Notes under the pieces: model-generated | What the model saw: the letters and a program-made list of their open reading frames with translations, nothing else | Told to the model about the DNA's origin: nothing | Database searches by the model: none | Made by a program: the position numbers and the translations under genes | DNA from: an uncultured Bacteroidales bacterium | GTDB taxonomy: Bacteria > Bacteroidota > Bacteroidia > Bacteroidales > JAADJA01 | Direction: 5' to 3' | Assembly: GCA_964421215.1 (NCBI GenBank) | Contig: CAYQWA010000041.1 | Coordinates: 1 to 40,708 of the forward strand | Length of the DNA: 40,708 nucleotides | Part shown: positions 1 to 40,708 of the stretch, one piece after another | Layout: each line of letters begins with the position of its first letter | Numbering within the stretch: position 1 is the stretch's first letter

Positions 1-81
1 AACCAGGAAAGACACCAAAACAAAACCATAGTGTTACCTCAGCGTAGTCTCCGGACTACGCTGTTTTGTTTTATCAAAATC

Positions 82-1350
82 TTATTTATCAAATCCTGTA
101 AACACTCTCTGCAAATCATCACCCGTTGGATTCTGATACACTCTCAAATCAAATTCAGGGATGACGGCCAGGATATGATCAAAAATATCCGACTGAAGGT
201 CTTCATACTGTGCCCATTCCTGTATTTTGCTGAATACGTATATTTCCAGGGGAAGTCCTTTTTCATTTGGTTGAAGTTGTCGGACTAGAAAGGTCATGTT
301 ATCGTGTATGTCGCTCAGATTGTGCAGGTAACCCACAAGGTATGCCCTGAAAACACCAATGTTTGTTTGCCTTCTTCCATTAACCAGGACAGTATCATCA
401 ATGTTATGATCCTGGTTGTATTTGGTGATCTTTTGCTCAGTAGCATCAACATACTCTTTTACATGTTCAATTTTACTGAATTTTGTGAGCATATCATCGG
501 TACAAAACCTAATGCTTTTCATATCGATGTTAATGGATCGTTTTATCCGTCTTCCTCCCGATTCCTCCATTCCTCTCCAGTTTTTGAATGAATCTGAAAT
601 GAGGGAGTAGGTTGGAATTGTTGATATCGTTTTATCCCAGTTCTGTACTTTAACTGTAGTTAAAGCCACATCGATTACCGTTCCGTCGGCATTATATTTA
701 GGCATGCTGATCCAGTCGCCGGGAACCAGCATATTATTTGCGGATAACTGGATCCCACCAACAAATCCCATAATCGGGTCTTTAAAGACCAAAAGCAATA
801 CAGCACTGAACGCTCCTAAACCACCAATCAGACCTAGGGGATTCTGATTAAAAAGAGTAGCCAGGATTATAATGGCTCCAATAAGATACACTATTATCTT
901 AACTACCTGTACATATCCTTTTATCGGTCTGGTTTTAGCTACCTGAAAATCTTCGTAGATTTTTGCCACTGCATTTAGAAAGGCATTGATCACAAGAAGA
1001 ACAATAGCGATCATATATATGGTAACGATGGCCTGAATGATGGAAACAACACTATCGTATTTAGCAAGCACAAGCGGTGTGAAGGCATATATGATATAGG
1101 ATGGAACAAGGTAGGCAAGAAGTTTGAAAAATTTCTGCTCAGCGAGGATGTCATCCCAGTTGGTTTTCGATTTAGCAGTTGCTTTATGAATGATAACAAG
1201 GAAAATCTTTCTTGCTATAAAAAAGGTGAGTAAACTTAATATGACCAGAACTCCAAAAGTCATAAAGTCTGATGCAACCTGAGCATTATCTTGAGCCATG
1301 CCCATTTCGGTAAACCATCCCTTAAACAAGGTTTCAATGTTTTTAAACAT
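82..1350 (-). CDS. Mechanosensitive ion channel family protein (MscS-like). The ORF track starts at a TTG at 1413; the ATG at 1350 (MFKNIETLF...) is the more likely start.
   Basis: N-terminal TM helices, then a conserved MscS beta-domain region (..LVPGDWISMPKYNADGTVIDVALTTVKVQNWDKTISTIP..). A CAAAAGTA motif (the TAnnTTTG -7 box on the coding strand) lies at 1377-1384, 27 nt upstream of ATG 1350. Confidence 0.7.
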   Translation of the reverse strand: MFKNIETLFKGWFTEMGMAQDNAQVASDFMTFGVLVILSLLTFFIARKIFLVIIHKATAKSKTNWDDILAEQKFFKLLAYLVPSYIIYAFTPLVLAKYDSVVSIIQAIVTIYMIAIVLLVINAFLNAVAKIYEDFQVAKTRPIKGYVQVVKIIVYLIGAIIILATLFNQNPLGLIGGLGAFSAVLLLVFKDPIMGFVGGIQLSANNMLVPGDWISMPKYNADGTVIDVALTTVKVQNWDKTISTIPTYSLISDSFKNWRGMEESGGRRIKRSINIDMKSIRFCTDDMLTKFSKIEHVKEYVDATEQKITKYNQDHNIDDTVLVNGRRQTNIGVFRAYLVGYLHNLSDIHDNMTFLVRQLQPNEKGLPLEIYVFSKIQEWAQYEDLQSDIFDHILAVIPEFDLRVYQNPTGDDLQRVFTGFDK

Positions 1351-1509
1351 AATTTGAAATTTACGGAATTGAATTTCAAAAGTATAAAAACTGCTATTCA
1401 ATTCGAATAACAATTCTTATAATTTTTAAACGAGGTAAAGGAATAGTTAGCATAGGAATCTTTTAGTAATGTGCTACAAAAGATCCTGTCATGCATTAAA
1501 AGGATGTAT

Positions 1510-2238
1510 TTATTTAATTTTCAGCTTCTTAATAGCATCCATGTATTTGGATTTGATGAAAAGGATCTTGTCTTTGTCAATGTGTTCATCATAAATCCTG
1601 ACTACATCAACGAGACAGTTTTTACGGTAAACAGTACCAAGAGCTGCATCCCATTTGTTGTCATCAATGTTTTGTTTCATGCTGATGGTCATCTTCTCAA
1701 ACTCATCCCACTTCAGAAAAGCAGGAACCTGGATGTAACACATCTTTGAATCTTCAACATCAATGTACATTCCTGGCTGAGGAGATTCCAGAGCAAAATA
1801 TTTTCTGATCCTGATCAACCCGTGATAAGGTATTACCCTTCGGTATTTTATGAAATGGATTCCATTGTTCTGATAAATTTTTACCAGCTCCGGCAGGTCT
1901 TTATAATCCGAAAGGTTTTTTACCCTGATACAAGGCCTGACCTCGTTAAATATTGTAACCTCGCCAACAGTAGTATCGAACTTCTTCTTGAAAAGTTTCT
2001 TTACTTCATGGTTTAATCGCATAATGTCTTCTTCATGATGCATTTTTTTCGTAACCAGGAAAAAGCTTCCGGGCATCATTACCTCTTTATCCGGCACAGT
2101 AGCGTGGTAATAACCGGGGAAGGGAAATTTATTTTCAAGTATTAATATCCCATTGCAAAAATCTTCTTCAATGGAAGCCAGAATTTCTTTTTTTGAGATG
2201 GTACCAAAGGTCTCGATAATGTTCTTGTTTTTTTCCAT
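1510..2238 (-). CDS. Hypothetical protein, 242 aa, no recognisable domain.
   Basis: Long uninterrupted ORF in a gene-dense context. A possible -7 box (CAAATATA, the rc of TATATTTG) lies at 2272-2279. I recognise no family. Confidence 0.5.
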   Translation of the reverse strand: MEKNKNIIETFGTISKKEILASIEEDFCNGILILENKFPFPGYYHATVPDKEVMMPGSFFLVTKKMHHEEDIMRLNHEVKKLFKKKFDTTVGEVTIFNEVRPCIRVKNLSDYKDLPELVKIYQNNGIHFIKYRRVIPYHGLIRIRKYFALESPQPGMYIDVEDSKMCYIQVPAFLKWDEFEKMTISMKQNIDDNKWDAALGTVYRKNCLVDVVRIYDEHIDKDKILFIKSKYMDAIKKLKIK

Positions 2239-2454
2239 GCGGTAATTCTATTGTTCATTTATTAAGCGGTACAAATATACAAATTACTCAATATGTGTAT
2301 CAATGGATCAATAAATTTGAAATTCTTGTATATATATTAAACACTAGAACAGCTGGATTGTTTGATGAATGCCAGATAGCTAAATAATCATGGCTATTAA
2401 AGAATTAATGGATAGTAAATAAACAGATTTGGTAGCTTTGCAAAAAATATTACA

Positions 2455-3531
2455 ATGAAATTTAAAGTAGGCGACAAAGTAAAATTCCTGAACGAAAGCG
2501 GTGGCGGGATAGTAAGCAAGATCATTACTCCTAAACTTGTTCATGTAACGATTGAGGACGGATTTGAAATTCCTGTTTTAACGGGGGAGTTGTTGCGTAT
2601 TGAAGAAGATGCTCCGCTTGATTCTCCAAAACATATGTTCAATGAGGATTTTAATGTAGAGGTTGATACTTCTACCCAGGAGGTTTATGAGGATGATGGC
2701 AGAAACATTAAATTGATTAATAATCCTTCGAAAGGAACGGTAGATAAAGGAGTTTTTCTGGCCTTTATCCCTGAAGACCAGGAATGGCTAATTACCGGAT
2801 TGATAGATGTATACCTGGTAAACAATACATCATACGATATCCTGTACAATATTTACCTGGCCAATGAAAATGGAGATTTCGAAGCATTCGATTATGGTTC
2901 CGCTTCACCCGATGCTATGATACTGTTGGAATCAGTTGAACGTGAAAAGGTAGAAACCTGGTCGAAAGGAATTGTACAGGTCATGTTTCACGCTGAGCGT
3001 ATGCAGAAAGTGTTGGCTCCTGGCAATTCAATATTTAAGGTAAAATCCACAAGGTTTTACAAGGAAGGCAACTACCGTGAATCAGGCATTCTTAACGGAA
3101 AAGCTATCCTTGTGTCATTGCTTCCTATAGTTGCTCAGACCGTGTTGTCCAACGAGGATTACCCTGATAAAGATGCGAATCAGGTTCCCGAAGTAAAGCC
3201 TTCCGAAGAGGTAAAACCCGAACACATAATTGACAAGCATAAAACCAGTCCGACAGAGGCTGTTGTTGACCTTCATATACAGGAACTGGTCGACAGGCAC
3301 GACCAAATGGAAAATTCCGAAATTATCAAGATACAGATCAATTATTTCACTTCTTGCCTTGAAAATGCCATGGCTAATCGTCTGAAAAAGGTCACTTTTA
3401 TCCATGGAGTAGGAACAGGTGTATTAAAAACTGCAATTAAGGAAATCCTGAAAGATTATCCCAATGTAAGTTACAGGGATGCTTCCATGAAGGATTTTGG
3501 TTATGGAGCAATGGATGTGACACTAAGGTAG
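2455..3531 (+). CDS. Smr (small MutS-related) domain protein with an N-terminal DUF2027-like region.
   Basis: The C-terminus carries Smr motifs (VVDLHIQELV ... TFIHGVGTGVLKTAIKEIL). A TAGCTTTG -7 box lies at 2433-2440, 15 nt upstream of the ATG. Confidence 0.65.
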   Translation: MKFKVGDKVKFLNESGGGIVSKIITPKLVHVTIEDGFEIPVLTGELLRIEEDAPLDSPKHMFNEDFNVEVDTSTQEVYEDDGRNIKLINNPSKGTVDKGVFLAFIPEDQEWLITGLIDVYLVNNTSYDILYNIYLANENGDFEAFDYGSASPDAMILLESVEREKVETWSKGIVQVMFHAERMQKVLAPGNSIFKVKSTRFYKEGNYRESGILNGKAILVSLLPIVAQTVLSNEDYPDKDANQVPEVKPSEEVKPEHIIDKHKTSPTEAVVDLHIQELVDRHDQMENSEIIKIQINYFTSCLENAMANRLKKVTFIHGVGTGVLKTAIKEILKDYPNVSYRDASMKDFGYGAMDVTLR

Positions 3532-3544
3532 AGTATTGGATCTG

Positions 3545-3623
3545 AAAATTCCAATATAAAAAATCCAAATTCCAACCCATGAACCTTAAAAGTTGGTTTT
3601 TGGAATTTAGAATATTGGAATTT
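3545..3623. repeat. AT-rich palindromic intergenic repeat element (locus A). Its right arm TTTTGGAATTTAGAATATTGGAATTT is identical to 12064-12089.
   Basis: AAAATTCCAATAT (3545-3557) is the reverse complement of ATATTGGAATTT (3612-3623). Inner pairs CCAAATTCCAA / TTGGAATTTAG give an ~80-nt imperfect hairpin downstream of the Smr gene. Confidence 0.6.
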
Positions 3624-3796
3624 AATCCATTTATAAGCCTCCCGGATTCATCTTCTTTTTAAACCGGTCTTCATTTCCCTAATAAATGAAACTATCACCC
3701 CTCTTTTCCAGTAAAAGTGTTAGTTACTTAGTACCCAAAAGTATGACATAGGAATATTTGGTGAAAACCAGGTATTCTGTTTAAAACCCATCGATT

Positions 3797-6169
3797 ATGA
3801 AAATTTTGACACTTCCTTTGTGTTGTTCTGTCCTATTTGTATTTTTTTCAATCTCAATTTTTGCAGAAGAAATCTGCTGGGTTGGAAGTGCCGGTGATGA
3901 TGACTGGTTCAATACTGCCAACTGGGATCCTGAGCAGGTTCCAGGTTACCTGGACGACGTTTATTTTGTAAATCCGCCTGATGGCCCAATAGATATAGAT
4001 TTTGGAACAGGCTCTGCGCAATGCAATAACCTTTATGTTTACGGCACTGGCTTCAACTTTAACCTTGAAAGGAACGGAAGCCTTGAAATCAATTATGACC
4101 TGTACCTTGAGTCCGGTAACACTTTTAACAACAGTGGCTATGTAGAAATAACCTATAACCTTATTTGTTACGGTTACTTCGATAATTATAAGGAGGCTGA
4201 ATTGTTGGTCGGAAGCAAAATAACGATCTATACCTCAGGCCAACTCGACAATAGGGGAAGCGGAAATAATTATTCTGTTCTGGAAGCTTATGAACTGGAT
4301 AATTTTGGAATATTTAATAATGAAGATAATTCAGAAATTCATATTACTAACCGCCTGAACAATTATTCGCAATTTAACAGTACAAAACATGCAGTGACTG
4401 AAGTGGGGGATTATTTTTACAATACCGGAGATGTAAACCTGGATAAACACTCCGAGTTGATTGTTATTTCAACTTTAGAAAATGTTGGCAACCTGGTTTG
4501 TGAAGACCATGCAACGATTCAGGGTGATGATAATTTGCTGATTCTGAATTATGGAGACGTGTATGTTTCTAATCATGGTGAAGTTCTGGATGTGATGGAA
4601 GTTGAAAATTACCAGCTAATTGTTAATGATAATTATTTTGTAACCCATGATCTATGGCAGTATTTTAAGGGTGAAATTCAAAATACAGCTGATTTTCATA
4701 TCGCTTATACCCTTGAAAATGATGGTGAAATAGACAATAGCGGCTCGTTTTATATTGGGGATGTATTTGATAATTTGTCGAGAGGAGAAGTAATAAATAC
4801 AGGTTGTTTTGAAGTACAGGCAAACATGTCCAATAACGGTTCATATGTTGGTTCTTTGCTAAATCATGCATCCATATTTGGACCAGGTACTTATAGCTAC
4901 AATCGAAATACCGGAGGTACAGGTGCACAAGGTGATTATGAAGGGTGGCATTACATTTCTACTCCTGTTTTAGGCATGGAAACACACCATATGTTTGATT
5001 ACTGGATAAACGACTGGAACGAAACACAGAATACATGGTATGATCTTTCTCCGGGAGGTGTGCCGTGTACTACTCAACCCCCGGTCGCTTTTGAGGCGAT
5101 GAAGGGTTACAGTGTTAAAAGGGACATAAACTATCAATGCGAAGATTTCAATCCAGGTACTGGAGAAGTCATCGAATTTACCGGAACGATGAACGATGTA
5201 GCCTCCGAATACATGGAAATCCTGGTAAATGGTTCCGATTTTGAACCTGGAGATCCCAATTCAATGAACAACTGGAATTTAGTCGGAAATCCATACCCCT
5301 CTGCAATTGATGCTAACCTGATATCTTTTCCTCCGGAAATAGATAATGCCATTTATTATTATGATGATGAGAGTTTAAGCTATACAACATTTGTTGGAGG
5401 AGTAGGTCAACCTTTTATTCCTGTGGCACAGGGCTTTTTCCTACATGTTAATTCGGCAGGTACCTATACATTCAGCCTGGATAATTCGGTAAAAACCTGT
5501 GAAGGATCAGATGACTGGTTCAAGGAGGAGATCTCAAATCTGTTAAAGGTCGAAGTGGCTGGGAATGATAACTCCGATCATACTTATATACGGTTCAAAG
5601 AAAATACCTCCAGCTTATTTGACAAAGAATGGGATGCCTATAAATTGCTGAGCGGAGTACCATCAGTTCCGCAAATATATTCCCAGGTAAATGGGGTTGA
5701 TTATGCAATAAACACCTTAAATGATGCAAATAAAATTGATTTGCATTTTGAAACTGGAACTTCTGGGTCATATTCTGTTTCAATGGATGGTACAGATGAT
5801 TTTGATTGCATTTTGCTGGAAGATAAAATACAATGTAAAATAATTGATTTTAAGGAAGAATCTAACTATTCGTTTTATTCGGATATTACCCGGGATCATA
5901 ACCGGTTTGTTATTCATTTTAAAGAATATATACCCGGACATTTTCATGAATCAGTTGAGGTATTTACTAAAGAAGGAGCCGTAGTTATAAAAAACCGTGA
6001 TGGATATACCGGAAATATCAGGGTGTGTAACCTGCTGGGACAAACTGTACATTCAACTGATCTTGAGTCTGGATTAAATACACTTCCGATTGATTTCGGA
6101 TCAGGTCTATATATAGTTCAGGTTGCATCGGGAGGAGAGAAGTTTAGCAGGAAGGTTTATATTCCTTAG
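3797..6169 (+). CDS. Large secreted protein carrying a T9SS (Por) C-terminal sorting domain.
   Basis: N-terminal signal peptide (MKILTLPLCCSVLFVFFSISIFA). The C-terminal ~80 aa end in ..GLYIVQVASGGEKFSRKVYIP, typical of TIGR04183-type T9SS CTDs. The protein is Asn/Gly-rich and repetitive. Confidence 0.7.
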   Translation: MKILTLPLCCSVLFVFFSISIFAEEICWVGSAGDDDWFNTANWDPEQVPGYLDDVYFVNPPDGPIDIDFGTGSAQCNNLYVYGTGFNFNLERNGSLEINYDLYLESGNTFNNSGYVEITYNLICYGYFDNYKEAELLVGSKITIYTSGQLDNRGSGNNYSVLEAYELDNFGIFNNEDNSEIHITNRLNNYSQFNSTKHAVTEVGDYFYNTGDVNLDKHSELIVISTLENVGNLVCEDHATIQGDDNLLILNYGDVYVSNHGEVLDVMEVENYQLIVNDNYFVTHDLWQYFKGEIQNTADFHIAYTLENDGEIDNSGSFYIGDVFDNLSRGEVINTGCFEVQANMSNNGSYVGSLLNHASIFGPGTYSYNRNTGGTGAQGDYEGWHYISTPVLGMETHHMFDYWINDWNETQNTWYDLSPGGVPCTTQPPVAFEAMKGYSVKRDINYQCEDFNPGTGEVIEFTGTMNDVASEYMEILVNGSDFEPGDPNSMNNWNLVGNPYPSAIDANLISFPPEIDNAIYYYDDESLSYTTFVGGVGQPFIPVAQGFFLHVNSAGTYTFSLDNSVKTCEGSDDWFKEEISNLLKVEVAGNDNSDHTYIRFKENTSSLFDKEWDAYKLLSGVPSVPQIYSQVNGVDYAINTLNDANKIDLHFETGTSGSYSVSMDGTDDFDCILLEDKIQCKIIDFKEESNYSFYSDITRDHNRFVIHFKEYIPGHFHESVEVFTKEGAVVIKNRDGYTGNIRVCNLLGQTVHSTDLESGLNTLPIDFGSGLYIVQVASGGEKFSRKVYIP

Positions 6170-6245
6170 AACGTCACTTGTGTAAATAGACAAATTAACC
6201 GCAATGATCGCAAAGGTTATCAATGGTCACATAGTATTAAGACTA

Positions 6246-6276
6246 CACAGAAAAAAGAAATCTCAGAGTTTTCTTT
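6246..6276 (-). terminator. Putative intrinsic terminator downstream of ssrA.
   Basis: The minus strand reads AAAGAAAACTCTGAGATTTCTTT followed by TTTTCTG: a 7-bp stem (6254-6260 / 6270-6276), a 9-nt loop and a T-run. The stem is AT-rich and weak. Confidence 0.4.
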
Positions 6277-6317
6277 GCGAACATTGCGGTTAAAAAACTA
6301 TCAACCAGCATTCTGTC

Positions 6318-6712
6318 GTGGAGCTGGAGGGATTCGAACCCTCGTCCAAACAAGCAGCAAAAGTGCTTTCTACATGCTTAGCTTATTATTGGTTTTCGAA
6401 TACAATCCGGAAAAAAGCACCCAAATTATACCTTATCCCTTTTATCTCATTTTATAACCAGGGTCTTTACAAAACCAGCCTGAAATTATGAGCACCCCGT
6501 AATCAGTCGGAATCAGGCATCTCCTTCTGCGGAATGTCCCGTCACCAGCCCTTGGCCGGCAATAGAGCTAATCTACTAAACTTCGATTAAGCTGCGAGAG
6601 CGTAATTATTTTCGCCAATTAAAAGTTTGAAGATGGTTGATAACGAGCCTTATCTCCAATGCCCGGCATGCTTACAGTTCCACTGACCTTGCTGTCAAAA
6701 CCAGTCAGCCCC
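6318..6712 (-). ncRNA. ssrA: tmRNA (ssrA), about 395 nt, encoding the tag peptide GENNYALAA.
   Basis: The minus-strand 5' end is GGGGCTGACTGGTTTTGACAGC... (rc of 6691-6712). The 3' end is ...GGACGAGGGTTCGAATCCCTCCAGCTCCAC, i.e. T-arm GGTTCGAATCC plus acceptor CAGCTCC-A; the CCA is not fully encoded. The tag reading frame is GGC GAA AAT AAT TAC GCT CTC GCA GCT TAA (rc of 6587-6616) = G-E-N-N-Y-A-L-A-A-stop, the Bacteroidota-type proteolysis tag. Confidence 0.92.
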
Positions 6713-6961
6713 GAATAGTACAAATATTCAATTTGAAAATTCCAAAACAAAGAACTAAGAACCAATTACAAAGAACATTTGATTTTGCAAAGATATGAAT
6801 AAAGAGAGAAAATTTCTAAATCCTAAATTCTAATTCCTAAACAATTTCCAATGTATAAATACCAAATGTCCAAACCAATCCCATTTGAATCGAGCCAACG
6901 TTTTGGATTTTGAGAATTGAATTTCGGATTTATTTAGAAATTAGATATTAGATATTCGGAA
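6713..6961. repeat. AT-rich repeat-word region (locus D) between the ssrA 5' end and the stop of the sigma-54 EBP gene.
   Basis: It contains family words: GAAAATTCCAAAAC / GTTTTGGATTTT (an inverted pair), TTCTAAATCCTAAATTCTAATTCCTAAAC, and TTTAGAAATTAGATATTAGATATTCGGAATT. No ORF spans it. A CAAAGATA box at 6788-6795 could be the ssrA promoter. Confidence 0.45.
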
Positions 6962-8125
6962 TTATTTCATCAGCGGCTGCGCAAACCGTACAACATCCTC
7001 ACCGGTCACCTGGTTGTCGCACAATATGGCTAAACGCTCCACTACATTTCGTAGTTCCCTGATGTTTCCGGTCCAGGGCATCTTCTGCATTTCCTCGATC
7101 GCATCATCTGTAAAGGGAATAAATGGCCTGCCGTTGTTTTCGCATGTCAATTGCATAAAGTGTTCAGCCAGCAATGGAATATCATCGTTACGTTCCCTTA
7201 ATGCAGGTACATGGATTAAGATTACACTCAGGCGATGATAAAGATCCTCCCTGAATTTTTCATTCTGAATCTCTTTTTTCAGATTTTTATTTGTTGCAGC
7301 CAAAACACGAACATCTACAGCAATGTCCTTTTCACCACCAACCCTTGTGATCTTATTCTCTTGCAGTGCACGCAATACCTTTGCCTGTGCGGATAAACTC
7401 ATATCGCCTATTTCATCCAGGAATATAGTTCCACCATGTGCCTGTTCGAAATCACCTTTACGTTGTTTGATGGCAGAAGTAAAAGAGCCTTTTTCATGAC
7501 CAAACAATTGGGATTCGATCAACTCAGAGGGTATAGCAGCACAGTTTACCTCGATAAAAGGAGCATGAGAACGGTTGCTTTTTTCATGAAGCCAGCGGGC
7601 CACTAGCTCTTTCCCCGTTCCGTTTTCTCCGGTGATCAAAACCCTGGCATCAGTAGGGGAAACCCTTTCAATCATATCTTTGATAGAGGATATGGCTTCC
7701 GACTCGCCAACCATTTCCCAGGATTGACTGACCTGCTTTTTTAATTTCTTGGTTTCAGTGATAAGGGTGGATTTGTCCATGGCGTTCCTGATGGTGATCA
7801 GCAACCTGTTCAGATCCGGCGGCTTTTCAATATAGTCATAGGCTCCCTTTTTGATTGATTCAACAGCTGTTTCTATGGTTCCGTGTCCGGAAATCATAAT
7901 GATAGGGCTGTCGGTAATTTGCAATGCCTTTTCAAGCACCTCCATCCCGTCAATGCCAGGCATTTTTATATCACACAGAATTACATCGTATGTTGTTTCT
8001 TTGATCTTCTCCAGCGCGACTTCTCCATTCTCTGCCTGATCAACTTTGTATTTTTCATTGCTCAGGATATCATCCAGCGTATTCCGGATGCTCCGTTCAT
8101 CATCTATTATTAAAATATGAGCCAT
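6962..8125 (-). CDS. Sigma-54-dependent response regulator (NtrC family): receiver plus AAA+ sigma-54 activator domain, with no C-terminal HTH.
   Basis: REC domain (ILIIDDERSIRN..DVILCDIKMPGIDGMEVL). Walker A GENGTGKE. A GSFTSA variant of GAFTGA. ..GNIRELRNVVERLAIL. The protein ends 18 aa after the AAA+ domain. Confidence 0.85.
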   Translation of the reverse strand: MAHILIIDDERSIRNTLDDILSNEKYKVDQAENGEVALEKIKETTYDVILCDIKMPGIDGMEVLEKALQITDSPIIMISGHGTIETAVESIKKGAYDYIEKPPDLNRLLITIRNAMDKSTLITETKKLKKQVSQSWEMVGESEAISSIKDMIERVSPTDARVLITGENGTGKELVARWLHEKSNRSHAPFIEVNCAAIPSELIESQLFGHEKGSFTSAIKQRKGDFEQAHGGTIFLDEIGDMSLSAQAKVLRALQENKITRVGGEKDIAVDVRVLAATNKNLKKEIQNEKFREDLYHRLSVILIHVPALRERNDDIPLLAEHFMQLTCENNGRPFIPFTDDAIEEMQKMPWTGNIRELRNVVERLAILCDNQVTGEDVVRFAQPLMK

Positions 8126-8163
8126 TTGCCTTTATTGGTATTAATATATGATCACTCAAATCG

Positions 8164-8214
8164 ACATGAAAATTTTCATGCAAATATATACAATCTGCAT
8201 GAAAATTTTCATGC
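8164..8214. promoter_or_regulatory. Two 18-bp palindromic candidate operators, aCATGAAAATTTTCATGc at 8164-8181 and GCATGAAAATTTTCATGC at 8197-8214, 33 bp centre to centre.
   Basis: Read directly from the sequence. Each has a perfect 16-bp dyad. They lie in the divergent region between the EBP gene (minus, start 8125) and the lolD-like gene (plus, start 8296). A CAAATATA (rc TATATTTG) -7 box for the minus-strand gene sits between them at 8181-8188. Confidence 0.5.
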
Positions 8215-8269
8215 GTGATTCCCGCTGACCTGTTAGTACAATCAATTTACAGAAGAAAGATAAAAATTT

Positions 8270-8277
8270 TATCTTTG
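8270..8277 (+). promoter_or_regulatory. Bacteroidota-type -7 promoter element TATCTTTG.
   Basis: Matches the TAnnTTTG consensus, 19 nt upstream of the ATG at 8296. Confidence 0.35.
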
Positions 8278-8295
8278 CTCCATTAATTCAATTGT

Positions 8296-8958
8296 GTGAT
8301 CAGAACAGAAAATATTCGAAAATCCTTTGGGTCGTTGGAAGTATTAAAAGGGATCGACCTTGAGATAAAGAAAGGAGAGGTTGTTTCTATTGTTGGTGCC
8401 TCAGGAGCAGGGAAATCCACATTACTTCATATACTGGGAACACTTGACAAGCCAGACTCCGGCGATGTGTTTATAAGTGATACGAATGTGAATGTGTTAA
8501 ACGATAACAGGATATCAGAATTCCGGAACAGCCAGATTGGTTTTGTGTTTCAATTCCACCATTTATTGCCTGAATTTACTGCACTGGAAAATGTTTGTAT
8601 TCCTGCACTAATTGCAAGAAAATCAAAAACAAAGGCAAATGAAATGGCCAGAAAATTACTGGATTATCTAAACCTTAGCAACAGGCTGGATCATAAACCA
8701 TCTGAGTTATCCGGCGGAGAACAGCAGAGGGTGGCAGTGGCCAGGGCACTGGTTAATGAACCTGCGGTGGTACTTGCTGATGAACCCTCCGGTAACCTTG
8801 ATTCGAATTCTGCTGTTGAATTGCACAAACTTTTTTTTAATTTGCGTGATGAAATGGATCAGACCTTTATTATTGTAACGCATAACAAGGATCTGGCAGA
8901 TATGGCCGATAGAAAACTGACCATTTCAGATGGAATTATAGTCAATGGAAAACCTTAA
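8296..8958 (+). CDS. lolD: ABC transporter ATP-binding protein (LolD/MacB-type, lipoprotein-releasing system ATPase-like).
   Basis: Walker [11 protein letters not shown]-loop, ABC signature [15 protein letters not shown], Walker B VVLADEP, 220 aa. The gene symbol is by family resemblance only. Confidence 0.8.
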
Positions 8959-9021
8959 TACTATTTTAATTTTATCAACGTTAATTAATCTTTATCAGGT
9001 GTTGTAAATTATTGTTTTTGT

Positions 9022-11991
9022 ATGATATTCAGATTTTTAAAAGCAACTATATTTTTACTTACTGCGATTTTATTTTCATCTTTGGTTAATGCACAGGGTG
9101 GTATTGATTACAACACCATGGTTAATTCCGGAGATGACCACTACAATAATGGTGACTACATCAATGCAAAATCTTCCTATGAATATGCGCTAAGGATCAG
9201 GCCTGACGAGGAATACCCAAAACAAAAACTTGATAAGACCATTGAAAAGCTTCGCCAAAAGATGGCGCGGATGGAGGAGTACTCCACTATCATCAATGAG
9301 GCGGATACTTATTTCAGGAACAAGGAGTATGATAAAGCCAAAGTGATGTACCGGCAGGCCAGCACCATCATTCCAACCGAAGGATATGCTGAGGAAAAGA
9401 TCAATGAAATAAAAGGGCGGAAGGAAAAAGAAAGGAAAAATCAAATTGCATACGACGATGCAATATACCGGGCCGATAAATTTGTAAAGTACAGGAAATA
9501 CGAACAAGCCATTCAGGAATACAACAAAGCCCTGGAATTGCTTCCTACGGAACAATATCCAAGGGATAAGATCATCGAGCTGGAGAAACATCTTGAGGAC
9601 CTGGTTGCAGCAAGCAATGAATACGAAGATGTTATCAAAAATGCCGACCGTTTGTATTTTCTGAAATATTTCGAAAATGCAAAACTGGAATACCAAAAAG
9701 CTTCCGAAGCCCGTCCTGAAGAGGAATACCCAAAAAGGATGATTGAAGAGATGGATAAAATGCTGGTCCAGAAAAATGAGTTCGACCAGATCGTTACCCT
9801 GGCAGATGAGTTTTATATCAGCAAAGATCTTGAACAGGCCAAATTGAAGTATCAGGAAGCACTTAAGATTTATCCCAATGAGAGTTATCCTCAGGATATG
9901 ATCGATAAGGTCAACAATGGATTAAGAAAACAATTGGGGAAAGGCGAGATGTATGATAAATCAATTGCAGAAGGGGATAAGTTCCTGGCTGCAAAAGATT
10001 ATACCAACGCTTTGCAGGAATACAATAATGCTATTGAACTTAAGCCCAATGAACTCTACCCTCAGCGAAAAATTGAAGATATAAACCGAATCCTTGATGA
10101 AATGGCGTATGAGGAGCAGGTCTATGCGCTTGCTATAAAAATGGGAGATCAGTATTTAAATGCTGAATCCTTTATGGCTGCCAAAAAGGAATATGAAAAA
10201 GCCCTGAAGATTGACCCGGATGCAGATTATCCCAATGAACAAATGGCCATTGTAACAAAAGCGCTTGAAGAACAGGAAGCCATTAACAATAGTTACAACC
10301 TTTCTGTTGAAAAAGGAAATGAATTTATGAAGGAAGGAAAGTTTGACCTTGCGTTAAAAGAGTATGAAAATGCACTGGTTATTCTTCCTCATGATGAATT
10401 TGCATCTGGTAAAGTTGATGAGATTAAAGCATTGCAAAAGCAACTAAAGGAGAACAAAATCCTGTATCCAGAAGTAATTGCTGAAGCTGATAACTTACTT
10501 GCCAGGAATGAACTATCAGGAGCAAGAGTAAAATACATTGAGGCCTCAAACCTGGATAAAAGTAAGACTTATCCGGCTGAAAAAATCGCTGAGATTGATA
10601 AACTACTGGTCAAACAACAGGAGATTAATGATGCTTATACCAGGGCTATTGCAACTGCCGATATTTTTTATAAAAATAAGGAATATGAACGGGCGAAGGA
10701 AGAATACCAGAAAGCTGCTGATTTAAAGCCAGGTGCTACTTACCCTCAGGACAGGTTAGGTAAGATTGCCTCCATGAAGCCGGATGATATGCAGCAGGGA
10801 GATGAATATACCGAAACCCTTAAAAGAGCTGACAATTTATTTGACCTTCTACAATATGATGAAGCTAAGCTGGCCTATTTAAAGGCTTCCAATTTAAGGC
10901 CAAAAGAGCAGTACCCTAAATATAAATTAGAAGAGATTGAAAGTCTCCAGTCCGGACAGGCAGCAACCATAGCACAATACAATAAATTTGTGTCAGCAGG
11001 TGACAGAATGATGGAGTCGGAGGATTATGATGGGGCAAAGGAGAGATATAATCAAGCTACAGCAATATTTCCCAATGAGAAATATCCACAGGATAAACTC
11101 ACAGAAATTGATCAAATAATTCTTGCCAAAGAGCTGGAGGTGCAGGATAAATACAACGAAGCCATTACCGAAGCGGATGAATTATTTGATAAGAAAGAAT
11201 ATACGATGGCAGGCATAAAATATGAACTTGCGCTGAAATATAAACCCAATGAGGGATATCCTGCACAAAGGCTGGAGGAAATTGATGGCCTTGCTTCTGA
11301 GCAGGAAAAACTTGAGGACCAGTATTCCAGGCTTGTGGCTTCTGCCGACATGCTTTTTACTTCTAAAGAATACCAGGAAGCCAAAACAAAGTACATCGAA
11401 GCATCTGCGTTGTTTCCCAATGAAGAACATCCTAAAAACAGGATTGCAGAGATAAACCTTATCCATAAAGCGGAGAACCAGACTGCACAATCCGAATATG
11501 ATATTGCAATTTCTGAGGGGGATAAGTTTTTTGCTGCCTCCACTTATACGAAGGCTCTGGATTCTTATTACAAAGCAAAAGCATTAAATCCGGAAGATAC
11601 CTATCCGCAGGAGATGATTGACAAGATCCTGGAAGTTTTGGATGACAGGGCCATGAGGAAAATTCAAACATCCAGCATCACGCTTCAGAACAACCAGGAA
11701 GAAAAATTTTCCTTTGAACCACTAGAAACTACCGACAGGAAATCAAGCGTATTGATCATTAGTGCAAGGGGTATTGCATCACGTAGTTTTAAGGTTTTTG
11801 TAAACTTTGGAAAAGGAGGTTCCAAGAACGGTGGATACATTTTACCAATCACTCCGGGAGATTCCCAGGAAGAATACATAATTCCTTTAGGTAAACAACA
11901 CAAATGGTTAACTGAAGACAACAATTGGTTTAAGCTTGTTCCCCAGGGAGGATCGGTAGAAGTGACAGGAATTGAGATTGCCAAAGAGTAG
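9022..11991 (+). CDS. Secreted TPR-like repeat protein (989 aa) with about 15 tandem ~65-aa repeats and a distinct ~130-aa C-terminal domain.
   Basis: Signal peptide (MIFRFLKATIFLLTAILFSSLVNAQ). The repeating unit has the form ..AD.xF..KxYxxAxxxYxxAxxxxPxExYPxxKIxEIxxxL.., for example YPKQKLDKTIEKL, YPRDKIIELEKHL, YPAEKIAEIDKLL. Confidence 0.75.
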   Translation: MIFRFLKATIFLLTAILFSSLVNAQGGIDYNTMVNSGDDHYNNGDYINAKSSYEYALRIRPDEEYPKQKLDKTIEKLRQKMARMEEYSTIINEADTYFRNKEYDKAKVMYRQASTIIPTEGYAEEKINEIKGRKEKERKNQIAYDDAIYRADKFVKYRKYEQAIQEYNKALELLPTEQYPRDKIIELEKHLEDLVAASNEYEDVIKNADRLYFLKYFENAKLEYQKASEARPEEEYPKRMIEEMDKMLVQKNEFDQIVTLADEFYISKDLEQAKLKYQEALKIYPNESYPQDMIDKVNNGLRKQLGKGEMYDKSIAEGDKFLAAKDYTNALQEYNNAIELKPNELYPQRKIEDINRILDEMAYEEQVYALAIKMGDQYLNAESFMAAKKEYEKALKIDPDADYPNEQMAIVTKALEEQEAINNSYNLSVEKGNEFMKEGKFDLALKEYENALVILPHDEFASGKVDEIKALQKQLKENKILYPEVIAEADNLLARNELSGARVKYIEASNLDKSKTYPAEKIAEIDKLLVKQQEINDAYTRAIATADIFYKNKEYERAKEEYQKAADLKPGATYPQDRLGKIASMKPDDMQQGDEYTETLKRADNLFDLLQYDEAKLAYLKASNLRPKEQYPKYKLEEIESLQSGQAATIAQYNKFVSAGDRMMESEDYDGAKERYNQATAIFPNEKYPQDKLTEIDQIILAKELEVQDKYNEAITEADELFDKKEYTMAGIKYELALKYKPNEGYPAQRLEEIDGLASEQEKLEDQYSRLVASADMLFTSKEYQEAKTKYIEASALFPNEEHPKNRIAEINLIHKAENQTAQSEYDIAISEGDKFFAASTYTKALDSYYKAKALNPEDTYPQEMIDKILEVLDDRAMRKIQTSSITLQNNQEEKFSFEPLETTDRKSSVLIISARGIASRSFKVFVNFGKGGSKNGGYILPITPGDSQEEYIIPLGKQHKWLTEDNNWFKLVPQGGSVEVTGIEIAKE
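9100..11650 (+). repeat. Intragenic tandem repeat array: about 15 divergent ~195-nt units encoding the TPR-like repeats.
   Basis: The ExYPxxxIxEI motif recurs every 60-68 codons along the CDS. Confidence 0.6.
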
Positions 11992-12000
11992 GCTTTTACG

Positions 12001-12135
12001 GATAAATTCTAATTTCTAAATAAGCCACAAATATAACATTTGTATAGTTTCAAGGATATTGGATTTTGGAATTTAGAATATTGGAATTTCTTTAAAAAAT
12101 TAGATCAATTAGGTCAATTAGGTCAATTAATCCTT
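12001..12135. repeat. AT-rich intergenic repeat element (locus B). It shares a 26-bp identical word with locus A and carries a CAATTAGGT x3 mini-tandem repeat.
   Basis: TTTTGGAATTTAGAATATTGGAATTT at 12064-12089. aattagatCAATTAGGTCAATTAGGTCAATTA at 12100-12131. It lies between convergent genes. Confidence 0.6.
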
Positions 12136-13359
12136 TTACTCCTCAACCCGTTTGCTCCCAATATAAATTTCCATTTCAGGTATTTTTTCTTTTGATCCCA
12201 TGAGTCCCATCATCATTACCAGACTGGACAGGATAATTACAAAAAACAATACACCTTCGCTGATGATCCCGAGGCTTAACTCCCTGGGTATGGAATAAAA
12301 CAGGAGAATGGTAATTAATCCGCGTGGTGCCACATAAAGTTCCGGGATCAGGTTCCTTCGAGCTAAAAACTTCAGGTACAAGAATCTTAGACCATAAATA
12401 ATTCCAACAATGATCACACCCGTAATTATAATTCTGGCATTGAACATTTTTTGAAGGTGCAGGGTAAAACCGAAAATAAAGAAGAACAGCGTCCTTATCA
12501 AGAATGCCGATTCATTGGTGATGAGCTTAAACCGTTCAATACCGTCCTGCAACTTATCGACATTTAGGTATTTAGCTATTCGTTTATTCGCCCACAAGTC
12601 CAGGTTGTTAAGGATGAGGCCGAAAAATAAGATCATCAGTAAGGAGGAGAGATGCACCATCTTACCAAAAGCATACAGCAGCACCATAACAGCAATCAGC
12701 AGGAAGAATTTAATATTCATTGTTGTTTTATCAATGAACAGCAGGATCAGACCTGATACCACAACGGATACAAGGATCACAATGAAAAAATCTGCGATTA
12801 ACCATGTGGCAGATTGCATTTCAAAAGTTGGATTACTTACTACTGCATTAAAAAATAAGATCCCTAAAATATCAGAGAAAATGGACTCGTAAATGATGAA
12901 TTCCTTTTTCTTCTCCTGCATCTGTCCTACACTGGGAATTGCTATAGCACTGCTGATCACAGCAAAAGGAATTGCATTGACCAGACAGGTATAGAAGGAA
13001 ATATCTTTCATGAATAATTGTAATCCATAGGCAATGGATAATGCAGAAACCACCAATATGACAAGGGCTGAAAAAAATGAACGTACAATGATCCAGAATT
13101 TATCACGCTTTAACCTCAGGTCAAGGGCGCCTTCAAGGACTATCAGGATCAAACCAACTATTCCAAAAAATTCTAGGACCGTTTTGGTGTTCGGTATGTC
13201 ATAACCCATCTGGTCGAAGATTATCCTGGCTCCGATCCCTGTGATAAGCAACATTAAAACCGATGGTATCTTGGTTCTGTAAGAAAGTGCACTGTATGCA
13301 TACGAAAGGATGACCAAAATACTTATCAGAATTATAATTATGTAGGAATTGTCAAACAT
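12136..13359 (-). CDS. Cation:proton antiporter (Na+/H+ exchanger family) membrane protein. The likely start is the ATG at 13359 (MFDNSYIII...), not the ORF-track start at 13383.
   Basis: About 11-12 predicted TM helices. The N-terminal motif ..TKIPSVLMLLITGIGARIIF.. resembles CPA1/CPA2 antiporters. A CAAAGATA -7 box (rc TATCTTTG) lies at 13392-13399. Confidence 0.55.
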   Translation of the reverse strand: MFDNSYIIIILISILVILSYAYSALSYRTKIPSVLMLLITGIGARIIFDQMGYDIPNTKTVLEFFGIVGLILIVLEGALDLRLKRDKFWIIVRSFFSALVILVVSALSIAYGLQLFMKDISFYTCLVNAIPFAVISSAIAIPSVGQMQEKKKEFIIYESIFSDILGILFFNAVVSNPTFEMQSATWLIADFFIVILVSVVVSGLILLFIDKTTMNIKFFLLIAVMVLLYAFGKMVHLSSLLMILFFGLILNNLDLWANKRIAKYLNVDKLQDGIERFKLITNESAFLIRTLFFFIFGFTLHLQKMFNARIIITGVIIVGIIYGLRFLYLKFLARRNLIPELYVAPRGLITILLFYSIPRELSLGIISEGVLFFVIILSSLVMMMGLMGSKEKIPEMEIYIGSKRVEE

Positions 13360-13432
13360 AGGATATAGTTTATCAAAACACAAAGATAAAATGAACCATG
13401 AATTATGCCTTCATATTTACCAAATAAATTAT

Positions 13433-14083
13433 TCAGCCAATAATATTCAGTTCCTCGCCAGGATTGGCAAAAGAAAGGCGAGCAAGCTTGGTGGTCCAAT
13501 AGTAAGTATCAAGACCTGAAGATGTTATGGTGTTCGTTACTCCGAGGTCTACCAGTCCATCGGAATGGACAGCATTTTTTGGTACAATCAATTCAACCAC
13601 TTCACCAATTACCAAAATCGATCCGTTGCTTTTTATTTCAACCTCCTCTTTAAATTTTAAACCGATCTTTACCGGGGATTCCTCCACGTAAGGAGCTTCA
13701 AGTGCGCCTGAGTAATATGGTGTCAGGCCTACAATATCGAATTCTGATTTATCTTCATTTTTATACCTCGCTGCTGTTTGATGAGCCCTGTGATAGAATT
13801 TATGAGTTACATGGTTAACCGTATAAACATTGGTTTCTATAATGTTGGATAATGTATGCCTGGGTCTTACCGGTGTTCTTACCACCATTCCCATCAAGGG
13901 TGGGTTTGAACCCAGATGAATGACTGTGTTATAAATGGCAAGGTTGGTTTTTTTCTTACTGTTAATGGTACCTATGAGGTTTGTGCTTTTGTAACCACAT
14001 AGCGAATTGATCAGGTTGTTCTTAAATTCTTTTTGGAGTTTATTCAGGTCCCTGCTGCTGTAACTAATGTTATCAGATTTCAT
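13433..14083 (-). CDS. Flavin reductase family protein (FMN-binding split barrel).
   Basis: ..LCGYKSTNLIGTINSKKKTNLAIYNTV.. and the overall ~215-aa size fit NADH:FMN oxidoreductase/flavin reductase-like proteins. Confidence 0.55.
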   Translation of the reverse strand: MKSDNISYSSRDLNKLQKEFKNNLINSLCGYKSTNLIGTINSKKKTNLAIYNTVIHLGSNPPLMGMVVRTPVRPRHTLSNIIETNVYTVNHVTHKFYHRAHQTAARYKNEDKSEFDIVGLTPYYSGALEAPYVEESPVKIGLKFKEEVEIKSNGSILVIGEVVELIVPKNAVHSDGLVDLGVTNTITSSGLDTYYWTTKLARLSFANPGEELNIIG

Positions 14084-14206
14084 CTTACATATAAGTTGGC
14101 ATCGGCTAGGCCGATGGATTTATGATTAAATTTGAACTATAAACCCCTTATATTTTGTGTAATTGATAACGTTTACTCTTGATTTTATTTTGGTCAGAAA
14201 TTAGAT

Positions 14207-15355
14207 CTAACCTTGCAACTTTTCCATATCGACCTCAAAATCATATGTCTTTCTCCTTGGACAGTAGGGCAAAACCACTTCATCAGCATCATCTTTATAT
14301 TCTGCCTCTGCACAATCGGTTGGATCGCAGCAGGTATGACAAACCCTTTTGTATGCCCTGAAATCCTGCAATTCAACATCAATAGAAAGAAAATCTTCTT
14401 TCCTGGGCTCTTCTCTCAGGAGGTCGGTACTTAAGTATTTTTTATTGCTGTCGGGCAATACAGTTACAACAACAGAATCCTTTCCAAGTTCATTTTGAAT
14501 TTTTAAAGCACCTAAAAAATTTGCACCCGAGGAAATACCAACACCGATTCCAAGGATGCTTGCAAGCTGTTGTGCCATTATTATAGCATCTCCGTCATCC
14601 ACCTGCACTACCGAATCCAGTTTGTCCAGTTTAACGATGGAAGGAATAAATTCATCTGAAATTCCCTGGATACGGTGCTTTCCAACTTTATAACCAGTCG
14701 TAAGGGTAGGGGAGTTTGCCGGCTCCAATGGATGTACCCTGATGCCAGGATCAATTTCTTTCAGGAATTTACCTACTCCCATAACCGTTCCTCCAGTACC
14801 TACTCCGGCCACAAATGCATCCGGTTTTATATAACGGTATTTCAGCTGCCACCATAACTCAGGTCCGGTGGTCAGGTAATGAGCATCCACATTATATTCA
14901 TTGGCGAACTGGCTGGGTAGAAAACTTGCGTCCATCTTTTCTGCAAGTTCTTCAGCCATTTTAATACTTCCCAGAAATCCACCCTCTTCTTTGCTGACAA
15001 GACGGATTTCGGAGCCAAAACTCCGGATCAGGTTTTTACGCTCATCACTCATCCAGTCGGGCATAAAGATCGTGACCGGATGTCCAAGTGCCCTGCCAAT
15101 AGCGGCAACCGAAATCCCTGTATTTCCACTGGTGGCTTCAACGATTCTTGCTCCTGGCTTAAGTTGTCCGTTTGTGGTGGCGGTAGCTAAAATATGAAAG
15201 GCCATGCGGTCCTTAATACTACCGGTCATGTTAAGGTTTTCAGCTTTCGCATAAATTATTCTTTCTTCTCCTTTATAGGTAAACCTAATTTCAAGCAATG
15301 GTGTATTGCCTACTAAACTTGAAAGACCAATGATTTTCTTTTCAACAACTGTCAT
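14207..15355 (-). CDS. Cysteine synthase family PLP enzyme (CysK/CysM-like) with a ~70-aa Cys-rich C-terminal extension.
   Basis: PLP-lysine motif TGSIKDRMA, Asn loop [12 protein letters not shown], Gly loop [11 protein letters not shown], and ..[19 protein letters not shown]. An extra tail follows: ..[27 protein letters not shown]... Confidence 0.8.
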
Positions 15356-15527
15356 GAATCAGAGCTTTAATTGCAATGCAAATAGTTAAATATATTGATA
15401 AAAATATATAATATTGCTTACGCGCATGCACGAAGTTGTAATTTATAAAGTTTACAAATTGGAATCAATGCATTTTGCATTTCAAACTTAATGCAATAAG
15501 ATGATGAAAAGTCGTTATTTTAATTAT

Positions 15528-15535
15528 TAATTTTG
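15528..15535 (+). promoter_or_regulatory. Bacteroidota-type -7 promoter element TAATTTTG.
   Basis: Matches the TAnnTTTG consensus, 22 nt upstream of the ATG at 15557. Confidence 0.35.
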
Positions 15536-15556
15536 CCGTTCTAAAGATACAGTGTT

Positions 15557-17020
15557 ATGGAAAATTATTTCAGGAAATTCAGGGAACAGACAATTGGAAA
15601 TGAACTGAGATTCAATACTCCATACGGGGAACAATCAATGATCTATGCCGATTGGATTGCCAGTGGCAGGTTGTATGAACCCATTGAAGAAAAGATACAA
15701 AAAACTTTTGGACCCTATGTTGGGAATACCCATACCGAAACATCAGAAACAGGAACATTAATGACCAAGGCCTATCACCTGGCACAAAAAAAGATAAAGG
15801 ACCATGTTAATGCCGGACCGGACGATGTTATCATTACTACTGGTATTGGCATGACAGGGGTGATCAATAAATTTCAGCGGATCCTGGGTTTGAAACATTG
15901 CAAGGAAATAACAGGTGGAAATTGTTTAAAGGATCATGAAAGGCCGGTAGTTTTTATTACTCATATGGAGCATCATTCGAATCATACTTCCTGGTTTGAG
16001 ACGGTGACCGATGTGGTTGTCATTCCTCCGGGAGATGGACTGCTGGTCGATCTGGATGTCCTCAGAGCTGAGCTGGAAAAGTACAAAGACCGGAAAATGA
16101 AAATTGGTGCTTTTACTGCATGTTCAAATGTAACCGGAGTTTTTACACCTATCCATCAAATGGCAAAAATAATGCATGAATACAGCGGCTACTGTTTTGT
16201 TGATTATGCCGCTTCTGCACCTTATGTTGATATTAACATGCATCCGGAAGATCCCATGGAGAAACTTGACGCTGTGTTTTTTTCGCCCCATAAGTTTTTA
16301 GGTGGCCCTGGCAGCTCAGGCGTTATGGTTTTCTGTTCCTCTTTGTATAAAAACCCAACACCTGATCAACCCGGAGGAGGCACAGTTGATTGGACCAATG
16401 CATGGGGCGAATACAAATACATTGACGATATAGAAGCACGGGAAGATGGCGGAACACCCGGATTCTTACAGGCCATTCGAACTGCACTATCCATTGAAGT
16501 GAAAAACCAGATGGGTACTGATAATATTGAAAAAAGAGAAAAGGAACTTATCTCAATTGCTTTTAAAGAATTAGAAAAGATCCGGTCAGTACATATACTT
16601 GCTGATAATGTTAAAGACAGGCTTGGTGTTATTTCTTTTTATATGCTGGGAGTACATTACAACATGGTGGTGAAAATTCTTAATGATCGCTTTGGAATTC
16701 AGGTAAGAGGCGGTTGTGCATGTGCCGGCACCTACGGACATTATCTACTGGACGTTAGCTATGAACATTCAAAAGAAATTACGGATAAGATCAATTCAGG
16801 GGATCTTTCGGAAAAACCAGGCTGGATAAGGCTTTCATTACATCCAACCATGACCAATGATGAGCTGTATGCATGTATTGATGCCATTAAACAAATTGAA
16901 AAGAACATTGATTCCTGGTCGAACGATTATGTATATAACAAACATACTAATGAATTCAGGCACAGAGATGAGCCGGAAGACAAAACCATAATTGTCAAAG
17001 ACTGGTTCACTATGGATTAA
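15557..17020 (+). CDS. Aminotransferase class V-fold PLP enzyme (cysteine desulfurase / selenocysteine lyase-like).
   Basis: N-terminal region resembles IscS/SufS (..IYADWIASGRL.., ..VIITTGIGMTGVINKF..). PLP lysine in SPHKFLGGPGSSGVMVF. Candidate active-site Cys in VRGGCACAGTYGH. At 487 aa it is longer than a typical IscS. Confidence 0.65.
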   Translation: MENYFRKFREQTIGNELRFNTPYGEQSMIYADWIASGRLYEPIEEKIQKTFGPYVGNTHTETSETGTLMTKAYHLAQKKIKDHVNAGPDDVIITTGIGMTGVINKFQRILGLKHCKEITGGNCLKDHERPVVFITHMEHHSNHTSWFETVTDVVVIPPGDGLLVDLDVLRAELEKYKDRKMKIGAFTACSNVTGVFTPIHQMAKIMHEYSGYCFVDYAASAPYVDINMHPEDPMEKLDAVFFSPHKFLGGPGSSGVMVFCSSLYKNPTPDQPGGGTVDWTNAWGEYKYIDDIEAREDGGTPGFLQAIRTALSIEVKNQMGTDNIEKREKELISIAFKELEKIRSVHILADNVKDRLGVISFYMLGVHYNMVVKILNDRFGIQVRGGCACAGTYGHYLLDVSYEHSKEITDKINSGDLSEKPGWIRLSLHPTMTNDELYACIDAIKQIEKNIDSWSNDYVYNKHTNEFRHRDEPEDKTIIVKDWFTMD

Positions 17021-17111
17021 CTCCCAACTTCGAGCTTCGAACTGTTTACTTATAACCTTTCTAAATAGCGCCAATAACAAGCGTTTTAGGGGATTCTGTT
17101 GAATTTTTTCT

Positions 17112-17119
17112 TATATTTG
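17112..17119 (+). promoter_or_regulatory. Bacteroidota-type -7 promoter element TATATTTG.
   Basis: Matches the TAnnTTTG consensus, 30 nt upstream of the ATG at 17149. Confidence 0.3.
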
Positions 17120-17148
17120 GCAGGCAAACCAATTCATATTATACAATC

Positions 17149-17805
17149 ATGACAGAATGGTGGGAATCCCTTAGTTCTTTTGAGCAAGTTTTCTGGTATA
17201 TCGCTATACCTTTTTCAGTAATCCTGTTAATTCAGATGATCCTCACATTTTCAGGAATGGGTGGTGGTGATTCTGATATTGGTGAAGGGGATACGGATAT
17301 ATCCGGAATGGACCTGGAAGTTGATACAGATATCGATGTATCAGACATTTCCGATGCCGGTGATGCGACAGATATTGGCGATGTTGACATATCTTTCCAT
17401 TTTTTTACCGTTCGAAACTTTATAGCCTTTTTTACCATGTTCGGTTGGGCTGGCATTGCAGCCTGGAACGAAGGCATGAATAAAACCTGGACCATTACGA
17501 TCGCTATTGTTGTCGGGTTGATAACGATGGCTGTAGTTTCGGCCTTGTTCTATTACATGAGCAAATTGCAGGATGCCGGAGGTGGAATTAAGATCAGGAA
17601 TGCCCTCAATCAGATCGGAAATGTATACATTCCTATTAAAGCAGATGGTGGAAATGTAGGGAAAATTCAGATCACTATTCAGGATTCCCTGCGTGAAATG
17701 CCTGCAATTACAAAAGGAGATGAAGATCTGTCTACCGGAACAGTTGTTAAAGTAGTTGGAATTGTGAGTAACAGCATTCTGGTGGTACAAAAGATGTCGA
17801 AATAA
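17149..17805 (+). CDS. NfeD-like / YqiJ-family inner-membrane protein, partner of the flotillin gene that follows.
   Basis: TM segments flank an acidic D/E/G-rich low-complexity stretch (GGGDSDIGEGDTDISGMDLEVDTDIDVSDISDAGDATDIGDVDI). The C-terminus is an OB-fold-like region. Its position immediately upstream of a flotillin gene mirrors yqiJ-yqiK. Confidence 0.65.
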   Translation: MTEWWESLSSFEQVFWYIAIPFSVILLIQMILTFSGMGGGDSDIGEGDTDISGMDLEVDTDIDVSDISDAGDATDIGDVDISFHFFTVRNFIAFFTMFGWAGIAAWNEGMNKTWTITIAIVVGLITMAVVSALFYYMSKLQDAGGGIKIRNALNQIGNVYIPIKADGGNVGKIQITIQDSLREMPAITKGDEDLSTGTVVKVVGIVSNSILVVQKMSK

Positions 17806-17847
17806 AACTTAATAATTAACTAATACCAAACTTCTAATCAAAACATT

Positions 17848-19512
17848 ATGAATACATTATTTGTCATTATTGCCTTTGTGGTCATTGTTTTTATAATGAT
17901 CATGGCATTATTTTCCAGGTACAAACGCTGTCCCTCTGATAAAATCCTTGTCATATACGGTAAAACTGGAAAAAGTAAAGATGGAACATCCAGATCGTCA
18001 AGAACGATACATGGTGGTGCAGCATTTATCTGGCCTGTAATCCAGAATTATGCTTTTCTGGACCTGACACCGATATCCATTGAAGTAAACCTTACCAATG
18101 CGCTTAGCCGGCAGAACATCAGGGTTGATGTTCCTTCACGATTTACTGTAGGTATCTCAACGGATGTCGGAGTAATGACCAATGCAGCAGAAAGGCTCCT
18201 TGGCTTAGAACTCGCACATATCCAGGAGCTGGCAAAAGACATTATTTTCGGACAGTTAAGGCTTGTTATCGCTACCATGGAAATTGAGGAGATCAATACT
18301 GACAGGGATAAATTTCTTGCCAATGTATCACAAAACGTGGAGGCGGAACTTCAGAAAATTGGATTGCGTCTTATCAACGTTAACGTTACCGATATCCGGG
18401 ATGAATCAGGATACATCGAGGCATTAGGTAAAGAGGCGGCTGCGAAAGCTATTAACGATGCAAAGAAAAGTGTGGCGGAAAAGAACAGGGATGGAGCCAT
18501 TGGTGAAGCAGCTGCTGTTAAAGACGAACGCGTTCAGGTAGCCAGTGCCGTTGCTGATGCAAAAATTGGTGAAGCAACTGCAAATCAAAAAGAACGGATA
18601 CAGGTTGCCGATGCCGTAGCCATGGCCAAAATTGGTGAAGCGGAAGCCAATAAAAAGGAAAGAATTAAAATGGCAGATGCAGATGCCAATGCCAAGGTTG
18701 GAGAAGCAGATGCCGACCGTTTGGAAAGGGTGAAAACATCAGAGGCCAATGCAACTGCTGTAGAAGGAGAAAACCTGGCAAAAATTGATATCGCTAACTC
18801 CGATGCAAACAGAAGGGAAAAGGAAGCTGAAGCAAGAAGGCTTGCTATAGCAGCTGAAAAGGTAAAAGAAGCCGCTGCAATGCAAGAAGGGTATATCGCT
18901 CAACAAAAAGCCGAACTTGAAAGAGCCGAAAAAGAACGTGCGTCACAAAAAGCAGATATTGTTGTACCTGCTGAAATCGATAAACAAAAGATTGAAATTG
19001 ATGCTGAAGCTGAAGCAGAACAAATCAGAAGAATTGCTGCTGGTGAAGCAGATGCCATACTGGTTAAAAAACAGGCTGAAGCGAAAGGTATCATGGAAGT
19101 GCTTACCAAACAGGCGCTTGGTTTTGAAAAACTGGTAGACTCTGCCAACAAAAATGCACGAGATGCAGCCATGCTGATGATCGCCGATAAGTTACCAGAA
19201 CTTGTAAGGACACAGGTTGAGGCCATTAAAAATCTTAAGATAGATAAGATCACTGTCTGGGATTCAATGGGTAATAGTGGTGATAGTACACCAACATCGG
19301 CAAACTTCCTTTCAGGAATGCTTAAATCCATTCCTCCCTTTGATGAGATATTTAAAATGGCAGGCCTTGAATTGCCTGAGTATTTAAAGGGTGTAAAAAA
19401 GGATGATAAAACTGAGGATGCTGTTGCTGAAGAGGTGAAAACTGAAACACCAAAGCAGGAGACAAAAAAACCGGAAGAAGACAATCCGGAAAGCACTGAA
19501 GAACAGAGTTAA
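17848..19512 (+). CDS. Flotillin-like SPFH/Band-7 domain protein (YqiK/FloT-like).
   Basis: N-terminal TM helix, an SPFH domain, then a long Ala/Glu-rich coiled coil with 20-aa repeats (..AKIGEATANQKERIQVADAVAMAKIGEAEANKKER..). At 554 aa it matches YqiK. Confidence 0.8.
   Translation: MNTLFVIIAFVVIVFIMIMALFSRYKRCPSDKILVIYGKTGKSKDGTSRSSRTIHGGAAFIWPVIQNYAFLDLTPISIEVNLTNALSRQNIRVDVPSRFTVGISTDVGVMTNAAERLLGLELAHIQELAKDIIFGQLRLVIATMEIEEINTDRDKFLANVSQNVEAELQKIGLRLINVNVTDIRDESGYIEALGKEAAAKAINDAKKSVAEKNRDGAIGEAAAVKDERVQVASAVADAKIGEATANQKERIQVADAVAMAKIGEAEANKKERIKMADADANAKVGEADADRLERVKTSEANATAVEGENLAKIDIANSDANRREKEAEARRLAIAAEKVKEAAAMQEGYIAQQKAELERAEKERASQKADIVVPAEIDKQKIEIDAEAEAEQIRRIAAGEADAILVKKQAEAKGIMEVLTKQALGFEKLVDSANKNARDAAMLMIADKLPELVRTQVEAIKNLKIDKITVWDSMGNSGDSTPTSANFLSGMLKSIPPFDEIFKMAGLELPEYLKGVKKDDKTEDAVAEEVKTETPKQETKKPEEDNPESTEEQS
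18523..18780 (+). repeat. In-frame 60-nt tandem repeats (about 4 units) encoding the flotillin EA-rich coiled coil.
   Basis: The periodicity is visible in both the DNA and the protein (VQVASAVADAKIGEATANQKER / IQVADAVAMAKIGEAEANKKER / IKMADADANAKVGEADADRLER). Confidence 0.5.
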
Positions 19513-19566
19513 TTAAAAATTCTATACTATTGAGAGACGGTATTATAAGTCGATTAGAAAAAAATG

Positions 19567-19652
19567 CCACTAAAACACAAATACACTAAATAACATTAAA
19601 GTACAAAACCGACAAATTGTTTTGTGAAGTTTTGTGCTTTAGTGTTTTTGTG
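19567..19652 (+). other. Nested inverted-repeat (double hairpin) element between the flotillin gene and yjbQ.
   Basis: Outer arms CCACTAAAACAC..ACACTAAA (left) and TTTAGTGTTTTTGTGG (right). An inner hairpin CAAAAC-cgacaaatt-GTTTTG at 19607-19627. Confidence 0.35.
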
Positions 19653-19687
19653 GCAAAATTTGAAACTATGATACGATCTCTTTTTTT

Positions 19688-20098
19688 ATGCAAAAATATA
19701 TTCGAATATCAACAAGTAGCCATAACGGTCTTTATGACATAACTGCAGAAGTCCAGGGTATTGTAAGTGATTGTGGAGTAAAAACAGGAATGGTAAATGT
19801 GTATGCCCAGGGCGCTACAGCAGCCATTATGATCCAGGAGAATTGGGATGATTCTGTGCAAAGGGATGTAGTTAGTCTTTTGAACAAACTGATACCCGCA
19901 GGAGTCTGGGAACATGACCAGCAAGATGGGAACGGAGATGCTCACCTGAAAGCAGGAATAGTCGGACCCAGTGAAACCATTCCCATTATCAACGGCAAGA
20001 TGGGACTGTCCACATGGCAAAATATTTTCTTCTGTGAGTTTGACGGGCCGAGGAGTGAAAGAAGAATTGTGGTCACTATTTCAAGCTCTGATGAATAG
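19688..20098 (+). CDS. yjbQ: YjbQ/UPF0047 family protein (secondary thiamine-phosphate synthase enzyme).
   Basis: Family motifs ..IMIQENWDDSVQRDV.., ..GDAHLKAGIVGPSETIPIINGKMGLSTWQNIFFCEFDGPRSERRIVVTI.., and a ~136-aa size. Confidence 0.8.
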   Translation: MQKYIRISTSSHNGLYDITAEVQGIVSDCGVKTGMVNVYAQGATAAIMIQENWDDSVQRDVVSLLNKLIPAGVWEHDQQDGNGDAHLKAGIVGPSETIPIINGKMGLSTWQNIFFCEFDGPRSERRIVVTISSSDE

Positions 20099-20270
20099 CA
20101 ATATTAATTTCTAATTTCTAATTGAACTAATTTCTAATTGACCTAAATAAATCCCAATGTTAAAAACCAAATCAAAATGAGATGTCAATTCAGCTATTGG
20201 TATTTTATAATTGTTAATTTGGGATTTCTTTAGAAATTAAACTTTAGAAATTAGGTCAATTTAGTCTCAC
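20099..20270. repeat. AT-rich palindromic intergenic repeat element (locus C), related to locus B.
   Basis: CTAATTGACCTAA (20133-20145) is the rc of TTAGGTCAATTAG in locus B. AAATCCCAA (20148-20156) and TTGGGATTT (20218-20226) are exact inverted repeats. TTTAGAAATTAGGTCAATTTAG lies at the right end. It sits between convergent genes. Confidence 0.55.
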
Positions 20271-20309
20271 TTTTATGACCATCAACTTTTAAACAAATAA
20301 CTTATTATC

Positions 20310-20750
20310 CTATTTAAAGTAATCCTTCATTTTATCCATGGGTACTCGTTTCTCAAAAGAAAACCGCTTGGTGTAAAAGTTATAAAGGAAGATTATTCCG
20401 GTAACTAAGATCTTGGCCACAAGGTCATAGGATTTGAAAAATTCAATGTAATGAATAAAAAAGTTAAACAATGACTGGCTAAGCATCCACCCAATAAGTG
20501 AAAAGATAACCGACAGTGTGAATACATATCCAAGTTTCCGCTTGGTGATAAAAATGTATCGCTTTTGTAGAATAAAATTCAGGATCATTCCACAGGTGTA
20601 GGAGATTCCATGGGCAACAGTTTCACTCGTTACAAGGAAGTAAGTTAAACTGATATAGATCGCGTAGTCAACTGCAGTGGCTATGCCGGATGTGATCGCA
20701 AATTTTAATTTGGGAATAAAGAAATCCTTTAAAAATGCCTTGAAATCCAT
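20310..20750 (-). CDS. GtrA family membrane protein (polysaccharide/bactoprenol-sugar translocation).
   Basis: 146 aa with 4 TM helices. GtrA-like N-terminus (FAITSGIATAVDYAIY). Divergent from a GT2 gene. Confidence 0.65.
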   Translation of the reverse strand: MDFKAFLKDFFIPKLKFAITSGIATAVDYAIYISLTYFLVTSETVAHGISYTCGMILNFILQKRYIFITKRKLGYVFTLSVIFSLIGWMLSQSLFNFFIHYIEFFKSYDLVAKILVTGIIFLYNFYTKRFSFEKRVPMDKMKDYFK

Positions 20751-20863
20751 CCGCAGAGCCGTTTAATTTATATTGATTTTCAAGGTAATGAGTCTACCAG
20801 GAAAAGATGAGCAAATGTAAAAAAATAATGTATATCACCATAGACGATAAAATAGAATAATAT

Positions 20864-20871
20864 TACTTTTG
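20864..20871 (+). promoter_or_regulatory. Bacteroidota-type -7 promoter element TACTTTTG.
   Basis: Matches the TAnnTTTG consensus, 21 nt upstream of the ATG at 20892. Confidence 0.35.
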
Positions 20872-20891
20872 CGCTCTTTACAGCTAGTGAT

Positions 20892-21632
20892 ATGATTAAT
20901 GGTAAGAAAATAGTTGTCGTACTTCCGGCTTATAATGCGGAAGCCACCCTTGAACAAACTTATAACGAGATTCCTTTTGATATCGTGGATGATGTTGTGC
21001 TTGTAGATGATGCCAGCCTGGATAATACTTATGGCAAGGCCAGTGACCTGGGTATACATCATGTGATCCGTCACGACAACAACAGGGGCTACGGAGGAAA
21101 TCAGAAATCATGTTACGATAAATCTTTGGACCTGGATGCTGACATAGTTATCATGCTTCATCCTGATTATCAGTATACTCCTAAGCTAATTCATTCCATG
21201 GCCTACCTGATCGCGAATGACGTCTATCATGTAGTTCTTGGTTCCAGGATCCTTGGGAAAGGTGCGTTAATGGGAGGGATGCCCGTTTACAAATACATTG
21301 CCAACCGTTTGCTTACATTGTTTCAAAATATTCTGATCAATCAAAAACTTTCGGAATATCATACAGGCTACAGGGCGTTTTCAGGAAAAGTTCTTAAAGC
21401 GATCAATTACAATAAGAATTCCGACGATTTTGTATTTGATAACCAAATGCTGGCCCAGATCTTTTATGCAGGTTTTGAAATTGCGGAAATTACCTGTCCT
21501 ACCAAATATTTCCCTGAAGCTTCCTCCATCAATTTCAGGAGAAGTGCCAAATACGGATTGGGTGTTATGGGAACATCCATACGGTATTTCCTGGCGAAAG
21601 TTGGGATTTACAAGTCAAAATTATTCAGGTAG
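20892..21632 (+). CDS. Family 2 glycosyltransferase (GtrB/DPM1-like polyprenyl-phosphate sugar transferase).
   Basis: GT-A fold motifs ..IVVVLPAYNAEATL.., ..VVLVDDASLDNT.., and a DxD-like ..HPDYQ.. motif. Divergent from the GtrA gene. Confidence 0.75.
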   Translation: MINGKKIVVVLPAYNAEATLEQTYNEIPFDIVDDVVLVDDASLDNTYGKASDLGIHHVIRHDNNRGYGGNQKSCYDKSLDLDADIVIMLHPDYQYTPKLIHSMAYLIANDVYHVVLGSRILGKGALMGGMPVYKYIANRLLTLFQNILINQKLSEYHTGYRAFSGKVLKAINYNKNSDDFVFDNQMLAQIFYAGFEIAEITCPTKYFPEASSINFRRSAKYGLGVMGTSIRYFLAKVGIYKSKLFR

Positions 21633-21679
21633 GGTTTTTATTCGTTGTGATTCCAAATTACAACGAAGTTCTATGGGAT

Positions 21680-24496
21680 TTATAAATTGTATGTAGCCAA
21701 TGCCTCTCTGGCTCTTTTTGCAGGTTTGAAGTTCACATCGGCATCCTTCCAAATTTCATTTGCCAGTTTTAAATGCATAAGTGCTTTGTCGATATTTCCT
21801 GATTCTTTAAACAGTAAATATGCTTCAAAATGAGCTTTTGGACTAAATGGGTAGTAATTCAGTGCGGCTTCCAGATTTTTTTTAGCTTTTCTGAGATTTC
21901 CTGCCTTACGTTCACACCTTGCCAGATTTCGGTAGGTTTGTTTTCCCGAAGGTGTTTTTTCCAGAAACAAGTTGAATTGTTCAACCGCTGTTTCATAATC
22001 TTTTTTGAATTCAGCAATAAAACCTTCCACATAGCATATATTGCTTAACAACATTTCTTCTCCAAATCCAATGGCCAGTTCACGGGCATCACTGATAAAT
22101 GGTTCCGCCATTTCAGCGCTGTCCACAAATATATAATAGAACATATATCCGTAAGCCGCGGCCTTATCCACCGGAGGTTCAAGCAATTTTTCGTTTATTT
22201 GAATTACTTCAAATGCTGTCTTTTCATTTCCTGCAATAATGTATTTGTTAACGTTGAACATCTTGATCACTGCAATATTCAGAGGGTTATAAATTTTTGA
22301 AGCACCGTCAAGATATTTTAAATAGTATTGAAGGGATAAGGTGGCTTTACCCAGGAATTCATAATAATCAGATAAAGCATTAAGTACTGAAATGCTATCC
22401 TGTATGGTGGGGCATTGACTCAGTAAGTTATGATGTTGCTGTTCAAGCTGATCAAAAATCCCGAGACGCTGGTCTATCGTAAGCCGGGTAAGTGCCAGAG
22501 AAATATCCCGTGGCTCCAGGATCAACGCTTTATCAATGTTTTCCAATGCTTTATCAAACACAGCCATTTCCAGGTATAGTTCCGATAAACAACTGTATCC
22601 TTTGTAATCATCGGGGTGAATCCTAACGTACTGATCATAAGAAATCATTGCAGAATCTGTAATTCCCAAAGCTGTATATAGATCTCCTATATACCTGATG
22701 TATTTACTTTGATCAGGATCAAGCTGTAGAATGGCTTCATATTCTTTAATTGACGCTCTGAACATGTTTTTATACTGGTACCTTGTGGCAAGCATATCAT
22801 GCGCTTCAATATCTTCGTGGAATAATTCGGTCCACATCTTCAGAACTGCGATGGCTTTATCTGATTCCTGTTTTAATGTATAGTAGAAGAATTTTGTAAT
22901 GAATTGCATCCTTTCAGGTAGATTATAGATGATTTTCATAACTTCATTTACTTCAGCTTCTGCTTTGGAAAAATTATTGTTGTTAAAATAATAGTCCATG
23001 AGCTTTACACGTGCAAGAGCAAAATTTGGATCCTCATGCAAGGCTGATTCAATATGGGCTATAGCTTTATCCCAGTTTTTGTGTAAAAGGACTTGCATAT
23101 TCCCTTTAGTGTACTGCTCCAGGGCTTTAAATGACTTGGTATAGATCTCCTCAACTGGGAGGTTTTTTGAGTTTTCAATCTGGAAGGGAGGAATTTTTAT
23201 ATCAATTACCAATTGCTCTGTAATTTGATCGATCAGTGATAAAACATTATCCCCTTTTGTGTCAAATGTAGAAACCAGACTTGCATTTTTAGTCTTATAA
23301 ACTTCTGTTTTAAAGACATAAGTTCCATCGTCAAAAGTAAATGTGCCTGTGATAAAATAATTCATGCTGTAGTACTTTGCAATTGAGTGAAGGAGAAGAA
23401 ACGGGGCATCGATACAATGGTCATAGCCGGCCTCTCTGAATTTTTTAGCAAAATCCCTGGCTGAATTGGTTTGTATAAAGGTGTTTTGTGACAGGTCATG
23501 TTGGATCATCGAAGGTATAGCATATTGCAGCCAGTTAAGTTCAGAATTCGTGCTCGAATTATTAAAGAAAAACAATGCGATCTTTTTCCTGAATTCACTT
23601 TTAACAACCGTTCGTTCAATACTCTCTCCATCTTCGCTCTCAAGGTAAATTTTGTGAGTTGTGGCTCCAAGGTCCTTGTCGTTGAATAAGATAATAACAA
23701 GTAGAACAGATAAGAACGCATTGGCTGGTAATCCAAACAACTCAACTTTCGTCCATCTACTTGAGCTCTTTTTTCCATGGAAATAAGAGAGAAGAATTAC
23801 AGCAGGAATAAGTGATAACAATATTGCCCAGGCAAGATCAGCAATATGAGGGGAAAGCATGTTGTTAAAAACAATGGCAGCTACAGCCAGTTTAATGACC
23901 CATGCACTTAATATGTATAAAAGAAGGATTTGAATAACCCTTCGGTTCCATAGATCTTTGAATATAAATCCGATGGACCGGGAACGTTTTTTAGTAATCC
24001 CTTCAATAAACACTTCGAACACTTCCATATAATCCGACATCCCCTTTAACTCTTTCTCACCGAGGGATTGGGTAGTAATATCAGATTTATTAAGGAGCTG
24101 AGCCTTTACATCAGCAGAAACACAAATCCCATTAGGCGGGGCAAGAGGTTCGATGCGGGCTGCAATATTTACTGCGGATCCAAAAACATCTCCCTCTTCG
24201 AAGATAACTTCTCCGATATGAATACCAGCCCGGATGGTTAATTCTTCATCTTTTAAACGGGTTTGAACGTTAATGGCAAAACGAACTGCCTGGAGGGCAC
24301 TGTCAAACATCATCATAAGTCCGTCACCAATTTCTTTAATTACTTCACCACCATAAGATTTAACCAATGGGAAAATAATATCACGCTGGGTTTGCAGCAA
24401 CTGCATGGTTCCCTGTTCGTTTTCTTCCATACGTTTAGTATACCCAACAATGTCGGTGAAAACGATGGCTGCCAGTTTATGCGATTTATCTGACAT
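21680..24496 (-). CDS. Class III adenylate/guanylate cyclase domain - ~3 TM - TPR repeat protein (paralog B, 938 aa).
   Basis: N-terminal CHD motifs: AAIVFTDIVGYTK (metal Asp), GGEVIKEIGDGLMMMF (second Asp), RAGIHIGEVIF..GDVFGSAVNIAARIE. Then three hydrophobic helices. The C-terminal ~550 aa are TPR-like (..ALENIDKALILEPRD.., ..AEPFISDARELAIGFGEEMLL..). Confidence 0.8.
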   Translation of the reverse strand: MSDKSHKLAAIVFTDIVGYTKRMEENEQGTMQLLQTQRDIIFPLVKSYGGEVIKEIGDGLMMMFDSALQAVRFAINVQTRLKDEELTIRAGIHIGEVIFEEGDVFGSAVNIAARIEPLAPPNGICVSADVKAQLLNKSDITTQSLGEKELKGMSDYMEVFEVFIEGITKKRSRSIGFIFKDLWNRRVIQILLLYILSAWVIKLAVAAIVFNNMLSPHIADLAWAILLSLIPAVILLSYFHGKKSSSRWTKVELFGLPANAFLSVLLVIILFNDKDLGATTHKIYLESEDGESIERTVVKSEFRKKIALFFFNNSSTNSELNWLQYAIPSMIQHDLSQNTFIQTNSARDFAKKFREAGYDHCIDAPFLLLHSIAKYYSMNYFITGTFTFDDGTYVFKTEVYKTKNASLVSTFDTKGDNVLSLIDQITEQLVIDIKIPPFQIENSKNLPVEEIYTKSFKALEQYTKGNMQVLLHKNWDKAIAHIESALHEDPNFALARVKLMDYYFNNNNFSKAEAEVNEVMKIIYNLPERMQFITKFFYYTLKQESDKAIAVLKMWTELFHEDIEAHDMLATRYQYKNMFRASIKEYEAILQLDPDQSKYIRYIGDLYTALGITDSAMISYDQYVRIHPDDYKGYSCLSELYLEMAVFDKALENIDKALILEPRDISLALTRLTIDQRLGIFDQLEQQHHNLLSQCPTIQDSISVLNALSDYYEFLGKATLSLQYYLKYLDGASKIYNPLNIAVIKMFNVNKYIIAGNEKTAFEVIQINEKLLEPPVDKAAAYGYMFYYIFVDSAEMAEPFISDARELAIGFGEEMLLSNICYVEGFIAEFKKDYETAVEQFNLFLEKTPSGKQTYRNLARCERKAGNLRKAKKNLEAALNYYPFSPKAHFEAYLLFKESGNIDKALMHLKLANEIWKDADVNFKPAKRAREALATYNL

Positions 24497-24653
24497 GCAT
24501 TTATTGTATCAGGAAAAGGTTATATACAACCCAAATCTACAAAAAAAGCTTAAGGGATGCAAGCAGGCTTAGAGGAAATGATTAACAATTATACGGCAAT
24601 AATAAATAAAGCAAGATAAATAAAGACTAGTATTAGAAAGTTAAGAAGTCTTT

Positions 24654-27476
24654 TTAGACTTCGCCCAGTTCTGCCAATTTCTCTTTCACATCTTCAGCGG
24701 GTTCATATCCTGGATCTGCATCTGTCCAGATATCATTGGCAATTTGCAAATATTCCCGGGCCTTCTTCTCTTCTCCTGATTCAAGGTAGAGCAGTCCGGT
24801 CTCATAGTTGTTTTTAGGATTAAAGGGATCCAGGTCAAGCGGAATCCGGATATGTTCTTCGGCATCCTTAAATTCTCCGAGTTTTCTGTAGCACCTGGCA
24901 ATCCATCGGTGCGTATCCATGTTTGAAGGTTGCATATCAAGAAATTGTTGATAGTAGGTGATGGCTTCGCTGTAATTCTCTGTTATTTCATTGATTCTGC
25001 CATTGGCATAATGGATATTGGCCAGCAATAGATCTTCTCCAAACCCCTCGATCAATGCTTCTGCCTGTTCAATCTCCTGCATTGCTTTTTCAGTATCTTT
25101 TAATTCAATGTATGCAAACAGGTAGCCAAAGGAAGCAATTTTATCAAGAGGAGATTCGAATTTGTTTTCCATGTCCTCCAGTATTTTAAACGCTCTGTCT
25201 TCCTGCCCGGCCACAATATAGTATCCAATCGTAAAGGCTTGATATACAAGGATGTCTTTGGGGGATTTAAACCTGTTCCACAAATTCATTCTTTTTTCGT
25301 GGTAATCGAGTGCTGTCCGGTTCTGTCCTTTCAATCCATAGAATTGGTGCAATGCATGGAAAACGCTGGAACTGTCTTCAGCAGTTTTGCTTGACGCCAG
25401 AATATTATTAAATTCTATCAGGGCATCTTCAAAATCACCTCGTAAAACTTTTATTCTGGCCAGCCTTATCATGATGGATACTTTACTGGATTCTATCAGC
25501 AAAGCTCTGTCGTAATTTTGCTCAGCTTTATCAAAATCACCCAGCCGAATATATAAATCTCCAATTTCACGGAAGGATTTGAAATCACTGGGAAACTTAT
25601 CAGCATAGAGTTTGTAATAAATAAGAGCAGAATCATAATTGCCGGCCTTTTCATAAAGATCTCCTATGCTTCTTAGGTAATTATATTCTTCCGGATCCAG
25701 CTCAAGAATTTTCTTGTACTGTACAATGGCTTCAGCCGATTGACCTTTGTTGATGTATCTTCCTGCGAGCATTGTTCTTCCTTCTGTATCTTCCGGGTAA
25801 AGTTCCACCCACATTTTAACGACGGCATCCGCTTTATCAGGTTCCTGTTTGACCAGGTAGTAAAAGAATTTTACAAAAAACTGGACGGTTTCAGGTAATT
25901 TGTCCAGGTTTTTTTTATCCATGGCCAGCTCCAGGGTTTCCATGGATTTTTCCGCTTGATTTGAACTGAAATAGAAGTTAGCCAGGGAGAGGTATGCAAT
26001 TGCAAAGCCAGGATCTTCTTCAACGGCCTGGTTTAAATATTCAATTCCTTTAACATAGTCGTTTCTTAAAATTTCGCGATTGGCAAAGGCATACAAACGT
26101 AACGCTATTTCTGAACCGGTAAATATATCAGCAATGGGCAGGTCTCTTGTTTCATCGATATGATATCCCGGTATTTCAACATCGTCTTTAACCTGAATAG
26201 AAATTTCATCGATGAGCTTAAAGATATCTTCTCCAGTAAAATTATTTTCTATCAGCAGTTTAGTTGTTTTTGTATCGTAGAGCTTTGTATTTATTGAATA
26301 TACACCGCCTTCAATGGAAAAATCTCCGCTGAGAAAATAATTCAGATGGTAATATTCTGACAAATTGCTCATTAACGACACTGGTAAACCGATTCCATCT
26401 TCATAACCAGCTTCTTCAAGCTTTTTAAAAAATCGCACCGCCGATTGTGAATTGATATAAATGTCCTGAGATAAATCATATTCAATCATGGTAGGGATGG
26501 AATATTGCAACCAGTCCCAGGTTGAATCACCTGAAATGTTTGTTATGTTAAACAGTGCTAAACTTTTCCTGAATTCACTTTTAACTATGGTTCGTTCAAT
26601 CCGGTCTCCATCTTCATTTTCTACGGTTACACTTTGAGCTGTAGCTCCCAGGCTTTTTCCCTGGAACATTAAAACTACCAACAGTAGGGTCATTGCCGCA
26701 TTGGCAGGTAATCCGAAAAGCTCAACTTTTGTCCATCCTTCCTGTCTGCGTTTGTTATGATAATAAGATAGAAGAAAGACTGCGGGCAACAAAGAAAGCA
26801 AAACTACCCAAGCGAGGTCAACCAGATGGGGTGATAAAAGGTATTCTGAAGATATGGCAGCTACAGCCTGTTTGATGATCCATGCACTTATCAGATAACC
26901 AATAATTACATGAACAACTTTCCGTTTCCAAATATCATTAAAGAACCATTTAGCATCTTTTTTCTGCTGGCCGGAGATACCTTCCACGTATACTTCGAAA
27001 ATTTCTACAGGTTGACTGACTCCTTTTAATTCACGCTTGCCTAGCGAAATGGTGGTTATATCAGATTTGTTCCTTAGCTGGCTTTTTACATCTTCCGAAA
27101 TACAAATACCATTGGCGGGTGCCATGGGCTCAATTCTCGCAGCTGTATTTACTGCTGATCCAAAGACATCTCCATCTTCAAAAATTACATCACCAATATG
27201 GATTCCGGCACGGATCGTTAACTCTTCATCCTTTAGCCGGGTTTGTACACTAATTGCAAATCGGACTGCCTGTACAGCACTGGTGAACATCATTAATAAA
27301 CCGTCACCCAATTCTTTAATCACCTCTCCACCATACGACTCAACCATTGGAAATACGATTTCTCGTTGTTGCTGAAGCAGCTGCATGGTTTTCTGCTCAT
27401 TCTCTTCCATACGCTTTGTATAACCAACGATGTCGGTAAATACAATGGCTGCTAATTTGTGCTTTTTATCAGGCAT
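24654..27476 (-). CDS. Class III adenylate/guanylate cyclase domain - ~3 TM - TPR repeat protein (paralog A, 940 aa).
   Basis: Same architecture as 21680-24496. The cyclase domains are about 80% identical (MPDKKHKLAAIVFTDIVGYTKRMEENEQKTMQLLQ..) and the C-terminal regions are more diverged. This is a tandem duplication. Confidence 0.8.
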   Translation of the reverse strand: MPDKKHKLAAIVFTDIVGYTKRMEENEQKTMQLLQQQREIVFPMVESYGGEVIKELGDGLLMMFTSAVQAVRFAISVQTRLKDEELTIRAGIHIGDVIFEDGDVFGSAVNTAARIEPMAPANGICISEDVKSQLRNKSDITTISLGKRELKGVSQPVEIFEVYVEGISGQQKKDAKWFFNDIWKRKVVHVIIGYLISAWIIKQAVAAISSEYLLSPHLVDLAWVVLLSLLPAVFLLSYYHNKRRQEGWTKVELFGLPANAAMTLLLVVLMFQGKSLGATAQSVTVENEDGDRIERTIVKSEFRKSLALFNITNISGDSTWDWLQYSIPTMIEYDLSQDIYINSQSAVRFFKKLEEAGYEDGIGLPVSLMSNLSEYYHLNYFLSGDFSIEGGVYSINTKLYDTKTTKLLIENNFTGEDIFKLIDEISIQVKDDVEIPGYHIDETRDLPIADIFTGSEIALRLYAFANREILRNDYVKGIEYLNQAVEEDPGFAIAYLSLANFYFSSNQAEKSMETLELAMDKKNLDKLPETVQFFVKFFYYLVKQEPDKADAVVKMWVELYPEDTEGRTMLAGRYINKGQSAEAIVQYKKILELDPEEYNYLRSIGDLYEKAGNYDSALIYYKLYADKFPSDFKSFREIGDLYIRLGDFDKAEQNYDRALLIESSKVSIMIRLARIKVLRGDFEDALIEFNNILASSKTAEDSSSVFHALHQFYGLKGQNRTALDYHEKRMNLWNRFKSPKDILVYQAFTIGYYIVAGQEDRAFKILEDMENKFESPLDKIASFGYLFAYIELKDTEKAMQEIEQAEALIEGFGEDLLLANIHYANGRINEITENYSEAITYYQQFLDMQPSNMDTHRWIARCYRKLGEFKDAEEHIRIPLDLDPFNPKNNYETGLLYLESGEEKKAREYLQIANDIWTDADPGYEPAEDVKEKLAELGEV

Positions 27477-27636
27477 CCGGAAAAATATTTAAATAGTATT
27501 GTGGTACTTATTCTTGAATTCCCAAAAATAAATAAATTACTGATCAAAATATAGTAATAAATACAATGATGCTATGAAGCAGGGATCAATTAAAAAATAT
27601 TCAATAATCAATAATCAACAACCATTAACCATATCC

Positions 27637-28329
27637 TCACTCCATCACAAGGATAAACCCGATTCCATGAATATTGTTTATCTGTACCGATTTATCAAGG
27701 CTTAGGTGTTTCCTTAGTTTGGAAATAAACACGTCGAGACTACGGCTATTGAAGTAACTGTCGCTGCCCCAGACCTCATTCAGGATATCTTCCTTTTTCA
27801 GGACTTTATTTTGATTTTGAATAAAGAATTTCAGTAATTCCACTTCACGGGAAGTAAGGTTACGGCTTTCTTTTGGATGTGACAATGTCATGCTGACGGA
27901 ATTGAAAATGTATTCACCAATGGCATACTCCCCTTTACTTTTTTTCGCATTAATGACCTTTCCACGCTTCAAGAATATTTCAATTTTAAGTGCAAGTTCT
28001 TCAATGCTAAAAGGTTTGGTAATGTAGTCGTCCCCACCTACAGTAAGCCCTTCGATCCTGTCTTCCTTCATCGATTTGGCAGAAAGGAACAAAATTGGTA
28101 TGTGCTCGTCGTTTTCCCTGATCTTTTTTGCAAGGGCAAACCCATCCATCTCCGGTAACATCACATCCAGTATACAAAGGTCAAAAGGATTGTCTTCGAA
28201 AACCGATAAGGCCTCTTTTCCATCTTTGCACAAAACAATTTCATACCCTTTGATCTCAAGGTTATCCTTGGTAACATAACTCAGGTAGGGATCATCTTCT
28301 ACATATAATATTTTTGGTTTACTGCTCAT
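27637..28329 (-). CDS. OmpR-family response regulator transcription factor.
   Basis: REC domain (ILYVEDDPYLS..DLCILDVMLPEMDGFALAKKIR) plus a C-terminal winged-helix domain (..REVELLKFF..LKKEDILNEVWG..). The ATG abuts the stop of the upstream kinase (TAAATG). Confidence 0.85.
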   Translation of the reverse strand: MSSKPKILYVEDDPYLSYVTKDNLEIKGYEIVLCKDGKEALSVFEDNPFDLCILDVMLPEMDGFALAKKIRENDEHIPILFLSAKSMKEDRIEGLTVGGDDYITKPFSIEELALKIEIFLKRGKVINAKKSKGEYAIGEYIFNSVSMTLSHPKESRNLTSREVELLKFFIQNQNKVLKKEDILNEVWGSDSYFNSRSLDVFISKLRKHLSLDKSVQINNIHGIGFILVME

Positions 28330-29589
28330 TTAAACTGGAATTTTAATTGAAAATGTGCTGCCCTTTCCTATCTCACTCGATACAGTTATTTGCCATTTAT
28401 GGCTGTCAATAACGTTTTTTACATAATTTAATCCAATACCGAATCCTTTAACATTATGAATATCACCAGTGGGCACTCGAAAAAATTTATTGAAAATCTT
28501 TTTCAGGTATTGTTTTTCTATGCCAATGGCATTGTCTGACACGGAAAGTACAATGCTATGATTGTCAGTTATGGTTGATATTTCAATTTCAGGTTTTCCG
28601 TTGCAATATTTTATTGCATTATCCAGGAGGTTATACAATACATTGGATATATGATGTTTGTCGCCTACGACTAAAGAATGATTAGCTTCAAGAATTAAAG
28701 AAACGCTTCCTTTATTTTCTTCAACAGAATGCTTAAAACCTGCAGTAACCTCCTGAATCAGTTCATGCAGATCGATCTCCTCCTTTTTCAACTTAAATTT
28801 GTTGGTCTCAATACGGGCAAGTTGTAATACTTTATCAATCTGGTGCTCAAGTCGCTTGTTTTGATCTGAAATTATATTGGCATAATTTATAAACCTTTCG
28901 GGATCTTTAGATATTTCTTCTTCAGAGAGCACTCTGGCTGAAATTCCAATGGTTGAAATGGGAGTTTTAAATTCGTGTGTCATGTTGTTGATGAAGTTCT
29001 TCTGGATCTCAGATAACCGCTTTTGCTTGAGTATGACATAGATGGCATAGCCGAAAAATATCACGGCAGTGAATAATACAAGGGAAGATACAAACCAGAT
29101 GTTCATAGTATTTAAAATGAACAGGGTTTTAGACGGGAAACGAATTCCAAAATAATAGGTGAACTCATCGTATTTCTGGAATTTTTTAGTTTCCTGTTCC
29201 TTTCCATTGGAAGTGCTGATATAATTCCCAAACACCATGGCATCTGTTTCACAATCATATATGGCATACTCATAGTCGATGTCCATGTTCCTGAAATCAA
29301 ACTCTGTTTTCAGGTAATGATCCAGTATGCTGGCATCAATGATGTCGTTAATGTCAACAATAAAATAATTGGACGAGATCTGCCGGACTGGATTTTCATT
29401 GGGTAATTCATGACCATTGAAAGCAAGCACTTTTTCAGCTACATTATAGAGGGCAATCTGTACCCGCTGGGTAAATTCCTGCTCCGTAGTGCTGTAGGTC
29501 CGGTTGATCCAGTACAATTGGAACAATATAATACCTATGATGGATATTGATCCAAGAATAACAGCCAGCCTGATGTGATTGTTTTTCAT
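28330..29589 (-). CDS. Sensor histidine kinase with 2 TM helices and a ~140-aa periplasmic domain.
   Basis: HisKA H-box NNMTHEFKTPISTI. HATPase_c motifs (LYNLLDNAIKY; GFGIGLNYVKNVI; GKGSTFSIKIP). Translationally coupled to the regulator. Confidence 0.85.
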   Translation of the reverse strand: MKNNHIRLAVILGSISIIGIILFQLYWINRTYSTTEQEFTQRVQIALYNVAEKVLAFNGHELPNENPVRQISSNYFIVDINDIIDASILDHYLKTEFDFRNMDIDYEYAIYDCETDAMVFGNYISTSNGKEQETKKFQKYDEFTYYFGIRFPSKTLFILNTMNIWFVSSLVLFTAVIFFGYAIYVILKQKRLSEIQKNFINNMTHEFKTPISTIGISARVLSEEEISKDPERFINYANIISDQNKRLEHQIDKVLQLARIETNKFKLKKEEIDLHELIQEVTAGFKHSVEENKGSVSLILEANHSLVVGDKHHISNVLYNLLDNAIKYCNGKPEIEISTITDNHSIVLSVSDNAIGIEKQYLKKIFNKFFRVPTGDIHNVKGFGIGLNYVKNVIDSHKWQITVSSEIGKGSTFSIKIPV

Positions 29590-29866
29590 TTGATGTAAAG
29601 ATAAATAAAAGCAACAAAAATTGATGTTTATGTATTTTCGTTTAACAAATCTTTACAATTGGCAATTGCAAGTTTGTTTTTAATCAGTTCCAATATTTTA
29701 TGGATTGATACCATAAATTTATGCTTAAAGAAATAGTGACAACTTGGGTAAAAAAATCAATGACATTAGCAACTGCTCATAAAAAATTTTACTTTCGCAT
29801 ATCAAAGCAACCGAATGGTAATTCCTGCCATCTTGATTGTATAATATTCCTTAATTAATTTTAATT

Positions 29867-30646
29867 ATGCTAAAAACAATTTTATCTTCTTTTCTCACGA
29901 CTATATTTGTGATTTGCTTCATGTCTGTGTTTGCACAGGACGGAAATACCCGCTACATTGGAATGGAATCGGGAATTAATGTCATTTTTACAGAGTTGCC
30001 GGAATATGACTTTATCCGGGGTGACATGGATGACTATGGTGGCGGAGTTCATGCCAATGAACTTACAGGTTATTGTTCAAGCTGGTATGCCGGAGTTAAA
30101 ACCGAATCCCGGTCAAAAAACAAGCATTTTGGTTTCACATCTGGAATCCATTTCACCAGGCTTAGTTCCAACCTGACCGGATCCTCTTATTACAGTTCCA
30201 ATGCTGATTTTTTCTACTTGTTGCTAAGGGAACATGGAACAACAACAGAATACCTTAAAGTTAAAGAAGTCACAGAGTCCTCCAACTATATTGGTATTCC
30301 TCTTGAGATAAGATACATTCCTTACCATGAAGACATGTTTGGATTTTATCTGAAGGCCGGTAGTAGTTTTAATTATCGTTTAAGCTCTACACATGATGTG
30401 GAGTTTTATAATGATGAAATGAGTAAATATAAGAATGATGTTGTCGCGAAGTTTGAAGAACCTGTTAACCTTTTTTCGAATTTGTATTTCGGAGCGGGGC
30501 TCATCATTGGCAATGAAGACAAACCTCATGTAGGAATAGAAGGAGTTGCACCGACATTTGTATTTAGCCGGAGAGTATCAGGCATTGTTGATCCTATAGC
30601 AGGTATAGGATTTCAAGTTCATGTATATGTTCCTTTAAATCAGTAA
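29867..30646 (+). CDS. Hypothetical secreted protein, possibly an outer-membrane beta-barrel.
   Basis: Signal peptide (..FMSVFAQ). Alternating hydrophobic beta-strand-like segments. No recognised family. Confidence 0.4.
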   Translation: MLKTILSSFLTTIFVICFMSVFAQDGNTRYIGMESGINVIFTELPEYDFIRGDMDDYGGGVHANELTGYCSSWYAGVKTESRSKNKHFGFTSGIHFTRLSSNLTGSSYYSSNADFFYLLLREHGTTTEYLKVKEVTESSNYIGIPLEIRYIPYHEDMFGFYLKAGSSFNYRLSSTHDVEFYNDEMSKYKNDVVAKFEEPVNLFSNLYFGAGLIIGNEDKPHVGIEGVAPTFVFSRRVSGIVDPIAGIGFQVHVYVPLNQ

Positions 30647-30651
30647 TAATT

Positions 30652-31251
30652 ATGAAAAACCAAATAATATTTTTTGCCTTCACACTGGTGATTATTTTCT
30701 CCGGTTGTAGTAAAGAAAGCGAATTAAGAGAGTCAGTTTTTATTACAGATCCTGACCATGCTGGATTGCCCATTTATTCGGAGTGGGGCTACAATACATT
30801 TGGCGCGTATTACGACAGGGAAACATTCCGGTCGAACAGTTACGATGTGCCTTTGAAAGTATCTGTAACAAACGATTCAACTTATTTTTCCTTTACCGGA
30901 CAAAAAGGAGGTTACGGTTATGATGATAATGTGTCGTTAAAATTTATTTTTCCTGATTATAACCCTGAAGAATATTTCGACCTCATTGAATTAGATGACA
31001 CAACTTTTGACCTCGTTGATTCAGGTTGCAGGGTCCGGTTTAAATTTGGCGATGCTGAATACGATGGTACAGTACTGGAGGGCTATCTTCAATTTAAAAG
31101 AGCTCAACAGTTATTGGTGGATGAAGAACAGGTTGAAGTGATTTTATCCGGGCTGTTTGAATTCAAAATCCTCGTTGACAGTGAGCCGGTTTCTATTACA
31201 GATGGTAGGTTTGATATCGGTGTGGGATACCATAACTTCTTTGTTTATTAA
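30652..31251 (+). CDS. Hypothetical lipoprotein.
   Basis: Signal peptide with a lipobox-like ..IIFSGCSKES. 199 aa. The start lies 5 nt after the upstream stop. Confidence 0.45.
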   Translation: MKNQIIFFAFTLVIIFSGCSKESELRESVFITDPDHAGLPIYSEWGYNTFGAYYDRETFRSNSYDVPLKVSVTNDSTYFSFTGQKGGYGYDDNVSLKFIFPDYNPEEYFDLIELDDTTFDLVDSGCRVRFKFGDAEYDGTVLEGYLQFKRAQQLLVDEEQVEVILSGLFEFKILVDSEPVSITDGRFDIGVGYHNFFVY

Positions 31252-31270
31252 AGGATCCGTATTGGGAAAT

Positions 31271-31305
31271 AAAAAAGCCGCACTTTACAGGTGCGGCTTT
31301 TTATT
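31271..31305. terminator. Bidirectional rho-independent terminator.
   Basis: AAAAAA-GCCGCAC-TTTACAG-GTGCGGC-TTTTTATT: a 7-bp GC-rich stem with an A-run before and a T-run after. It sits between convergent genes ending at 31251 (+) and 31319 (-). Confidence 0.8.
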
Positions 31306-31318
31306 AGATTCTATTTTT

Positions 31319-32038
31319 TTAATGCTTTATAGCAAGCTTTTGTGTTGTGATCATTTTACCATTGGTTGAGATCCTGTAGAAATAAATACCTTCTGAAATA
31401 TCAGCTGTATTCAATTGTACATTGGATTCAACAGTATTTACTTGTCTGATCAGCGATCCGGTAATATCAATTAGCTCGAAAGTATATGCACTGTTGCTTA
31501 ACTTAGCTTCGAACTGAATGTTCACAATGTCATTAGCTGGATTGGGGTAAACCCGGGCCGAAGCAGCAATATTGTCGTTAACACCTACTTCCAGGCCGTT
31601 ATAAACAACAGTTACCATGGTTGAATCATTGGGATTGCTTTCGTCGAAGAAAACGTAAGAAATTGTTGATTCTCCGATATTTCCTCCAGGGTAGTAGTGT
31701 CCTGAAAAGTCAGTGTCATTAGTAGCTCCGCCTTCAATGGTAATTGAATAGGGCGACAGGCTAACATTAGGTGCAATGCAAAGCAACCAGCAGAAAGCAC
31801 TGGAAGCACCAGGTACCATAATCTCTTCATAGCGACGAACAAGTACATCTATGGCGTTGCCACTGGTATTGGTAACATCCATATATACTACAATTTCGTC
31901 TTGTGCGGATGATCCATCCACATAAACTACTTCATTGGGTTCCAATTGATTGCCATCATGGGTAAGTACAAGACTTTGTGCGGAAACAAAGCTTGCAACT
32001 AATACTGCAATAAATGTAAGGAGTAAATTTGTTTTCAT
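31319..32038 (-). CDS. Secreted protein with a T9SS C-terminal sorting domain.
   Basis: Signal peptide (MKTNLLLTFIAVLVASFVSAQ). The C-terminus ..ADISEGIYFYRISTNGKMITTQKLAIKH matches the Por_Secre_tail consensus. Confidence 0.7.
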   Translation of the reverse strand: MKTNLLLTFIAVLVASFVSAQSLVLTHDGNQLEPNEVVYVDGSSAQDEIVVYMDVTNTSGNAIDVLVRRYEEIMVPGASSAFCWLLCIAPNVSLSPYSITIEGGATNDTDFSGHYYPGGNIGESTISYVFFDESNPNDSTMVTVVYNGLEVGVNDNIAASARVYPNPANDIVNIQFEAKLSNSAYTFELIDITGSLIRQVNTVESNVQLNTADISEGIYFYRISTNGKMITTQKLAIKH

Positions 32039-32237
32039 AATATCTATGTTTTAATGTTTTAAACTTTTAACGCTGCAAATTTAAGTATATTTAAAGTCTT
32101 AGTATTATTATTTTTCAAGCAGTAGTTAACAATTTGTAATAATTATAAATTAAAGAAAATCAACGTCAATCCATTCTGTTAAGTTAACATTTTATAATTT
32201 TAATCCCTCTATCAGATAATCTCTAATCTTTATAAAT

Positions 32238-33518
32238 ATGGACAAAATGAAATATGTATTCGTTGCTTTAATTTTACTTTTTACATTTACATTCTGCAAT
32301 ACTTCTACTCAGAATAATGAATCGGCCGTTAGTAAAAGCGAACAGAACCAGGATCTACAAGATGAGGAAACTCAGTGGGTGTCTTTGTTTGACGGGAAAA
32401 CCACCAATGGTTGGAAAGGGTTTAAGAAAGACGTAGTACCCTCAGGATGGATCGTTGAGGATGGAAATTTTGTGGCACTTGGAAAAGGTGGTGATCTTGG
32501 TGGTGATGTGATCACTATTGACCAGTTTGAGGATTTTGAGCTTTACCTTGAATGGGCTGTTGAGGAAGGTGGCAATAGTGGAATATTTTTTAATGTGCTA
32601 GAAGAGGGTTATCCCACTGTATATGCTACAGGTCCTGAATACCAGGTGCTCGATGATGTAGGCTACCCCCATGAACTGGAGGAATGGCAGCTGGCAGGGG
32701 CCAATTATGCCATGCACAATGCCGCTGACAAAGTGTTGAAACCTGCTGGAGAGTTTAACTCAAGCAGGATCATTGTCCATGACGGACATGTTCAGCATTG
32801 GCTTAATGGTGATATGGTTGTGGAATATGATTTATGGACGGACGATTGGAAAGAACGTGTGCAAAATTCAAAGTGGAAAGATTTTCCCGGCTATGGATTA
32901 GCGCGTAAAGGCCATATAGGTCTGCAGGATCATGGAGATGTTGTCCGCTTTAGAAACATTAAAGTTCGTGACCTGACCGAAAAGGGTGAAGCAATATTTA
33001 ATGGAAACAATCTGGATGGATGGAAGATACATGGAACCGAAAAATGGTTCGCTGAAAATGGTACATTGGTTTGTGAAAGCGGACCTGATAAAGCTTACGG
33101 TTATCTGGCAACCGAACAAATTTACAAGGACTTTATTCTACGGCTGGAATTTAAGCAGGAATCAAACGGTAACAGTGGAGTCTTTTTCAGGTCTACGCTC
33201 GAAGGAACAAAGATAAGTGGCTGGCAGGTGGAAGTGGCGCCTAAAGGTTATGATTCAGGTGGTATTTATGAATCCTATGGTAGAGGCTGGTTATACCAGA
33301 TCCCTGATGATAGAGAGCATATTCTAAAGGAAGAAGAATGGAATGAATTGATCATTAAAGTGGAGGGCGACAGGGTAATAACCTGGCTGAATGGTGAAAT
33401 GATGACTGACCTGAGTGATGAATTAATCGGACAGGCTCAGGGCAGTGTAGCACTGCAGATCCATGATGGAGGAGATGTTAAAGTGAGGTGGCGGAATATT
33501 TACCTCAAAGAAATATAA
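32238..33518 (+). CDS. Lipoprotein with two tandem DUF1080 (3-keto-disaccharide hydrolase-like, LamG/jelly-roll) domains.
   Basis: Lipoprotein-type signal (..LLFTFTFCNTST). Domain 1 runs from ..WVSLFDGKTTNGWKGFKK.. to GGNSGIFFN. Domain 2 runs from ..IFNGNNLDGWKIHGTEKWFAENGTLV.. to NGNSGVFFRS. Each ends in ..HxGDVxxRWRNIxxKE. Confidence 0.75.
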   Translation: MDKMKYVFVALILLFTFTFCNTSTQNNESAVSKSEQNQDLQDEETQWVSLFDGKTTNGWKGFKKDVVPSGWIVEDGNFVALGKGGDLGGDVITIDQFEDFELYLEWAVEEGGNSGIFFNVLEEGYPTVYATGPEYQVLDDVGYPHELEEWQLAGANYAMHNAADKVLKPAGEFNSSRIIVHDGHVQHWLNGDMVVEYDLWTDDWKERVQNSKWKDFPGYGLARKGHIGLQDHGDVVRFRNIKVRDLTEKGEAIFNGNNLDGWKIHGTEKWFAENGTLVCESGPDKAYGYLATEQIYKDFILRLEFKQESNGNSGVFFRSTLEGTKISGWQVEVAPKGYDSGGIYESYGRGWLYQIPDDREHILKEEEWNELIIKVEGDRVITWLNGEMMTDLSDELIGQAQGSVALQIHDGGDVKVRWRNIYLKEI

Positions 33519-33526
33519 AACTGAAG

Positions 33527-34315
33527 ATGGAAGAATGGGTAGTTGTCCGATCCTTTACCTATCCTCACGAGGCGCACCTTGTAAAAACTAAACTTGAATC
33601 CCGGGGTATCGAAACACAGTTAAAAGATGAATTAACTGTTCAGGTCCATAACTTTTACTCAAACGCAATTGGGGGTGTAAAATTACTCGTTCGTCAATCT
33701 GATGAAAAAGATGCTCTGGAGATCTTAAACGATTCAGGGAATACTGGTAAGGATGAAGCAGCAGGTGATGAAAATTTAAAAAGAAAGAAGTTAAGGTATT
33801 CAAAAATCCTTTATGCTGTTGCCGTTGTCATCCTGTTGGTTGCCATTGGAACTGCAGTTTATTCAATCTTTTTAATTCCTTCACAATCTGAAAAACTAAG
33901 CCTGAATGCATGGTGTTTCGAAGGATTGTATTATAAAGACTGGGAATTTACTCCAAATACAATTGAACCCGACGAAGTAAAGAGCTCAACACAAATACAA
34001 TTTGAATTTGTAAATTCCTGCAGAGAGTATATGGTTTTTTATAAGGAAGGGATCGTGACATTGCCAGGTTTTGATACAGAAAAAATTAAGGCCCGATGGA
34101 AAATGGAGGAAAAGAAACTGTTCATAATTCCCGCAAACGGGGATATGTCGTTGGTTAATGAAGAAAAAGAGGGTATTATAGAAGGCAAGGAGGTGTTAGA
34201 AAATATTTACTATGGGATATACGATGTAAAGTTTCAATCCATATATTTGACACTTGAATCGGAAAAGCGAATTATTTATGGGTCAAGAAAGTACGATAAC
34301 AAATTCAGCTTCTGA
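33527..34315 (+). CDS. DUF2007 (putative signal-transducing) domain - TM - C-terminal domain protein. The start is taken at the ATG at 33527 rather than the GTG at 33488.
   Basis: The N-terminus (EEWVVVRSFTYPHEAHLVKTKLESRGIETQLKDE..GGVKLLVRQSDEKDALEIL) resembles DUF2007. A single TM (ILYAVAVVILLVAIGTAVYSIFLI) is followed by a ~160-aa domain. Confidence 0.55.
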   Translation: MEEWVVVRSFTYPHEAHLVKTKLESRGIETQLKDELTVQVHNFYSNAIGGVKLLVRQSDEKDALEILNDSGNTGKDEAAGDENLKRKKLRYSKILYAVAVVILLVAIGTAVYSIFLIPSQSEKLSLNAWCFEGLYYKDWEFTPNTIEPDEVKSSTQIQFEFVNSCREYMVFYKEGIVTLPGFDTEKIKARWKMEEKKLFIIPANGDMSLVNEEKEGIIEGKEVLENIYYGIYDVKFQSIYLTLESEKRIIYGSRKYDNKFSF

Positions 34316-34481
34316 TGGTAACGGATGGATTTGTCCTGGCTGTAACTCTGATAATGTGGTTATCATGAAAAGGACCGGGCTCATTACTTTGCTGTCCTTA
34401 TTGTTGTTTGCTCTGCCATTACCCATTTTTAAGAAACGATTGTATTGCTTTGACTGCGAATTTGAATGGAAAAAAGATTAA
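34278..34481 (+). CDS. Small zinc-ribbon membrane protein (CPGC ... CFDC, one TM), 67 aa. It would overlap the previous gene's 3' end by 38 nt.
   Basis: Two CxxC pairs flank a hydrophobic helix (LITLLSLLLFALPLPIF). The frame differs from the upstream gene. Its reality is uncertain. Confidence 0.35.
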   Translation: MGQESTITNSASDGNGWICPGCNSDNVVIMKRTGLITLLSLLLFALPLPIFKKRLYCFDCEFEWKKD

Positions 34482-34505
34482 AACAAAATTACAGAAAAGT
34501 AGAGT

Positions 34506-34985
34506 ATGACAAGTAACGGACAAACGATCTCGAATGCGGGGGTAAGATGGATGCTCGTCCTTAGGGTAATTATTGGTTGGCACTTTATGTATGAAGGGCT
34601 GGTGAAATTTACCAATCCGAACTGGTCAAGTGTTGGGTTTCTTTTAGATTCCCAGGGATGGTTCAAAGGTATGTTTGAATCGATGGCTGCAAATCCTAAT
34701 GTGTTGGCTGTAGTTGACTTTATGAACATCTGGGGATTGATCGCCATTGGTTTAGGATTGATACTTGGGCTGTTTACAAGAGTTGCAACCTGGTCTGGAA
34801 TTGTATTACTGGCTATGTATTACCTTTCACATCCACCATTTGTAGGCTTAAAGTACGGAATGCCCATGGAAGGAAGTTATCTGGTAATTAATAAAATACT
34901 AATTGAAATGGTTGCTCTGATTACACTGTTGTTTGTCCCGACAGGAAAGTACATTGGGATCGACCGGTTGATTTGTAAAAAGTAG
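34506..34985 (+). CDS. DoxX family membrane protein.
   Basis: 159 aa with 4 TM helices. DoxX-like N-terminus (..RWMLVLRVIIGWHFMYEGLVKF..). Confidence 0.6.
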   Translation: MTSNGQTISNAGVRWMLVLRVIIGWHFMYEGLVKFTNPNWSSVGFLLDSQGWFKGMFESMAANPNVLAVVDFMNIWGLIAIGLGLILGLFTRVATWSGIVLLAMYYLSHPPFVGLKYGMPMEGSYLVINKILIEMVALITLLFVPTGKYIGIDRLICKK

Positions 34986-34998
34986 GAGTGGAATTTTT

Positions 34999-36549
34999 AT
35001 GGAAGAAAAAACAAACAAAATAGGAAGACGGGATATCATTAAAGGACTTGCAACTGTACCCATAGCAGGTGCTTTATTATATGGGTGGTACAGAAAACGG
35101 AGGTATGAAAACTTGTTTAAAAAGGCCATTCAGGAAGAGGTGAAACTGAACGGCCAAAATCCGGTTTTGAACAGGAGAGTATCCACCGACAAGCAGATCA
35201 GACTTGGGATCATAGGATCAGGTGGCCGGGGAAGGTATTTATTAAAGGCTGCCGGATTTTTAAGGCCAGAGGTAATTGACAGTTTTATTGAACAAAGCAA
35301 AGAAAATAAGTCTGACAAACGATACAAGGAATTCCTTGAACAGGAAGATTTGAATATTGTGATCAATGGTATTTGTGATATTTACGATGAAAATGCCAAA
35401 AGAGGAATTGCAGCCTGTTCTAATATTTGCCGGAATCCGACCAATGGTGAAATGGGAAATCAACCAAAAAGATATACCAATTACAAGGATCTTCTTGCTG
35501 CAGAAGATATTGATGCAGTAATTATTGCTACACCTGACCATTGGCACGGCACCATGACCATCGAAGCAGCTAAAGCAGGAAAGCATGTTTATTGTGAAAA
35601 GCCTTTGACCTGGACTGTTGCTGAAACATATGAAGTAATTAATGCTGTCAAAGAAAATGGCATCGTTTTCCAGCTTGGACATCAAAACAGGCAAACAGAA
35701 AGTTATTTCAAAGCCAAGGAAGCTTACGAGAAAGGGGTGCTGGGAAAGGTAAACCTTGTAGAAGTCACAACCAACAGGAACAGTCCGAATGGGGCCTGGG
35801 TTTATAATATAGAAGAAGGAGCAGGGCCACATAATATTGATTGGCAACAATTCCTCGGACCGGCTCCTTACCATGAGTTTAGCCTTGAACGTTTTTTCCG
35901 CTGGCGATGCTGGTGGGATTACAGCACCGGTTTATCAGGCGATTTGTTTACTCATGAATACGATGCCATGAACCAGATCCTTGATCTTGGTATCCCTGAA
36001 TCTGCAGTCTCCTCTGGAGGAATCTATTTTTACAAAGATGGTAGAACCGTACCCGATGTTTTGCAACAAACGTTTGAATATCCTGACCGAGATCTTACAT
36101 TGATGTATAGTGCATCACTCGCAAGTAATATGCGTCGGGGACGCAGGATTATGGGTCATGATGCCTATATGGAAGTCGGAGGAGATTTAAAGATCTATGC
36201 CGACCAGGGATCTACAAAATATGCAGAAAAAATTGAGGCCGGCCTAATTGATCCCAATCTGCCTATCTATTCATTTACACCGGGAATGAAACAGGTAGAT
36301 GCAATTACTTCTCCAACGGAACAGTATTTTGCAGGAAGGGGATTACTTTATACATACAGAAGCGGTAAAAGGGTAGATACATCACACCTTCATATTAAAG
36401 ACTGGCTTGATTGTATTCGTGAAGGAGGCCAACCCAGCTGTAACATTGATCTGGCATTTGAAGAAGCCATGACCGCACATATGGGTACCATTGCTTACCG
36501 GGAAAACCGGAAAGTATATTGGGATAAGGAGAAGAAAGAGATTGTATAA
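34999..36549 (+). CDS. Gfo/Idh/MocA family oxidoreductase with a Tat-type signal (candidate periplasmic glycoside 3-dehydrogenase).
   Basis: Twin-arginine motif GRRDIIKG plus an h-region. Rossmann motif LGIIGSGGRG. ..DAVIIATPDHWHG.., EKPLTWTV.., ..RWRCWWDYSTG.., typical of the Gfo/Idh/MocA family. Confidence 0.8.
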   Translation: MEEKTNKIGRRDIIKGLATVPIAGALLYGWYRKRRYENLFKKAIQEEVKLNGQNPVLNRRVSTDKQIRLGIIGSGGRGRYLLKAAGFLRPEVIDSFIEQSKENKSDKRYKEFLEQEDLNIVINGICDIYDENAKRGIAACSNICRNPTNGEMGNQPKRYTNYKDLLAAEDIDAVIIATPDHWHGTMTIEAAKAGKHVYCEKPLTWTVAETYEVINAVKENGIVFQLGHQNRQTESYFKAKEAYEKGVLGKVNLVEVTTNRNSPNGAWVYNIEEGAGPHNIDWQQFLGPAPYHEFSLERFFRWRCWWDYSTGLSGDLFTHEYDAMNQILDLGIPESAVSSGGIYFYKDGRTVPDVLQQTFEYPDRDLTLMYSASLASNMRRGRRIMGHDAYMEVGGDLKIYADQGSTKYAEKIEAGLIDPNLPIYSFTPGMKQVDAITSPTEQYFAGRGLLYTYRSGKRVDTSHLHIKDWLDCIREGGQPSCNIDLAFEEAMTAHMGTIAYRENRKVYWDKEKKEIV

Positions 36550-36581
36550 CAATTAATAATATATCTTTTATAGATATCAAT

Positions 36582-36630
36582 TTTTCACGCAAAGAAATCA
36601 AAGAAAATTTGCAAAATAACGCAAAGAAAT
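36582..36630. repeat. Left-flank repeats of the GxxExxY element: TTTCACGCAAAG (36583-36594) is the inverted partner of 37045-37056. ACGCAAAGAAAT is a direct repeat at 36587-36598 and 36619-36630.
   Basis: Read directly from the sequence; see the matching feature at 37011-37057. Confidence 0.6.
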
Positions 36631-36631
36631 A

Positions 36632-37009
36632 ATGACTGAAAACGAGATATCTTATAAGATTATAGGAATCGCTATAGATATCCATAAAAGAATTGGACCT
36701 GGTTTATTGGAATCAGCCTATGAAAATGCATTAGTATACGACCTCAGCGAAGCAGGATTTGAAGTAAAGCAACACCAACAAATGCCGTTTATTTATAAAG
36801 GTGTTCGGCAGGATGTTGGTTACAGAATTGACATAATAGTGAATGATAAAGTTATTATTGAAGTTAAATCTATTGAAGCACTGGCGCCTGTTCATTTTGC
36901 ACAAACACTAACATACTTAAAATTGTCTGAGCTCAAACTGGCGTTACTAATTAATTTTAATAGCAAAGTTCTAAAAGGAAATATTCACAGAATTGTGAAT
37001 AATCTTTAA
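36632..37009 (+). CDS. GxxExxY protein (PD-(D/E)XK nuclease superfamily, TIGR04256-like).
   Basis: The signature GLLESAYENAL (G-x-x-E-x-x-Y) is present, with the typical ~125-aa length and the sequence ISYKIIGIAIDIHKRIGPG... The family is multi-copy in Bacteroidota genomes. Confidence 0.85.
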   Translation: MTENEISYKIIGIAIDIHKRIGPGLLESAYENALVYDLSEAGFEVKQHQQMPFIYKGVRQDVGYRIDIIVNDKVIIEVKSIEALAPVHFAQTLTYLKLSELKLALLINFNSKVLKGNIHRIVNNL

Positions 37010-37010
37010 A

Positions 37011-37057
37011 GCCTTTGCTGTACTTTGCGGTTTATCTTACCGGCCTTTGCGTGAAAT
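37011..37057. repeat. Right-flank repeats of the GxxExxY element: three CTTTGC words (37013-37018, 37024-37029, 37046-37051). CTTTGCGTGAAA (37045-37056) is the exact reverse complement of 36583-36594.
   Basis: A perfect 12-bp inverted repeat brackets the 378-bp gene. Three GCAAAG words upstream mirror the three CTTTGC words downstream. Confidence 0.6.
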
Positions 37058-37135
37058 AAAAAATATAACACTACATTGGCATTGATTGACAATGATAAAA
37101 AATGGATAAATAAACTAAAATATAATTATACATTT

Positions 37136-37984
37136 ATGCTTACCCGAAGAAACTTTGTCAAAGGCATTGCTGCTGCAGGAGCAGCAAGCCTTGTATTACC
37201 TGAACAACTATTTGCTATGCCCACAGATAAAAAAATAGGTATACAACTTTATAGCATTCACAACCTTGTGAACAGTGATCTGAACGGCTCACTGGAAAAA
37301 CTGGCAGGAATAGGATACAATACAATTGAAACAGCTGGATACGGTGACCGGAAGTTTTATGGCCATGCCCCCGAAGCTTTCAGAAGTCTGGCATTAGGAT
37401 TTGGAATAGAACCCTTAAGCAGTCATAGTAATGTAAAGCTTGACAATGCCGAACAAACCATTGATGATGCCGCTGCTGCAGGCATGAAATATGTTGTTAA
37501 ACCATCCATTCCTGAAGATAAACGGCAAACCATTAATGATTATCGTAAACTGGCTGAGGAATTTAACGAGATTGGAAAACTCTGTAAAAAAGCAAAACTA
37601 ACCTTTGCTTACCACAACCATGCATTTGAATTTGCGAAGATCGACGGACAGATCCCCTATGATGTATTGCTCAATAATACTGATCCCGACCTGGTAACCA
37701 TGCAAATGGACACTTACTGGGTATTTTACGGAGGACACAAGCCGGTTGATTATATCAAAAAATACCCCGGTAGGTTTAAACTGTGGCATGTTAAAGACAT
37801 GGCTCCTGGCCTAAAACGAGAAAGTACTGAGATTGGAAGTGGAATGATTGATTTTCCGGCAATATTTAATCTAAGGGAAGAATCCGGAATGGAATATTAT
37901 TTCCTTGAGCAGGAACATTTTTCGATGGATCACTGGGAAAGCCTTGCCATTAGTTTCAAATACATGAACACCTTACCTCAATAG
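37136..37984 (+). CDS. Sugar phosphate isomerase/epimerase (xylose-isomerase-like TIM barrel) with a Tat signal. The start is taken at the internal ATG at 37136 (MLTRRNFVKG..).
   Basis: Twin-arginine motif TRRNFVKGIAAAGAASLVLPEQLFA. TIM-barrel motifs ..GYNTIETAGY.., ..AYHNHAFEF.., ..WHVKD... The ORF track starts 20 codons earlier at 37076. Confidence 0.75.
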   Translation: MLTRRNFVKGIAAAGAASLVLPEQLFAMPTDKKIGIQLYSIHNLVNSDLNGSLEKLAGIGYNTIETAGYGDRKFYGHAPEAFRSLALGFGIEPLSSHSNVKLDNAEQTIDDAAAAGMKYVVKPSIPEDKRQTINDYRKLAEEFNEIGKLCKKAKLTFAYHNHAFEFAKIDGQIPYDVLLNNTDPDLVTMQMDTYWVFYGGHKPVDYIKKYPGRFKLWHVKDMAPGLKRESTEIGSGMIDFPAIFNLREESGMEYYFLEQEHFSMDHWESLAISFKYMNTLPQ

Positions 37985-37986
37985 AC

Positions 37987-39039
37987 ATGAGAAAAAAAAT
38001 CCAAACAGCCATAGTAGGATACGGTTTGTCAGGCCAGGCATTTCATGCACCTTTTCTTCATGTACATGATGGTTTCCAATTAAACAAAGTAGTTGAAAGA
38101 AATCGAACAGATTCCAAAAAGGCTTATCCTTATGTTGAGGTGGTAAAAAATCTGGGTTTTATTCTCGATGATCCTGAAATTGATATGGTGGTAATTTGTA
38201 CGCCCAATGTTTACCACTATGAACAAACAAAGAAATGCCTGGAGGCTGGAAAACATGTAGTTATTGAAAAACCGTTCATGCCAACAGCCAAAGAATGTGA
38301 TGAGATCATCGAGCTTGCAGAATCAAAAGGTTTGCAATTGTTTGTTTACCATAACAGGAGATGGGATGGAGATTTTCAAACCATTCAGAAAGTATACAGG
38401 AGTGGGGTGTTGGGCGATATTCAATACTTTGAAGCTCACTTCGACCGGTGGGCACCTGAGAGAACCAGAGCAACCTGGCGCGATGAGGATAATCCTGGAA
38501 GTGGGGTTTTATTTGACCTTGGTCCTCATTTGATCGACCAGGCATTAACGCTATTTGGTAATCCAGATTATTTGATGGCTGATATTCTGTCCCAGAGAAA
38601 GGGAAGCATGGTGGACGACTATTTTAAGATCAATCTTTTTTATCCGGAAACTGAAGTGGTTTTAACTGCAGGAGTGATGGTAAAGGATCACGAATTGCGC
38701 TATATCATTCATGGTAACGCCGGTTCTTTTATTAAATACGGAATTGATACACAGGAAGCTCAGTTAAGAAAAGGGTCATTACCCACGAAACAGAATTGGG
38801 GACTTGATGATCCGAAAAATTTCGGACTGATCACCCTTGATGACGAAAGTGAAGATTTTGATGGTACCGTTGAAACGCTTCCCGGCAACTACATGGGATT
38901 TTATGAAAATGTGTACAATGTTCTTGTTAATAATGGATCACAAGCTGTTAAGCCAATTGAAGCCCGAAATGTGATCCGCCTGATCGAATTGGCATTTGTA
39001 AGTAACAGAATGGGAGAAAGGGTGAAGTTCGAGGGATAA
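37987..39039 (+). CDS. Gfo/Idh/MocA family oxidoreductase, cytoplasmic (no signal peptide).
   Basis: Rossmann motif IQTAIVGYGLSG. ..MVVICTPNVYHYE.., EKPFMPTAKE... 350 aa. Its start lies 3 nt after the upstream stop. Confidence 0.8.
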   Translation: MRKKIQTAIVGYGLSGQAFHAPFLHVHDGFQLNKVVERNRTDSKKAYPYVEVVKNLGFILDDPEIDMVVICTPNVYHYEQTKKCLEAGKHVVIEKPFMPTAKECDEIIELAESKGLQLFVYHNRRWDGDFQTIQKVYRSGVLGDIQYFEAHFDRWAPERTRATWRDEDNPGSGVLFDLGPHLIDQALTLFGNPDYLMADILSQRKGSMVDDYFKINLFYPETEVVLTAGVMVKDHELRYIIHGNAGSFIKYGIDTQEAQLRKGSLPTKQNWGLDDPKNFGLITLDDESEDFDGTVETLPGNYMGFYENVYNVLVNNGSQAVKPIEARNVIRLIELAFVSNRMGERVKFEG

Positions 39040-39138
39040 ATGTAGTTAATGGTTAATAAATAAATATGTGTGAAGTTGATTAATTAGTAGTGATAGGTAA
39101 GTTGGAGCAAAACATTAAATAAAAATAAATATCCAATC

Positions 39139-40635
39139 ATGAATTCAAGCAAAGAAAATGAAAAATTTACCCTGAGCCGACGTAAGTTTATCGGTAGTGT
39201 AGCGACAGCTGCTGCAGGGTTTACTATCCTTCCAAGTACTGTTATAGGTGGGCTTGGGCATCGTATGCCCAGCGATAAACTGAACATTGCAGGAGTTGGG
39301 GTTGGTGGTGTGGGAGCCACCAATATAAAAAATTGTGCAATGGAAAATATCGTCGCCCTTTGCGATGTTGACTGGCATTATGCAAAAGGCACTTTTGAAA
39401 AGTATCCCGATGCGAAAAAGTACAAGGACTTCAGGAAGATGTTTGAAGAAATGGGCGACAAGATCGATGCTGTTGTGATCGCCACTCCGGACCATACACA
39501 TGCTACTGTAGCGGCTATGGCCATGAAAATGGGTAAACATGTTTATGTTCAAAAACCTTTAACACACTCAGTTTACGAATCAAGAGTCCTTAGGAATCTG
39601 GCCAACGAATATAAGGTGGCCACCCAAATGGGTAACCAGGGAAATACAGGAGAAGGTATTCGTCAAACCTGTGAATGGATCTGGGACGGAGCAATTGGTG
39701 AAGTTGAAGAAGTACATGCCTGGACAAATCGACCAATCTGGCCACAGGGCCTTGAAAGGCCATTGGAAACACCCTCATTACCTCCTACATTGGACTGGGA
39801 TTCATTTATAGGACCAGCACCGTGGCGTCCTTACCATCCAGCTTATACACCATGGAACTGGAGAGCATGGTGGGACTTCGGAACAGGAGCTTTAGGTGAT
39901 ATGGCCTGTCATATTGTAGATCCGGCATTTTGGGCATTGAAACTGGGGCATCCAACAAGTATCCAGGGAAGCTCTTCTCAGGTAAATACTGAAAGTGCTC
40001 CGCTTTCAGAAGTTGTTCATTACGAATTTCCAGATAGAGGTAAGGTTGGAAAAATTAAACTTCCTCCTCTAAAGATGACCTGGTATGATGGTGGTCATAT
40101 GCCTCCCAGACCAGATGAATTGCCAGATGGTCAGATAATGGGCGATCGCAGCGGTGGTGTACTTTTCGTTGGAAGCAAAGGAAAGCTGATGACCGGCTGC
40201 TATGGAAGGAACCCTATTTTATTACCTGGTGAACTGGATGAAGATTATAAACGTCCGGAACCTAGTATCCGGAGGATAGCAGACAACTGGGCCGGCGGAC
40301 ATGAAGGTGACTGGCTCAGAGCATGTAAAGAAAGTCCGGAAAGTCGTGTTGAAACCAGTTCAAACTTCAATTATTCCGGACCACTGAATGAAATGGTTGT
40401 TATGGGTAACCTGGCTGTAAGGCTTCAGGACCTCAAACGAAAACTGTTGTGGGATGGAGAAAACATGAGGATCACAAACATCGGCGATGAAGATGAGATT
40501 CGTGTTGTAACAACTGATGCATTTAACGTTATCGACGGACATCCTCATTTTGATACCCAATATGCAACCATAAAAGCCAAACCGGCTGCCGAAGAGTATA
40601 TTAAACATACGTATAGAAACGGTTGGACATTATAA
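39139..40635 (+). CDS. Gfo/Idh/MocA family oxidoreductase with a strong Tat signal (periplasmic).
   Basis: Twin-arginine motif SRRKFIGSVATAAAGFTILPSTVIG. Rossmann motif LNIAGVGVGGVGA. ..VVIATPDHTHA.., QKPLTHSV.., ..WRAWWDFGTGALGD... 498 aa. Confidence 0.8.
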   Translation: MNSSKENEKFTLSRRKFIGSVATAAAGFTILPSTVIGGLGHRMPSDKLNIAGVGVGGVGATNIKNCAMENIVALCDVDWHYAKGTFEKYPDAKKYKDFRKMFEEMGDKIDAVVIATPDHTHATVAAMAMKMGKHVYVQKPLTHSVYESRVLRNLANEYKVATQMGNQGNTGEGIRQTCEWIWDGAIGEVEEVHAWTNRPIWPQGLERPLETPSLPPTLDWDSFIGPAPWRPYHPAYTPWNWRAWWDFGTGALGDMACHIVDPAFWALKLGHPTSIQGSSSQVNTESAPLSEVVHYEFPDRGKVGKIKLPPLKMTWYDGGHMPPRPDELPDGQIMGDRSGGVLFVGSKGKLMTGCYGRNPILLPGELDEDYKRPEPSIRRIADNWAGGHEGDWLRACKESPESRVETSSNFNYSGPLNEMVVMGNLAVRLQDLKRKLLWDGENMRITNIGDEDEIRVVTTDAFNVIDGHPHFDTQYATIKAKPAAEEYIKHTYRNGWTL

Positions 40636-40708
40636 GATAGAGTTGTTACACAGAGCTTCCTATAGATTTGTCCAATCAGAAAAGATGATTAACTTTCATT
40701 GATTTTCT

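Follow-up and report, generated by a model that had tools for sequence, protein, structure and literature searches.

Genetic Context of the Divergent Spacer

The window analysed here (the whole stretch of DNA, 40.7 kb in length) contains two divergent genes around a short intergenic region. On the minus strand, positions 6962–8125 encode a sigma-54 activator of 387 aa, in which domain and profile matches delineate a REC domain, a sigma-54 AAA+ domain and a lid. The chain stops 13 residues past the lid, and the matches to the NtrC and NtrX profiles end at around position 371–378 of 452–463, ~80 positions short. The initial annotation described this activator (EBP) as devoid of a DNA-binding domain, in agreement with the domain analysis: nothing follows the AAA+ lid, and no HTH is present. 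On the plus strand, positions 8296–8958 encode an ABC ATPase, which is called lolD-like because its match to TIGR02211 (284.8 bits) is under the cut-off of 307.75. It is followed by a gene for a 989-aa TPR protein.

The activator sequence is highly conserved: more than 100 protein clusters share 77–100% identity with it, and the orthologues of 80 GTDB species 69–86%. The genes around it vary, with lolD as the divergent neighbour in just 17 of ~86 loci. Directly 3' of the activator lies a tmRNA gene (6318–6712, minus strand; RF00023, 149 bits) with the tag peptide GENNYALAA. Further along, two adjacent paralogues of ~940 aa (21680–24496 and 24654–27476, both on the minus strand) combine an N-terminal adenylate/guanylate cyclase domain with long TPR arrays and adjoin a pair made of an OmpR-type response regulator and a histidine kinase (27637–29589). 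The DNA-binding regulators found nearby are this OmpR-type protein (27637–28329) and a REC-GerE response regulator, encoded outside the window at ~13 kb from the palindromes described below. No link between either of them and the palindromes was seen. The window holds no gene for a palindrome-binding HTH regulator, a transposase, a RAYT-like protein or a recombinase.

Two Identical Palindromes Frame a Probable Promoter Box

Upstream of the activator, the 16-bp palindrome CATGAAAATTTTCATG is present in two exact copies, which are called the proximal (8165–8180) and the distal (8198–8213) dyad relative to this gene. This pair had already been noticed in the initial annotation and is fully confirmed. 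The copies are offset by 33 bp from start to start, and the region around both reads ...tcgaCATGAAAATTTTCATGcaaatatatacaatctgCATGAAAATTTTCATGcgtg..., in which the distal dyad grows to an 18-bp perfect palindrome, GCATGAAAATTTTCATGC (8197–8214). They are the only perfect 16-bp palindromes of the 40.7-kb window, and no further site with up to three mismatches to CATGAAAATTTTCATG was found in it. Since first-order Markov simulations predict 1.1 perfect 16-bp palindromes per window, one of them would not stand out. A second, identical copy at a distance of 33 bp is not a product of chance, because its probability is only ~160/4^16. The signal is the identical pair, not any single palindrome.

This architecture is rare. 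A search of ~1.05 Mb of related Bacteroidales DNA for perfect palindromes (12 bp or longer) repeated identically within 80 bp gave only one other case, at positions 8958–9011 of locus L018, where GTTGCATGCAAC occurs twice, 42 bp apart. The flanks of that pair are alike (gaaG...Cgtct and gacG...Catct), and short minus-strand ORFs alone cover the region.

The repeated unit is longer than the palindrome itself. It comprises 23 nt, AATC-NN-CATGAAAATTTTCATGC, with 21 of the 23 positions matching between the copies; over the rest of the 33-nt period (10 nt), the copies show no relationship. Seen from the dyads, the core is identical at 17/17 positions and the adjoining flank at 4/6 on one side, after which the similarity ends. 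The copies can also pair with each other, forming 21-nt arms of 95% complementarity around a 7-nt loop. Between them lies CAAATATA (8181–8188), which reads TATATTTG on the minus strand, a flawless TAnnTTTG box of the kind found at the -7 position of Bacteroidetes sigma-A promoters.

All seven same-species contigs that were retrieved, independently assembled from seven samples and drawn from three sources (JGI, ENA and Logan), carry the dyads, which excludes an assembly artefact. Apart from one divergent contig end, each differs from the window by 0–2 SNPs, a number too small for population variation to show constraint. One of these contigs, the low-coverage L086, has two differences in 1587 nt, one of them a T-to-A change inside the distal dyad (position 161, window 8199; CATGAAAATTTTCAAG). 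Either a sequencing error or a genuine, palindrome-breaking variant may account for this change.

Short ORFs cross both dyads, MKIFMQIYTICMKIFMRDSR on the plus strand (8166–8228) and MKIFMQIVYICMKIFMSI on the minus strand (8212–8156). Both strands stay open since ATGAAAATTTTCATG translates to M-K-I-F-M and the 33-nt period equals 11 codons, and the symmetry is the probable origin of these ORFs. Only if an older promoter, described below, were still in use would the one on the minus strand be an upstream ORF.

The Palindromes Lie in a Lineage-Specific Insert

For comparison, 80 orthologous activator loci were collected from GTDB species genomes, the source species not being among them, and supplemented with the closest metagenomic relatives (88–90% protein identity). 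The initial annotation had proposed footprinting of the orthologous intergenic regions, and here the dyads proved to be absent from every region examined: from 16 of the 16 syntenic lolD/activator loci and from ~70 further orthologous loci. Neither the 80 orthologous loci nor the closest metagenomic relatives contain CATG-N8-CATG upstream of the activator gene. The dyads are also missing from the sister genome GCA_021740645.1.

Ten of the syntenic relatives (L001, L002, L005, L006, L008, L068, L087, L089, L241 and L242) possess a compact spacer of 63–74 nt, built on a 23-bp core palindrome, CAAAGATAAAATATTTATCTTTG (or CAAAGGTA on the lolD side), whose counterpart in the window lies at 8255–8278. 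This core consists of two Bacteroidetes sigma-A -7 boxes (TAnnTTTG) placed back to back. As the two boxes are 7 nt apart, the divergent promoters overlap fully in the compact spacers. The palindrome CAAAGATAAAATATTTATCTTTG could itself be an operator. On the lolD side, the box is kept in 16/16 syntenic loci at ~20 nt from the start; in the window, it corresponds to TATCTTTG (8270–8277, plus strand), with a predicted transcription start at ~8282 and a 14-nt leader to the GTG at 8296. On the activator side, an intact TAnnTTTG is located 19–53 nt before the ATG in 15 of the 16, L012 having none.

The spacer is expanded to 135–544 nt in six lineages (L003, L007, L010, L011, L012 and L244), by sequences that are mutually unrelated. 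Five of these have their additional sequence located between the -7 boxes; the exception is L012, which lacks the intact activator-side box. The L244 spacer has its own small GC-rich hairpin, CCTGCCT-N7-AGGCAGG. Within 260 nt upstream of the orthologous activator, tandem repeats occur in L009, L024, L034, L044 and L062 (caaagct x5, attacga x4, ggatttrgg runs and gactggc x4). The upstream region of this gene is a hot-spot for repeat expansion.

The window species alone has its extra DNA downstream of the old activator-side box, and in it alone this box is mutated (G to C). Compared with sister species, the alignment places ~100 additional nt somewhere within 8126–8254, the divergence of the leader between species being too great to fix exact boundaries. 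No flanking target-site duplication is evident. The old box, TATCTTTC (8255–8262, minus strand; alignment A1), is without its final G, which is present in 9/9 aligned relatives (A1: G44, at least 90% conserved, with the window as the exception), and it now lies 129 nt from the ATG, versus typically ~30 nt. These data demonstrate an insertion that is specific to one marine Bacteroidales species.

The core of the insert is a nested inverted repeat (8149–8231, minus strand), recognized by inverted-repeat search, folding and alignment. Both dyads together make up a 22-bp hairpin, surrounded by the outer helices GGUCA/UGAUC and GAAUC/GAUUU. The symmetry outside the dyads is weak, as it consists of these two 5-bp helices, G-U pairs included. 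The minus-strand leader that would begin at the old promoter reaches -38.3 kcal/mol (z -4.5) when folded as RNA, with none of 200 shuffled sequences being as stable, and the core folded as single-stranded DNA reaches -19 kcal/mol (z -6.7). The hairpin stops 40 nt short of the start codon and leaves it unoccluded. An intrinsic terminator was also considered and rejected, as no terminator-like site is present.

Probable Replacement of the Activator Promoter

On the activator strand, the sole intact TAnnTTTG upstream of the gene is TATATTTG (8188–8181), 55 nt from the ATG. The candidate -7 box that had been placed exactly between the dyads is thereby borne out. The TAnnTTTG box occupies -12 to -5 in the start-site maps of Flavobacterium (PMC9723704). 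From the position of this box, the activator transcript is predicted to start at ~8176, with a leader of 51 nt. Together with the decay of the old box, this leads to the strong inference that the box in the insert took over as the activator promoter. On this view, the dyads belong to a promoter replacement of local character, and they do not represent a regulatory element shared with the relatives.

With these predicted starts, the dyads would occupy -37 to -22 (distal) and -4 to +12 (proximal) of the new activator promoter, the latter covering the start itself, and -84 to -69 and -117 to -102, respectively, relative to lolD. The repressor geometry suggested in the initial annotation, with dyads on the -33 region and on the start, holds at these predicted positions, provided that the new promoter is the active one. 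Both dyads overlap the core promoter or start site predicted for the activator, which corresponds to the geometry of an operator pair.

The comparison yields the following course of events. About 100 nt of strongly self-complementary DNA entered the short leader of the activator and shifted the ancestral -7 box to ~130 nt from the ATG, after which this box lost its otherwise invariant G. The insert contains the perfect -7 box TATATTTG with identical palindromes of 16–18 bp placed symmetrically on both sides. Transcription of the activator would now begin at ~8176. Separated by 33 bp, or ~3.1 turns, the palindromes would share one face of the DNA, one at the -33 region and one at the start. They might form a putative operator pair for a dimeric DNA-binding repressor with its gene at some other place in the genome, whose cooperative binding would shut out RNA polymerase. 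The lolD promoter would be unaltered, and would now lie ~106 nt from the activator start, with which it formerly overlapped fully.

Searches for Further Copies

The DNA of the source genome available for scanning amounts to 50.7 kb, an estimated ~1–2% of the genome, consisting of the window and 10 kb that adjoin it in one direction, the contig stopping in the other. It contains no other dyad site with up to three mismatches, and none with up to one mismatch is present in ~0.9 Mb of the loci of related species. When the insert was compared by blastn with the window, the related loci (~1 Mb), phages and plasmids, nothing extended past the seeded 16-mer.

The exact 16-mer itself has 30 single matches in viral contigs and at least 120 in metagenome contigs. 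Among the matches listed, the flanks are unrelated and many sites lie inside genes (ATG AAA ATT TTC ATG = MKIFM). Not one of the 150 matches listed from viral and metagenome contigs is a twin site, and none of those listed comes from the source samples. They are chance background and say nothing about the source genome. Literature searches with TGAAAATTTTCA retrieved unrelated papers only, and those on sigma-54, Bacteroidetes and lolD returned nothing useful.

The Dyads as Candidate Repressor Operators

It is tentatively proposed, at somewhat less than even confidence, that a lineage-specific insert supplies the promoter of the activator and that its dyads are candidate repressor operators. 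In favour of operators are the perfect dyad symmetry of a size suited to an HTH dimer, the helical phasing, and the fact that the cores are identical while their flanks have diverged. The overlap with the sole intact promoter, the rarity of the architecture and the inability of the adjacent activator to bind DNA point in the same direction. On the other hand, selected operators are usually imperfect, and four half-sites that are identical and perfectly symmetric would rather be expected from a recent duplication or template switch. No cognate regulator was found nearby, no second site was detected in the 50.7 kb of the source genome, and the orthologous regions show no conservation.

Paired palindromic repressor operators over a promoter in a divergent intergenic region are exemplified by tetO1 and tetO2 of Tn10, the targets of TetR. 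The dyads resemble them in being near-identical palindromes of HTH-dimer size, ~30 bp apart from centre to centre, located over a core promoter in a divergent spacer. Unlike the tet arrangement, no cognate regulator gene adjoins them, they cover one divergent promoter and leave the other free, and the putative sites are perfectly identical and species-specific. Another parallel is provided by the NrdR-box pairs, which Rodionov and Gelfand reportedly described in 2005 as two 16-bp palindromes 31–32 bp apart over nrd promoters. The architecture is similar here, with two 16-bp palindromes three helical turns apart on a promoter, but the sequence is unrelated to the consensus acaCwAtATaTwGtgt. In addition, the downstream genes (the activator and lolD) do not encode a ribonucleotide reductase, and NrdR boxes are widely conserved, unlike the dyad pair. 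An NrdR box pair was therefore rejected, given the lack of a consensus match and of adjoining nrd genes. To our knowledge, none of the motifs of Rex, ArgR, CodY, cre/LacI, FL11/Lrp and NarL (7-2-7) fits in both sequence and spacing. Some motifs of this set share a TGAA..TTCA core with the dyads, from which no membership is claimed.

Alternative Interpretations

The closest competitor of the operator reading, which we consider only a little less likely, is a selfish or neutral palindromic insertion, either a MITE-, REPIN- or Correia-like element or a quasipalindrome duplication by template switching. The dyads would then be hairpin arms without a specific binding protein, and the -7 box of the insert would drive the gene by accident or have been selected after the insertion. 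What was found is indeed a discrete insertion, ~100 extra nt with nested repeats, present here and absent from all sister lineages, and its symmetry extends beyond the dyads into the 21-nt arms and the outer helices, with strong folds as RNA and as DNA. The identity of all four half-sites fits templated copying. The independent expansion of the spacer in six other lineages, together with the simple repeats gathered upstream of the EBP gene elsewhere, also favours this explanation, as do the species-specificity of the pair and the lack of a second site in the 50.7 kb and of a regulator nearby.

The Correia elements of Neisseria, ERIC sequences and REPINs are promoter-creating palindromic repeats that are defined by their multi-copy status. 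The present insert shares with them a hairpin-forming intergenic segment of ~80–105 nt that brings a promoter, and a long hairpin if it is transcribed. It differs from these families in being single-copy in the 50.7 kb and in related DNA, in having no evident target duplication and in showing no similarity to a known element. Against a mobile element, neither a further copy nor any piece of the insert turned up in the 50.7 kb of the source genome, in the ~1 Mb of loci from relatives or among the phages and plasmids, and no twin was seen among the 150 exact 16-mer matches listed from viral and metagenome contigs. A target-site duplication is not definable, the window has no transposase or RAYT-like gene, and the flanks of the copies have diverged while the cores have not. 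The fallback of the initial annotation, a fortuitous AT-rich palindrome, does not account for the pair either, which sits in a discrete insertion confined to one lineage.

An RNA element is unlikely. In that case the mRNA would still start from the old promoter (~8250), and the dyads would form a hairpin in the 5'-UTR that sets stability or processing, for example as a target of RNase III. The 22-bp stem and the exceptional stability of the leader (-38.3 kcal/mol, equalled by 0/200 shuffles) would suit this role, and the old box is off consensus at one position only. That position, however, is the otherwise invariant G of the box, and the start codon, which follows the end of the hairpin after 40 nt, is not masked. 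No Rfam family matches at its gathering score; the only hits are to miRNA-precursor hairpins, at up to 27 bits against cut-offs of 70–230. The lack of conservation, and therefore of covariation, also weakens this explanation, as does the presence of a perfect -7 box in the hairpin loop.

A purely structural effect is still less probable. The core of each dyad, GAAAATTTTC (8169–8178 and 8202–8211), is a sequence that we take to be the A4T4 decamer, which Hagerman is said to have established in 1986 as classic intrinsically bent DNA. The putative curvature from in-phase copies beside the -7 box might tune the promoter or draw nucleoid proteins to it, without a sequence-specific regulator. As read from the sequence, the A4T4 tracts are 33 bp apart and in phase on either side of the box, and curvature is compatible with the evidence for promoter replacement. 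It leaves the identical, symmetric CATG ends unexplained, and two tracts would produce only a modest bend.

The initial annotation also considered an activator or enhancer geometry for lolD and compared the dyads with NtrC-type enhancers. An upstream activating sequence of this type for a sigma-54 promoter of lolD or of the activator is now highly improbable. The tandem dyads are indeed three helical turns apart (33 bp) and 69–117 bp upstream of the predicted lolD start, and they recall the enhancer of glnAp2, where two dyads ~32–33 bp apart lie ~70–120 bp upstream of the gene start. The explanation fails because no sigma-54 promoter was found: positions 8126–8295 contain, within two mismatches, no match to the -24/-12 promoter (TGGCAC-N5-TTGCW) that would be expected ~80–150 bp downstream of such an enhancer, and the plus strand has no GG between 8214 and 8295. 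Over the whole window, the 18 matches obtained, versus 19.5 expected, are at chance level. The lolD promoter has an ordinary sigma-A -7 box that is conserved in species without dyads. Unlike at glnAp2, the dyads are not conserved, and the neighbouring activator lacks the C-terminal HTH of a cognate enhancer-binding protein.

An invertible, phase-variable promoter as in Bacteroides, to which a -7 box with 21-nt inverted repeats on both sides bears some resemblance, has next to no likelihood and was rejected on account of the single orientation in 7/7 same-species contigs, the 17-nt segment that separates the dyads, much shorter than a recombinase could invert, and the lack of a recombinase gene in the window. 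Such promoters are common in Bacteroidales (PMC4747536).

Biological Significance

The locus is a new instance of already known kinds of things. It is quite improbable, though conceivable, that the unit of dyad, -7 box and dyad represents a promoter-operator cassette that is portable, or else a palindromic mobile element with a promoter of its own, undescribed so far in Bacteroidales, which would have taken the place of the native promoter in front of this strongly conserved sigma-54 activator devoid of a DNA-binding domain.

If the dyads are merely a palindromic insertion, they call for caution, since striking perfect dyads at a promoter would need comparative support before being labelled as operators. 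If they are operators, the locus would be a clean natural case of promoter turnover, in which ancient overlapping divergent promoters were split by an insert and the old promoter decayed. A conserved global activator would then have gained a new, species-specific input, a useful illustration rather than a new principle.

Follow-up and report, generated by a model that had tools for sequence, protein, structure and literature searches.

The divergent gene pair and the enzyme class of the CysK-like protein

The stretch of DNA analysed in this study has a length of 40.7 kb and is referred to as the window. It contains two genes for PLP enzymes in head-to-head orientation, and the two open reading frames (382 aa on the minus strand, 487 aa on the plus strand), their motifs and the divergent layout around a spacer of 201 bp were found exactly as described in the initial annotation. 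The genes and their active-site codons are located as follows.

14207..15355, minus strand: CysK-like gene, encoding a 382-aa fold-type-II PLP enzyme assigned by sequence to the Fn1055 type of the CysK superfamily, with a Cys-rich tail
15212..15214, minus strand: K48 codon (SIKDR), lysine of the PLP Schiff base, invariant, translation checked
15128..15133, minus strand: codons of T75 and S76 in the substrate loop TSGNTG, equivalent to T73 and S74 of Fn1055, invariant in 64/64 homologues, with a constant +4 chain offset
14654..14656, minus strand: codon of D234 (GISDEF), equivalent to Asp232 of Fn1055, the residue separating cysteine (hydroxyl) lyase from CysK
15557..17020, plus strand: class-V gene, encoding a 487-aa SufS-like (group II) class-V PLP enzyme
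16292..16294, plus strand: codon of K246, the PLP lysine (SPHKF), invariant
16715..16723, plus strand: codons of C387-A388-C389 (RGGCACAG), both Cys invariant among 53-86% identical homologues

In the CysK-like protein, residues 12-302 of 382 form a PALP domain (PF00291, E value 6e-72). The presence of the core PLP and substrate motifs of CysK/CysM enzymes, read from the sequence before, was confirmed; SIKDR, TSGNTG, GVGTGGT and GISSGAN occur without variation among the homologues, including the complete segments T75-G80 and G184-T190 (GVGTGGT). The protein nevertheless stays under every NCBIfam cut-off, with 305 vs 351 bits for TIGR01139, 244 vs 394 bits for TIGR01138 and 315 vs 344 bits for TIGR01136. 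It aligns with the PDB entry 5B53 over 334 residues with 63% identity (E value 1.5e-134, TM 0.94-0.95), and this entry is Fn1055 (PMC9865163), in agreement with the PDB titles. The catalytic residues of Fn1055 are T73, S74, Q147 and D232 (PMC12940168), and they correspond to T75, S76, Q149 and D234 of the CysK-like protein, which are invariant in 64/64 homologues. The chain of the D232N mutant (5B55) departs exactly at the D234 column of the alignment. The segment GISDEF occurs in 80/80 species loci, a count that is biased because IQGISDEF was among the scan patterns.

Judged by family membership and active-site identity, the CysK-like protein belongs to the Fn1055 type within the CysK superfamily and is not a canonical CysK. 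Its former description as a cysteine maker has become doubtful, since Fn1055, the nearest characterised enzyme, degrades cysteine with release of H2S, and the diagnostic residue Asp232 is retained here as D234. The most viable competing reading, which we still regard as unlikely, is an ordinary assimilatory cysteine synthase of anaerobes (O-acetylserine or O-phosphoserine sulfhydrylase), in which the tail would be a redox or disulfide off-switch under oxidation and the desulfurase neighbour a coincidence. It would agree with the source annotation, which places the protein in the cysteine synthase family, with the complete set of OASS core motifs, with the mostly anaerobic and sulfidic taxa that carry the gene, and with three Aminicenantes loci in which a CysRS gene adjoins the CysK-like gene, which hints at a biosynthetic rather than a degradative role. 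However, the scores below the cysK, cysM and cysKM cut-offs argue against it, as does the Asp of Fn1055 at a position where CysK has Ala/Gly, and a gene for serine acetyltransferase (cysE) neither recurs in the 80 neighbourhoods nor is present in the window.

The cysteine-rich C-terminal tail

Alignments with canonical CysK end at about residue 312-314 of the CysK-like protein, so that the extension comprises about 68-70 aa. It can be divided into three parts.

14342..14419, minus strand: residues 313-338, first part of the extension, common to Fn1055 and alignable with 5B53 as far as residue 338, ordered (pLDDT 74-95)
14252..14350, minus strand: residues 336-368, Cys motif KRVCxTCCDPxxCxE...LPxCPRR (here LPYCPRR) with C339, C342, C343, C348 and C365 (pLDDT 49-60)
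14210..14251, minus strand: residues 369-382, extreme C-terminus, variable, conserved neither in length nor in sequence

The initial annotation had reported five cysteines in a tail of about 70 aa past the normal C-terminus, and these are the five residues of the Cys motif. They are invariant in 64/64 close homologues. In the 79 complete species loci, all five are found in 61/79 and a four-Cys core in a further 8/79, together 69/79, and the carriers span more than 10 phyla, including Bacteroidota, Chlorobiota/Ignavibacteria, Acidobacteriota, Aminicenantes, Gemmatimonadota and Elusimicrobia. Carriers that have been cultured are Marinifilum caeruleilacunae JC070, Labilibaculum filiforme 59.16B and Carboxylicivirga sediminis JR1. 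The pattern across the clade is C-x2-C-C-x4-C-x(13-18)-C-P, with Pro usually directly after the distal Cys, and the variants CxxCF (L037) and CxxCH (L046) retain the other four cysteines. With at least 585 confirmed stretches, the family includes at least several hundred species representatives. A lineage-specific read-through, which had been named as a possible objection, is not what was found; the tail recurs throughout a large clade and is strongly conserved in it. A literature search on Cys-rich C-terminal extensions of OASS/CysK and on the PDB codes returned nothing relevant, and at the level of sequence the five-cysteine tail is a previously undescribed yet widely conserved feature.

A profile of the tail by itself gave 46 matches in a search of 1.84 billion representatives, and all those inspected were C-terminal fragments or assembly chimeras of the CysK-like family; the search also hit three giant Cys-repeat proteins (P0122, P0126, P0165) outside this inspected set. 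The idea of a recurring fused domain was thus not borne out, as no other protein context appeared among the inspected matches and the tail has no Pfam match at E<=10 and matches no curated metal-binding domain. On the same two results, an independent mobile domain was rejected. The AlphaFold model, proposed earlier as a check for a metal site, gave no structural support for one, with pLDDT 49-60 at residues 340-382. The tail is probably a metal site, presumably for Zn or Fe-S.

The SufS-like neighbour, the pairing of the genes and the spacer

Residues 29-437 of the class-V protein form an Aminotran_5 domain (PF00266, E value 4e-43). Its best NCBIfam match is sufS (TIGR01979) with 146 bits vs a cut-off of 475, and PRK09295 reaches 89 vs 661. 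The top 50 fold matches are all desulfurases of the SufS/CsdB type or selenocysteine lyases, with TM of about 0.8 at 20-23% identity, and the HMMER alignment places C389 opposite the catalytic Cys of SufS from B. subtilis (RAGHHCAQ). The earlier assignment as a SufS-like enzyme with PLP lysine and candidate catalytic Cys is supported by this position of C389 and by the SufS-type fold. From the fold and the catalytic Cys we infer a SufS-like paralogue of the group-II cysteine desulfurases, with desulfurase as the predicted activity. Group-II desulfurases normally require a dedicated acceptor. Genes for SufE, SufU, SufBCD or other acceptors were found neither in the window nor in the gene tables of L081-L083, L087 and L092; for the 80 metagenome loci, the screen covered only homologues of window genes, among which SufE/SufU would not show up.

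With the CysK-like gene at the centre, 11/80 species loci have orthologues of both genes adjacent within the flanks; with the class-V gene at the centre, a CysK-like partner lies in the flanks of 3/80 metagenome loci. Both are raw counts without phylogenetic correction. At random placement, about 0.4 adjacent loci would be expected by our own estimate, as opposed to the 11/80 observed. The adjacent pair occurs in at least five gene orders in three phyla, including co-directional upstream, co-directional downstream, divergent and convergent arrangements. The pairing is above chance but far from obligate; the genes are occasional neighbours rather than a fixed two-gene module. Among six close relatives, the pair is kept only in L092 and L087 and is absent in L084, L085, L088 and L090. 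In the relatives, the class-V gene usually lies 3' of an ABC-TPR gene pair, whereas in the window a minus-strand block consisting of a Na/H exchanger, a flavin reductase and the CysK-like gene is inserted at this position, so that the pairing in this lineage looks like a block insertion. The flavin reductase and the Na/H exchanger were rejected as members of a unit, as they are near the CysK-like gene in 0/80 species loci and represent local synteny with close relatives only. A PglZ response regulator seemingly recurring beside the CysK-like gene in 14 loci was also rejected, being a single-linkage artefact of receiver domains with two real matches only.

The initial annotation had proposed that the divergent pair could be a dedicated sulfur-relay or thio-cofactor module. 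In such a module, the persulfide of the SufS-like enzyme would be passed to the Cys-rich tail as an on-board acceptor of the SufE/SufU/CsdE type and from there to a thio-cofactor or Fe-S product. The missing SufE/SufU-like gene beside the class-V gene in the loci with examined gene tables, the recurrence of the adjacency in different gene orders and phyla, and C343, which is spare for a four-ligand site and could be a reactive thiol, are in line with such a relay. However, the partner is absent from the flanks in 69/80 CysK-like loci and 77/80 class-V loci, four of the six close relatives have no pair, and one locus (L160) has a decayed CysK-like gene beside an intact class-V gene. Moreover, the full tail is present in 10/11 loci with an adjacent class-V gene vs 61/79 overall, which we rate as no higher, and taking sulfur from cysteine only to build cysteine again would be futile. 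The survey largely produced the outcome that had been named beforehand as counting against the module, the idea of a dedicated module is weak, and we consider a relay of this kind quite improbable.

The spacer was also described as a shared control region rich in AATGCA/TGCATT words, and its features are as follows.

15356..15556, no strand: divergent intergenic spacer, 201 bp, with AATGCA/TGCATT words at 15375, 15467, 15469, 15476 and 15490
15528..15535, plus strand: TAATTTTG, candidate -7 promoter box matching TAnnTTTG, 21 nt ahead of the class-V start codon (ATG), conserved in position in L092 and L093

The enrichment was reproduced, with five words in the 201-bp spacer vs 40 in the whole window, which makes it the densest 201-bp stretch of the window. 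The positions had to be corrected, as AATGCATTTTGCATT lies at 15467-15481 and not at 15470-15484, and GCATGC at 15424-15429 and not at 15425-15435. In dinucleotide-preserving shuffles of the spacer, the mean was 0.94 words and 0.2% of the shuffles reached five, for a word that was chosen post hoc. This excess, and the location of three words between two putative promoters, would fit operator sites of a regulator that controls both divergent genes together. However, the syntenic spacers of L092, L087, L015 and L093 contain none or one of these words, which are not conserved there, the word was picked after the sequence had been viewed, and no Rfam element is present; we consider operator sites quite improbable. 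The Rfam scan of the spacer and its flanks revealed no riboswitch or RNA element, the only match being a chance lncRNA with an E value of 0.33. The -7 promoter consensus of Bacteroidetes is TAnnTTTG, and by this resemblance TAATTTTG may be a promoter. Searches for intrinsic terminators and sigma-70 promoters gave weak consensus matches only, near shuffle expectation, and the regions 3' of both genes contained no convincing terminator. Upstream motifs shared across the CysK-like family were restricted to promoter-like AT-rich boxes and one 17-mer common to one relative.

Proposed explanation and comparison with known systems

Taken as a whole, the locus is best explained, with slightly better than even confidence, by an Fn1055-type enzyme with a clade-wide tail as a putative metal appendage and a SufS-like neighbour, the two being loosely linked without forming an obligate module. 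On cysteine or serine, the CysK-like enzyme would exchange the beta-substituent for sulfide or water (L-Cys + H2O <-> L-Ser + H2S). Four tail thiolates would coordinate Zn or an Fe-S cluster, with C339, C342, C348 and C365 as the probable ligands because the natural variants keep these four while C343 is replaced by Phe or His. The site may be a structural or a redox- or sulfide-responsive appendage, and it would lie outside the catalytic core because Fn1055 works without it and some lineages let it decay. A loose functional link between the two genes is likely, since cysteine and sulfide are handled by both and the genes lie side by side above chance. The head-to-head layout would have arisen by insertion of the Na/H-exchanger, flavin-reductase and CysK-like block upstream of the class-V gene. 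This origin, and the fact that each gene usually occurs without the other, argue against a dedicated obligate module. A reading of the tail as meaningless read-through or an annotation artefact could at best appeal to its low AlphaFold confidence and is refuted by its conservation, with five invariant Cys and the flanking KR/RR kept in 63-84% identical orthologues from more than 10 phyla, which leaves it practically no credibility.

Most environmental Fn1055-type members thus carry an invariant five-cysteine motif that is absent from Fn1055, for which reason neither Fn1055 nor CysK can simply serve as the template for the biochemistry of the family, including cofactors, regulation and the physiological direction of the reaction. 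An Fe-S-binding or sulfur-relaying motif would represent a new regulatory or trafficking element in the cysteine and sulfide metabolism of anaerobic sediment and gut bacteria, whereas a structural zinc site would mean a modest refinement of the annotation. A bolder claim, to which we give little weight, is that of an Fe-S cluster or a persulfide on the tail; the enzymes of this widespread anaerobe clade would then be the first in the CysK superfamily to have a built-in site for sensing redox state or sulfide or for accepting sulfur and, in loci with an adjacent SufS-like gene, the two proteins might make up a compact path of sulfur mobilisation independent of Suf/Isc.

Among known systems, the class-V protein resembles SufS/CsdB (B. 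subtilis SufS 5J8Q, E. coli SufS 1JF9) in its fold, in its PLP lysine and in the location of the catalytic Cys within a short R-x-G-x-x-C-A loop. It differs from them in being about 80 residues longer, in the invariant C-x-C (RGGCACAGTYGH) and in a long invariant insert at residues 267-301. For the tail, a comparison is offered by WhiB-type [4Fe-4S] sites of the form Cx(n)CxxCx5C and by assimilatory APS reductases, which hold a [4Fe-4S] cluster with tandem Cys-Cys ligation. The spacing C339-x2-C342-x5-C348 with a distal Cys-Pro, the tandem CC and the association with sulfur metabolism and anaerobes are alike; the ligand order is the mirror image of that of WhiB, and there is no detectable homology to either type of Cys4 site.

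Canonical CysK/CysM enzymes and the CysK-like protein share the PALP fold, the PLP lysine, TSGNTG, the glycine-rich phosphate loop and the GISSGAN segment, and the solved CysKs are 36-43% identical to it. In contrast to the GISDEF of the CysK-like protein, canonical CysK has the small residues Ala-Gly at the positions of D234-E235, in a segment that lines the active site (GISAGF in 9JXU, GIGAGF in 2EGU), lacks the roughly 70 additional C-terminal residues, and differs in that the neighbourhood of the CysK-like gene contains no cysE. Fn1055 (CysK2) from Fusobacterium nucleatum (PDB 5B53, 5B55, 5Z5C) is a cysteine (hydroxyl) lyase catalysing L-Cys + H2O -> L-Ser + H2S and, to our knowledge, the sole family member that has been characterised and crystallised. 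Surveys of the oral and gut microbiome list enzymes of this type among the producers of H2S, and in most databases they bear the label "cysteine synthase". Fn1055 and the CysK-like protein have in common the fold, the four catalytic residues and the ordered extension of about 25 residues past the C-terminus of CysK. Fn1055 ends with ...LRV right where the Cys motif of the CysK-like protein starts and is without this motif, and the tail-bearing form, unlike Fn1055, is spread over many environmental phyla.

Identity of the CysK-like enzyme

Genes of the window discussed here, with coordinates and strand:
12136-13383, minus strand, Na/H exchanger
13433-14083, minus strand, flavin reductase
14207-15355, minus strand, CysK-like protein of 382 aa
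15557-17020, plus strand, class-V PLP enzyme of 487 aa (Aminotran_5 protein)

The CysK-like and class-V ORFs both lie exactly where the initial annotation had placed them, and the CysK-like ORF contains the core PLP and substrate motifs described there. A complete PALP domain was found at residues 12-302 by domain search, and K48 (the PLP lysine) is invariant among homologues, as are the TSGNTG loop and the GVGTGGT and GISSGAN segments. Nevertheless, the protein scored below every curated NCBIfam cut-off (cysKM, 315 vs 344 bits; cysK, 305 vs 351; cysM, 244 vs 394), and its closest solved structures are 5B53, 5B55 and 5Z5C (E 1.5e-134; best canonical CysK, 1e-69). 5B53, which is 63% identical across 334 aligned residues and superposes on the AlphaFold model with a TM score of 0.94-0.95, is the cysteine (hydroxyl) lyase Fn1055 from Fusobacterium nucleatum (PMC9865163), as the PDB titles agree. 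The key residues of Fn1055, Thr73, Ser74, Gln147 and Asp232 (PMC12940168; PMC9600241), correspond to T75, S76, Q149 and D234 (constant chain offset +4), all invariant in 64 homologues, and in the alignment the D232N crystal chain departs from wild-type Fn1055 exactly at the D234 column. Canonical CysK enzymes have Ala-Gly at this column (GISAGF or GIGAGF), whereas the CysK-like protein reads GISDEF. Together, the missed cut-offs, the similarity to Fn1055 and the mapped key residues including D234 place the enzyme in the Fn1055 type and outside the CysK/CysM equivalogs; its earlier designation as a cysteine maker is not established. In principle, the Fn1055-type reaction, which turns L-Cys and H2O into L-Ser and H2S, can run both ways. 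In three Aminicenantes loci (L044, L054, L071), a cysteinyl-tRNA synthetase gene is located no more than 4 kb from the gene for the tail-bearing CysK-like protein, a hint of a role in cysteine synthesis or supply in that lineage.

The class-V enzyme and its pairing with the CysK-like gene

For the class-V ORF, the PLP lysine in SPHKF (K246) and the candidate catalytic Cys in RGGCACAG were confirmed, with C389 aligned to the B. subtilis SufS catalytic Cys. Homologues with as little as 53% identity keep K246 and the two Cys of RGGCxCAGTYGH without exception. The top family is sufS with 146 bits, below the cut-off of 475, and the best 50 fold matches are SufS/CsdB-type desulfurases or selenocysteine lyases throughout (TM ~0.8, identity 20-23%). 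Compared with SufS, the protein has about 80 additional residues. An insert at residues 267-301 (window 16355-16459), PDQPGGGTVDWTNAWGEYKYIDDIEAREDGGTP, is almost invariant across the class-V family and was not placed by AlphaFold (pLDDT ~30); it is family-specific and lies near the SufS beta-hairpin region. The class-V protein is a distinct, uncharacterised SufS-like family, for which we infer desulfurase activity.

The two genes had been proposed to form a dedicated sulfur-relay or thio-cofactor module, and their neighbourhoods were surveyed from both sides, in 80 CysK-like-centred species loci and 80 class-V-centred metagenome loci. A true class-V orthologue (full length, 53-73% identity) occurs within the flanks of 11/80 CysK-like-centred loci from three phyla, as opposed to ~0.4 loci with both genes that we would expect from random placement, so that a selective or functional link of some kind is likely. 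The genes are directly adjacent in eight of these loci, in at least five arrangements, and 0.8-6 kb apart in the other three.

Arrangement of directly adjacent class-V and CysK-like genes:
Class-V gene upstream, co-directional: L004, L007, L009, L053
Class-V gene downstream, co-directional: L059, L064
Divergent: L015
Convergent: L019

From the class-V side, the CysK-like gene is present in just 3/80 loci, in two of them as a decayed remnant, and it was not found beside three class-V orthologues on megabase contigs. Among close relatives (73-83% identity of the CysK-like protein), the divergent layout is kept in L092 and L087 and was not seen in L084, L085, L088/L089 and L090/L091. Tail completeness does not follow class-V adjacency (10/11 vs 61/79), and the window contains no cysE, suf or isc gene. 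The initial annotation had made the module depend on conservation of the pairing in related genomes; with so few loci containing both genes and the pair missing from several close relatives, the pairing is not a conserved system and the dedicated-module hypothesis is weak, while a loose functional association is plausible.

In L160 (6467-7032; also in L161), two fragments are left of a decayed CysK-like gene: one from the middle, and one from the C-terminus, in which the Cys tail is still intact. They are convergent with a class-V gene that is itself intact, in a region that also encodes MetK and a Crp/Fnr-like regulator.

Head-to-head layout, neighbours and spacer

In many relatives (e.g., L082, L095, L097, L100, L102), the class-V gene comes directly after two genes homologous to window ORFs 8296-8958 (ABC ATPase) and 9022-11991 (large TPR protein). 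Since the minus-strand block of exchanger, flavin reductase and CysK-like genes lies between the TPR and class-V genes in the window, the head-to-head arrangement looks like a lineage-specific insertion. L095 contains the exchanger and not the CysK-like gene.

A YjbQ/UPF0047 gene (window 19688-20098) is a second recurrent neighbour: in close relatives (L092, L093, L095) it comes right after the class-V gene, and in three Elusimicrobia loci without class V (L050, L058, L079) right after the CysK-like gene. Beyond these, no other recurrent neighbour of the CysK-like gene was found; an apparent cluster with a PglZ regulator was an artefact. A 218-aa membrane protein without Pfam match and a 554-aa SPFH/flotillin (17149-19512) separate class V and YjbQ in the window, L087 and L094; their absence from that place in L092 and L093 marks them as another small insertion. 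Further downstream (21680-27476), two tandem paralogous genes each encode a protein of ~940 aa in which an N-terminal adenylate/guanylate cyclase domain precedes numerous TPR repeats.

The two ORFs diverge across a 201-bp spacer, in agreement with the ~200 bp first described. The reported richness in AATGCA/TGCATT words holds as a local enrichment (five in the spacer vs 40 across the window; dinucleotide-shuffle mean 0.94). Two of the reported positions need shifting by a few bases. In L092, L087, L015 and L093, the syntenic spacers contain 0-1 copies of these words. Conserved elements are a TAATTTTG box (15528-15535) 21 nt ahead of the class-V ATG, which fits the Bacteroidetes -7 consensus, TAnnTTTG, and an AT-rich box ~45 nt ahead of the CysK-like ATG. 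No Rfam family matched in the spacer. The window (15441-15465) and L090, a relative that lacks class V, share the sequence TTTGTAAA[C/G]TTTATAAA, positioned at -103/-102 relative to the start codon of the CysK-like gene; L093 has it in a weaker version. It may act as a promoter or an operator.

The cysteine-rich tail

Alignments with canonical CysK structures stop at residue 312-314 of the CysK-like protein, leaving ~68-70 additional residues with five Cys (C339, C342, C343, C348, C365), which bears out the tail of about 70 aa noted initially. The 64 homologues compared (71-83% identity) share all five Cys together with K336, R337, P345, E350 and P363 without exception, and R367 and R368 almost without exception, which rules out a read-through. 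Of the 80 loci from species representatives (63-76% identity), 79 are complete; the full five-Cys pattern is present in 61 of these, the CxxCCxxxxC core alone in 8, and a degenerate form in 10. The carriers, for the most part anaerobic lineages, comprise Bacteroidota, Chlorobiota/Ignavibacteria, Acidobacteriota, Aminicenantes, Krumholzibacteria, Gemmatimonadota, Elusimicrobia, Desulfobacteraceae, Anaerolineales, Bipolaricaulota and others. L006, whose bin is assigned to a Thermoplasmatota archaeon, also encodes a tail-bearing protein (69% identity), through horizontal transfer or because the contig was misbinned.

A tail-only profile yielded 46 matches among 1.84 billion representatives, and those inspected were all C-terminal fragments or assembly chimeras of the CysK-like family, which argues against a recurring fused domain. 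Apart from these, three giant proteins of 1593-5253 aa (P0122, P0126, P0165) each match the CxxCC...C core 5-13 times and are presumably unrelated Cys-rich repeat proteins. Pfam gave no match to the tail even at E<=10, we found no description of it in the literature, and residues 340-382 have an AlphaFold pLDDT of 49-60. Because C343 is replaced by Phe (L037) or His (L046) with the other four Cys retained, and the distal Cys is followed by Pro in most loci, we infer from these patterns a putative four-thiolate Zn or Fe-S site formed by C339, C342, C348 and C365; C343 would then be an additional thiol. Since Fn1055 is active without the tail and some lineages have lost it, we see its role as accessory rather than catalytic, be it structural, regulatory or in sulfur handling.

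This conserved, uncharacterised motif on a widespread Fn1055-type clade is the most interesting element here. It is clean, broad and testable, but may prove a structural zinc site. The first ~25 residues of the extension (313-338) are confidently modelled and common to Fn1055, which terminates at ...LRV, exactly where the CysK-like protein runs on into the Cys motif ...LPYCPRR.

Follow-up and report, generated by a model that had tools for sequence, protein, structure and literature searches.

A Bacteroidales gene cluster that very probably encodes a periplasmic 3-keto-glycoside pathway and carries a DoxX-dehydrogenase module

The interval 32238-40635 of this 40,708-nucleotide stretch of DNA, which was analysed as a whole and is called the window below, raises the question of whether its genes form a single periplasmic route for splitting glycosides and, if so, which of them belong to it. 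A first-pass annotation had described an eight-gene cluster bearing the marks of a "recently recognised" 3-keto-glycoside pathway. The pathway is indeed recent, but it has already been published and curated. It is reportedly described in Liou 2020 (Cell) and is said to be described in Nasseri 2024 (Nature) as well. It is also described in Liu 2021 (Cell Rep; PMC8121099), according to which BT2157 cleaves 3-keto-trehalose, while for BT2158, which has a Tat signal, tight retention of the cofactor is proposed.

Gene layout and surroundings

Nine ORFs were found in the interval, all on the plus strand (Table 1), the one overlooked in the count of eight being the GxxExxY gene g6 (TIGR04256, 141 bits). 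HMM searches with Pfam and NCBIfam confirmed the DUF1080, Gfo/Idh/MocA, xylose-isomerase-like, DoxX and DUF2007 domains in the positions given to them previously. The zinc-ribbon mini-protein g3 is likewise a real ORF, which starts at the ATG at 34278 and overlaps g2; the start codon of g2 is the ATG at 33527, its frame also being listed from 33488. The spacings from g1 to g9 are 8 nt, an overlap, and 24, 13, 82, 126, 2 and 99 nt. The shared strand, these spacings and the absence of a terminator-like hairpin from the gaps count in favour of the pathway reading; against it, the gaps contained no Bacteroidetes TAnnTTTG promoter motif, and a sigma-70 promoter scan gave scores not above those of shuffled sequence. 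It is only the gene arrangement that suggests co-transcription, and the operon may be split by the g6 cassette with its 82- and 126-nt gaps.

Table 1. Positions of the cluster genes and of the two-component pair upstream.
Feature	Position	Strand	Description
Response regulator	27637-28329	-	OmpR-type (Pfam); candidate regulator only
Sensor kinase	28330-29589	-	HisKA (Pfam); candidate regulator only
g1	32238-33518	+	Probable lipoprotein, two tandem DUF1080 (3-keto-disaccharide hydrolase-like) domains, 426 aa
g2	33527-34315	+	DUF2007, one TM segment and C-terminal domain of unknown function, 262 aa
g3	34278-34481	+	CxxC-TM-CxxC "split zinc ribbon" membrane mini-protein, 67 aa, partner of g2
g4	34506-34985	+	DoxX/DoxD-family integral membrane protein, 159 aa
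g5	34999-36549	+	Gfo/Idh/MocA oxidoreductase with twin-arginine N-terminus, 516 aa
g6 cassette	36583-37056	+	GxxExxY / PD-(D/E)XK_3 gene at 36632-37009, 125 aa
g7	37136-37984	+	Predicted Tat-exported xylose-isomerase-like TIM barrel, BT2156-type (3-keto-glycoside eliminase/lyase)
g8	37987-39039	+	Predicted cytoplasmic Gfo/Idh/MocA oxidoreductase, YhhX/YvaA (PRK11579) type, 350 aa
g9	39139-40635	+	Predicted Tat-exported glycoside 3-dehydrogenase, BT2158 orthologue, 498 aa

With regard to the surroundings, Pfam annotation of the window covered 3797-32038, three ORFs at 82-3531 being left out. The annotated part holds no SusC/D pair, glycoside hydrolase or SusR-type regulator, which agrees with the earlier reading as far as uptake and hydrolysis are concerned. 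The accompanying statement that no regulator is visible is not strictly correct, since a two-component system lies 2.6 kb upstream of the cluster. Synteny of this pair with the cluster is kept in its closest relatives (L008, L011, L018, L021, L024, L029 and L031) and lost in more distant ones.

Core enzymes and their conservation

The g9 protein, which has Gfo/Idh/MocA N- and C-terminal domains (Pfam), scores 825.8 bits with the BT_2158 "glycoside 3-dehydrogenase" equivalog model NF058561, for which the cut-off is 750, and matches PDB 8tdf with 604 bits across 460 residues. The TIM barrel g7 matches AP_endonuc_2 (PF01261, 57 bits) and the structures 8tcd, 8tcs and 8tct (162-167 bits). In g1, PF06439 (DUF1080) is found in two stretches (284 bits); the protein matches 4jqt, a two-domain protein of 431 aa, with 209 bits, and its first domain matches 8tda with 138 bits. 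No NCBIfam equivalog model matched g1 or g7 above its cut-off. By these similarities, g7 and g1 correspond to the solved partner enzymes, and the pathway core can be stated more firmly than before.

Export had been predicted from three Tat signals and a lipoprotein signal. When the N-termini were scanned alone, the Tat model TIGR01409 matched g7 (26.5 bits, above the cut-off) and g9 (17.8 bits against a cut-off of 16.7), and the Tat motif of g7 is retained among its orthologues. The third prediction, g5, gave no match to this model; its motif RRD(I/V)(I/L)KGLATVP is nevertheless retained in 70 of 78 orthologues. The view of g1 as a lipoprotein is probably right, as its N-terminus closes with ...FTFC, after which comes a polar linker, and most of its orthologues of at least 380 aa, present in 21 loci, have lipobox-like ...SC... 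ends, while a few resemble SPI signals.

The 350-aa oxidoreductase g8 also has both Gfo/Idh/MocA domains (Pfam), and it is conserved within the cluster in 30 loci. No signal peptide was found on it, a glycine-rich Rossmann motif lying at the extreme N-terminus. It scores 336.7 bits with NF008607 (cut-off 330), 298 bits with PDB 3fhl and 290 bits with 3gfg. We rejected g8 as an orthologue of BT2159, because BT_2159_fam gives 41 bits against a cut-off of 650 and the protein groups with YhhX/YvaA (PRK11579). The proposed final reduction step, and with it the role of g8, can therefore be assigned by analogy only.

More than 20 further Bacteroidota genomes have this set of genes, in part in another order, the recurring members being the TIM barrel, g8-type, BT2158-type and single-domain DUF1080 genes. 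BT2158 and the single-domain DUF1080 gene co-occur in all 18 well-flanked loci (at least 5 kb of sequence on each side) that have BT2158, usually together with the TIM barrel and g8-type genes. In relatives, BT2158 is invariably followed by this single-domain gene, so that the cluster probably runs past the window edge into such a gene, expected to be BT2157-like. The order of the TIM and g8-type genes is swapped in L073, L076, L081 and L084, and in L069 the BT2158-DUF1080 pair is placed before DoxX-g5. That the genes are rearranged and still clustered speaks for selection to keep them together, not for an order passed on by descent. Their recurrence indicates that the co-occurrence of these families is not due to chance.

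We consider it very likely that the region encodes an "oxidise, eliminate, hydrate, reduce" route in the periplasm, homologous to Bacteroides thetaiotaomicron BT2156-BT2159. What the sequences establish is that g9 is a homologous member of the BT2158 family, that g7 and g1 are homologous to the solved enzymes, that export motifs are present and that the genes are conserved as a set; the order of the steps and the substrates are what we infer. The g9 enzyme would leave the cytoplasm through Tat as a folded protein that holds its NAD tightly, and would oxidise the C3 hydroxyl of a glycoside. From the resulting 3-keto-glycoside, the Tat-exported g7 would eliminate the aglycone or the leaving sugar. 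The 3-keto intermediate would then be hydrated or hydrolysed by DUF1080 proteins, namely g1 and very probably the single-domain protein beyond the window edge. Finally, the 3-keto-hexose might be reduced back, either by g9 in its NADH form or, once it has been taken up, by g8 in the cytoplasm. Upstream, the separable module of DoxX (g4) and the divergent, Tat-motif g5 may constitute a second periplasmic sugar dehydrogenase with a membrane partner.

Two other explanations of the cluster were weighed. Inositol or cyclitol catabolism, with iolG-like dehydrogenases and an iolE-like TIM-barrel dehydratase, is highly improbable: myo_inos_iolG matches g5, g8 and g9 with 66-90 bits and myo_inos_iolE matches g7 weakly with 54 bits, but these scores are far under the cut-offs of 355 and 290 bits, and g9 passes the BT_2158 equivalog instead. 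Tat export and DUF1080 proteins are also at odds with cytoplasmic inositol catabolism, and no annotation typical of IolB, IolC, IolD or IolJ was found among the Pfam-scanned window proteins. Slightly less remote, though still improbable, is that the genes are mere neighbours in separate transcription units, without a common pathway, the signature arising from the abundance of these families in Bacteroidota. The region is indeed composite, with g2-g3 and g6 as insertions, DoxX-g5 can stand alone, and the scans yielded no promoter or terminator evidence. Against this stand the constant pairing of BT2158 with the single-domain DUF1080 gene, the usual presence of TIM and g8-type genes, the survival of clustering through order changes, and the co-induction and common phenotypes of the homologous B. 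thetaiotaomicron genes (PMC8121099).

Inserted genes and the DoxX-g5 module

The first-pass annotation had placed DUF2007-TM, zinc-ribbon and DoxX genes within the cluster. All three are present, but the first two do not belong to the pathway. The g2 protein shows DUF2007 (PF09413, 29 bits) and a transmembrane segment at residues 99-117, and its full-length homologues (35-53% identity) occur in Bacteroidales and Marinifilum in unrelated contexts. Homologues of g3 of 62-64 aa lie directly after, or overlap, g2 homologues in L088, L089 and L090, and 81 g3 relatives were found in the representative library, including DUF2007 + g3-like fusions of about 140 aa; g2-g3 is a real pair, conserved across unrelated contexts. 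The g6 cassette is bounded by 44-nt imperfect inverted repeats (36583-36626 and 37013-37056), and in L011 and L031 the copies of g6 are similarly flanked. Homologues of g2 and g3 are absent from all 80 related loci, and g6 is missing from them at this position. We therefore rejected all three as pathway accessory genes; judged by this comparison, they are lineage-specific insertions unrelated to it.

The DoxX gene behaves differently. The g4 protein matches DoxX (PF07681, 39 bits) and DoxD (PF04173, 25 bits, 147 of 167 profile positions), and scores 21.6 bits with the NCBIfam TQO equivalog (cut-off 300). In every one of 35 well-flanked loci its orthologue directly precedes that of g5, and over 72 ORF pairs the gap has a median of 9 nt; in 14 of these 35 loci no other pathway gene is nearby, and the module is usually preceded by a tandem DUF1080 gene. 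DoxX is therefore a fixed partner of g5 rather than a stray gene, and the pair is also found without the rest of the pathway. By their titles, the loci with DoxX-g5 belong to Lentimicrobiaceae, Prolixibacteraceae and Flavobacteriaceae MAGs as well as to Parabacteroides, Bacteroides and Dysgonomonas. Several related MAGs are labelled Black Sea ("BS750m") and with "Tobar" depths.

The g5 protein matches PF01408 and PF19051 (Pfam), reaches only 128 bits with BT_2158_fam (cut-off 750) and shares 34% identity with g9 over a 211-aa core, which makes it a distant paralogue of BT2158. Its EKP and DxxxH motifs are invariant among orthologues. The AF2 model (mean pLDDT 77) has a Gfo/Idh/MocA fold, and the solved structures nearest to it are sugar dehydrogenases, several of which we take to act at C3. 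The functions of g4 and g5 are wholly inferred.

A tentative reading, modelled on the DoxD of thiosulfate:quinone oxidoreductase, is that DoxX and g5 together act as a membrane-associated sugar (glycoside):quinone oxidoreductase. The exported g5 would use its bound NAD(P) to oxidise a sugar in the periplasm, and menaquinone carried by DoxX would re-oxidise the cofactor; in a variant, the pair could recover dehydrogenases left with bound NADH. Such coupling would extend the 3-keto-glycoside route and not replace it. It is favoured by the invariable pairing, which persists across taxa while neighbours change (in one context between serC-serA-DUF1015-like genes and an arginyl-tRNA-synthetase-like gene, recognised by eye from translations), by the coverage of the DoxD profile, by the JGI label of orthologues, "thiosulfate dehydrogenase [quinone] large subunit", and by the question of the BT2158 electron acceptor, which Liu et al. 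did not settle (PMC8121099). However, contact and quinone binding rest on analogy, and flavin-free transfer from NADH to quinone is unusual. The Tat HMM is silent on g5, whose merely moderately hydrophobic N-terminus offers no strong membrane anchor; moreover, there is no DoxX+Gfo fusion among the matches listed, and the literature searched holds no link between the DoxX and Gfo/Idh/MocA families.

Relation to known systems

The cluster resembles the BT2156-BT2160 locus, whose pathway acts on 3-keto-glycosides and converts glucosinolates, in its Tat-exported BT2158-type dehydrogenase (g9) and BT2156-type TIM barrel (g7), its secreted BT2157-related DUF1080 protein or proteins, its further Gfo/Idh/MocA oxidoreductase, its single-strand arrangement and its Bacteroidota origin. 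In contrast, the SusR-type regulator BT2160 is not visible here, the extra oxidoreductase is YhhX/YvaA-type rather than BT2159-type, the visible DUF1080 protein is two-domain and upstream, and DoxX with a second Tat-motif dehydrogenase is attached. The gene order is TIM-g8-dehydrogenase-(DUF1080), as opposed to TIM-DUF1080-dehydrogenase-BT2159 in B. thetaiotaomicron, and the DNA comes from an uncultured Bacteroidales represented by metagenome assemblies only.

Like DoxDA of Acidianus and the DoxX family, g4 is small and spans the membrane several times, and its gene stands beside that of a catalytic partner facing or exported to the outer side of the membrane. Unlike DoxDA, it comes without DoxA, its partner is an NAD(P)-type enzyme and not a thiosulfate-oxidising subunit, and its quinone coupling is hypothetical. 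LacABC / ThuAB of Caulobacter, Agrobacterium and Sinorhizobium form the same product, periplasmic 3-keto-disaccharides, but depend on flavin, show no sequence relationship to Gfo/Idh/MocA enzymes and have no homologue here. These glucoside 3-dehydrogenases are cytochrome c-dependent, and in Caulobacter the LacABC / ThuAB-type genes cluster with BT2156-BT2159 homologues (PMC8121099). Glucose-fructose oxidoreductase of Zymomonas (Gfo), a periplasmic, Tat-exported enzyme with a non-dissociable nicotinamide cofactor (cited in PMC8121099), is a precedent for g5 and g9 working without a periplasmic NAD pool; its similarity to the cluster enzymes is low (about 30-43 bits), and it oxidises glucose at C1 while reducing fructose, without lyase or DUF1080 partners.

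The pathway is already known, and the locus is an environmental Bacteroidales version of Bacteroides BT2156-BT2159. The unstudied element is the second, putatively exported dehydrogenase g5 with its constant DoxX neighbour. If the link to quinone were true, it would mean net oxidation and energy conservation.

Predicted core enzymes of glycoside 3-oxidation

Pfam and NCBIfam profile searches revealed nine ORFs (g1 to g9, in map order) at 32238-40635, all on the + strand and mostly separated by short gaps, from which we infer co-transcription. A sigma-70 scan of the cluster gave no more sites than its shuffles, and every terminator-like site on the + strand was intragenic. No Bacteroidetes TAnnTTTG motif was found in the cluster's intergenic gaps, and an Rfam scan of the window returned only the tmRNA, with no riboswitch ahead of the cluster. 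The first-pass annotation had described an eight-gene cluster for 3-keto-glycoside degradation, overlooking g6. Its domain calls, among them DUF1080, Gfo/Idh/MocA and TIM barrel, and their coordinates were confirmed by the profile assignments.

Coordinates of the cluster, its surroundings and related features (Lnnn, loci on other contigs carrying homologues)
Feature	Location	Strand	Description
g1	32238-33518	+	two PF06439/DUF1080 domains, 284 bits (Pfam)
g2	33527-34315	+	DUF2007 and one transmembrane segment
g3	34278-34481	+	CxxC...CxxC mini-protein; no Pfam match
g4	34506-34985	+	DoxX/DoxD
g5	34999-36549	+	Gfo/Idh/MocA, 516 aa
g6	36632-37009	+	GxxExxY/PDDEXK_3
g7	37136-37984	+	xylose-isomerase-like TIM barrel with TAT signal
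g8	37987-39039	+	Gfo/Idh/MocA, 350 aa
g9	39139-40635	+	Gfo/Idh/MocA, 498 aa
Inverted repeats around g6	36583-36626; 37013-37056		44 nt, imperfect
Two-component pair	27637-29589	-	OmpR-type response regulator and HisKA kinase
T9SS protein	31319-32038	-	C-terminal sorting domain, 239 aa
Cyclase-TPR paralogues	21680-24496; 24654-27476	-	about 940 aa each
tmRNA gene	6316-6712	-	tag peptide GENNYALAA
Inverted pair beside tmRNA gene	6209; 6273		CGCAAAG...CTTTGCG
DUF2007-TM and mini-protein pair	window 33527-34481; L088 5028-5961; L089 535-1468; L090 6001-6992
GxxExxY copies in relatives	L011 15140-15514; L031 17000-17374		after g9-type gene
Glycosidase-flanked relatives	L076 4224-22126; L084 4234-19763; L011 16426-17844
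Contig-end sites	window 40636-40708; L001 11498-11638

With regard to g9, its score of 825.8 bits against NF058561 (residues 13-498, profile positions 1-483 of 487; equivalog cut-off 750 bits) places it in the BT_2158 family of glycoside 3-dehydrogenases. A putative role in oxidizing the C3 hydroxyl of glycosides with tightly bound NAD is supported by its close match to a homologue of solved structure, 8tdf (604 bits over 460 residues). Scanned as isolated N-termini, g9 and g7 score 17.8 and 26.5 bits against the TIGR01409 Tat-signal model, above its cut-off of 16.7 bits, and at least 30 orthologues retain the SRRKFIG motif of g9. By fold (PF01261, AP_endonuc_2, 57 bits) and by similarity to PDB entries 8tcd, 8tcs and 8tct (162-167 bits; 8tcd 167 bits over residues 31-279), g7 is a predicted 3-keto-glycoside lyase of the BT2156 type. 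Judging by their codes, which fall in the series 8tcd to 8tdi of Nasseri et al., Nature 631:199 (2024), these three entries are probably the BT2156-type enzymes described there.

In g1, the first domain matches 8tda/8tde (138 bits). As the whole protein can also be aligned to 4jqt, a structural-genomics protein with two domains (209 bits), its tandem DUF1080 architecture has precedent. The signal peptide ends in a cysteine followed by a polar linker; in orthologues it ends mostly in ...SC..., a few being SPI-like, so the earlier description of g1 as a lipoprotein is likely correct. With PF06439 and a secretion signal, g1 has the features of a BT2157-type 3-keto-disaccharide hydrolase/hydratase. 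Orthology to BT2157 itself is nevertheless doubtful, because in relatives that position is held by a single-domain gene following the g9-type (BT2158) gene.

None of the oxidoreductases reached the 650-bit equivalog cut-off of the BT_2159 family disaccharide 3-dehydrogenases (NF058563), g9 scoring 25 and g5 17.9 bits. Compared with the BT2156-BT2159 locus of Bacteroides thetaiotaomicron, the cluster shares a BT_2158 equivalog but differs in its extra oxidoreductase g8, which scores 41.2 bits on the BT_2159 model and is of the PRK11579 type (NF008607, 336.7 bits, cut-off 330). The latter resembles YvaA/YhhX-type structures (3fhl, 298 bits; 3gfg, 290 bits), and since it starts straight at the Rossmann glycine motif, it is predicted to be cytoplasmic. 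Only by analogy might it serve as a 3-keto-hexose reductase.

Two other uses of such enzymes were considered. Inositol catabolism would call for IolG and IolE, and the scores on TIGR04380 (66-90 bits) and TIGR04379 (54 bits) lie far below the cut-offs of 355 and 290. A GH109-type NAD-glycosidase was rejected, its reference structure 6t2b matching with merely 29 bits. [quoted passage not shown] Purified BT2157 cleaves 3-keto-trehalose, BT2158 carries a Tat signal and has been proposed to retain its cofactor tightly, as in Zymomonas Gfo, and homologous clusters in Caulobacter, Pedobacter and Echinicola act on glycosides (Liu et al. 2021, PMC8121099). Given these data and the matches of the core enzymes to BT2156-BT2158-type homologues, the pathway assignment is right, and the first-pass interpretation as a whole largely so, for a pathway that is already described and curated. 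What deserves to be kept is that the region is composite and that it holds an invariant DoxX-dehydrogenase pair.

Insertions and surroundings of the cluster

No relative carries a counterpart of g2, g3 or g6 at these sites; in the relatives g1 abuts g4 and g5 abuts g7. Of the genes flagged earlier as not normally listed for the pathway, g2 and g3 are insertions, whereas DoxX is a constant partner of g5. Full-length homologues of g2 occur in Bacteroidales and Marinifilum (35-53% identity). At L088, L089 and L090 they lie among unrelated neighbours (MauG, DUF4846 and DUF3179; IS66 and a group II intron), each overlapped by a trailing ORF of 62-64 aa that is clearly homologous to g3. These ORFs and g3 (62-67 aa, CxxC-TM-CxxC) share the pattern C..C-SDNV-TM-LPLP.FKK-YCFDCE.EW. 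Relatives of g3 numbered 81 in an exhaustive HMMER search, among them fusions of about 140 aa that join DUF2007 to a g3-like module (P0367, P0375, P0385 and P0405 of the representative protein library). Although g3 is absent from the JGI and ENA gene calls on this contig, these homologues and fusions indicate that the zinc-ribbon mini-protein of the first-pass annotation is real and that, by sequence comparison, g2-g3 is an independent two-gene module conserved in unrelated contexts.

The g6 cassette splits two genes that adjoin in all relatives, and its inverted repeats carry CGCAAAG/CTTTGCG motifs. Because the GxxExxY copies of L011 and L031 sit at another site with similar flanks (CGCA(A/G)AG...CT(T/C)TGCG), g6 appears to be a small mobile cassette. 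An inverted pair with the same motif also adjoins the tmRNA gene.

A single-domain DUF1080 lipoprotein gene accompanies the BT2158-type gene in 18 of 18 well-flanked loci, usually directly after it, which argues that the cluster very probably continues beyond 40708 with that gene. Exact-match scans of metagenome contigs with the 40636-40708 tail, the extension proposed earlier, matched nothing. The nine metagenome contigs that carry an identical g9, drawn from several samples, all end 50-140 bp beyond its stop codon, as would be expected if a repeat or a junction varying between strains lay just downstream. A second GxxExxY copy as the cause of the break is unsupported, as the tail has no repeat within the window.

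In the 23 upstream ORFs of the window that were scanned (3797-32038), neither SusC nor SusD domains turned up, and the annotation of the same stretch holds no glycoside hydrolase, in agreement with the earlier note. The adjacent SusC/SusD pair of a PUL is thus absent from that stretch. That note's statement that there is no regulator holds only in part: a two-component pair is present, and its link to the cluster is weakly indicated; only in the closest relatives do the pair and the T9SS protein keep their place beside the cluster. The T9SS gene lies divergently upstream of g1 in nine relatives (30-57% identity). Between the two-component genes and the cluster (29867-32038) are also encoded a 259-aa protein with a weak OMP beta-barrel match (PF13568, 21.7 bits, below the 27-bit cut-off) and a 199-aa probable lipoprotein. 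The cyclase-TPR paralogues, side by side, each combine an N-terminal adenylate/guanylate cyclase domain with long TPR arrays.

In relatives, a GH29 alpha-L-fucosidase (L076, L084, L011) and GH20 beta-hexosaminidases (L076, L084) flank the cluster, which suggests a tie there to the breakdown of complex glycans of host or algal type; these flanks hint at roles in glycan degradation without defining the substrate in the window. In these relatives the cluster runs DoxX, g5-, g8-, g7- and BT2158-type genes, DUF1080, and an S9/esterase-like protein is also among its flanks in some.

The DoxX-g5 pair

The family of g5 is annotated merely as "Gfo/Idh/MocA family oxidoreductase". With 127.9 bits on NF058561, over residues 155-365 only, g5 falls outside the BT_2158 family; its 34% identity to g9 across a 211-aa core, including the WWD..TG..GD...H region, identifies it as a distant paralogue. 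Neither its EKP nor its DxxxH motif varies. The first-pass annotation had assigned Tat signals to g5, g7 and g9. This stands for g7 and g9, while the N-terminus of g5 scores below the TIGR01409 cut-off of 16.7 bits, although its motif (N/G/S)RRD(I/V)(I/L)KGLATVP is kept in 70 of 78 orthologues. The N-terminal stretch shows the moderate hydrophobicity typical of Tat signals; since its hydropathy falls short of the usual threshold for a transmembrane segment, no anchor is claimed. An AF2 model (mean pLDDT 77) has a generic Gfo/Idh/MocA fold whose nearest Foldseek matches are levoglucosan dehydrogenase, DgpA, RgNanOx, YjhC, NAD-dependent glycoside hydrolases and KanD2. The model is compatible with a sugar dehydrogenase and does not discriminate its substrate.

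Taking one genome per species, g5 orthologues (57-85% identity) were found at 80 loci, nearly all with Bacteroidota titles (L020, L037, L058 and L067 being Chlorobiota, "bacterium" or Chloroflexota MAGs), and neighbours were compared by tblastn and ORF clustering. DoxX lies directly upstream of g5 in every one of the 35 loci flanked by 5 kb or more on both sides, the median gap being 9 nt over 72 ORF pairs; L035 is the one real exception to this adjacency. The pair is accompanied by the full pathway set in some loci, by BT2158 and DUF1080 genes only, in either order, in four (L068, L069, L075, L083), by the TIM barrel only in four (L045, L067, L072, L085) and by the tandem DUF1080 gene only in two (L014, L051). 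In 14 of the 35 well-flanked loci it stands without any pathway gene; in a Prolixibacteraceae example it lies between serC-serA-DUF1015-like genes and an arginyl-tRNA-synthetase-like gene, as assigned by eye from translations. Parabacteroides sp. PF5-9, Bacteroides sp. 519 and Bacteroidales bacterium 6E, whose titles carry no MAG mark, also have the pair. The search for DoxX homologues covered close orthologues (62-86% identity), distant contexts and fusions lying beyond its reach.

By profile, g4 can be placed no more closely than in the broad DoxX family (PF07681, 39 bits). It differs from the DoxD large subunit of thiosulfate:quinone oxidoreductase, scoring 21.6 bits on NF041179 (cut-off 300), and the cluster has no DoxA-like gene. 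A literature search found nothing relevant linking DoxX with Gfo/Idh/MocA or periplasmic dehydrogenases. We propose, from gene linkage and weak DoxD similarity alone, that DoxX-g5 may be a second periplasmic sugar dehydrogenase with its membrane partner. That it hands reducing equivalents to menaquinone, as DoxD does in thiosulfate:quinone oxidoreductase, is conceivable by analogy, though rather unlikely. Equally tentative, and in our estimate unlikely, is the broader reading that DoxX and the 516-aa Tat-motif enzyme form a widespread, undescribed two-gene unit of Bacteroidota that wires an NAD-loaded periplasmic sugar dehydrogenase to the quinone pool, with the tandem DUF1080 lipoprotein as dedicated partner.

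These findings tell system members apart from passengers among the neighbouring genes and carry the "non-Koshland" glycoside-splitting pathway of BT2156-BT2159 beyond gut Bacteroides, to uncultured Bacteroidales known from metagenome assemblies alone, several relatives of the source organism carrying Black Sea and other water-column depth labels. The original study (Liu et al. 2021, PMC8121099) did not settle how periplasmic NAD-bound dehydrogenases stay oxidized. The new lead is the invariant DoxX-dehydrogenase pair: because a membrane-partner gene adjoins that of a 3-dehydrogenase paralogue, the question becomes testable. If true, the proposal would answer how such enzymes are re-oxidized and would give the periplasmic 3-keto-glycoside chemistry of anaerobes its missing outlet for electrons.
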